DNA of 55,912 bases from Kudoa neothunni (Eukaryota; Animalia; Cnidaria), in contig OZ199838.1 in assembly GCA_964304625.1 (NCBI GenBank), forward strand, positions 798,681 through 854,592, written 5' to 3'. The stretch's first letter is position 1; each line of letters opens with the position of its first letter. The notes under the pieces are model-generated. The model ran no database searches. It worked only from the letters and a program-made list of their open reading frames with translations, and was not told where the DNA came from. Both the position numbers and the translations under genes were made by a program. Positions 1 to 55,912 of this stretch are shown here, in pieces.

Positions 1-2977
<2,977 letters not shown>

Positions 2978-4672
2978 CAATTTAATTTCCGTTAATTTTT
3001 CTTATTATATAAATTGAATACACTCGTATACTCGTATGTTAGATTTAAAATATATTTCTTCTAATAGTGAATTTAATAATTTAACTATTAGGAAAGTCTT
3101 CTTATAATTTTCAATACGTGTTATCTCTATTCCAATATAAAAATATACATTTATGATGGAATTAAATGTATTATTGAAGGTTAAATTACATTCCTCGGTT
3201 TCATTATAGTTTTTTTTAAATTTTACCCTTCTTTTTTCTAATGTTGTAATTTTACTACTCGTTATGAACTTTATGGGTGCTTAATTTTATCTCTTGAGTT
3301 TAAAATTATTAAACCCAACCTGAAAATAAGGTCTTGTGATTGATATATGATAATAAGATAACAAGAAGTTGGTTTTTTATATAATACTTAGCGGAATATT
3401 CCGAGTCAGGTTATTCCAGAGAAAACATGTGAATAATTGATTTTTGACGATTTATTTCAGTATTTTTTTCAATTTTCACTTTAAAAGCTTATTGAACATA
3501 ATCTGTTCCATGGAAAAAGATAGCAGTGATGTCACTCGTTTTAAATGATTCTCAATTATCCCTTTACTTCTAATTTAGTAAATTTCAGGCTTAGCATATC
3601 AAGCCTTCGCTATGTAGTGATATTATTTATTTGTTCATGATTATTTTTATAATTTCATCTAATTAGCAAATATTGTAATTTTTAAATAAACGACCCATTC
3701 TAGATTCAAGGAATTTATACCAATTTCCTTGATTAATAATTATACTTAAAATTGGATATAGAAGAACCTACTATTTAATTATGTCTAGACGGATATTCAG
3801 GAAGCCATACAACCGTTATAATAAAACTTTCGATAAAATTAATAAATTTTATTATAAATACATCTAGATTGATATGTGAGGATAAATTACAAACATATTT
3901 TTCATAATTACTATCATTTTTTTCGCTAGTTACGAGAAATGACATATTGAGACGATTAACTTACTTTAAAATGATAAAATTAATTATGTTCCAAAAAGTA
4001 TAATTCATAATGGAATACAAGTGCCAAACGAATTTTTTACAAAGTTATTATTTATTAATAAAAAAATAATTTCCTAAATTTATATAATCCAATTATCTAT
4101 TTTCAATGTTAGTAATAATAAAATATGCCGTACATTAGTTGTATGAAGAAATTAATCCTTTCTGGGTTAATATGGAATTATTTGCGATCCCATAATAGAA
4201 TATTTTCTCATTCACACGTATAATAATTTGAATTTATGTTTGTTTCATAATATTTTAAATTTTTTTATCACAGTAATTTTATATTTTTCAAAAAGAATTA
4301 AATAAAGTTAACTTATTATTTCTTGTGTGTCATTGCCAACATATTACGACATAAGATCTAAAAATTTATTAATCCCAGTTTTAATAATTAGAAAACAGTA
4401 TCCTAATTATTGATAACAGAAAAATTCGTTAAGTAATTCTCTTAGGTAAATAATCCTATAATTTTGCGATAATTTTTCAACGATTCTGTGCACATGCGCA
4501 AATATAAATTTAGGTAATATTTCATTAAAATTTTTAATCACAATTCGATTTTTGTAATTGTAACATTGTATATTTTACCTAAAATATTATATACAATAAA
4601 CTTTAAATTAAAATTAGATATTTTCACAAAAATATGAAAGAAAAAACATAATATTAACGTCCTCAAAGAATA

Positions 4673-7600
4673 TTATAGGTTTACTTCGAAATTGTAACTA
4701 TGATCCTTCCTAGAGTATATCCAACGTTTTAGCTGCTTTCTTTTTAAAATCAGAAAGGATCCAATAATCACAATTAGCGCTAATATTATTCCGAGTAGAA
4801 TCCTAATTGATTTGTGAGAATCGTAAAAATAAACATTGTTACTTTATCTCTTCCTTTAATCTAAATTTATGTTATAATAATTCACTAAGAATTCAATAAC
4901 CTTGCCCAGGGATTTGAACTTTTGGCTTCACCTAAAAATGGATATTAAACCAAATATTAATTAAATATATTCTACCCATCATAATTTGAGCTAGTCCGAA
5001 TACGGTTTGATCTTCATTGTAATAAACTGTCAAAAGATAGCTTTGGTTTACGCTCACATTGTGGATGGAAAAACTAATACACCAAGGTAGCTGATTACCA
5101 CAATCATCCTTTGTAGGTTCGAAACATTGTTTTTCTAGGTAAAATTTACCAACAACAATTTTTCTCAATTCCCAAACGCATTTATCATCAGCGGTGGTTT
5201 TAATGTTGGGCGCTACTGCCTTGACCTTAAGTGTGTTTTCATGACGTTCCACCGAAACATTGATAATTTTCGATTTATTTTCTGGTCTTTCCGGTATTTT
5301 TGCTATAAATTTTAAAATTAATTTCATTCGCAAATTTAAAAAAAAACAAATAAAACTCATAATGATGTGAAATTCTTGATAAATTTGAGTTTAACGTGAT
5401 TACTTGGTGGATAATTCGTACAAATTCTTTCCGATATTTCTACATTAGGTGTTACACACATATTGAAATCGTCTAGTTGATTAAATCGATCAATAAATAT
5501 AAATTTTTCACAGGAGATTGACTCTAAACACGATACTAGATTTTCGTTAGCTCCCTCTAGGTTGGTCTCTGATCCCTCGTCGTTTATGGGACTCCCAGGT
5601 TTTATATCTATCGGACAATTATAAATCAAGGTGTATTCTCTTCCTTGTTTAACAAAAACTTCATAATGGCACAATATATTTGTAACATTTCCATATAAAA
5701 AGTTTCCATCTATTTCAATCCTATCGCTGGAATGGTTGTGTTCGAGTTGGAGACCTCCATTAACTATATATAGTAATAATTAACAATTTAATTAATAATT
5801 GTTAAACACATTTTATTATTAAATCCTCGTGCAGAATATTGAACACTAATTTAATTTCATAGTTGACTGTGGGAATAATTCCTGTTATTATACGTTCGTC
5901 GCTACACATATTAGGACAAGAATTATTGGAACAGGAGACTTCATGATAAAGGTGGCTATTCATTAGGCTAACATAGTAAGTACAAAAAGGTGACATCCTA
6001 ATAAATCTTGAAAAGTTTTCAGGTGGTATTATTTTAATATTTTCTTCCGTATCGGTCAACGAAAACTCGAATGGAAATGAAATAATATCACCCTCTTAAT
6101 TATTGATATAAAACAATAGAAATGAATGAATAATAGTTACTTTGTCTGTAATAGAATTTTTCTTCATACTCCGGAAAATCATCAATATCGGAGATCATTG
6201 AAAGTATATAAGGGACTGATAGAATAAATATATCCTGCAATGTAAGTAACGAACAAGAATCATCACAAGTCCGGTCGGACCCACAAAGCACATCATTCGC
6301 ATAATCAGGTTTGATTATATTGGCCTGATAATATCTAAATCGGCATCTATTATATTTTATTTCTTCGTTCGTAGGTTTAAAAAGTGTTGCATCTATAACC
6401 AAACCCTTTTCTTTATTTAATGGTATAATATCATTTGTTTTAGTTAGAATATTACTGAAAACTAAAAAAATTAAAATTGCATTTTTCTCATTAAAAATAC
6501 CAAATTTTGTATCCATATATCCTGAATCTGGATCAGTCAAATCTTGATGTCTTGATTTAATCAATATTTGCACGATAGAATATTTATGTCCTAGTTTTAA
6601 TCGAATATAACGAAATGGGCCGTAACATTCTTTAGAACTATCCGTGCCACATTTTGTATTATATTCCGCGGGGAATGTATTATTCTTAGCGAAATGTCTT
6701 ACGCTGAAATGAAAAATATCTGCGGTAAATGAATTATCGGGTATCATATCGTAGGTATGTTTTCCAGATATAAGTTCATACGTTATTCGAAATTGTGGCT
6801 TGTATATTTCAATATTATTTCGCATATATGAATTGGGTATGTGATATAAAAAAGAAGGAAAAGTTTCACATCTCATTTCAAAATATGTGAGCAACGTATC
6901 GAATGTGACCAGATTTTCTTTATTGTAATGTTCACAATCGATTCCCGCACCTCCATTAGCACAAATGATATTGCCACAATAGATAGGACACGAAAGTGGA
7001 GGGCATGTTTTGGTTTTTAATCGAAGACCTGAATAACTTGACTCTATTGTTATTTCCGGGCTGATAAGTATTGCTAATATAACACATAATGCATATTTCC
7101 ATTTAAATTAGTTACGAGTATGAAATCCGAATACGAATGTTTTGGTTAAACCGGAGGGGGTTGAACTTGTGTATACATAAACAAAGCGTTCTTTTGGTGG
7201 AAAAATATAAAAAGGCAAGTATTCTCCATCCCTGCATTTAAATCTCAAGATGGTTGATTTTTGTTTATCACCAATATCTTTCAGTGCATAGAATGTAGAT
7301 TCGCCTCTTTTAGTTATGATCATTCGACGCAATTCGCAAAATTTTTCTGGATCATCATTATCGTAGATTACAAAGTGTAGAAAATTTTCTTTTTTTATTT
7401 TTTCACCCGCATAAATCAACTCAACCGAATGATCGATTGTATAAGAACCTTTGAAAAGACTGCTCATATCTAAAGCAGAAATGTAAGTTATGAAAATAGA
7501 ACATTTGAAGAATACACAGAAGTAAACCGAAATATTTGGAATATAGTTCCATTGTCTAACACGATAACAATGATAGTTTTGATTTATCAATCTCGTTAAC

Positions 7601-7682
7601 AGTTTGATTAATATTTGTTAATTGGATTAATAATAAAATAATCCAATATAAATATATTAATTAAATTATTAATATCACCCAT
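4673..7682 (-). CDS. Cys-rich type-I membrane protein, paralogue 1 (about 10 exons; 5' end approximate)
   Basis: ORFs 7108-7590, 6100-6894, 5802-6059, 5357-5674 and 4932-5360 are exon pieces homologous to the two downstream copies. Last exon reads ILLGIILALIVIIGSFLIL-KRKQLKRWIYSRKDHSYNFEVNL* (TM plus short tail). A hydrophobic IYLYWIILLLIQL stretch lies near 7620-7660. Confidence 0.85.
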
Positions 7683-8879
7683 GATAAATCGTTCTGATCA
7701 GACAATTTCTACAGCTTCTATGAGTGTGATATTTAAAGTTAAATCATATACTGCCAAATATTTACCTTAAATTAGACATTATTTTGTGATCAATTTATGT
7801 TTAACATAAAATATATTATTTTTAATGATAACAATAATATTAATATTTATATATAAACTTTATTTTGACAAGAAAAAAACATTCAGAAAGAATATTTACG
7901 TATTTCCAAATATTAACAAAATATGTAAATTACTTAATCTTAATAATAATGTGAGAGATTTTTTAGCCAATTTTTATATTGTTTATAATCTAACAATAAT
8001 AGTTGTAAAGATTGTTCTAGTTAATATTCATAACATTATGACTAAAATAGCACAGGTAATCTATTTCGAGATAATAATAGTTTATACATATCTACATAGA
8101 TAATGATGTAATTTACTACTACTACTACCACTACTACTACCTTGGGGATTCTAATAAGATCAATTAATGACCTTTAATTACTACTTTTTGGATCCTTCGG
8201 GTGCTTTATCAATAGTCATATTAGTTATATTTATTCTTTAATATTTTCAATTTAATTTATGTTAACATAATTAAAATTATAAGATAAATTAATATTTATT
8301 GAAATATAATCTTTTAAAAATAATGAAAAATTAAAATATTTAGCAAATCAATTATTAATAATATTTATAGAAAATCAAATAAAATTAAACTACACAATAG
8401 AAGAAACAAGAAACCTCCTATTACGCACATGTATGTCAATGTGTAAACCAGGAATAGCAATTTCACACACTTTTTAAAAACCTACTTATTTAGAATATTG
8501 ATTGGTCATTATTTATATAATGTTTCTTATAATTTTTTAAACAAAATATTTATAAAAATTATTTAAAAAGTTGCGAAATAAAGTAACGATGAGTCACGTG
8601 ATTTGCCAATTTCTTGTACTTCATGTTTATTATTTAGTTAAGTCGATATTTAATGACAAGAAACTTCTATAACTATATCTATTGCCTAATAGTACAATAT
8701 TACTTTATTATTAATTCTTATTTATCATTAATTATTACGAAAGCCACTAAACTAATGACCCAAAAACTGCCTCTGTATCACGTTTAAAATATCTTTTATC
8801 CCGACTCTCCATGACATCGTAGAGATGAAAAATAAAATGATCAAAACCTATAAGTATTTTTATAATCTAAAAATAGAAA

Positions 8880-9220
8880 TTATTTGCATGCAGGGTAATT
8901 TCATTCTGTTGATGACGATATACATATGAGTGGATTGCGTGGGTATGAAGCAAAAAGATTGTGGTAAACGCCGTCAGAATAGTCAATATGAGAAATTAAT
9001 TATTCGATGAAAAGGGTTTACCTTCATGTGCAATTCGTGGTGGGTTTCGTTATTTCAAAAATAGTTCCAACATTTAAAGATAAAATTTTATTAAATATTT
9101 TGCGGGTGCTATTCCTGAAACTATTTCAGAGTGAATCAATCAAAACAGAACATTTTTTAAGACACTGAAAATTTTATTTCCAATGTAGACGAAACTGCCT
9201 TATTCTATCAATAGCAACGA
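8880..9220 (+). mobile_element. pogo/Tigger-like transposase relic
   Basis: Fragments read GGFRYFK (cf. GWFxRFK) and ISNVDETALFYQ (cf. IFNxDETGLFW, first catalytic Asp), with stops and frameshifts. Confidence 0.55.
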
Positions 9221-10659
9221 GGGGAATATTTCACATAATGTTGAAAAATAGTTTTTTGATGTTAAGGGGTTTACCGAGTTTTAATTACCTTTCAAAAATT
9301 ATTATATAGTTAACTGACCTTTTTAAACGCAACTTAATCATTATTAAATGTCAATTTCTTCTGAAATAATTGCGCGCGTACGTGAAATTGGTTCCTTATT
9401 GTATTTTACTAAATAGCCTGTTTTATGTTTAATAATACATTGAAATAACTACATTCAGCTACAAATATTAAATTAATATGATCTAATACAATTTCTAACT
9501 TTTAATCGTATAATCGTCTAATCTCTAAGTTGAGATAAAATTTCGTTATATTTTAAAAATTAAAAATTTGAAGTTATCTATAGAGATGATCGTTTAATAC
9601 GGTTTAAATAAATTATTCACATTTTATTTATTAATTTAAAAAATAAATTCCATTGGATTTAATATTTTAAGTGTATCGATTTAAAACTGGATAAAATTCG
9701 CAAAGGCATTATAACAATCAATCCATTCATTGATATATCAGTGTTATTTGTTAAAAAATTCACCCTTCGACATTCCCAATATGGCATGATCTATTTTCCT
9801 GTGAAACACACTGCAGAAAATATAAATAAAACCTACACGGACTTTTGTAGTAAATTTCCACTTAACAATCATGATCCAAGAATTTTTTGTGACTCTGCAA
9901 CAAACAATCTATCAAGTCTAAGAGAGTTCAACACAATCAGGTGTACTTCTCGTCGCCTTCGCATTATTATATCTCAAGTTATTTTATGTAATAAATTTAT
10001 GTAAAAATTTTTGCATGTAATCACTTTTGAAAAAAAATTTAGAATTAATACCAAAGATCCCTGAATCTTCGAAAAGTCACCAATATGTTTTGAACTTGAT
10101 AGTGACTCAGAAGATTTTCGATCAGAAATTCAACTGTACGCCCAAGAAAAAGTCAACCAGCATCCAATTCAATGTCAGAGAGGGTGTTTTCATATGCTGG
10201 AAAAATGTTATCCAAATCTAGATATAGACTTGATCCAAACACATTAAGAAAATATATAGTCTACACTAATACTATTAAAAATAAGACATTTTTGGAGTAA
10301 AATTAACTCACTCCTCTCCATTATGTGTTATTTGTCATGATCTCAAAAACTAACTGAACAGACCTAACTTAGCCACTTAAAATTCACTTCTAATTATTAG
10401 ACTTATAGAATTAGGGTTTGAAAGTATTTTTATCATTCTATAAAACGTCTAGATAAATTTGACTATAGCATTACTTAATATAGCGATCATCTGTTTTGTA
10501 AATAGAGGTAATTATCTCTGAAAAAAGAACACTGAGATCAAATTTTTATTTGGTATTAAAATAAGAAATTATGGCATATGAGGTAACATACCTCAAAAAA
10601 TTTATAGATCAAGATAATGATCGTAATTGTTTATATACAATGCGTCATACTTTTTTTCT

Positions 10660-12140
10660 CAAAATTTTATATTAACTTCATATCTAAGACCATTTTGGTA
10701 ATTGCAAAGTATGTGGTGACACTTAAAAACGCCCTTTTGCGCATGTTTTTCGAATTTCTATTTTTCACGATTGTCCATAATAAAATAAAAGAATAAGGAG
10801 AAAAAAATTAGCCTAAAATAACAACCTCAAAATTTTCAGAATTTTTCATCCGAACGCGATCGGATACACGTGTAATCTCCATCTTTTTTTCAACAAACAT
10901 AGAATTTCTCTCTAATTTGTTTTGATATCCACTCATAAGTTGGTTATTTATCATATTATCTAGCATATAAACATAAATTTTACAATATCAGATTTATCTA
11001 TACATGTTTTAATTGGTTATAATTATGAATAGTTTAAAAACGAGGACAACCACGTATTCTCAAAATGCATTTTCTTAATTTTCTTAGAACTGTTGAGTTT
11101 TTTTTTTAATAATACATCAAAATTACATTTTAGATAAACATTTAATTTCCATAGGTAAGTAAATTAAGGTTGATTACACGAAGTTATTATTTTATAGGAA
11201 ATTTTCTTAGGTTTGTGTTTAGTATAATATTCGATTGACGTAAAAATGTTGTTATTTCAATATATTTATTAGTTTTAGTCATGTATATATATACACCGAT
11301 AAGAATAATAACCTTAGTTAATATATTGTATTTTTGTACTGTAATATTCTTAATTCATATATTTGGGAAATTTTTTTATTACTACATTTTGACATATATA
11401 AAAACTTACAAAACAATACAAATATACCTTAACATTTTTTCCTTAATATTTTCAAATATTACAATTTTAAAAAATTTAGTTTCCGAATTTTAATAATAAA
11501 ACTTAAATAAATTCTCAATTTTTAATAAAAAATTTACTTAAAAAAATTATAAACTAAAACTAATTGTAAAACATCAACATATATTTTTAAAAATTTAAAA
11601 AGTATTTTCATTATAGAGAAAAATGAGATTTTTTGGTGAAACACGCCATAAGTTTGTTCTTAAAGTTAGTCCATATCAAATTGTTATATATCAACAGTTA
11701 AAAATCTAAATAGTAATAATAAATAACTTTGTAGTTAACAACTAAAAAAACGAATAAATTCAATGTTGTTGAAAAAAAGATGGAGATTACACGTGTATCC
11801 GATCGCGTTCGGGTGAAAAATTCGGAAAATTTTGAAGTTATTATTTTAAGCTAAATTTTTATTCACCTTATTCTTCTATTTTATTATGGACAATCGTGAA
11901 AAATAGAAATTCGAAAAACATGCGCAAAAGGGAGTTTTTAGGTGTTGCTGTGGCCTATCCATATCTTAACAGTAGTGCGTAATCGTGCGCCGGCGCTATG
12001 ATCCACAGTCAGCTAATAAGGTCCCGCCACTTTTAGCTTTGAAGGTCATGGGTTCAGTGCTCGTCTCCGACTTCACATACTTTACCACTATCCTCGCACA
12101 CGACACTCACAAATGGTTTCGTTCGTGGTTATAAATATGA
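10660..12140. mobile_element. Non-autonomous foldback/MITE-like element with long inverted repeats
   Basis: 10718-10905 is a close reverse complement of 11757-11946 (shared core cgaacgcgatcggatacacgtgtaatctccatcttttttt). Weaker symmetry extends outward (aaagtatgtg/cacatacttt; cttcatat/atatgaag). The centre is very AT-rich. Confidence 0.8.
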
Positions 12141-13614
12141 AGAAAACTCCGGATTCCCACCCAATTTTTGAGATTTAAATAAATATTTCTACTAAAATTT
12201 AATTGAAAAAGGCCGTATTATTTAAAAGTAAAGCAAATATAATTAAAATGAATATAATTGATAATAAATTGAATGTTTTGACTTTCTTATTGTTTTTAAA
12301 CAATAATTATGTCAAAACGAGACTCTTTATTAACCCAAGATATGCATAAATCATAATTTATGAAGGAACAAATATATACGAATAGTTACGCTTTCGCGGG
12401 AGGTTATTTTTTTGCAGTCATTTGTTTTTGGTATAAATTTAAAAATCGAATGTGAAAATAAACATTAAACTTATTCTCGAGTGTAAGGTTTTAGTTTTTA
12501 TAATTTTTGAGTGCCTATTTATTCTAATGTGAAATGTAAAAATCTAAAATTATTAAACAAGCAATAAAAAACATGATCTTAAATACTAATTAAAGTATAA
12601 TTCTTATTCGAATTATAGTTTACTTAAACAATATGAAACACAATTTTTAAGAATCCAACCGATTCTTAATGAAGATTTTATAATTTGTTGATCAAACATA
12701 TTGCAGCCTTGATTTGGCACGAATCACACATGATATATTTTGAGCTAGATTCTTATTACTCAGGATCGGTTAATTACTTTTAAAAAATGCTTGGCTATAG
12801 AATTTTTTCGCTGACTCAATGTGTGAGTCATCGACCCCTAGTTACTGTCTCTCCCACCCTTTAGAGGTCCAAGAAGCTGTTTTAAACCAATATATTCACC
12901 CAGGTAAATGTATAATTAAACAAACAATTTAATAATTTATTTATAAAATTAAATATAGTGTATCTTAAAAAGAAAATTTGTTAACCAACAAAATCTGCCT
13001 TCAGAAAATAATTTTCAAATTATCTCTATTTCCCTATTCTAAATTAGTCTTATTTTTATACTTCTTTGCTGATTTGTATCATTAATCGTACACTATCTAC
13101 ATCACACCAAAAACGTAATATTTTATGCATATATTTTTGTTATTTTGGCTATTTATTTCCTATAATAAATATACATTTGTTTTATTTAATTTATGGCAGA
13201 AACAAAACTCAGTTAAAATGTATTCGGAAATAATAATCTTCGAATAAAATTAAATAAGATCAGTTATCATACATAAAAACGTATCACAATTAATAATAAT
13301 TCTATTAATTAGTTTTAATTCTAGATTATTTATAATATATTTTAAAAAGAATCATAAGAATTCCAATTTAAAATTTTTTAAACTACTTTATGCAAAAAAT
13401 TAACTTTTTTGTATACATAATACACTAAAAGCTTGATTACTCCCTTTTTATTACAATATAGAAAATAAGTTAAAAAAATATTTACTCAGAGAGAAAAGAT
13501 AACGATATACTAATAAATAAATATTCTCAATTGCTGCGAAGGGAGTCACAGTATTGAACAACATCTCACTAAATCATTTTAAAAATTCGTTAATGGTTTT
13601 GTTAGTAATATTAT

Positions 13615-16488
13615 TTATAGTTCGGCTTCAAATAGATAGTCGTGGTTTTTCCTTGATGTTATCCATCGTTTGATTGACTTGCGCCAAATTATTAGGGCCA
13701 AAACAAGTATCACTACTGGAACACACACGCCAATGATGATCCTTTAAAATATTGTTAAAAAAATAAAAACATCCCTTTACTTGATATATAATTTATTACT
13801 AAAAATAAAATAAACTTTGGTCATAAAAAATTATACTACCTATTCCATGGATCTATGCTTTCAGTTGCACCTAAATTAATTTCGGTTTATCAATCGAATA
13901 ATTAAATGAACTAACCTTGTTCAATTTTGGCTACTCCAAATTTATTTTTGTCATCATTGTAATAAACTGTCAAGAGATAGCTGTAATTTGTGTTTATGTC
14001 CATAATAGAAAAATCCAAGCATTTAGGAAGCTCAGAATCACAATCATCCTTATGCGCTTCGTAGCATTTTTTTTCCAGAGGATATTTACCCAAAACTATT
14101 TTTCTTAATTCCCAAAGACATTTTGACTCGGGATCACCAATTCCTTGAGGAAGAACAGCGATGACTTTGAATAAATTTTTGTAAAGTTGGAATGAAACAT
14201 TAATAATTTCGGACGCTTTATTCGGTCTATCTGGTATTTTAACTAAATAAGTTAAACATAATAAAACAAGGTTGGTCCAAAATTACGTGTTGGAAATATT
14301 TTGCATTTCTTTTCAGATATTTTTAAGTTAGGTTTCACACAGACAAGATACTCCTTGGTTTGGATGTATTGACCGGTAAACGAATATTCTTCGCATGAGA
14401 AAGGAGCATTACAATGTTCCACCATCTTGTTTGGTCCTAATTAAACACAATGAGGTCTCTCTTCATAATTTTGAACATATTTGGATACCAGCAGGTGAAC
14501 AATCGTAAATCAAATTGAAATTTCTGAATTCTCTAGCAAAAACTTCATAATGACACAATACATTGGAAGCTTGTTCATAAGGAAAATATCCGGCTATTAC
14601 AATGCCCTTATTCTTGTGGATGTAATTCAATTGCAGAGCTCCATTAACTAATAATGATTATAAATCAATTATTAGAATTTAAATATTAATAAAATACAGT
14701 TTAATATCATATCCTCATGTAGAATATTGAAAACTAACTTTATTTCATAATTTGCTGTAGGAGTGATCCCCGTAATTATACGTTCATCATCACACATATT
14801 GGGACAAGAGTTATTCACACAGGTTGCTTCATAAAAAAGTTTGCTTCTCATAAGGCTGATATAGTATGTACAAAAGGGGGACATTTTAATCAATCTTGAA
14901 AAATTTTTAGGAGGTTTTATATGTATATTTCCTTCCAAAAAGGATATCTTGAACGGCGATGATAGTTCTAAGCCCTCTAAAAATTCACCTTATTCACATA
15001 ACTGAAAAAAGTTGACAATTACTTTGTTTAAAAAATATCTTTTCCTCATACGGCAGAAAATTATTTATATCAGATTGCATTGAGAATATATAAGGGACAG
15101 ATACAATAAAGGTATCCTCTAATGTCAAAAGAGAACAAGTATCATCACAAGTTTGTCCAGAGCCACATAATGCTTGATTTAATTTGGTCGGTTTGGGCAA
15201 ATTTGCTTGATAATATGTAATATTGCAAGTTTTGTATTTTACCCCTTCTTTAATGGGTTTAAAGTATGTTAAATTCAAAACAACGCTTGAATTATTAGTA
15301 GATGGAAAAAGGGCATTTCCAAAGGTTGCCAAGTTACTAAATACTTCAATACATTAAATTTTATAGTATTATCGTAAAGTACCATATTTTGTATTCATAT
15401 ATCCAGAATTGTGATTATTGATAACATGAAATCTGTTTTTTATCAATATTTGAACGACGGAATATTTATGTTGTAGGTTCAATTGAATATATCGACAAGG
15501 ACCATAACACTCGCTTGGTTTGGTCCTTCCACAATGTGTGTTATAGCCTACGGGGTATTCATTTAGCCTAGTCATTGGCCTTATACTGAAATGACAAATA
15601 TTTGCGGTGAACGCATTGTCGAATATAACATGATAAGTGTGCTCTCCAGATAAAAAATTATAGTTTACATGATACTGTGGCTTATATATCTCGAAAGTGT
15701 CTCGCATATATGAATTAGGAGAATGATAGAAAAAAGAAGGATAATTGTCACATTTCATTTCGTATGATATCATTGGATTAAATGAAACAATATTGTCTCT
15801 ATTGGTCATGTCACAAATGCTTGCAGGAGTGCCTTTGTTACATATTTTTCCACCACAATAAATAGGACATGGAACCGGAGGACAAGTTTTTGTATTGAAC
15901 TCAAGACCATTATAATCCCCTTCGATTGTTACTTCTGGGTTATTCAACAGCGCTATATATTTTTTAACTTTTGATTTTAAATTACACTCAGCTTACGGAT
16001 ATGAAGACCAAATACGATTGGATTATGAAAACTATGTAGGTTTGGCCCGGTAAGTGCCATGATGTAATGGTCTCTTGGAGAGATGTTATAGTATGGTATG
16101 TTTACAGCAGTTTTACAAACAGATGTGAATATATCTCCTTGCCATGCGTTCCAAAGTCTCTTCCATGTATAATGTTGGGTGCCGAGCCTTTTAGTTACTC
16201 TAAGTTTCTTTAGTTTGCAATATTTATTTAAATCGTTAGAATCCTTGAGCATGATTTGTACCCTAACATGCTTTTCTTTTTTTATTCTAACAATAGTGTA
16301 GGTGAGATTGATAGGTGGTTCAGCTGAATTAATGCAGTAACAATCATTGCTTAAATCTATATCCAACATAATAAAGTTGATTAAAACCATATAAAATAAC
16401 TACATAAAAGAATAACATAATGTATGACGCTTTGAGTTGATAGAAGCCCCATTTCGAATCACAATCACAATAATAATCAATAATTCAT
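13615..16488 (-). CDS. Cys-rich type-I membrane protein, paralogue 2 (possible lesions)
   Basis: ORFs 15977-16390, 15369-15947, 14994-15332, 14672-14938 and 13911-14093 are homologous exons. Signal-like LLIIIVIVIRNGAS lies 1 nt out of frame with the ATG at 16488. Last exon reads IIIGVCVPVVILVLALIIW-RKSIKRWITSRKNHDYLFEAEL*. A frameshift plus a TAA occur near 14440-14490. Confidence 0.85.
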
Positions 16489-16957
16489 ATTAACAATCTT
16501 ATTATATCCTTCAGAAATCCAATAAAGTGTATTTTCTTGATAACATAAAATTAGTAATAATATTATATACTTTTGAAATAATATCCAACTATTTATTTTT
16601 ATTAAGGTTAAGCTTTAGGAATTTTTAGTGAGAGATTGAACCAAAAAATAACGCGATATTGCAATATTGCTTATTTCTTTGGAATTTTAAATATTCAAGA
16701 AAATATTTTTATAGGATTATCAACTATTCCTTTGATTGTTCCGCCTACTTAATAATAATTATTCAATTAAAATAAGGCACTGGCTATCGACATGAAAGTT
16801 TTTATTCCAACCTGGCAAGTACACTTGCGTAGAACCTATTTTTAATCATGGAAACTCCTATTAATAGTTGACAAATAAAGTTTATTTTGTATGATCCTCT
16901 GTATTTAATTATATCATATCAATTTGGATATTGTGATGTGTGCTAATAACCACTTCC

Positions 16958-19900
16958 TTAACCCTCCAAACGTCTCTGGGATCAATATGATCCCAGGCGG
17001 CATTCAGTCGTATTTTAAACTAGCTTAGAATTCAAATATAGACTTAAACCTTTGGCTATTTTCCTAAAAAATCTTGTTCCTAATAAATTAAAGGTTCTGA
17101 ATGTTGTTTGGAAATAAATAAGTTTTGCAAAAAAAATATTAACATCCCGACTCATTTGGGGTCAATATGACCTTAGTCATTTTTCTCTAAAAACTATTTA
17201 TTCCTTTCTAAACTATAGATTAAATACTTTTAGAAAATTCCATTAATTGAAAATGTAATTTTGTTAAATTAACAGGGAGAAAAACTAAAAAATACTTTCC
17301 CGATGTTGACCGATAATTGCTGATGGGGTAAATTTTTAACGATGAGCGATTTTTTGTCAAATGATGATATTAAGGTTAATGAATGTGATGACGAAATTCA
17401 ATAATTTAATTTTACATCTGAATATCATTTGTATAACGATGAAATTACTGAAAATTTCTATATTGATAAAAATGGATATAAATCGTCGTTTGAAAAGCCT
17501 AGAATAGCGGAATCCAAAATTAATACTCCATTATATCCCAAACAAGTGTCTAATGATATACAAATCGATGAGCTACAGCTGTTTTCTACAATATGATTGA
17601 TGTTAGCTCAAGCAACAAATTTCACATTTACAAGAATATTTTCTCAGATTTATTCTTCTCCAAATTCAAATTTTTGGAACAGTAAGCTGATAGTCTAGTT
17701 AAAAATGATATTCTTGATTACATTTGTATATCGAGCGCCAGAAAATCGACTCTACGCATTCCTACTTTTGGGATCCAATGGACCCCACATTTTTTAGCTT
17801 GAATTATGGATAAAAATGGTAAAAGTAATTTAGTAAAATATTGGAAAACGTTACAATTATAACACCACCTGTTTTTAACGATGATTACAGAAACATTTAA
17901 AAGGTTAAACTAATCATCAAATTAAACGAGTTTAGCCTCTTTTTTAATATAACGGGTTTTAATAAAAAATATATATCATTCCTCATTGAATAGATCATAA
18001 AAATTGTTCTCTTCGTAATTAACTTCTTAATAATCACGCCCAATAACACCCGTAATACATATTGCTCCAACATATATAAGATGCGAGATACTTATATTGT
18101 TTTGGTTTGTGATATTACAAAATATCATACCAACAACTTTTGAATTTCTTTCATTACAGATGATTCTACAAACAAAAAATCCTCGCTTTTCTGTCTCGAG
18201 ATCTCGATCAATAACAGCATTATTCACGACAAACTAATTCTATCATGCAATTATAATTTTTATCAACGCTATTTTTGTTTATCTGAACATAATCCTTCGC
18301 CAAACCATCTTCAAGCTCTTCTAGAAACTTTTCTCTTGAATAATTGAAATCATAGAATACAGTCATATAGATAAAATGAATTAACCAAGCTAATACCAAC
18401 CATAATGAATAATACTGCTATCGACCATTGAATCGTTCACTTTCTTCATTCGTTGTAGCAATAATATGATCCACTGTTTACACTCCTCCTTTTTAACAAT
18501 TATATTCCAGGTTAACAACAGGTTTTGTTAATCTGTATTTTCAACATTTGTAATGAATTGGAGGTTGTTAGTAATAAAATTGCTCTGCCTTTTATAGGAA
18601 CATACGAGATTAGTATTAGTTTTTGATTAACTTCCTAAAGTGGCTAAAAAACAATCTTCGGGGGGGGGGGGGGGTTAAACAAAAATGTACTGAAACTTCC
18701 CGATTTGAATTCTTTTTTAGATAATTTGTAATATCTCTTTTATTATTTCGTATTATTTCAATCATTCCTCATGTAAGAGTTTTTGAGCAATGGAAACAGA
18801 AGTAAAGAAATTTTCACAAATGATATTTCTCCCACTTTCCATGAATGATGACACTGGATCTATAATAATATCTCCTCAACATATTCAGACATTTCATTAT
18901 AATTTTTATCCAAATACAAAGGAATGTTATGAGTGTACTTGGTCTCGGGATTGGTAAGGAGGAAATACTTAATTCGGTATACTGCCGGCATGGGCGGTAT
19001 ATACATATATAGCGCGGAGATAAATTTTCCTTTAAACAAAATAGCTGCTCGTCAATCGTCAATAGTCAAATTCTCCTGGGGTAAAAAAGTTCGGAACGAC
19101 AATCTTTCCAACCTTTAAAAATATTACAAACGGGAAAGAATTTATTCATGATTCCTCAAGCTTCTCTGGTTTTGAATTTTTCTTAATATGTGGCCATTGA
19201 AATTTGAATAAACCTGTTTAATAGCATAATCTTTCGAAAAATATCCCTTCGATTTCAACACTCCAAAGCAATTTGGATTTTTCTAATTAAGATTTAAAAA
19301 TGGGAATACAATTATGTATTCCCAAATTAGCTAATAATCTTGTTTTGAAATGTCTTCAAATAATTCTGATGATTAAAATTGATAATCGTGTTAATGTTTG
19401 AAATAACACTTGAGAAAATCGATTCACCATAAAATATGAGGAACGATTAGCTAAAAAGGTGACTCTGTTTGAAACATAATAAATTGAACCTGGATATTTT
19501 GGAAACTATTTCGTTTAAAGCTATTAGTTATTTGAAGTTTCTCAGAAAACCAAATAACATCATTCTTATCTTCAGAAACATTAGAATGACATAAATATCT
19601 AAATTATCAAAAGATATCGTAAAATTCATACCAAATATTACACTCAGAATCATTTATGTGACTGCGTTTGACTCTCTGGTGATGATCGGTACCTAACGTA
19701 TGATTGGTTTTTTCAATTTTTCTCTGTTTTTTCACGGTAAAATTTTATTTAATTCTCAAAACTATTGTAAATTATTTTTCTTTGTTGTTTGATAGAAAAA
19801 AATGTGGTGTCTATCAGAACCCAAAAGAAGGAATGTGTAAGTATCAAGATTATTTCGTTACCTGAACGTACAAATCAAAATTTTCTGTTACATTTTAATA

Positions 19901-20576
19901 GAACCAATATCTTTATGAAAATATGTGTGTTCTTAAATCGAATGATGTAATATAAGATTCAATAAGATTAATTCTAACATACATTGGGGTCCAATGGAAC
20001 CCAACGAAGCTCGGAAGGCCAAATACAATTAAGTTGATCAAAACGTTGGGACTATGGAGCCTCGTTCTACGTTCTAGTAGGAAAAGATGTTATCTGTTTG
20101 ACTATGTTCATGACAAAAAAAATAAAATCATTCGGTTCGAATGGAAAATTACATTGGGAAACCCAGTCAAAACATACCTTCTCAAAATTCTCCAAATAAA
20201 TCAATTATTACGTTTAAAAAAATATATTAAATTCTTCATTTTTCGTTATAGATGATTAATTTTTTCAACTCTAAAAATATATCTTATTTTATTTTAATCC
20301 AATATTTAAAACTTCATATATAAGAATAGTCATACGACTCAAATTAGTCAAATAATAATATATACACACAATTTTTTGATTTCGGCGTTATTCGTACAAC
20401 CTCGCGGGAGCTATTTTTGGTCATTACTCCCAAGTTAATGATTAGATTTAAGTTTAGTCCCCATAAAATGTCATAAAATATTTTATTATATCATTATTGG
20501 AAAAAAATATCTGGGGTCATATTGACTCCAAAAGAAGGAGAGTGTATTGTCGGTTTTGTGGCGCCGGAAAAATTAA
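16958..20576 (+). mobile_element. Decayed piggyBac element (outer), interrupted by a second piggyBac
   Basis: Left end TTAA-ccctccaaacgtctctgggatcaatatgatcccag; right end ctggggtcatattgactcc...ggcgccggaaaaa-TTAA. Both ends are homologous to those of the 25086-27205 element. Acidic N-terminal relic at ~17330-17560 and RKRCYL relic at ~20080. Confidence 0.7.
17725..20022 (-). mobile_element. Nested decayed piggyBac with transposase pseudogene
   Basis: ENLTIDEQLF catalytic motif at ~19040-19075, followed by frameshifted YIPPMPAVYRIKYF (cf. YxPxKPxKYGIK). Ends are cgagcgcc...gggatccaatggacccc (17730-17786) and ggggtccaatggaaccc-aacgaagctcggaagg (19986-20018). Confidence 0.75.
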
Positions 20577-20975
20577 AGTAAGTCAGGAGATTAAAATAAC
20601 AAATAAATTGTTAAATATTTAGTTTATTAATATCATCCGAATATTATACTCAGAATTCTAATTTAATTCGTCATAATTGAAAAAATTTTACGATGTTTAT
20701 TATATTGAAATATTTCGTTTTCACCAATTAGAATTTTTATTTGCATAATTATAACCTCATAAAATATGTCGTATGCTGTGCCGTAAGGACGTAGAACAAA
20801 TAATAACAGAAAATAATTATATCTGAGAAGGAATGGTCAGTATTTGTCCACTATTCCCAAATAGTTAATATATTAGGAAAAGGATGTCCAAAGAAAATAT
20901 TTGAGAGTAGATTGAATCCTTAATTAATAAAAACTTAATATATTAGGCTTCTACAAATCTTAATTATAGTTACTT

Positions 20976-23875
20976 TTAAAGATTGGCATTGAATTTTTCC
21001 GAATGTGTTAAGGCGAAAATCGCGGGATATTTCTTTTTTAGACCCCAAATTCCAACACCCAAAACAGCCAGAGTCACTACTGCAGCAGTCACTGAGATAG
21101 ATATAATCCTAAAAATGTAATTATAATAAAAATAACCAACAATTACTTTATATTTTTATTAGACCTAAAATCATTAAATGTATCTGGAAAAATTTAATAA
21201 AAGTTACAAAGTAAAGCTGGAGATTTCATTTTCACCTGAATCAATTACTTTAATTTGTTAAGAAATTAATAATATATTAACTTTTATTTATGTTTGCGTT
21301 GCCAAACACGGTTTGGTCATCATTATAATAAACTGTGAGCACGTAATCATCAGTGTCATCGACATTTTCGATTGTGAACTTATTGCATAAAGGAAGCTCT
21401 GACCCACAATCATTTTTATTTGCAATGAAGCAACGTTTTGCAGACACAAACTTGCCGGAAATTATTTTTCTTAATTCCCAAACACACCTCGAATTATCAT
21501 TTTTCAACTGATTGGGCAGTTCAGTTTCCACATTTAGTTTGTCGTCAACACGTACAATTGAAACTTTCATTCTTTTTTCTCGTTCATCGGGATATTCTTT
21601 TATTTTGGCTGATTTTATATAAACATTTTATATTATATAAAAAGAAAAATTTTATTATTTAAAAATAATATTTTTAAATAATAGTATTATATGTTTAGGA
21701 AATATTCATTAAAATTACCAGGATGAATTGTAATGCAATTGTCCAAGGATGGGCTATTTTGATCGATTTGATAAGTTGCACATACAATATACTCTTTGAA
21801 TTCAGCATTTTCGTCTGTGAAATCAAATCTCTCACACGGAACCTGAGGCGGACATGTTTCTCCTGTGCTCGATCTCGCATCCAAATTGATCTGATCGGGA
21901 TCGCTGACCACGCCATTATTTGTTTTATCGGCTGAACAACCATAAATTATATCGTGTGTGTGATATTTTCTGGATTTAACATAAAAACGACATTGCATAC
22001 TACTCTCGTCAGCATAGAGAAAGGTTCCTTTAATTTCAACTCCTTCCTCTGTATAAGTGTAATCAAGCTGGATAGCTCCACTGACTATTAGAAAGAAATA
22101 TAAGAATTTAATTAAATTTGGAAAGATAAAAATATAATTTACAGTTTAAAGACAAATCACTGTATAGTTGGTTGAAAACAAGCTTAATTTCATAATTTAA
22201 AATAGGAATAATTCCCGCAATTTCACGTTCCGCATTGCACATTGCAGGACAGGCTCCACTTTCACATGATGGCTCATAGAATAGGTTGGTGTTTTGGATA
22301 CTTACATAATACACACAATAATCTGGCAAACTTCCCTGACCCATTGATGATATTTTTGGTTTAAGATGCAATGTACTTGATCCTGTATGAGACAAATCTA
22401 GCAATGATGATATCGCCAAACCCCCTTTTATGAAAAACAATTTGCATCTGGAAATTTTTTACAATAGATGAGATATTACCTTTTCGGAAAAATATTTTTT
22501 CTTCATAAATTTCGTAATTATCTATATTTGATTGCATCACTATTATATAAGGATATCCAGCAATAAATGAATGAAACAACACTAGCCGTGAACAAGAGTT
22601 ATCGCACACATCTCCAGTTCCGCAACGTAAGGTGCTCAATTCTTTTGGTATAGGAGCGTCAGCCAAATAATATTTAAATTCACAATTGTTATATTTAGTT
22701 GGTTGGTCGTTGTCCTTAAAAAGTGATGCATCAAGCGTAAATCCCATATCACTATCTCCAGATATCAAACCATTAGAATCTTCTGGATAATTATTCAAAA
22801 CTAAAAAAAATTGACAAATGTTTCTTAAATGAATTAATTATACCATATTTTTTATTTTTATAACCAGAAGTTTCATCACTAAGAATGTGAAATCTATTTC
22901 TTATCAATATCTGAACGACTGAAACTTTTTCCAATAATCGAAGTTGAATATTTCGACAAGGACCATAACACTCTTTTGGATCTGTTGTTTTACCACAGGT
23001 GGTGGTATATGTGTGAACATTTCTATCATCTATTGCAGCTACTTTTCGTATGCTGAAATGACAGATATCTGCTGATATTTGATTTGTGAATCTTAGACTG
23101 TATGTATGCTCCTGCAAAGTCGATTTGTATACCACATCATACTGTGGCATATAAATCTCAATATTCTCTCTCATATACTTGTTTGGTATATAATAGAATA
23201 TATATGGCAGACCTGAACATCTTATTTGGAAATATGATGTCAACGTTCTGAATGAAACATAATATGGATTTCCTGTGATACATTCGTTATAATTAGTTGT
23301 TCCATAGTTGCAGAATTTGTCTCCACAATAAATAGTGCAACCAGGCATTCTATTCTTATACATATAAAATACAAGATTTCTGTAGGTATCGGTCACATCA
23401 ATATTCACTACTGGAACTCTTAATTGTGCTAAACAATAAAGGTACATATCGTCATAGATGAAAGCTTAAAAATACGTATTTGTAGACCATACACTTTTTT
23501 ATTTACTGCACTTGATACTCTGTAGTTTCTTGCGAATATCATGGTGACATATTTTTGCCTTACAGTAGAAATGTCGTAATTAAACTTTTTGCCATGGGTA
23601 CAGTAGAAGTAGTATGAACTTCCGGTACGAAAATCCTGAGACCATGAATATACCGTACCTGTTTCTCCTTCGGTTTTTATAAATTTGCTCATACGACAAT
23701 GTAACGATGCAGAAGGAGGCGATTCAATTTCCACCATAAATTTGTAGTCACCGCGTTCTTTAATAATTTTATATTTTAGATAAGTTTTAGCCTGTTGTCC
23801 ATCATCATTACACTTGATGGAGACAACCAAAACTACAGCGCAATAAATACAGAAGATAATAAATATTATTTACAT
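20976..23875 (-). CDS. Cys-rich type-I membrane protein, paralogue 3 (TAA at codon 2 as sequenced)
   Basis: ORFs 23429-23830, 22791-23447, 22361-22798, 22108-22440, 21687-21998 and 21277-21570 are homologous exons. Start reads M*IIFIIFCIYCAVVLVVSIKC (signal peptide). Last exon reads IISISVTAAVVTLAVLGVGIWGL-KKKYPAIFALTHSEKFNANL*. Confidence 0.87.
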
Positions 23876-25085
23876 TGCAAAATTGTAAATAATTTGTATA
23901 TATTGATTGGGGAAGATATTATTTGAAAGAAGTTCTCACAAGGTTTAATATTTCTTCCAATCATGTCGAAATCAAGATTAAAACATAAAAGTTAGATCCA
24001 CTTGCTTCTATCTTGTTTGAGTTGCGTTATTAGTGAATTGATACTAAATAGTCTTAGAGCTTTATCTAAAGACACCGATTAGTAATAATTATTGGCGACG
24101 TTTATATTTAAATATGTCATTAATATTTTATAATTAATATAAATAAATATTAAAATTTTAAGTATGATTCAATATTTATATGTAGGCTAATTAGTTATTT
24201 ATAACCATATTGACATGACATTACTTGAATTTTTCCATTTAAAAATTGATGTATTTTAAATTAATAGCAATTCTAACTCATTATTCTATTTATTATTTAT
24301 ATTAGAATTTTTTATTTAGTAATATATTATATAACACATTCTTAATTATCAAAAACAAATATATTTTAATTAAAGTATAATAAAAGGTGGATTATCATTA
24401 TTTTAACGTTCGTTGTTGTTATTATGCCGAATATTTCTATATTAATTGTTATTTTATTTTTATTGCAATGCAATTCCTTATCAAGCGGTACTATGATATG
24501 AAATAAAAATTATTAGGTTTACAGAAGGTGAATCCTAAATTTTAAAGCTATTATTATTAGCATATTTTGATCAAAATAATATCACAATTTATTGTTTATT
24601 TAATCAATTTTATATTCTATCAAAACAAAGTAGTCAATAAAACTCATCCCCCATTGTAACCACGAATATACTCTACACCAGTTATCAGTTATAGGTGTTA
24701 ATAGTTTTATCAATGGATATTTAACATAAAATTATTCATAGAAATAATATATTCAATATTATTTATGGAATATTAAAATCTGAAAATAATTATAAAGAAC
24801 TCAAATTATTTGATTTTTATATCGGCTATTTGGTAGGTTGCGCAAGTATTGTTTCGCACCGGAAAAATAAATCATATTTGATAAAATCAACAACTAACTC
24901 CAATTCTTCCTTCTATTTAGAATAATTCACTGCGATTGCTGTTTAAATTTTTCCGCAGTTATTAATTTCATCAGCTTACGATAATTAATCTTACCTTGTT
25001 AATTTGTTAACTAACGTTGTCATTACATTTAGTGATATAATACCGAAGGAATGCGAAATCCGAGTGATATTCAGGGTTTTTAAAT

Positions 25086-27205
25086 TTAACCCTCCGAGCG
25101 CCTCGGACACGACTTTGTACATTCCTTCTTTGGGGTCAAATTGACCCCAGACGCTTCACACGTTAGATTAATGCTAGTTTTTTTAATTATAAAACTTTTT
25201 TTCATGAGAACTAAGAAAAAACTAAAAAAATATGGAACAAATTAATACGACTATACGAGAAATCATTAAGTATAGGGTAGATTCGTTAGGAACAAATGAA
25301 AATTATTCGATCAGAAGAAATTTTTGTGTTTTAAGATTTTATTTTTTCCATCATTTATAAAAATATCATTTCTCGTTGAGCATGGTGCCAATAAAAACAT
25401 TAAACTAACGGACAGGACAAATGCAAATATATGTTGCGAAGTAATTTACTTTATTTAGCAAGATATTTAACACATATATCGTGTGAGTGCTCCTCACAAC
25501 AATTTGTCTTACAGACTTAACAAACAGATCTTGTTTTATTGTCGCGGTTTCTCTCACAGAGGCAACACCTTTTTCTACTTCTGCCTGAACATTCCATAGT
25601 TATCTTTTGCTCTATCTTCTCATTATTCATGTTCAAAAAATCTGCTACAAGACACATGACCGTCCGCGAGCATTTCTAAATACTTCAACCTAGAGCAGTT
25701 AGGATCAACGTATATTCCTTTATAGATACGGAATGAGTTAATCAAATGATGTCAACCATATTATAAAAAAATGCAGTGTACCAACTTTTCGTATATCGTT
25801 TAACACTAATTGTGACAATTATACGGTCAACTGTATCGACATCCCTTTGCACTTGTTATCAAGAAGTATGACCTCAGGTTTTTTAGTAACAAGTATCATC
25901 AACACTTGTATCATAAGAAAACGTTGTTAGAAGCAAAACTGAATTATTTTTTAGGACATATGAAAGTAACATAAACTTTTCATAAAATATAAATCTAGAA
26001 CTGTTTACCTCTCTATTTCGGCCTTTCCTTAAATACTCTGGAATGTTTTTATTGCTACTTCGGATCGTACCAATCATAGTCATCCCCCAATTCAAAGCTT
26101 TTCGGCAACAGGAATAGAGCTGAAAAAATTATCAAATACAATATTTCTGCCACTGTCTTTAAAATTAGCGACAAGCTCCAAAACCACACATTCACCAACA
26201 TTTTTGGCTCTCGTGATTATTTCTTCCCAAGTAGACCGATATATTATAGGTATATTTTGTATCAGGATCGGTGAGAAGGAAAAATTTTATACCGTAAAGA
26301 GCAGGTTTTGATGGCATGTATTGTTTAAAATAATTCTTACCCCTAAATGCAACAGGTCTCGTCGACGATCAAATTTTCTCCGGGAATAACTGATTTTGAA
26401 ATTTGGTCTTTCTAGCGATCAAAAATCTCTCGCAATGCGAAAAATTTATCTGACTCATGTTTCGCTTACCGAGTTTCAAAGTTATCGAAAAAACAGACCT
26501 TGATATCTGAAAAAATCTTTTGAGTGACATTATTTTTCTGAATATACTTCTCCTTTTGTCAACATTACAAAGTAGTTTTAAGTATTCTAATTTTGATTTA
26601 AATATGTGCATATAAATTAATAATCCAAGATAAGCTTTAAATTCTCCTATTTGTATAGATTTCCACTCATTATTGTAACAAAAAATCCAAATTTGTTTGT
26701 GTTAGAAATCACACTAGAAAAAAAATAGTGTCAAAAAATATCAAGAATGTATCCGATATTTCTTTAATTTATGTTGATGCGTAGGCAATTAAACTGGGAT
26801 CGAATGAAGTGTTTTTTAACTTTGTGTTTTTGTGATCCTTGGTACAAAGGAGAATCAAGCGATTTCATTTTTGCGTTATTTCGTCGTCAGAGATGTCGGA
26901 TTCTGATGTTGAATCGAATAATTGTAGATTGTCGTCTATTTTACTTGCTTTAAAATCATTTCTGGACAGAACTCATACTCAAAATCGATTATTTTCAAAA
27001 TGTATTTCCCCGCCGATTTTCACGAATTTTCGTAAAGTAACTTGTTGGTGTTTATTCTTTATATTGTAAGATAATATCCTCTTATAATTTGATTTAATTT
27101 AAACAAAATATTTTTCTTGAAGACATAGAGCATGTGTTTTTTTGTTCCCTAAAAAAATAGACTGGGGTCAAGTCAATTTGACCCCAAAGACGCTCGGAAG
27201 ATTAA
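25086..27205 (-). mobile_element. Full-length decayed piggyBac transposon
   Basis: TTAA at both ends; TIRs ccctccgagcg/cgctcggaaga; internal palindrome ggggtcaaattgacccc at both ends with asymmetric spacers. Transposase fragments include IMSLKRFFQISR, YMPSKPALYGIKF, GRNIVFDNFFSS, MTMIGTIRSS, VLLLTT and a C-terminal Cys cluster. Confidence 0.92.
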
Positions 27206-27236
27206 AACAATTGTTTTTATATTCAACTTTTTTGGG

Positions 27237-27400
27237 TTAAATCCTCTTATTAACTGAAAAATTTACACCCTCCAAATAATGGGATAGAAATCCACCTCAT
27301 TTTACTTAGAGAGTTAATTGAAAATTTCTCATTTTTTTAAATTTAGAATCTGAATTGTTTTTTGAAATAGTGAACGGTAAATAATTTTAAATGCAATTTT
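27237..27400 (-). mobile_element. Terminal fragment of the ~940-bp TTAA MITE family
   Basis: ttaa...ctgaaaaatttacaccctccaaataatgggatagaaatccacc is similar to the reverse complement of the right ends at 31005-31070 and 41385-41453. Confidence 0.55.
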
Positions 27401-27430
27401 GATTAGGTGTGCATGTGCTTATTAGATGTG

Positions 27431-27671
27431 TTAACCCTTTGGGGACAACCTTAGGCTCCATGAGCACATCAACTAGTCTATATTAATAATTTTGTTATAT
27501 TTTATGTATTTTCGTCATAATTCCACCTGATTTTTAAAAAAAGTATTATTTATCGACGAATGTAATAAAATGGGTAAAAGTCCCGACGAAAATTCTCCAA
27601 ATGTGACGAACATAACTTGAAAATAATATCAAGGTGACACATGGAGTCCATGGTTGTCCTCAAAAGGTTAA
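27431..27671. mobile_element. 241-bp piggyBac-type MITE
   Basis: TTAA-ccctttggggacaaccttaggctccatg ... catggagtccatggttgtcctcaaaagg-TTAA; imperfect ~35-bp TIRs. Confidence 0.85.
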
Positions 27672-27731
27672 TTCAGGAAATGTTCATTCCAACAGATCAT
27701 AAATTTAAGGTAAGTGTAGTTTGGACTGTGT

Positions 27732-28828
27732 TTAACCCCTTCTGTTCGGAGCGAAAAAAATTCCCCCGGCCTCAGAAAAAAACTGTCTTAATGATATTTA
27801 ATTTCTTAATGTCATGTTTTTTTAAAACTATTTAGAAGATGTTCTGCAAAATAAATTTAAAATTTAATTGATTATGGTACATTAGTAGGCTTCAAAACAG
27901 AGTCCCATAATGTATCAATATCGGCTATTTAAAATTAAGAATGAATTTAATGATACAAAAATTAAAATTAAACATATTCTAACTGAAAACAAAGTAACTT
28001 TCTAAATGATAACTACTTTAAGAGAAGAACTCATAGGTAAAATTGTTCAGAGCGGACAGCATGATCTTATCAAATCGGAAACAACAAATTAACAAGTAAG
28101 GATTAAATTGAATAAAGGTGCCTTGGATCTAATGAGTAATTTAACATAATTTTTAAAACATATATAAGGTAACGTTCAAACTAAGTATATAAATTTGGTT
28201 TGTACATCCCTTTTTGTCAGACAATTTTCTATTTGAAAACATTAGATATATCGCATTATTTATGTGATGTAATCTTTAATTTTTTCTGTATTTCTCCGTT
28301 TAAAAAATTCTATCTAATAAATTTAAAAATATCAGAATTAGGTTTTCATAATTATAAAGCTAATTAAAAAAATCCACTATATTTAAAATACTCCATTGAG
28401 TCTCTTTAAAAATCATTAAAATTAAAAGTTTTACAAAGGAACTACCCACATCCTTCAAATGACAAGCTTATAATAATGAGAAGTAAATATGAAATTAGTT
28501 AAGTTATTTTGGCATTTAGACTCAGAAAACCGCGGTGAAATTCTGTGATATGCTAAAAACCATTATTTAATAAATTAAATATTACATCATATATATCTAA
28601 ATCTTCAAATATAAAAGAAAAATATACTTTTGTCTGTAAAGCATAAAAATTATTAAATTAACCGATATGAATTTTTTAAAATGTAATATATTTACACCGA
28701 TTAAATTGCTTAAGTTTTTTAGAAGGATTCCGAAATTTATGGATTATTCGAATTTGTCTATCCAAAATTATGTTCAAATTAGTCGGATTTAGGTTCCACA
28801 AGGACCCCACTCCGGACAGGAGGGTTAA
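27732..28828 (+). mobile_element. ~1.1-kb non-autonomous piggyBac/MITE, copy 1
   Basis: TTAA-ccccttctgttcggag ... ctccggacaggaggg-TTAA. Core 27773-28770 is the reverse complement of 34445-35443. Confidence 0.9.
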
Positions 28829-28924
28829 TAAATTTTGGTTCATCGCCCCCTCTTTTGACGAAAAAAATAATTAAATAAATTATATTCTAAATAATTAATT
28901 TTTAATGAAAATAAAAATGGGAAT

Positions 28925-29003
28925 TACTGGGATTAGATATGAACCCACGCAAGCGTATATGCTAACCGGGAATAAAATACCCGCAAAAATAGCCACTGAG
29001 ACG
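28925..29003 (-). pseudogene. Degenerate tRNA-like (Leu/Ser-type) relic
   Basis: Minus strand reads ...cagtggcta...gcgggtattttattcccg...gcgtgggttcatatc...cccagta. It has a B-box-like motif and hairpins but no complete cloverleaf. Confidence 0.25.
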
Positions 29004-30152
29004 TAAATATACTTTTTTATTATGCGTCAGAAATCAATGTCTGATATTAACTTAAAAAAAATAATTATTGTTTTTCTCCTATGACATACGAAGGATTGGC
29101 AGACGCGATCACTAAATATAAAGCGATTAACAAAAGAAAAAATTTACAAAAAAGGATTGACAATAGTTAGCACTAATAATTAATAAAATATTTTGCATGA
29201 GAAATCAAAACGAATATAATTTTTTAATATATTCATGCAAACGAAGAATTATTTATTTGACCTGATATGTTAGATTTGATTTCGTCTGTCAGTATTCTGC
29301 AATACAAGTCTCAAACATGAAAATCGCGAAAATTAATGACGATTATCGTAAATTATATATAAATGACTCCCGAATAAATAGTAAAATAATAAAAATTTTT
29401 ACATTTTTAAATGAATAATCTTTACGAATAGTTAACGTTAAATAGTTATATATATATATATATATTATGGACAATATAAATTAAAACAAAAATATGAAAG
29501 ATATCTAATCTATGAGTGATTAAAATTAAATGCAGCTAACTTTTGATATTGCGTAACTTCATGCAATCAAGAAAAGATCACGCGATAACAAAAAATTCCG
29601 CAATACCTAGACCCGCACATTCACAAACAATACATATAATAACTTTTTTGAATATTAGTTAATTTTATGGATTTACAACGTTTCATTGATCATTTAATGT
29701 AATAATTGATTATAATCAAATTTAACATATGAGTAATCAGCAGCAGAGCAGTATGGCGCCATCGCCTTCAAGCTATGTCTTGGGGGTTCAAATCCTTCTA
29801 AAACTATTCATTTCGTCACAATATTTGTTCCCCATTTTATCTTCAATATTTCTCTGAAAGAGAGTCTCATTCGGATTTTATTGCAAAGCATTTTGAAGCT
29901 TAAAAATAGTAAAATCATCAATTTTTGTTACGCAATAACAAGAACATCATGTTTGCCTCTTTCCCACTTTTTTACTTATATAAAATAAACCCGTCAAAAA
30001 AGGATTCCTGATTTCATATATTATTATTTTCTTTATTAAGACAAAATTATCAAAAAATATGTTAAAATAGACCACATTACAAAATATCGAGTTATGCGGT
30101 ATCAAGATTTTACTGTACATAGTAAAAATATCAAAAACATTATCCCGTACTA

Positions 30153-31093
30153 TTAACCTTCTCAATAAAATAATAAAATGGGGTAGATTCTATCCCAAGT
30201 GAATTTTGTCAACAATATTATAGTGTATGACTCCTCTGCACTTTTTTAAATCTTTTATATTAATGTAAGCTTTCAGAAAAAAGAATTGAAATTATTTTTG
30301 TCCTATATCAAAAAAGTTAACGTAAAAACACCCTTCAAATTAAATTGGGGTTGAAATCTCACCCAACTTTCTCTTTATTAAAATTAACTAAAATATTGAT
30401 ACATGTGATTTTTTAAAATTAACAGAAATTCTATTCAGTAAATAATAAATAAATAACGAAACATTATACAAGCGACGCTCGCGCGCACGCGCAACATAGA
30501 TTTTAACATGTCGTTCTCTCCAGAATACAACGATCGCTCCTCAATTTCTCATTATTTTTATACCAGTTATTCAAAATACGATGATCTTTCATCAATTTTC
30601 TTATTTTCTACGATGTAATGTACATTCGAAAACATATGTGAAAACTGTTAATCAATATTCTTAGTTTCGTATTGTAAAGAGCATTAAAAAGACATGATAT
30701 AATTGTTCAATATTTTTACATGTTTTGTGTTTTTCAGTGCAGTTTTACATTAAGTTGTTTAGGAAGAGATAAATTAATTGGTAGCTGTTATAAAACTTGA
30801 ATTAAACTCTAAAATTAAAAAACCACAGAAATACACCTATAAATATAATCATGCTCCATAGAAATCAACAATAAAATTTTCACGCATGCGTACATTGAAT
30901 ATAACTTTAATAATTGGTCATTTATTCAAAATTTACTCAATGAATTTTCCTCATATCTTGTCAGTAAATGTTAAATTTAATTTGAGACAATTTTATCAAT
31001 TAAAAAAGTGGGGTAGATTTCTACCCCATTTTTATATTTTATTTTGAGGGTGTAAATGTTTCAGCCATTTACACTATTACACTTAGAAGGTTA
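30153..31093 (+). mobile_element. ~940-bp TTAA MITE family, copy A
   Basis: TTAA-ccttc start and gaagg-ttag end; palindromes ggggtagatt(t)ctacccc at 30180 and 31010; collinear similarity with 40516-41453. Confidence 0.75.
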
Positions 31094-31215
31094 GAGGAAA
31101 ATTAATTAAATATTTTTATAGCTTAATAACAGCGCAAAACAAACAACAAAGTTAGAAAAAATGAAATAATTATCGAAAGTAAAAAACTGACTACAAAATA
31201 TAAACAGCAAAAATA

Positions 31216-33395
31216 TTAGTACGATCTCCATATATCTTTTAGATAGGAAGAGATCAGAGCGGTATTGGCGGAAACTGATAATTTATCGACAATGAAGTTG
31301 GTTTGAATATTCACGAATGATATCAAGCTGGAGTCTACTTTTATGGGCGGGAATTTTTCGTCATTTAATAGAGTGTTAAAAAAAATTAATTGTCCAACAG
31401 TCTTATTCTCGTGAGAACTGTTATCGTAGACCCACACTAAAATTGATTGTTTCAATGCACCAAATATGAGGCGAAACAATTTCTAATTATTTAAATCAAT
31501 AAAAAACTATAAGTAGCTCTATTCTACCTTAATATCATTAGAATTCCACAATGATTCGAGAGTTTTGTTGAGTTTGAGCAGTTGAACAGATAACGTGTTA
31601 GATAGTGCACTATTGAGGGTGGATTTTTCTATGCTTTTCCAGCTATCCCACTATAAACACACGACGGTTATTAGATTCCAACAGGAATAATTCAATGATA
31701 CAGAACAATAATGGTCAAATATATACTTCATCAACTTTATTGTTGAATAATTTAACCACAATTTCAACTATTTTACTTAGGATTTCCTCCTTATACAAAA
31801 TGATAGATTGTTGGATGATTTGATAATTTGAATAGTTGAAGATGTGCAGGTCGGTTGATTGTGGAAATAATTCATCAGCCGTACATTCACTACTCCTAGG
31901 AGTCGGTTTACCACGCTGAAAAGTTTCTCTTTCTTGAATCTTTCCTTTCAATTGATGAAGTGCATGTGCACTTTTATGAAACATGGTTTCATAAACACAT
32001 TTGGATATCACCAGTTTTTGACCGCCTTTCTGCGATTTATCCACAAAATACAAAGCTATCCGAAGCAACACCAACACAAAATCAATACATTGATAATGAA
32101 TAGCTATAAAGATATTTTATCAGTTTTTTGGATTTCAAAAAAAAGACAATCATAAATACCAAGGGTTTTGGCGGTTATATTTTTTATAACTCCATAATCG
32201 AGTGCCTCAGCTCCCAGCAGCAATCTATTGCTATTTATGAGATATACCTACACAATATTTACTATCATGATAAATCATCCAACAATTTACATCAGTGATC
32301 CGAAAAATTTCATCTAAAACATGCTCCATCACAATATTTGAGTAGGTGGAAATATCGACATGATGATTTGAGATATCATTGGTTAATGAATTATTATTGA
32401 TAATAAGGATACAGCTGTTGTGGTCGATTTGTGTATCCAAATCGTTATCATAATTCACAATATTCTGACTTCCGATGGCAATAAATGGTATAAAACAGAT
32501 ACACTCGACGATGAAATGTATGATCAAAAGTAGTGAACTAAAAGTTTCAGTTAGAGTCAATATAAGAACTTAATTTTTAGCTGTTAAAATGAACAATTAT
32601 TTTTGTAGAATGCATCTTAAATAATTTAATTGATGATTATTAATAAAAATCAAACTTACAACTACAACAACTCAAACATTTATTTAAATATATCTAAATA
32701 GATAATGTATTTAAATATGCAATATGTTTATTATATCTGGTCACTAAAAATTATATATATATATATACATTAAATAGGTCTTAACAAATCTCCCATAATA
32801 CATAATATTTGATAATTTTACTCCAAAAGAATTATGTTTTTCAAGCGTATTAATATATTTATATATGATTGAAAAGCATATTTAACGTAAATTTTTCCGA
32901 ATATATTTAAAATTTTATGCGAATGCACAAATTAAAAAAATCCCCTAAAACCGATGAAATCAATTTTCTTACCTAGTAGCTAGATAGTGTTTGCTGCATG
33001 TTAGCTTTAGTTTATTGTGTGAATCGGTTACATTATCACCACATAAACCGACATAATTCCCATCATAGTGGTTTACAATAAGAAATTCTTGATGAAATAA
33101 GGGTTGATCATCAAACATTGAAAGACAATTGTGAGTGGCTCCATACAACATAAAATCGAGATGGTGTTGATAAACGTATACATTTTCGTCAATCACATCC
33201 CAACAATCTAGTTCTAAAGAGGATATCAACTTTTTCTGTCTATTCTCGTTCCACACAACCAAATAGCTATGAAGTAGCAAATCCAATGTGGTCAAATATT
33301 TGTGATAATCCTCACGAACCACATTAACCAATATGGGAACAGCAGAAAATGCAGTTTTAATGCATTCTGAGGTGGGTTGTGTAGGATAGGCAATC
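31216..33395 (-). CDS. Multi-exon gene of unknown function (3' part)
   Basis: Co-oriented ORFs 31216-31479, 31715-32077, 32231-32560 and 32969-33331 have higher GC than flanks and plausible GT/AG ends (donors ~32971 and ~31528; acceptor ~33395). No recognised motif. Confidence 0.6.
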
Positions 33396-34417
33396 TAAAA
33401 AAATATATTAACACTAATAATGCAAATAAACAATTTAATATTTTATTTTAGATAATCTTAATAATATATACACGAATTTTAGTTGAAAAAAATTATAATT
33501 TCATTTGACTCAGTCTCCTCATATTATTCCCCACTATACAATATTTGATATAACAAAAGTAGAAAAACTTTCGCTCAGAAAATTTGTAAAATAAGAGAAT
33601 TATTACGTAATTCTGATGTTATCTACTGCTTAAAATTCTGGTCTACAATCTCTGAGAAAGTGTTTCGATGTGGAAATAGTTTTGAAGCATAAATTCGGCG
33701 CATAAAAAGATAATTCTCATTTAATCAAGAATTAAGTGTTCAATGTATCTATTGATGACTTCAATATAGTTATGAAAATCCTCAATACCCTAAGAAAATA
33801 AGGATGCTTCCAAATAGGTAGTTGTTGATAGTATTTCAATTCCTTGTTTTAACGCCCTACGCATTTTTAATAAAAATGTTGCTTCTTATCATTATAAAAT
33901 GATTATAAAATTTTGGATGATTTTTCTATTTGAACAATTATTAATTGATTTAATAAAATATATTATATTTTTTAATATATATTATAAAAGTGTTAACAAA
34001 TAATTTTAAACAAATTTTTAATTATAAATTTTATCATGTAAATTTACTAGCAAATATTTTCTATTCAGAATTTCAGTTATTATATAAATTCGCATTGATA
34101 TTATGTATTATAATGTATAAATAACACATTATTTTAAAATAGACGTAAAATCTATTATCTGAATATTAATTTCATATTATTTAAGTCGTGAATTTTTTTC
34201 AACATGTATGATTTTTTATTAATTAAATATTATGATAATTTTTAAATAAAGACGAAACTAGAAAATTAATACTAAACCAGATGATAAAGATGGCAAATAA
34301 AAACAAAAATTATTTTTATTAAACCAACAAAACAAGGAATAAAACTACTTTGACTATATTCAAGTAATTATAAGATTAAACATTAATAATATTTTTCTAT
34401 TTTGAATTTATTATCTT

Positions 34418-35510
34418 TATAGCCCTTCCTGTCGGATTTGGACTTAATTTTGGATAGACAAATTCGAATAATCCATAAATTTCGGAATCCTTCTAAAAAA
34501 CTTAAGCAATTTAATCGGTGTAAATATATTACATTTTAAAAAATTCATATCGGTTAATTTAATAATTTTTATGCTTTACAGACAAAAGTATATTTTTCTT
34601 TTATATTTGAAGATTTAGATATATATGATGTAATATTTAATTTATTAAATAATGGTTTTTAGCATATCACAGAATTTCACCGCGGTTTTCTGAGTCTAAA
34701 TGCCAAAATAACTTAACTAATTTCATATTTACTTCTCATTATTATAAGCTTGTCATTTGAAGGATGTGGGTAGTTCCTTTGTAAAACTTTTAATTTTAAT
34801 GATTTTTAAAGAGACTCAATGGAGTATTTTAAATATAGTGGATTTTTTTAATTAGCTTTATAATTATGAAAACCTAATTCTGATATTTTTAAATTTATTA
34901 GATAGAATTTTTTAAACGGAGAAATACAGAAAAAATTAAAGATTACATCACATAAATAATGCGATATATCTAATGTTTTCAAATAGAAAATTGTCTGACA
35001 AAAAGGGATGTACAAACCAAATTTATATACTTAGTTTGAACGTTACCTTATATATGTTTTAAAAATTATGTTAAATTACTCATTAGATCCAAGGCACCTT
35101 TATTCAATTTAATCCTTACTTGTTAATTTGTTGTTTCCGATTTGATAAGATCATGCTGTCCGCTCTGAACAATTTTACCTATGAGTTCTTCTCTTAAAGT
35201 AGTTATCATTTAGAAAGTTACTTTGTTTTCAGTTAGAATATGTTTAATTTTAATTTTTGTATCATTAAATTCATTCTTAATTTTAAATAGCCGATATTGA
35301 TACATTATGGGACTCTGTTTTGAAGCCTACTAATGTACCATAATCAATTAAATTTTAAATTTATTTTGCAGAACATCTTCTAAATAGTTTTAAAAAAACA
35401 TGACATTAAGAAATTAAATATCATTAAGACAGTTTTTTTTTCTGGTCCCGGACCGACCCCATCGGAACAAGAGTGATTCTTTTCCGTGAAATACGTACAG
35501 GGAGGGTTAA
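34418..35510 (-). mobile_element. ~1.1-kb non-autonomous piggyBac/MITE, copy 2 (inverted)
   Basis: Reverse complement of the 27773-28770 core. Right end is acagggaggg-TTAA; left end cccttcctgtcgga is degraded. Confidence 0.9.
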
Positions 35511-36054
35511 TATTGTTTGAATTAAAACCATCTTTTGAAATATAATAATTAAAGAAACGAGAACTCGATTATTTAAACATGTTTTGCACGGATCTTTAAC
35601 GCTTAGCTGTAAGTTACACCACATTAGTATTATCTTCAAATGGTTAAAAATTTTCTCACACTAATATGCAAATGAATTTATTGAAAAATTTAAGGTGGTT
35701 TGGACGTTACATATTACTTAAATGTGACCTTATGGATCTTATATAATTGGAATTTTATGCAACAATCCATTGTTTTATTCTCACATTATCATACCATAGG
35801 CTTAAAAATACTTAGTAATTTTTAGAGTCAGAGACTTAATTAAATAGTATATTCAAAAGGGTTTACATTTTTCGAGTGGAAATTCACGATAATGTCAAAT
35901 ATATTGTGAACAACATCCCTAGTATCGATATAGAAATTATCCATGAGATCAAGTATGTATGCAGTATCCAAATTTTTTGTTGAATCGGCTTAATAAGTGG
36001 TGGTAATGCCAGTTTGAATAATTTAATTAAAAATACTCGCATTAAAAATATGTT

Positions 36055-36890
36055 TCAGCTTTCCTTGATGTATTTTTTTTGTAAGGATAGTTCTGGTTGT
36101 TTGAAAAAATGCCTAAAATAAATTAATAATTGGAAAACACCACAATCACCAACCTCAATGATATTAAAATACACTGCAAACATTTTATAGAACCACACAT
36201 AAAAATGTTTCCAATTTCTCGAAGAAAACACAACGTTAGGGAGCATCTGAGTAAATGTGATACAATCGGTCACATTTTTTTTTGAGTAGAATCTACAAAC
36301 CGATATCAAATTTGAAACAATAAATTGTATGAGTTAATTTAACATACAATAAATTGGAGAGAACAAGAGATTCATTCTGTATATCATCATCACCATTATC
36401 GGCAACCGTTTCCGTCGTGCCCGTATTATTCTCGGTTCCTCTTTCATGCAAATTACAGTATTCAGAATACTATAATCAAATTTAAATCATATGCTAACCT
36501 CACATAAGTTTTTTACGTTGTCAATTTGGTGATGTAGTAGAAATGTGATAGCATTTTTGTATATATCAACAAATATTGATGGTTTTAATATTACCACTAC
36601 GGTCAAAATATCGCAATAAGTATTACAATCCTATACAGAAACAGAATAATTAAATGCGAGGATATGAGTAAATTCAGGCATATACAAAAAGTCCATGATA
36701 ATGCTTGAGAAAACGATTTATATTCAAAGAAAATGTTGTCCAACAGTTGGGATCGTTGTAGCAACAGGCGATAATACTGTCAAAGGATTCCGTGAAGAAT
36801 TTGTACATCTCATTCTTGATAGCAACGATGAAATTCATTTTTTGATACTGTAATTGATTAGTGATTCCGCTAATAGAATATCAATTTTAG

Positions 36891-36931
<41 letters not shown>

Positions 36932-37700
36932 AACAATATAAAATATATAAAATATGTAAGGGAGTGGGAATGTAAATAATGAATTATTTGAGTTATCAAA
37001 GGAAATTTTTTGCGAAAAAAAAATCGATAACAAATACAGATTATAATATTTTAATTTATATTTGTTTATATATAGTTATTTCCCAACGTTTATTCGCAAG
37101 CGTCAGTATAATGAATGAATTAATTGTATTCTCAATGATGACCATTTAAATTGCAAATGAAATTGAACTGGCTAAATTATATAATGACCAATTTCCTATT
37201 AAAATATAGAACAAACACTAATAATCTATTAACTGTCGAAGGACCGTGAGTCGAAAAACTCAGTATATATCCTTAAGGGTCGTTTATAACCTCACAATTA
37301 TTTTCTTATTTTATTGCGCAATTGACCCAAAAAGCTATCCTTGCAATAATTATTCATAACGCAGTTATATTAGCCGATTAAAAGTTTGTTCTAGAGATAA
37401 TAAAGTTGCAAAAAAATGTAATTCATCCTTCAATAAAATATTATAAACATCTGCATCAAAATGCATATTGTTGTTTATTTTGGGTTTTGATATATGTTTT
37501 ATTGTATTTAAAATGTTGAAAGTTTCTGCGAGTAAAATAATTGCGTCCAATCAAATACATATAAGAAATACACATAAGCAACCGGGCATGATATCAGCAA
37601 AACATCGTTAATCACAAAACTGAAAGTAGGATTAAGTCTGGATCACGATTGTAAATATCTGAGTATGTTTATACATTCAAAGTAAAAAATTTAAGTATGA
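36055..37700 (-). CDS. Probable exons of an unknown gene, possibly the 5' part of the 31216-33395 gene
   Basis: Coding-like minus-strand blocks (36055-36309, ~36340-36470, ~36500-36630, ~36680-36870, 37365-37700) separated by short AT-rich intron-like gaps. Confidence 0.4.
36893..36926. repeat. (TA)n microsatellite
   Basis: About 17 TA units. Confidence 0.95.
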
Positions 37701-37789
37701 GACATTTAAATTAATTTCACTTAAAATAAATTACATTAACTTAAGGATTTTTTAAAGAGAGGGAAATTTTTCCAAAGATAACATTCAAT

Positions 37790-39480
37790 CGGTTTCTAAG
37801 CTACATGTTTGACAGTAGCCAATGTTTTTTGGAATCTATGAGACGAGCAAATAGATCTCTGGCAGTTTAATAACGTATTTAGTTGTTTGGTCAGTGTTTC
37901 GCAAACAAATACACATCATGATCTTTTGCACAGACCAATGATATCTGCTGAATTAGACGTTTCCCCATTAACGATACATTTATTAAATAGTTCGAAACTA
38001 TATATTTAAATGCGAGTGATAATGGTTATTGAAAGTGTGACGCAATATAACATTCGGTTTAATTAGTTCAATGCATAACTCTGAGAAAATTTTGACGCCT
38101 GCTACGATCATTGACTCTCCAACCGGGAAACTTCGATGTCCATGTAACGTAGCAATTGAATGCTGTTATATCAACAAGATCCAAGAACATACGAAAAGAC
38201 CATCTCCTCGTTGCTCTTGAACAACTATAAAATTTAGTCATTCGATCTCAATTGTTAACACCGCCCTTCGTTCTATTATATTGTTTAATAATTTCCAGTC
38301 ATTTTCATCCACCTGAATTGATAACATTTTCAGTTATTTCAGTAGATATTAAAAAAAAGCATGATTTATTGATTTATGGATTTATTGATTTATGGATTTA
38401 TTGATTTATGAATTTATGTTGGAGGGCATATGACACCATCGTTATGTTATTATTGAAACAAAAGGTTGACGACAGTTCAACTTGATTTGTCTACTTTAGC
38501 AAATGTTCCCGAACAAATCCATTTCTGCGTACAATAGTTCACGTTAACGTGATATTGTTTTGTAACAAATATGTAGCTAGAGGAACAGTTGTAATAGGGT
38601 TCTCTTTAGTAACACCACCAACCATCTTTCCAGTGTAAGGTTGCATGTTGATCAGATATGATGTACATGCAATATCGGCGGCAACACACAACTCCATCCC
38701 ATAGTGATCTGGTTTGTTCTTGATATAGACTCAGAAAGGACACCATCCTTTCGTTAACAGTAATGTGTGAGCCAAGAGAGTAATTCCGACCTAATGGATT
38801 ATTTATTTGGGTAAATACTTCTCGAATTGGCTCAAATTTATCAGTCGACAAATTAAAACGATCTTGTCTGGTATGTTTATCGTCGAATCGTATTACCCTA
38901 TATATGTGAGTAAACGACTTCGAGGTATGGCCGCCGAGAAGAAATATTGCTCGAAAAGTGGGTTGACGTCCTAAATGTTTTTGAACGACAGTTTTGATCC
39001 TTTACACCTTCCAGTTACAATTAATATTCCCGAAAATGGTTTTATCTCTTCCATCGTTATTTTTTTCATTGTTATATCTTTTATTCGATTCACAAAACTT
39101 ATTGGTGAAGATAAAACCTTCTCAAGGATGGTATCATAAAAAAAGAGACTAAAGCATTCAAGAATGTTTTGGAAATTTGTAGCATCACCTATAGGACCAG
39201 GGTTATTTGTGGCAAAATTGTGTGTTCTAGTTCGTGTCCTTGTTTTATTGGTAAGTTCCCATTGAACTCCTGATTTAGACATAGGCATATCACAAGAATT
39301 TTGAAAATGATGTTCATCGTCGTGCTCAGAATCATAATATGATTCTAACTCTTCTATTATATCTTCATAGTATGACGCATCTGACAATTCACCTTCAAAT
39401 TGTAGATCGCTATCGATAGTTTCACCAATCTCGATAATGTCGTCAATCAATATATTGATATCATTATCAAAAAGCATTTG
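37790..39480 (-). mobile_element. piggyBac transposase pseudogene
   Basis: Acidic N-terminus, then PGPIGDA..ILECFSLFF, DKFEPIREVF and GSHITVNERMVSF; YNRTKGGVN..RATRRWSFRMF at 38190-38280; Cys-rich C-terminus near 37800-37930. Termini not resolved. Confidence 0.9.
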
Positions 39481-40515
39481 TAAATATAAACTTCTGCGTA
39501 AATTAATTAATTACCTAAAAGTGAATAATATACTTTATTTACTCATAAATTTTAAGACACGTGTAGCCTGTAAATTCTAATTTAATCCTATGATGTCATC
39601 ATAATACTACAATAGGTAAAAGGAAAACCTGTAATTTGAACATTTCATGAGCATTTCTTGAACGTTCAATATATAAATATATATATATATATTTATACAT
39701 TAATGGCGACAAGTTATTGTTGTATATATTTATCATTTAATAATTACAAAACAAATTTGGAATATGAAGTATGGGGGCGTATGGAGAGCTTGTGCTCAAT
39801 AATACTAGCATTTTTTCTCGGATAAATTCTAATATTTTTCAAAATTTTGAATTTATATATTTTCTAAGGTCACGTTAAATTTGACGGGAATCTATGGGAT
39901 TTCCATTTTTAAAAATAAGATATACCGAAAATAGAGTAAGGAGAGACTCCGCTTGGTCCCCCAACGATTAATCTCTCCAAAATAGCTCGAACTAAAAAAA
40001 TAAGAAAAAATCTTATTTAATATTTTAATTTCAAAATAAATAAAATTTCGTGAATGTTGTAAAATATAACGTGTAATCATTGAATGGATCACGAATGATA
40101 ATTAAACAACAATATATATATATATAACATAATATTTATACATTTTTTAAAGAATGATGACCATATTCTAAAATAAGCTATTTATAAATCTCTTATTTTT
40201 AGACTTTATTACCTCTAGATATTCGAAGGTCAAATAAAGAAATGAAAATAAATTACCATCACAGTTTAAACATATTACAAATAGGTTTAAACACTAAAAG
40301 AAAACTCAAACAACCCATTATTCATTAAAAAAATTAAATAAACATTATCTTTATTATTTATTTTAAATACTTAATTCCTAATTATAATAAAATGCAATAA
40401 CATTAAAAACGATTTCGAAATAATAAATATTTGTTGTTTGAGATAAAATACAGAAATGATTAATTAAATAAAACAAATTTCTACATTATTTTATTTATGG
40501 TACGATTTCCTATGG

Positions 40516-41453
40516 TTAAAATCTAAGAATAATAAAAATGGTGTAGATTTCTACCCAAATGAATTATATCAACAATATTATAGCGTATTAATGGGAAATA
40601 GCTCCTCACCAGTTTTTTCAATCATATATCATTATGAAAGCATTCGGAACAATGAAGTGAATTTTTTACGAGATTTATCAAAAAAGTTTGTGTAAAACAC
40701 CTTTCAAATAAAATTGGGGTATAATAAATCTACTCCATATTTTTCTTCCAGAAAATTATTTAAAATGTTGACACACCATTTAAAAAAAATACGGGAATTC
40801 TATTGAGTAAATAATGAATTATTAACGAAACACTATACATGCGATACCCGCCCCCTCATGCACCAACGTAACATCGATATAAGCATGTCATCCACCCCTG
40901 AACGCAACGATAACTCCTCTTACTCTGATTATTCATATATTAGTTATTCAAAATATGTGAAAATTGTTAATCAGTATTATTATTATTATTATTATTCAAA
41001 GTTTCTTATTGTAGAGAACACTAAGAAAATGATATTTTTGTTCAACATTTCGACAATTTTTATGTTTGGAAAGTGTTTAAAAGCATATATGATAACTTTT
41101 TTGTGAAATAACGATTGTTTTTCAAAATTTTGTTTTTTTCTACGCGGTATTTCACTGCGTTATTTAAAATAAGATAAATTAATTGACAGTCATCATAAAC
41201 TTAAATTTGTGTTAAAACTAAGAAACCGCAGAATTACACCTATAAATACAATCATACTCCAAAGAAACGTAACAACAAAAACATGAGCAAAATATAACTT
41301 TAATAATTGCTCATTAATTCAAATTTTCCTCAGATAAAAGTAAATCCATTCTAACTTTTATTTGAAACAATTCTACCAAATAAAAACGTGTGTTAAATTT
41401 CTACCCTATTTTTAATTGGAGGATGTATATTTTTCAGCTACTTGGAAGATTAA
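40516..41453 (+). mobile_element. ~940-bp TTAA MITE family, copy B
   Basis: Collinear with 30153-31093 (e.g. tcaacaatattatag, ttcaaat..aaattgggg, tacacctataaata); TTAA at both ends. Confidence 0.75.
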
Positions 41454-41952
41454 CAAAACACAGCTAAGAAATTATTAAAAAAATATTCCTATACGAGTGA
41501 AATAATTTGGTATTAAATGAGGTGTACAATTATGATATATCCATCAAAATCTTCGTATAAAGCAGATTTAACTCAAAAATCGCTTTACAACGTTACAAAG
41601 ATGCCAAATTTTGTAAAATGAAGAAAAAGTAAATATATCGCCAGAAAATAATTAAAAATAAATTTAAATAATTTATAGATATTACAAAAATTATTGAATT
41701 TGATATGAAAATTTATCCAAAAGTATTAACGAAATATTATTTGTTCAAAATGTATTATTGAGTAACAATTACTGGATAATGGGTTATTTATTCTTAAAGA
41801 CATATAAATTTTTTATTATTAATAGAAATAAGAAATATTACTTTATGTATACTTTTCAATAAAAAATTATTAAACCGGCCATATTGGTCTCAATTAACAG
41901 TTACATGATCATAGAATCAGTCACCCAAATATACCTTATATATTTCAACTCA

Positions 41953-43310
41953 TTAAACATCTAACAATCTTGGGATAGATTTTACCCAAGACTATTTTGT
42001 TGTATTGAGCATACCAATTTAATTTCATTTATTAAATCTCACCAAATTTTCAATATTACTGGAACTTAAAATGATTTAATTTCACCAAACAAATTAACAA
42101 ATGGGAAGAAACTAATGAAAAGAAAATATTTTATTTAAATATTATTCTCTATCGTTATTTTGGGTGAAATTTACCCATGTTTATTTTTTAATTAAAAATA
42201 TTACAAAAAATGCAACCTACCTCTAACTAAAATAAAATAAAATTCCTATTAGTAGTTTTTTTAGAAAGTAAGGAAATGTCAGATAAAATAATTAAATCGC
42301 ACGAGCGAATATATGAGGATGTGCGATTCTAATGATTTCATTGATGAATTTTGTTGTTCAAGGAATGAACATCATATTTTTGACGAATATGTCTTCTTAC
42401 CCATATTTCTTGCCGATAATATGTAAAATGTTGGGGAAAATAGACCACAGAGACATTACCTTAACAACTTGAGATACAACAAGGCCTTCAACCATCAACA
42501 AATAGAGCCTCTTATAGCAGCATTTTTGTATTCCGTGAAAGTATATATGTTGGTATCTTATGCTCTCAATAAATCAAAAAGCGTGATTGTTTTTTAAAGA
42601 TCGTTGAACAATTGAATAAAATATTGTTGACAACAAATTCCACCAACAACGCAATAAAAATAGTTCTCAGCATTGTTTATGCATCCCAAGAGAAACCTCT
42701 CCTTAATGTCCTAATGTCTGTCTTAATGATGTGTTAATATGAAGCGAACAAAAAGTGGATACAGTGAGAGGGAAAATAACAAAAAATCTTATGAATGGCG
42801 CGAATATTGTTATAATGTTTATTGTCCAATTCACGTATTTAAAAACTATTTTAACATCGCATAACTGTCAAGAATTTTTTTTATGTTTTGTTTTAATATT
42901 TCAACCGGTGCAACACGTTTAATTCCGCCGAATTAACGCAATTACTTTACTAATGAAACATCGAGCTGTACCGACTTAAGACGGATCGTAAACGAAGGCG
43001 ATTATCTTGTGGTGGATTACGTCAAAATTTAATAAGCATTTGCCAGTATTTTATCCATATGAATTGAAAATTATTTTGCAATATTGATTATTGGATTTTT
43101 TTAAAGCGTTATAATTAAAAAAAAGCGGGGTAAAATTTACCCCAAAGTCCATTACACCCATCCATTACACGTTTATCTTCATCTATGTTGGGATCAATAA
43201 TTTATAAGTTCTCAACAGCTCAAATACAAAAATTAAAAAATCCCAGCTATTGCTATATATCACAATACTATATATACTTTTTAATAATTGTAGATATTTC
43301 AAAGGTTTAA
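41953..43310 (+). mobile_element. Old internally deleted piggyBac-like element
   Basis: TTAA ends; palindromes gggatagattttaccc (41972), gggtgaaatttaccc (42162) and ggggtaaaatttacccc (43127); decayed coding-like interior. Confidence 0.5.
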
Positions 43311-43559
43311 TATTGATTAAAAATTAATTACAAAACAACAAAGTACTTAATATTTAAAGGCTTAATTTTGGATTCGTGCGTTCACCTTTTATCATTTTGT
43401 TGTAAAACTTGGTACATTTTTATGTAGTTTCACCCAAATTTTAAATAATTTTTTCTATCAATCGATCACAATGCTTTTATTGGTGATTGATGAAATTCTC
43501 GCAAAAATACGCAAAAATTAAATGTGTAACAACAAAATCTATACTCAACATAATATAAA

Positions 43560-45000
43560 GGTTGTCCAAGATTATCTTTTAAGGATTAGTAATACGAAAA
43601 TTGTGCGCAAACAATTCTAAATACGTCGTCACATCAAACATTTATTTAAGATTTGATCCAAAACTATTAATTGAAGTATGCCACCAATTTTTTATCAAAA
43701 CCCCATCAAGGTTCGACCTTAAACACATTAATCAATATTCCCGATCTCCCTCGACAACAAACAACCCGTCAAATAATATTGAATTGCCAAAGGGTGATTT
43801 CGGACACCCGATAAAATTGTATTACTTTAATTTTTCAAATTCAATCAAACTTGAATTGTTTATTAGGTCGTAGCAGAGTGTGATAATACTGCAAATATTG
43901 GTGCAATCATTGAGATTGTTATTGTATTGGATTTGTTCAACGTAATCAGCAACGTGACACATTGATTTTCTCAATGTGTAAATCATCATCAACTATACGA
44001 AAAAATGGATAACCATTCTGTAATATGGTAGCCTCGGAGATACCATCTTATAGAGATCATTATGGCGTAGATTACGATGGTAGATAGCACACAATTTTAC
44101 ACCTTTTTCATAGTGACTTGAAAGTCGGCTCATGAATCGACCCCTAAGCTTATGAATTTTATTGATAAGTGTGGTGACTTTGTTGATGTAATCATGAGAG
44201 AATTTGATGTAATCGACTATTTGGTGGTAATTAAACTGAACCACCCTTTCGATTTCAATATCAATGCATTCGATCGATGTGGTAAGCTGAATATCACGAG
44301 CATTCCATTGAAAACAATTAAAAATTAAAACCAACATTAGTACTACCATTGAAATGTCAGAATATTCCCTCCAAAACTTGGCATTTGCAACGGGATTTTT
44401 TTCATCCGAAAAAAACTATAGATAAAGTCGGATATTTGAAATTACCCAGCAAACTATTTGAATTTGATCACCTCGATAAGGGGGTCTTTTTTAAATAAAA
44501 ATTTTTTCACTATGACAACTGATTATATTCAAGACATACAAACTGTATGAATACTTTTGTCAAAGTGATTGATATTGGCCTTGTCTAGTTGATTATTATC
44601 AAACAAGCCATTTCCAATTGGGAGCAATTCATTATTATTCTGCTAGATTTTACATGTATATATGGCATAATAGAATCATTAATTTAATGGTTTACATGAT
44701 CTAAATGAGGTTGATTTCTGGTGTAATATTCGTATGTTTCGATTGATCTTGTAAACTTTTGCTTAATTTCAGGTGGGATCTTAAAGCTCTCCAAAATTAA
44801 TCCACTCCCTACGACTTTATAATGGTTCTCCTCGACCAAATTCTCTAAACATCCAGATGGAGAGGTGGTTATTGGCCGACAATCCTCAATAAATGAATTC
44901 AATATTTGAACACGAAATCCCATGTTCGAATCTGTACAATAAGTTACATCAACACAGATACAATGTTCATTTCCGTCCATCGACGAAATATTCATTCGGA
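43560..45000 (-). pseudogene. Unknown coding-like region with in-frame stops
   Basis: ORFs 44684-44995 and 43993-44349, plus a downstream continuation broken by several stops. Raised GC; no recognised motif. Confidence 0.4.
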
Positions 45001-45848
45001 ATCCGATATGAAGTTTTGCGTCGCTTTCTCATCGTTGTGTACATGACCTAGCTTATCTTTTCTAATCTGATATGTACTGAATGTTACACCATCTACTAGC
45101 AAACCTCGTTAAATTATTTTATAAGCATATAAAATAGAATAGGATCTCTCGTTAATTTTTTTGGAGATTATTGTTTGCCATTAATCCCATATATTATTTG
45201 GATTATGAGATAAATAAACAACTCAGTGGATTTGATCGTGGTGTTATGATGTGTGTGCTCCACAAATCACAACATTAAGCATATGTTTTTCTCGCTAATT
45301 ACCGAGTTGTTAAATTATTTCGATATTATAGGTAAAAAAGCATGGTCTGTCAAATACATTTAGTCCATCAATAAAATTCGACTCTAGATTTAGATTAATT
45401 TGATTTAGATTAATTTACACTCATTTGGTGTTATATTTTGTATTTATGGTGGAATCTTAATATTTAAAATTGTAATTTATTTATTTTGTAAAAATGTATA
45501 TTTATTTACAAAGCTACAAAGCTTCGTGTGAGGCAATTGTTCGTGCATACCAAGTAAATTTGGTTGTTAATTATTGTTTTAAAAATTTATTTATATAGTT
45601 AAAACTAATTAAATAAATATCTTGCATAACATGACGTAGGATTTTGTTTTGCCTAACCATTATGCTAATGTTTTGTTTGACCATCTCAACAACGCTGCTG
45701 ATACTATATGTCATTGTGCTTCTATTATTTATTTTGCAATAATTTATTCTCAAAAAAATGATTATTAAAATGTATTTTTCAAAACAATGTTGGAGTTAGC
45801 GCATGCTCATGACGTCATGATGTCATGACGTTATGACGTGATGATAGA

Positions 45849-46650
45849 CAGGGTGAGCAGTAACAGTGCCCACCCTGAGAGTACAAAACAACAACAAAAA
45901 TTTTACCTAATAATAATAATAATAATAATCTTAATTTATTATTGATACATTAATTTATTTTATTTTTCTGTATCAAATAGTAATGTTTGGTAATTTTTTG
46001 AAAGCATAAGCACAAACTAACGCTGTCTCCAAGCCGCCATATTAATTCTACAGGCACCTCCTAAACTATCACGTGCCGCGTGCTTACTTACACACGACGT
46101 TTTATGTTTTATCGTTGTATTGGTCTCTGGAAGCAGAATCTTTACTGCCTCTCGAATCTCGAATAATTTTGGCTCAATATTAAAAATTAAAATTTTGAGA
46201 CACTTTTTTTACAACTGTTATTCGATTTTTTTATTTTCAAGTCATTAAATTTTTATCTTTTATTTATAGAAACATTAAACATAACATTTTACGGAGTAAA
46301 CCATTTTTTAATGATTAAACTCTAGTCGTTAATCCCTGATTTGTTTACTTTGAATGTAGTCGTAGGAAACATGAATTATAGTGGAAATTTTTAAGCATTT
46401 TCAAAACTTTCTTATGAAGAAAAAATTGAATTTATTACTGATGGTAAACCAATCCCAGACCAGAGCTGCTACATTTACAACAAAAGATAGATTAAATTAC
46501 CAGAACATTCCAAACTATCTGGTACGATAAAAAGAATGTTTAGGTGGTTTTTTTTACAAAAAATCGACTTTTTTGTTTTCCATGTATGCTTTTGTCAGCA
46601 TCCCGTGAAAGTGATTGGGCGAAATAAGAGTATTGTGACCTAAAAAATTT
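45849..46650 (+). mobile_element. hAT (ZMYM1-like, TTF zinc finger) transposase 5' relic
   Basis: FSKLSYEEKIEFITDGKPIPD, RTFQTIWYDKK and FCFPCMLL..W at 46395-46650; upstream hairpin cagggtgagca-n7-tgcccaccctg. Confidence 0.65.
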
Positions 46651-48500
46651 TTGGTAAATTAGGTAGACTAATATAATACTGGGGTAAAATCATTGAGTAC
46701 TTCCCCTAACGAATATCCACGCCATGATCCTGAGTTAAGGATCCGAGTTTTCGAAGCTTATTTTTATTGAATTGGACGACTAAAATAAAAAAGATTTATA
46801 AAAAAAATCCTCATAAATAACTTATTTTACGAAATACCGATAGCGGAAACAAATAGTGTGAATAATAACAGAAACCAAATATTTTTCAATTTTGCCTTTT
46901 TTTCTCCAAAACACCAACTGAGAGAAGTATCTTGAAATGTTTTTTTAACTAAGTATGTTTCATTGACTTTAATTCCTTGTGAACTCTATTTTTTGTAAAG
47001 ATAATTTTACTTTGCAATATTTACAGGTTTATTCATGTTTCATCTTCTCCATGTTGATTCACTCAACAAGAAAACTATAGATTTCTTTCTGGTTACTACC
47101 CGTTTTAAATTTTTCGGAATATTTCGAACTTACCTGTTAAATAAACGGAAAAAATTTTTTTAAATTCCACGACTAATATCGACTAAAATAGATTATTTAG
47201 AAACTGCGATCCCTAATTATAATGTTAATGCTAAATATGATATTTCTCTCTTATCTTATATTAATTTTGGCATCACAATAAATATTAGAATGTCTGGACA
47301 AAAATTAGCTAAAAATCTTAAAGTTCCACCATACAGCATTTCAAAATCAAAATGCAACCAATCCTTTAAAATGAAATAATTTTTTAACGTCTTTCAAATT
47401 AAAAATAAACCCTGGCTATTGCAACTGATGGTAATATCTGCTAAAATAACACTCTTAACAAATTTTTAATTTTATAAAAACATATGACAATAAATGAACT
47501 ATTAGTAAATAAACTTTCGAAATAAAATAAATCAGATAACTTTTTACATCTAAATTGGCCAAATACTTATGAATTAAATAGTAATTTTCCTAAAGAATAT
47601 GAATATATATATATATATATATATATTCATTTTCAAATAAAATGATTGCAACTAGTGCCAATTTTATAAGAAAATACAAGGAACATTGAACTCACCTATT
47701 TTTTTTATAAAAGTTGATATAACTGTTTTTAAGATCAAATAATTATTATTTTTAACTTATCGTTCTAAAAATGAAAAGTAAATTTATATTTAATTGATGT
47801 ATTATTAGGATATATATTTCGTAGAGTATTTCATTGTTTGTATACTTTATACGAATTGAAAAAGCTCAGCTTCGCTTTATAACTAATCTAATAATCTAAT
47901 GACTGTTAAATTAGAACCATTAGGCCGCCCTACTGATTCTATTTTAGAGAGAAATTTAAAACGATGACTGCATACTTGATCAATTCTGTTGTTAAAAAGT
48001 CAACGGATGTATTTTCTTTTTAATATTAATTCAACAAGAGTTCATTTATTGTTATATGTATTTATGAAATTAAAATTTTAATGTAAGCGTTATTTTGGTC
48101 GATATTCCGATACGTGGCAATAGCAACTGCCTTAAAAATACATAATTTTATATTAAAAAGCAATTTTTACACGAACTCAAAAATACCTCGAGTAAAAACA
48201 CACCCTTACCGAATCAAAATTGAACTAACTCACATAAACAGGAATATGTGACATTTAACTTAAGAATGTGAAATAGAGCTATTCTGTTAGCAGAAATAAT
48301 TATTTGGTATCTTATGAAATGGCTCAGAAATATACAAATGAATAAATTGTGGAGTGCATGGATGTTCAAAAATCATTCATTAAAATTTCAGTAGATGATG
48401 ATAGCACAAGAAATTTTGCGAAAATTGTCTATAAAATACTTTTCCTATCCTATTACGATATTACCCCTTTTTTTCAAATACAAATGAGAGATCCTTCAAT

Positions 48501-48551
48501 CAGTAGATATAAGTAAGTAGATATAAGTAAGTAGATATAAGTAAGTAGATA

Positions 48552-48585
<34 letters not shown>

Positions 48586-48600
48586 GATATAAGTAGATAT
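48501..48600. repeat. Compound minisatellite of agtagatataagta and (aagt)n units
   Basis: 18-bp aagtaagtagatataagt-type units interleaved with an (aagt)n run. Confidence 0.9.
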
Positions 48601-48925
48601 GTGTTGTAAAAAATAAGAATCCTTCCGACAATAAGAATTATTTAATGCCACTATGGAAGGACCAACTAAAATCACACCTAAACAATGTCAAACTATTCAA
48701 ACTCATAGTTTAATCGTTGTTAAACTCAGAAAATATTGATTGATAACTGGAAATATGTCTCATTTTAAGAGAGTTGCATTTTGATCTTGAAATACTGTAA
48801 GTGAAGCTTAGATATTCGCGCCAATTTATAATAAATCTCACAACCAAGAAAATATAATTATTGGTGAGAGTTTATAATAAAAAAAATCAATAAAATAATA
48901 TACAATAGGAGGATTAAAAATAAAA

Positions 48926-50133
48926 TTATTTTTTTTGAATATGAAAAGGATTATTTTCAAATTTTGTCATTGGCTTTCCACCAATTCCACATGTTCCCAC
49001 ACCAACCTATAAAAATTTATAATAGAGAGTATGTAATTAAAACCTACTTTCCCATTCAACGAATCAGGCGTTGAAAAGATGCTTTTCTTTGATAAACCTT
49101 TCATATTAGACTTCCCCACACTGTTGGCACGGAAGTTCATCCAACTTTGTTTTATTCGTTCTTGGCTATCCTCCTGCATCTGGAATAAATTGTAATGGTA
49201 AAATTTCATTGTAGATCCCCAATCAATAGAGTTAATAACCTTCAATCGAGCCTGTTTCTTTTGCAATTTTTTTCGCTTTGTTTCCTTTATCTTATTCAAC
49301 TCGGCTCTTTAAAATAAACAATCGACAAAACAACTCATCAAAAACACCAATCACTTGGTAATTCGTTTCACACTTCCGTCTGTGCTTTTAGTAGCTGACA
49401 TTGAAGGACGAACAATCTTGCCCAACTAAATTTCACCCAAAAAATACATAAAGAATTCTGCGGAAAAATTTCTCATACGCCAACTATTTCATTGTGGTCA
49501 ATCGATTCGAAATACACTGAGCATTTAGAGGTTCTTATATCTATGGAAACTATATTTCCTTCTCTTAAACTACAAATACAAATACAATTACAAATACAAT
49601 TACGATTGGTTGGTTAATTATAAATAGCAATAACGACATTAGACATCAGAATAAGGAAAAAACGAATCTATTACCAGCCGTCGCGAGCCAAAGGTGCCAA
49701 ACACTTTTCACCAACTTTCCATGTTTTGTTTGAAGTTGACGATGTGTTTACTTGTGAAGCAGCTGCGCTAATATTAGAATTCGTAGAATGACCAGTCAAT
49801 CTAAAATTATCTGTGGAAGGTTTGGACACTCCATTTCCATCCACATTCGATTCATTCTGAATACATAACTCATTATGGATAATCATATTTGGAATGGAAC
49901 ATACATTTTCCTCAATACCACCCAAAAGTTGTGACGTCAGTGAAATCACAGAATCTAGGTCACTTTTAAGCTGGATCAGCTCCTCATTGGAAGGGTCTAA
50001 TGATAGAGCCGCTTCAACCTATACAAATGTATTGATTGTTGATATTGAACTAATAAATTTTCTCTATTCAATTCAATACTTGTCTAAGTTGAATTTTGTA
50101 GCTGGAAAGATCAGCGTTGAAATCATCGTTCAT
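48926..50133 (-). CDS. SMNDC1: Survival of motor neuron-related splicing factor 30 (SPF30), 6 exons
   Basis: MNDDFNADLSSYKIQLRQ|VEAALSLDPSNEELIQLKSDLDSVISLT; Tudor WKVGEKCLA; KSIFSTPDSLNGK|VGVGTCGIGGKPMT. These are hallmark SPF30 motifs. Confidence 0.93.
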
Positions 50134-51592
50134 TTTACTGATACTTGCGCCTGCGCGAAATGTTCAATCTAATAAATTACATTGTTGGACTCATTATCCA
50201 ACCTTCTAACTCAGAGATCATCAAAGTTTTTAACTGACGGGCGAAATTTCCGATTGTCGCAAGATTCGAGAACAGGATTAAAAAATATGTTTCAAAACGC
50301 AATTATAGAGATGAAACGAAAAAAATAATGAATTTCTATTGGAATGCGAATGTGAATGTGAATGTGATATATAGAAGTGATGCTGATCACAACGGTAGAA
50401 TTTAGTATATTTAAGATTTGAGGCTCAGAATGGGATTATGAATTAACCGTTGTCTACTGTATAATTTAAACAAAATCGCGAACTTAGTTATATTTATAGG
50501 TGGAATTTAGAATTGCAATTTTTCCAATTATAAAATACATAGTTTATTTATTTTGTCATATTCAAATTGTGGAGATGCTAGTGTAAGGTGTTCATTTGAC
50601 GAGGAGTTTTAAATTTTTTTTATATTATTTCTTTGTTTATCCTAATTTGGAAATTAGAACATAATTTTGTAGAATACCATGTATTAGGGATTTTTGACAT
50701 CGGGCGTGAAAAAATTTAGGAGAGTAGGGAAATTTTTGGTGATTGATACGCCACGGATAATAATAAACTAATTGGGCAGCCTGGCGTACTTTGAAGACAT
50801 TATCGCGATTTTCGATAACGCATACTTATAAAGGACAATTAATATCATAGAAACTTCAAAAAGCAATGACTAATTATACGGAAATTAGTAATAAAATATT
50901 AAGTAGTCTTCACCCGAACAGAATAAAAATCAAGATGATTTGATCTCAATCTTGTCTCTTTTATAATAATATATCCCTTTTATGATGTTTTGATGTGATT
51001 TGATTTATTCTAATATAATGTCGATTAATTTACAATATTGTCTATTTATTTTAAGATTATTGGTCACTTATACACGAATCTTCCCTGATAAAGAGTGTTA
51101 TAAGCCTGGTTTCAATTGATGCTGTTTTTGACGGAATGATGAACTAAATATGTTAATTTTTAGGGACCATCGATAAATTAACTTAGATCTTGTCGAACAT
51201 ATTTTTATTTTTTTAGAAATGAAGTATATATTAATTTGTTTCAAATTTTAACCTATTAAGGAGCTTTATTCAACGTTATGAACAGTTTAAGTTAAGAAAT
51301 TAATTATTTTGAAAAAGGTGAGCGATAGAAAACAGATTTAATAAAACTGCTCTTTATATCTGTATATGATGCTGGAAAATATCTAATGAACGGTGAACAT
51401 TATCATATCATTTTAAATTCCTAATATCAAATCAATTAAACTCAAACCGATTAAAAATTAGAGCTAATCAATTTAATTTATAAGTTTAAATAATTAATAA
51501 TTTAAAACTAGTAGAATCATAGGAATAAAATAAAGCTTGAAACATGTATCATATCGATTCGTGTGTATTACATGCAGAATCTTGCTATATTA

Positions 51593-53210
51593 CAGGGGTG
51601 GCAACATTTGCCTAGAAAGGGAGCCATCTTTAAGGGTGTCCAAATTTTAAAGAGCCGCGAGGCGTTAAAATAATTTCTATGTATCTCTTCCTTATTTAAA
51701 CTTACACTTTTGGAAATTTTTCACATCTTAGTGTATAATGTTGATGAATTATAAACAATGATTTTTAAATTATTTTCTTATTCAATTAATCATTGGAAAA
51801 CTTACATATAATTTTTACAGGTATAATTCGTGATAGTTTTTCGAGAAAAGTATATTAGTAGTTAATAATCCAAAAAATACTCTCTCTGTGAAAAAGGCCG
51901 CAAAAATAATAAATTATTTTTCATATTTAATCGTAAATGTTAGTGTAACAAAAAATAAAATTAAATATTTGCGAACAATGAAATAACACGATAAATCAAT
52001 GCATTCAACAATTTTTTAAATTGTTTCTAATGAAAAAAGATTTTTTGTGTTTCCATATTATCAATGAGTTGAGGGAAATCTGGTTCATATGCTGTTAAAG
52101 CCGTACGAATTAATTCCGTCAGGTGTTTGTTTGTGAGGCATCCGTGATGCTTTGATATCACAAACTTCATTGTAGAATAAACGGATTCACAACAATAAGT
52201 TATTTCAAAAATAGAAATAACTTTGATACTCATTTTTTTTAATTTTGGATATTTTATTCAAAATTCGTTTCACCAAAATTCTATTGGTGACTTGGACCTA
52301 TTAATAATCTTTAAAGCAAGATCCTCTTGAAAATCCATTAGTCCCATTTCCACAGTAGAAAAATCGGTGGCCAGCGGTTCAAGATTTTTACAATCTTCAT
52401 CAACTACATAGATCACAGATGGGTTGATGAGGAACAACACAATGAATGGTTTTCAGTTTCACCAAATCATCAAAATGATCTTTAAAAAAGTAACTCATAA
52501 GTTACTCTAATTTACAGCTATATTGTTCTAATTTCTAATTTTGTATTACATCTACATCATCGGGGAATGAATTTGGTTGTCTATTAAGATTTAGAAAACA
52601 AGTGAAGTGTCTTGATATTATGTCTCGTTGGAAAATTTGGATTTTATTCTCCAAGCTGAACTGAATATTGTTTGAGCAAAATTGGAAACCAAGTTATTCT
52701 TCTCTTGTAATGGTAAATTGACATTTTGAAGATGGTTCATTAAGTCAGTAAAAAACATCATGTCATATAGCCATTGATTATTTTCAAGTTGAGGGTATGA
52801 TTTGTTCTTTTCATTAAGGAATAAACTAATTAGTTTCTATAAGCTCGACAAACCTATTCTAAACATTGCTGGTTGGCAGCTATCTCATAATACAGTAGAA
52901 TGGAACATCGTTAGGTTTACCATCAATCTCAAGTTCTTCAATAAAATTTCTGAACTGTCGATGAGTTTTACCATTTAATCGTATATAATTGACAATTTCG
53001 AGTACTAACACTTCATTACATCTTCATATTTGCAGTATTTTGCGACGAATAATGCAATATACGGGGATAAGTTTTCAAAACCTTGTATCATTTTTCATGA
53101 GTGCAATTAAGCCTACATTCTTACCTACTATTTCAGGGGCTCCATCTGTCAATATGCTAACGAGATTACATAAATGTACGCCAGCTTTAATATTAAATTG
53201 TGTTATATAA
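51593..53210 (-). mobile_element. hAT (Buster/Charlie, GTF2IRD2-like) transposon, 5'-truncated
   Basis: TIR-like caggggtggcaac at 51593; LVSILTDGAPEIVGKNVG; GKTHRQFRNFIEEL; WLYDMMFFTDLMNHL; TYCCESVYSTMKFVISKH..LTNKHL..YEPDF (hAT dimerisation domain). Confidence 0.88.
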
Positions 53211-53299
53211 ACGACACGAAAGAATAAGGTATTTATATTGTGCATAAAAATCAAAATTTTTCGAAGCTTTTCTATAAGAAAATTAAATAAACTTTGACA

Positions 53300-53972
53300 G
53301 AAAGATAAACATCCCGTAGAGCTGATTATGAACACACATTAAGGACAATTTAAACTGCATTTCGCGTAAGCACATACAACCATTTTGCTCACCCTAATTA
53401 TATCTCACATTTAATTAAGCTTATTTTTATTTTATCGCCAAGCTAAACGACTGAAATTCGACAAAATGTTTATGACCAAAATAGAAAATTTAATAGCGCC
53501 CACACAGAAAAATATTGTTCTATTCAACAGGGGACAAACATAATTTGTTTGTTGTCATTCGTTATTCAATTTGAAACACTTAGTAAACTTATTATTTATG
53601 AATATTTTGAATATTGCGTTCCAAAATTTGTAAATTTATCCAAAATGTCAGTTATAACTTTAATTCTAAATTTTCTGTTCTCTGGATGTTTTCGAAGGTT
53701 AAAATTGGGCGAAAGATTCCAAAAGTTTGTGTTTGAACACCAACGACATAAACGAAATCGGTTTTGTAATATCACAGCAAATAGAAGATATTCTTTGCCA
53801 TAAGAATAGCCGGTTTATAATTATAAACGATTTATATGGATCTGTAAAAATAATCTGTGTATCCATTTTTTTGATAATAATAAGGATAAAAACGATCGAA
53901 AAATTGAGTGCAACTGCAAAAATGTTCAGCCGAATTGAAACTTTTGATATACATAAACCACGAGTTATTTAA
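53300..53972 (+). other. Possible spliced gene fragment of unknown function
   Basis: Short coding-like blocks with GT..AG gaps (gtaag at 53367; YEYFEYCVPKFVN; CLNTNDINEIGFVISQQIEDIL). Confidence 0.25.
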
Positions 53973-54120
53973 CATAAAGATCAACGTACAATATATTAGT
54001 CAATAATCCATCCCGTTTAATTTAGTTTAGCTTAGTTTTGAGACTAATGCTGCAGATAAAAACGAAAACGTAACATGCAATCTATGTTATAGTTGATAGA
54101 GTTACTAATTACGTATCTAA

Positions 54121-54546
54121 TCAATCGAACATCGAACCAAGACCAATATCAGAAGATTCTTCCTCAGGCTCAGCTTCCTTCTTAGATGCTAAAGTATGCG
54201 TTAAATGTGCCAGTAAAATCATATCTCACCCTTTCCACCAGTAGCGGAGGTGTCTACGACGGCAGCTGCTGATGGTGCGGCCGATGCAGCTGGAGCACTG
54301 GACACATTGGTGAGAAGGGCATTGATATCCAATCCTTTGATTCCCTCACAGAAGAATTTAGGCCAGAATGATTCACACTCATAACCTGCAGATGTAAGAA
54401 TGCTTCTCACGGCATCAGGCTACACAAACACAAATTCAGAAAAATTCCACACCAACCTAAACTACTGTAACTTCTAATCCATCATCCGTTAGAATTAGAG
54501 CGCTATAAACACAAGCCAATTCGGTTTGAGCAACACTGGAAGACAT
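54121..54546 (-). CDS. RPLP1: 60S acidic ribosomal protein P1, 3 exons
   Basis: MSSSVAQTELACVYSALILTDDGLEVT|PDAVRSILTSAGYECESFWPKFF..Ala-rich hinge..|ASKKEAEPEEESSDIGLGSMFD*. Confidence 0.95.
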
Positions 54547-55912
54547 AACGACAATTACAGAGGCAAGATTCGTTGGCACGTGCTCGTTGTAATTCGGCTC
54601 AACTCGCGAACCTTTTAAATTAGGTTTTTCGGCGATAGAAAACAAGTCATTTACACATAGATTGTATCAATATTTTTATATAAGTTGTCTTAATGTATTT
54701 TAGATAGTTTGTTGATGACTAAACGATCATTTTAGTAGTCTTGATGATGTAATAACCAGCGCATGCGATTTTAAGTATTTTCCCATCCGGGTTCCTGATA
54801 GAAAAATCCTTCTAAACAAAACTTGGAATCACTTAATCTGTGATAACTTTTGTTGTTATTTTTTTTTCTTCTGCAGGAGATATTTTAATGAATGCTGCTT
54901 TACACTACACGAGAGCATTATCCACGCTGTTATTATTGTTTCATTTACGAAAAACTTTTATTTTTAATAATCACATGAATAATTTACTTTTTTTTTAAAC
55001 TCATGATTTAATAATTTTTTCTTTAGGATTATTAAATAGGGTTATACTCTAAATTTGTTAATATTATCAATATATCAATGGGTGATAATATTTTTCAAGT
55101 AGCTATTGTCGATAAATTAATAATTTATAAACTAAATAATATTATTAATAATTTTTAAGTGTAAGTAAACGGAATTATACGAATATTTGATGCTAATAAA
55201 CGAAGTTTAAATAATTCTAAGATTAAACCTGATTCTTGATTCGGAATGTAACGTTAATATATTTAATTTAAAGTTGGTGTATGAAATATGATTTTATTAG
55301 TGTAATCTATCAATTTTCGTTTGAATTTATAAAATTCAAAGATGTCTTTTTCAAATGCAATTTTATAGTACAATTAATACTTTATTCTAACAATTTTATT
55401 ATTACAAATTTGACAAAACGTAAAATATAATAATATTTTTGTTATTTAGAGATAATTAAATTTCAATTTGTTAATATTTTTTTTCATAGAAAACTAAACT
55501 ACATCGAGAAGAATATTTAGTTCATTTGAACGGTTTTAAGCAAATTAAATTCTTATGTTCTCTTTTTGGGTGGTAGGTTACTACTATTTTGTAGATTCAA
55601 TTTATAAGGAAAAATACAATGAAAATTGACATTTATTGATTCATAGACTTAAGAATATTCGTAATTTGGAACGAAACTATAAAATAATAATGCACTTTTA
55701 TGGCGATCTAAAAATAATTATTATATTGGAAGCAATATTATTAAAAATTAAGGGAAACTGCCCAGCGTTGCTTGGGGAAGATTTCGCATAGATACGTTTC
55801 TTAATAATATTCAAAAAATCCAATGAAATTTCTAACTAATCAGTGGATGCAAAGTAACTAAAAATATCTAGGTGAGATACTTTCAACGATTTTGACTGGC
55901 GAAATTTAAATT

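What the first reader, a model, noticed from the sequence alone, without database searches (positions are those of the whole stretch)
4673..23875. Tandem array of three divergent, unrecognised Cys-rich single-pass surface proteins
Seen: three co-oriented genes, each ~2.9-3 kb and spaced ~4.5-6 kb apart by transposon relics. They share exon structure and motifs: CxIYCGxxxC, PNxYMRxxxEIYxPQ, ECYGPxRxIxLxL..VQILI, CPxMCxxERxIxGIxPxxNYEIKLVFN, CxWELRKIxxGK and YxLTVYYNxD..FG. Each has a signal-like N-terminus, one TM helix and a ~20-aa tail. I do not recognise the family. Inference: a lineage-specific family of variant surface antigens, adhesins or recognition receptors. The organisation is analogous to parasite surface families and to the Ig/FN3 Alr cluster of Hydractinia.
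Basis: partly seen in the sequence, partly recalled or inferred. Interest (0 to 1): 0.85.

Follow-up and report, generated by a model that had tools for sequence, protein, structure and literature searches.

The report
Kudoa FN3-array surface protein family
The three genes are real, intact members of a very large (at least 150, probably over 300 copies) and apparently undescribed family of membrane-anchored proteins built from fibronectin-type-III-like domains in what is very likely the fish-muscle parasite Kudoa neothunni; they are most likely part of the parasite's surface repertoire.

Summary
Observation confirmed. Three co-oriented minus-strand genes (about 7552-4673, 16418-13615 and 23964-20976) share exon layout and every quoted motif. 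All modelled exons are open and each gene ends in one TM helix and a 20-23 aa tail.

The 'unrecognised' ectodomain is a string of about seven disulfide-bearing beta-sandwich modules. AlphaFold models and fold searches show FN3 folds for D5 and D6 of a paralog. D2 of gene 2 folds as two Ig/FN3-like sandwiches. Pfam fn3 falls just below threshold on D4 of a paralog.

The trio is not a private array. Whole-genome searches give at least 150 scored copies out of 300-350 candidates, on all three chromosomes and often in tandem. The trio forms its own divergent clade with a private tail motif.

An exhaustive profile search of 1.84 billion proteins found 18 hits, all unnamed fragments. One of them is a low-complexity false positive.

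Genome statistics match the published Kudoa neothunni assembly, which was repeat-masked before annotation. No paper I searched describes the family.

The scan has flagged this same family many times on other DNA of this genome.

The parts
4673..7552 (-). Gene 1, whole span from candidate ATG (7552-7550) to stop (4675-4673)
   Evidence: Sequence read; junction search; all in-frame exon parts open
7503..7552 (-). Gene 1 leader exon (hydrophobic, signal-like). The donor is either at 7516 or at 7503, so the exon end is uncertain
   Evidence: Inferred; no RNA data
7116..7469 (-). Gene 1 D1 exon. This is the membrane-distal module and the most variable one (20-25% identity within the trio)
6501..7073 (-). 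Gene 1 D2 exon (CPIYCG..., PNSYMR..EIYKPQ and ECYGP..VQILI motifs). Homologous to the gene 2 D2 exon, which was modelled as two beta-sandwich subdomains
6141..6461 (-). Gene 1 D3 exon, a four-Cys module. The 39-nt intron before it happens to be in frame
5810..6094 (-). Gene 1 D4 exon, a four-Cys module (CPNMC..ER.I.GI.P..NYEIKLVFN). Paralog D4 domains hit Pfam fn3 just below threshold
5404..5763 (-). Gene 1 D5 exon, a six-Cys module
4976..5302 (-). Gene 1 D6 exon, a four-Cys module (CxWELRK, YLLTVYYNED..FG)
   Evidence: The paralog D6 is modelled as FN3
4901..4931 (-). Gene 1 31-nt mini-exon (stalk). It converts phase 1 to phase 2 between D6 and the TM exon
   Evidence: Read. The same 31-nt exon with a conserved P-W is present in gene 2
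4673..4802 (-). Gene 1 TM helix plus 23-aa basic tail and stop codon
13615..16418 (-). Gene 2, whole span. Exons: leader 16418-16388; D1 16323-15997; D2 15952-15383; D3 15343-15023; D4 14976-14698; D5a 14647-14489; D5b 14436-14287; D6 14242-13916; mini-exon 13870-13840; TM+tail 13741-13615
   Evidence: The D2 exon was modelled by AlphaFold2 (pLDDT 83.3)
20976..23964 (-). Gene 3, whole span. Exons: candidate leader 23964-23874 (uncertain); D1 23832-23476; D2 23428-22844; D3 22800-22480; D4 22424-22143 (acceptor uncertain); D5 22084-21719; D6 21608-21282; mini-exon 21235-21208 (28 nt); TM+tail 21108-20976
10719..11945 (.). Transposon-like unit in the gene 1-gene 2 spacer, with about 180-nt inverted terminal repeats that are 94% complementary

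Best explanation
The three genes encode type I membrane glycoproteins of about 800 aa. Each has a short hydrophobic leader and an extracellular rod of six exon-defined modules. These amount to about seven beta-sandwiches: D1, D2 (two sandwiches), D3, D4, D5 and D6. Most modules carry four cysteines, and each is flanked by phase-1 introns. A 10-aa stalk, one TM helix and a 20-23 aa basic tail without a recognisable signalling domain follow.

The genes form one old, divergent clade of a family with at least 150 and probably more than 300 members. That family fills tandem clusters on the arms of all three chromosomes of what is very likely Kudoa neothunni.

Shown here:
- the genes, their intactness and their architecture;
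- the FN3-like fold of the modelled modules;
- the family size;
- restriction of the family to a narrow lineage;
- average purifying selection, with the greatest divergence in the membrane-distal D1.

Inferred: the proteins sit on the parasite plasma membrane with the variable N-terminal modules outermost. There they would serve as a diversified host-facing coat, adhesin or ligand-binding repertoire, diversified by tandem duplication and divergence. With almost no cytoplasmic part, they would act by binding or shielding rather than by signalling on their own.
For: Paralogy and motifs.

Gene models: all domain-to-domain introns are phase 1, and a conserved mini-exon is present. No stops occur in any exon part, and Cys counts per module are even.

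TM and tail.

Fold:
- D2 of gene 2 models at pLDDT 83.3 and is all-beta. Its best matches are tandem FN3/Ig pairs and single Ig/FN3 sandwiches at Z 6-7.4.
- A paralog's D5-D6 model gives 74 Foldseek hits at E<=1e-3, and all of those listed (best about 50) are FN3 tandems. VIA Z is 8-9.8 to FN3 domains of fibronectin, collagen XX, CD45, PTPRJ and NCAM.
- Pfam fn3 scores 23.7 bits against a cut-off of 25 on a paralog's D4.

Family size: 150 scored of 350 candidates for D2 and 150 of 300 for D6. Most copies have no internal stop.

Other points:
- The trio is a clade with 100/99 support.
- dN/dS is 0.13-0.6, and D1 has the highest dN.
- Lineage restriction: 18 hits in 1.84e9 proteins, all unnamed ENA/Logan singleton fragments.
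- Organism: 40.26 Mb split as 17.15 + 12.04 + 11.05 Mb plus an 18.2 kb tRNA-free contig. The published K. neothunni assembly has 40.2 Mb, N50 12.0 Mb, three chromosomes, a circular mitochondrial genome and a median intron of 49 bp.
Against: - There is no transcript, protein or localisation evidence.
- Leader exons are inferred and weak, especially for gene 3.
- dS is saturated, so the dN/dS values are rough.
- The window's own exons give no Pfam hit. FN3 status for D1, D3 and D4 of the trio rests on alignment to paralogs and on weak profile-profile similarity (E 2e-4 to 0.02).
- Kudoa plasmodia grow inside muscle fibres. A disulfide-rich ectodomain facing host cytosol would be unusual, so the relevant life stage is unknown.
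Confidence: 0.55

Rival explanations
1. The family mediates parasite-to-parasite cell adhesion or recognition rather than host interaction. Examples would be the cell-within-cell organisation of plasmodia, sporogonic cells and valve cells, or fusion and self/non-self discrimination between co-infecting plasmodia. This would be analogous to Hydractinia Alr or to clustered Dscam and protocadherin genes.
For: FN3/Ig arrays on single-pass proteins are the classic metazoan cell-adhesion design (fold matches to NCAM, DCC, neogenin, sDscam and contactin). The genes lie in tandem clusters and the distal module is variable.
Against: - Several hundred copies is far more than a very simple body plan would seem to need.
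- The cytoplasmic part is nearly absent (KKKRD in one subfamily), so there is no link to the cytoskeleton or to signalling.
- The family was not found in other annotated cnidarian proteomes.
Confidence: 0.2
2. The proteins are structural components of the spore (valve surface, sutures or polar-capsule apparatus). They would be needed in bulk, and would have been amplified for dosage rather than diversity.
For: Disulfide-stapled beta-sandwich rods are suited to tough extracellular structures. Some subfamilies are highly similar (D6 80-98% identical across dispersed copies), as expected for dosage amplification or concerted evolution.
Against: Divergence between subfamilies is extreme (15-45% identity in D2). 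It is concentrated in the distal module, which dosage amplification does not predict. A TM anchor with a minimal tail fits a membrane coat better than a matrix protein.
Confidence: 0.1
3. The copies are largely non-functional repeated DNA: decaying pseudogenes or a domesticated mobile-element gene, without present cellular function. This would explain why the published annotation lacks them.
For: The family is numerous enough to be called a repeat by RepeatModeler, and the genome was masked before annotation. Some copies carry stop codons (about 12 of 150 D2 matches; about 25 of 150 D6 matches).
Against: - In the trio every exon part is open.
- Splice phases and the mini-exon are conserved despite saturated synonymous divergence.
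- dN/dS is below 1 in every module.
- Flanking DNA is not repeated with the genes.
- No transposase, reverse-transcriptase or viral domains lie inside the units.
Confidence: 0.05

Closest known systems
FN3-array ectodomains of receptor-type tyrosine phosphatases (CD45 d1-d4, CD148/PTPRJ)
   Same: Both are type I proteins with a rod of FN3-like domains, some with extra disulfides, combined with mucin-like low-complexity segments. They are among the best single-domain structural matches: CD45 d3-d4 at Z 8.7, rmsd 2.1 over 78 residues, 20% identity; PTPRJ fn3-4 at Z 8.8.
   Different: There is no detectable sequence homology. There is no cytoplasmic phosphatase domain or any other cytoplasmic domain; the tail is 5-23 aa. 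The vertebrate proteins are single genes, whereas here there are hundreds of paralogs.
Cytokine-receptor homology modules (IL-17RA, IL-13Ralpha1, GHR, IL-27Ralpha)
   Same: These are tandem pairs of Cys-containing FN3-like sandwiches. They are the top, though weak, Foldseek matches of the D2 model (E 1.5e-3 to 1e-2, TM 0.24-0.39), and an IL-17RB cluster appears in the Atlas search (TM 0.54).
   Different: The scores are in the range of generic fold resemblance. No WSxWS motif is present in any exon. There is no Box1/2 or SEFIR tail.
Hydractinia Alr allorecognition cluster
   Same: It is a cnidarian tandem cluster of single-pass proteins with beta-sandwich ectodomains and a hypervariable distal domain.
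   Different: Alr ectodomains are Ig-like, the tails are long and carry signalling motifs, and there are tens of genes rather than hundreds. No sequence similarity was detected in the exhaustive search. Kudoa is an obligate parasite.
Parasite multigene surface families (Giardia VSP; Plasmodium RIFIN/STEVOR; similar families reported in the myxozoan Sphaerospora molnari, bioRxiv 10.64898/2026.02.11.705288)
   Same: These are large, lineage-specific, clustered repertoires of single-pass, Cys-containing surface proteins with very short tails in a parasite.
   Different: The fold and sequence are unrelated: FN3-like modules here, against CXXC-rich VSPs or the two-TM RIFIN type. Clonal or exclusive expression is established for those families and is untested here.

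Membership tests
Fibronectin type III domain (Pfam PF00041, Ig-like beta-sandwich class) | Module of about 90-110 aa folding as a seven-stranded beta-sandwich that superposes on solved FN3 domains | tested here: met
   Met for D5 and D6 of paralog L054, which is 17-36% identical to the window's D5 and D6. The model's folded parts have pLDDT 80-94. Foldseek gave 74 hits at E<=1e-3; all those listed are FN3 tandems. VIA Z was 8-9.8. This was not modelled directly on the window's own D5 and D6.
Fibronectin type III domain (Pfam PF00041, Ig-like beta-sandwich class) | The D2 exon of the window genes has the same fold | tested here: inconclusive
   The model of gene 2 D2 (pLDDT 83.3) splits into two sandwiches, residues 1-78 and about 85-192. 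Matches to Ig/FN3-like domains reach only Z 6-7.4, and there is no Foldseek hit at E<=1e-3. This shows a generic Ig-like sandwich; the subtype is not resolved.
Fibronectin type III domain (Pfam PF00041, Ig-like beta-sandwich class) | Sequence match to the Pfam fn3 model at or above the gathering score | tested here: not met
   The window exons gave no hit. The best hit in paralogs is 23.7 bits against a cut-off of 25 (E 5.7e-5) on D4 of L031, and 17.2 bits on L033.
Galactose-binding-like / F5/8 type C (discoidin) domain, considered for D2 | Jelly-roll fold and a Pfam F5_F8_type_C match | tested here: not met
   The only support is weak language-model neighbours: score about 0.91, 109 shared features, recognition below the usual level. 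None of the 43 D2 sequences hits these Pfam families. The model's fold matches are Ig/FN3-like, not discoidin.
Class I cytokine receptor homology module | WSxWS motif in the membrane-proximal FN3 domain, and Box1/Box2 motifs in the tail | tested here: not met
   No WSxWS motif in any exon of the three genes. The tails are 20-23 aa, basic, and have no recognisable motif shared beyond genes 1 and 2.
Variant surface antigen system (var / VSG / VSP type) | Large, diversified, clustered repertoire of surface-protein genes | tested here: met
   At least 150 copies scored out of 300-350 candidates, in tandem clusters on all three chromosomes, at 15-98% identity.
Variant surface antigen system (var / VSG / VSP type) | Surface exposure, and mutually exclusive or switching expression | not testable with these tools
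The genome paper reports too few Kudoa RNA reads.

The most novel reading that the evidence does not exclude
The family is a true antigenic-variation or host-ligand-mimicry repertoire of an animal parasite. Hundreds of FN3-rod coat proteins would be expressed one or a few at a time on Kudoa stages exposed to fish immunity, with diversity renewed by gene conversion between tandem copies. This would be the first var/VSG-like system described in a metazoan.
Probability: 0.1. Interest if true: 0.9.

Novelty: new variant of a known kind. Interest (0 to 1): 0.6.

Why it matters
The published K. neothunni annotation has 5,316 predicted proteins. It was made after repeat masking and with protein hints only. 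A family of several hundred intact genes of about 800 aa each would therefore be a sizeable and probably missing fraction of the proteome of a 'reduced' cnidarian parasite.

If the proteins are at the surface, they are the obvious candidates for host attachment, immune evasion or host-range determination. That matters in a genus that spoils tuna muscle and includes species linked to food-borne illness. They would also be candidate diagnostic or vaccine antigens.

The family also shows that an FN3 module can diverge below Pfam detection while keeping a four-Cys staple and phase-1 exon borders.

Tried and rejected
1. I guessed from the ECYGP..R.I.L.L....V.ILI..R motif that D2 was a lectin-like galactose-binding jelly roll. 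The AlphaFold model and fold searches reject this, and so does the lack of Pfam support in 43 members. Only weak Atlas feature neighbours point that way.
2. I tested for a nematode origin. No SL1 sequence was found. The genome statistics point to Kudoa instead.
3. I tried one multi-domain alignment for a single fold of D2-D3-D4. MAFFT misplaced fragment rows in two attempts, so I folded D2 alone and a natural D5-D6 open frame instead.
4. P0013, from the exhaustive search, is a low-complexity false positive.
5. Contig C4 gave no Rfam hit and no tRNAs. I take it as the divergent Kudoa mitochondrial genome only by its size and by the literature.
8. A joined, spliced protein was deliberately not built or searched. 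All searches and folds used single exons, or natural open frames of paralogs that read through in-frame introns.


Full report
**What is there.** The window is AT-rich (24-35% GC) and carries three co-oriented minus-strand paralogs. Stop-to-stop pieces of the three regions match each other exon by exon at 25-68% amino-acid identity, with E-values down to 4e-78. At the DNA level only genic segments repeat, with start-to-start spacings of 8.9 and 7.4 kb.

**Gene models.** I modelled the genes from the DNA and from a frame-consistent GT-AG search.
- Each gene reads: leader exon, D1, D2, D3, D4, D5, D6, a 28-31 nt mini-exon, then an exon with a TM helix and a 20-23 aa basic tail.
- D5 is split once more in gene 2.
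- Every domain-to-domain intron is phase 1 and 39-110 nt long. The mini-exon shifts phase 1 to phase 2 in all three genes.
- All in-frame exon parts are open.
- The genes carry 28-31 Cys (3.6-4.2%), in even numbers per module.
- The leader exons are the weak point. In gene 3 the ATG at 23875 is followed at once by TAA. A candidate start exon at 23964-23874 fits the phase, but it is only moderately signal-like.
Every search and fold used single exons by reference, or natural open frames of paralogs that read through in-frame introns.

**The trio is part of a huge family.** A six-frame search of the window's own genome with the gene 2 D2 exon returned 150 scored matches out of 350 first-look candidates. 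All had E<=2e-30, 35-54% identity, and most had no stop codon. A D6 exon from a paralog gave 150 scored matches of 300 candidates. Copies lie on all three large contigs, often in tandem runs at 4-7 kb spacing, for example C2:9.79-9.87 Mb, C1:16.44-16.56 Mb and C3:0.04-0.46 Mb. In a D2 tree the three window genes form their own clade (100/99 support) on a long branch. Their tail motif occurs nowhere else in the genome. Another subfamily ends in just KKKRD after the TM helix.

**What the domains are.**
- *Sequence searches.* Pfam finds nothing in the window's exons, nothing in 43 D2 sequences, and a D2 profile finds nothing among PDB sequences.
- *D2.* AlphaFold2 on gene 2's D2 exon with 43 homologs gave an all-beta model with pLDDT 83.3. 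Foldseek found no hit at E<=1e-3. The best weak hits are tandem FN3/Ig pairs such as IL-17RA, IL-13Ralpha1, GHR, IL-27Ralpha and NCAM FN3 1-2. The exhaustive VIA search splits the model into residues 1-78 and about 85-192, each matching Ig/FN3-like sandwiches at Z 6-7.4. The Atlas search agrees.
- *D5-D6.* A natural D5-D6 open frame of paralog L054 modelled as two sandwiches with pLDDT 80-94, separated by disordered stretches. One of these is a 56-aa Pro/Thr/Ser/Ala-rich insert in D5. This model gave 74 Foldseek hits at E<=1e-3, and all those listed are FN3 tandems. VIA Z was 8-9.8 to FN3 domains of fibronectin, collagen XX, CD45, PTPRJ and NCAM.
- *D4, D3, D1.* Pfam fn3 reaches 23.7 bits (cut-off 25) on a paralog's D4. 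Profile-profile comparison links D3 to D4 (E 2e-4) and, more weakly, D6 to D4 and D1 to D6, aligning the four Cys and the F-strand Tyr motif.
- *Conclusion.* The ectodomain is a rod of about seven divergent, Cys-stapled FN3/Ig-like modules. My early idea that D2 was a lectin-type jelly roll is rejected.

**Where it comes from.** The genome has 40,260,978 bases in four contigs of 17.15, 12.04 and 11.05 Mb plus 18,219 bp. The small contig has no tRNAs and shows long open frames only when TGA is read through. These figures match the published Kudoa neothunni assembly recovered from yellowfin tuna data: 40.2 Mb, N50 12.0 Mb, three chromosomes, a circular mitochondrial genome and a median intron of 49 bp (PMC12239612). 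Kudoa mitochondrial genomes are reported at 15.9-19.4 kb. An earlier scan note reached the same identification. I regard the assignment as very likely, but I did not test it by marker phylogeny.

**Is it known?**
- An exhaustive HMM search of 1.84 billion protein representatives with the D2 profile found 18 hits. All the hits I looked up (10 of the 18) are unnamed singleton fragments from ENA or Logan assemblies.
- One hit is a low-complexity false positive. The contigs I inspected are unspliced genomic DNA.
- One fragment nests inside the K. neothunni family. Others sit on long branches and are presumably from related myxozoans.
- No annotated proteome contains the family.
- The genome paper never mentions gene families and masked repeats before annotation. 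This may explain why the family is absent from its 5,316 proteins; that link is my inference.
- Full-text searches for Kudoa or myxozoan FN3 or surface families found nothing relevant. The Sphaerospora molnari preprint describes other, unrelated surface families.
- The scan itself has flagged this same family many times elsewhere in this genome.

**How it probably works.** dN/dS between the three genes is 0.13-0.6 in every module. dS is about 1-2 and saturated, so these are old, constrained genes and the ratios are rough. Divergence is greatest in the membrane-distal D1 (20-25% identity). Among the modules compared it is least in D4 for the gene 1-gene 2 pair (70% identity). The cytoplasmic part is minimal. 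The most economical reading is a membrane-anchored coat, adhesin or ligand-binding repertoire at the parasite surface, diversified by tandem duplication. I give this about 0.55. Rivals are:
- parasite cell-to-cell recognition (0.2);
- a spore structural role (0.1);
- non-functional repeats (0.05).

A switching antigen system is possible but unsupported (about 0.1).

**Verdict.** The fold is of a known kind, while the family appears undescribed and very large. The specific three-gene locus is one divergent branch of it.

Noticed in passing
window 10719-11945: A roughly 1.2 kb unit is bounded by about 180-nt inverted repeats that are 94% complementary (arms 10719-10896 and 11766-11945). It looks like a non-autonomous DNA transposon sitting in the spacer between gene 1 and gene 2.
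   Followed up: no
window 38606-39477 (minus strand): Two adjacent ORF fragments give sub-threshold hits to the piggyBac-type transposase family DDE_Tnp_1_7 (E 0.005 and 0.011). This is probably a decayed piggyBac-like element.
   Followed up: partly
window 77-209: A perfect 63-nt direct repeat with 70-nt spacing lies at the very start of the window.
   Followed up: no
gene 3, window 20976-23964: Gene 3 has no N-x-S/T sequon in any modelled exon, whereas genes 1 and 2 have 9 and 10. Its composition also departs from the rest of the D2 alignment.
   Followed up: no
G000 contig C4 (L039 and L040, 18,219 bp): The contig has 44% GC, against about 28% in the nuclear DNA. It has no tRNA genes and no Rfam rRNA hit, and long open frames appear only if TGA is read as sense. 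This is consistent with the extremely divergent Kudoa mitochondrial genome reported in the literature.
   Followed up: partly
L041-L070 (D6-centred paralogs): In one subfamily, D6 and the TM exon are 80-98% identical between copies on different chromosomes, while the upstream modules of the same genes are only 57-77% identical. This pattern would fit gene conversion or a strongly constrained membrane-proximal module.
   Followed up: no
L036 (Logan SRR31175926 contig, 5001-5609 and 4578-4982): A distant homolog (D1 and D2 exons, about 22% identity) lies next to SNF5 and ribosomal protein S14-family genes on a 7.3 kb contig from an unrelated public run. It is presumably another myxozoan hidden in host data.
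   Followed up: partly
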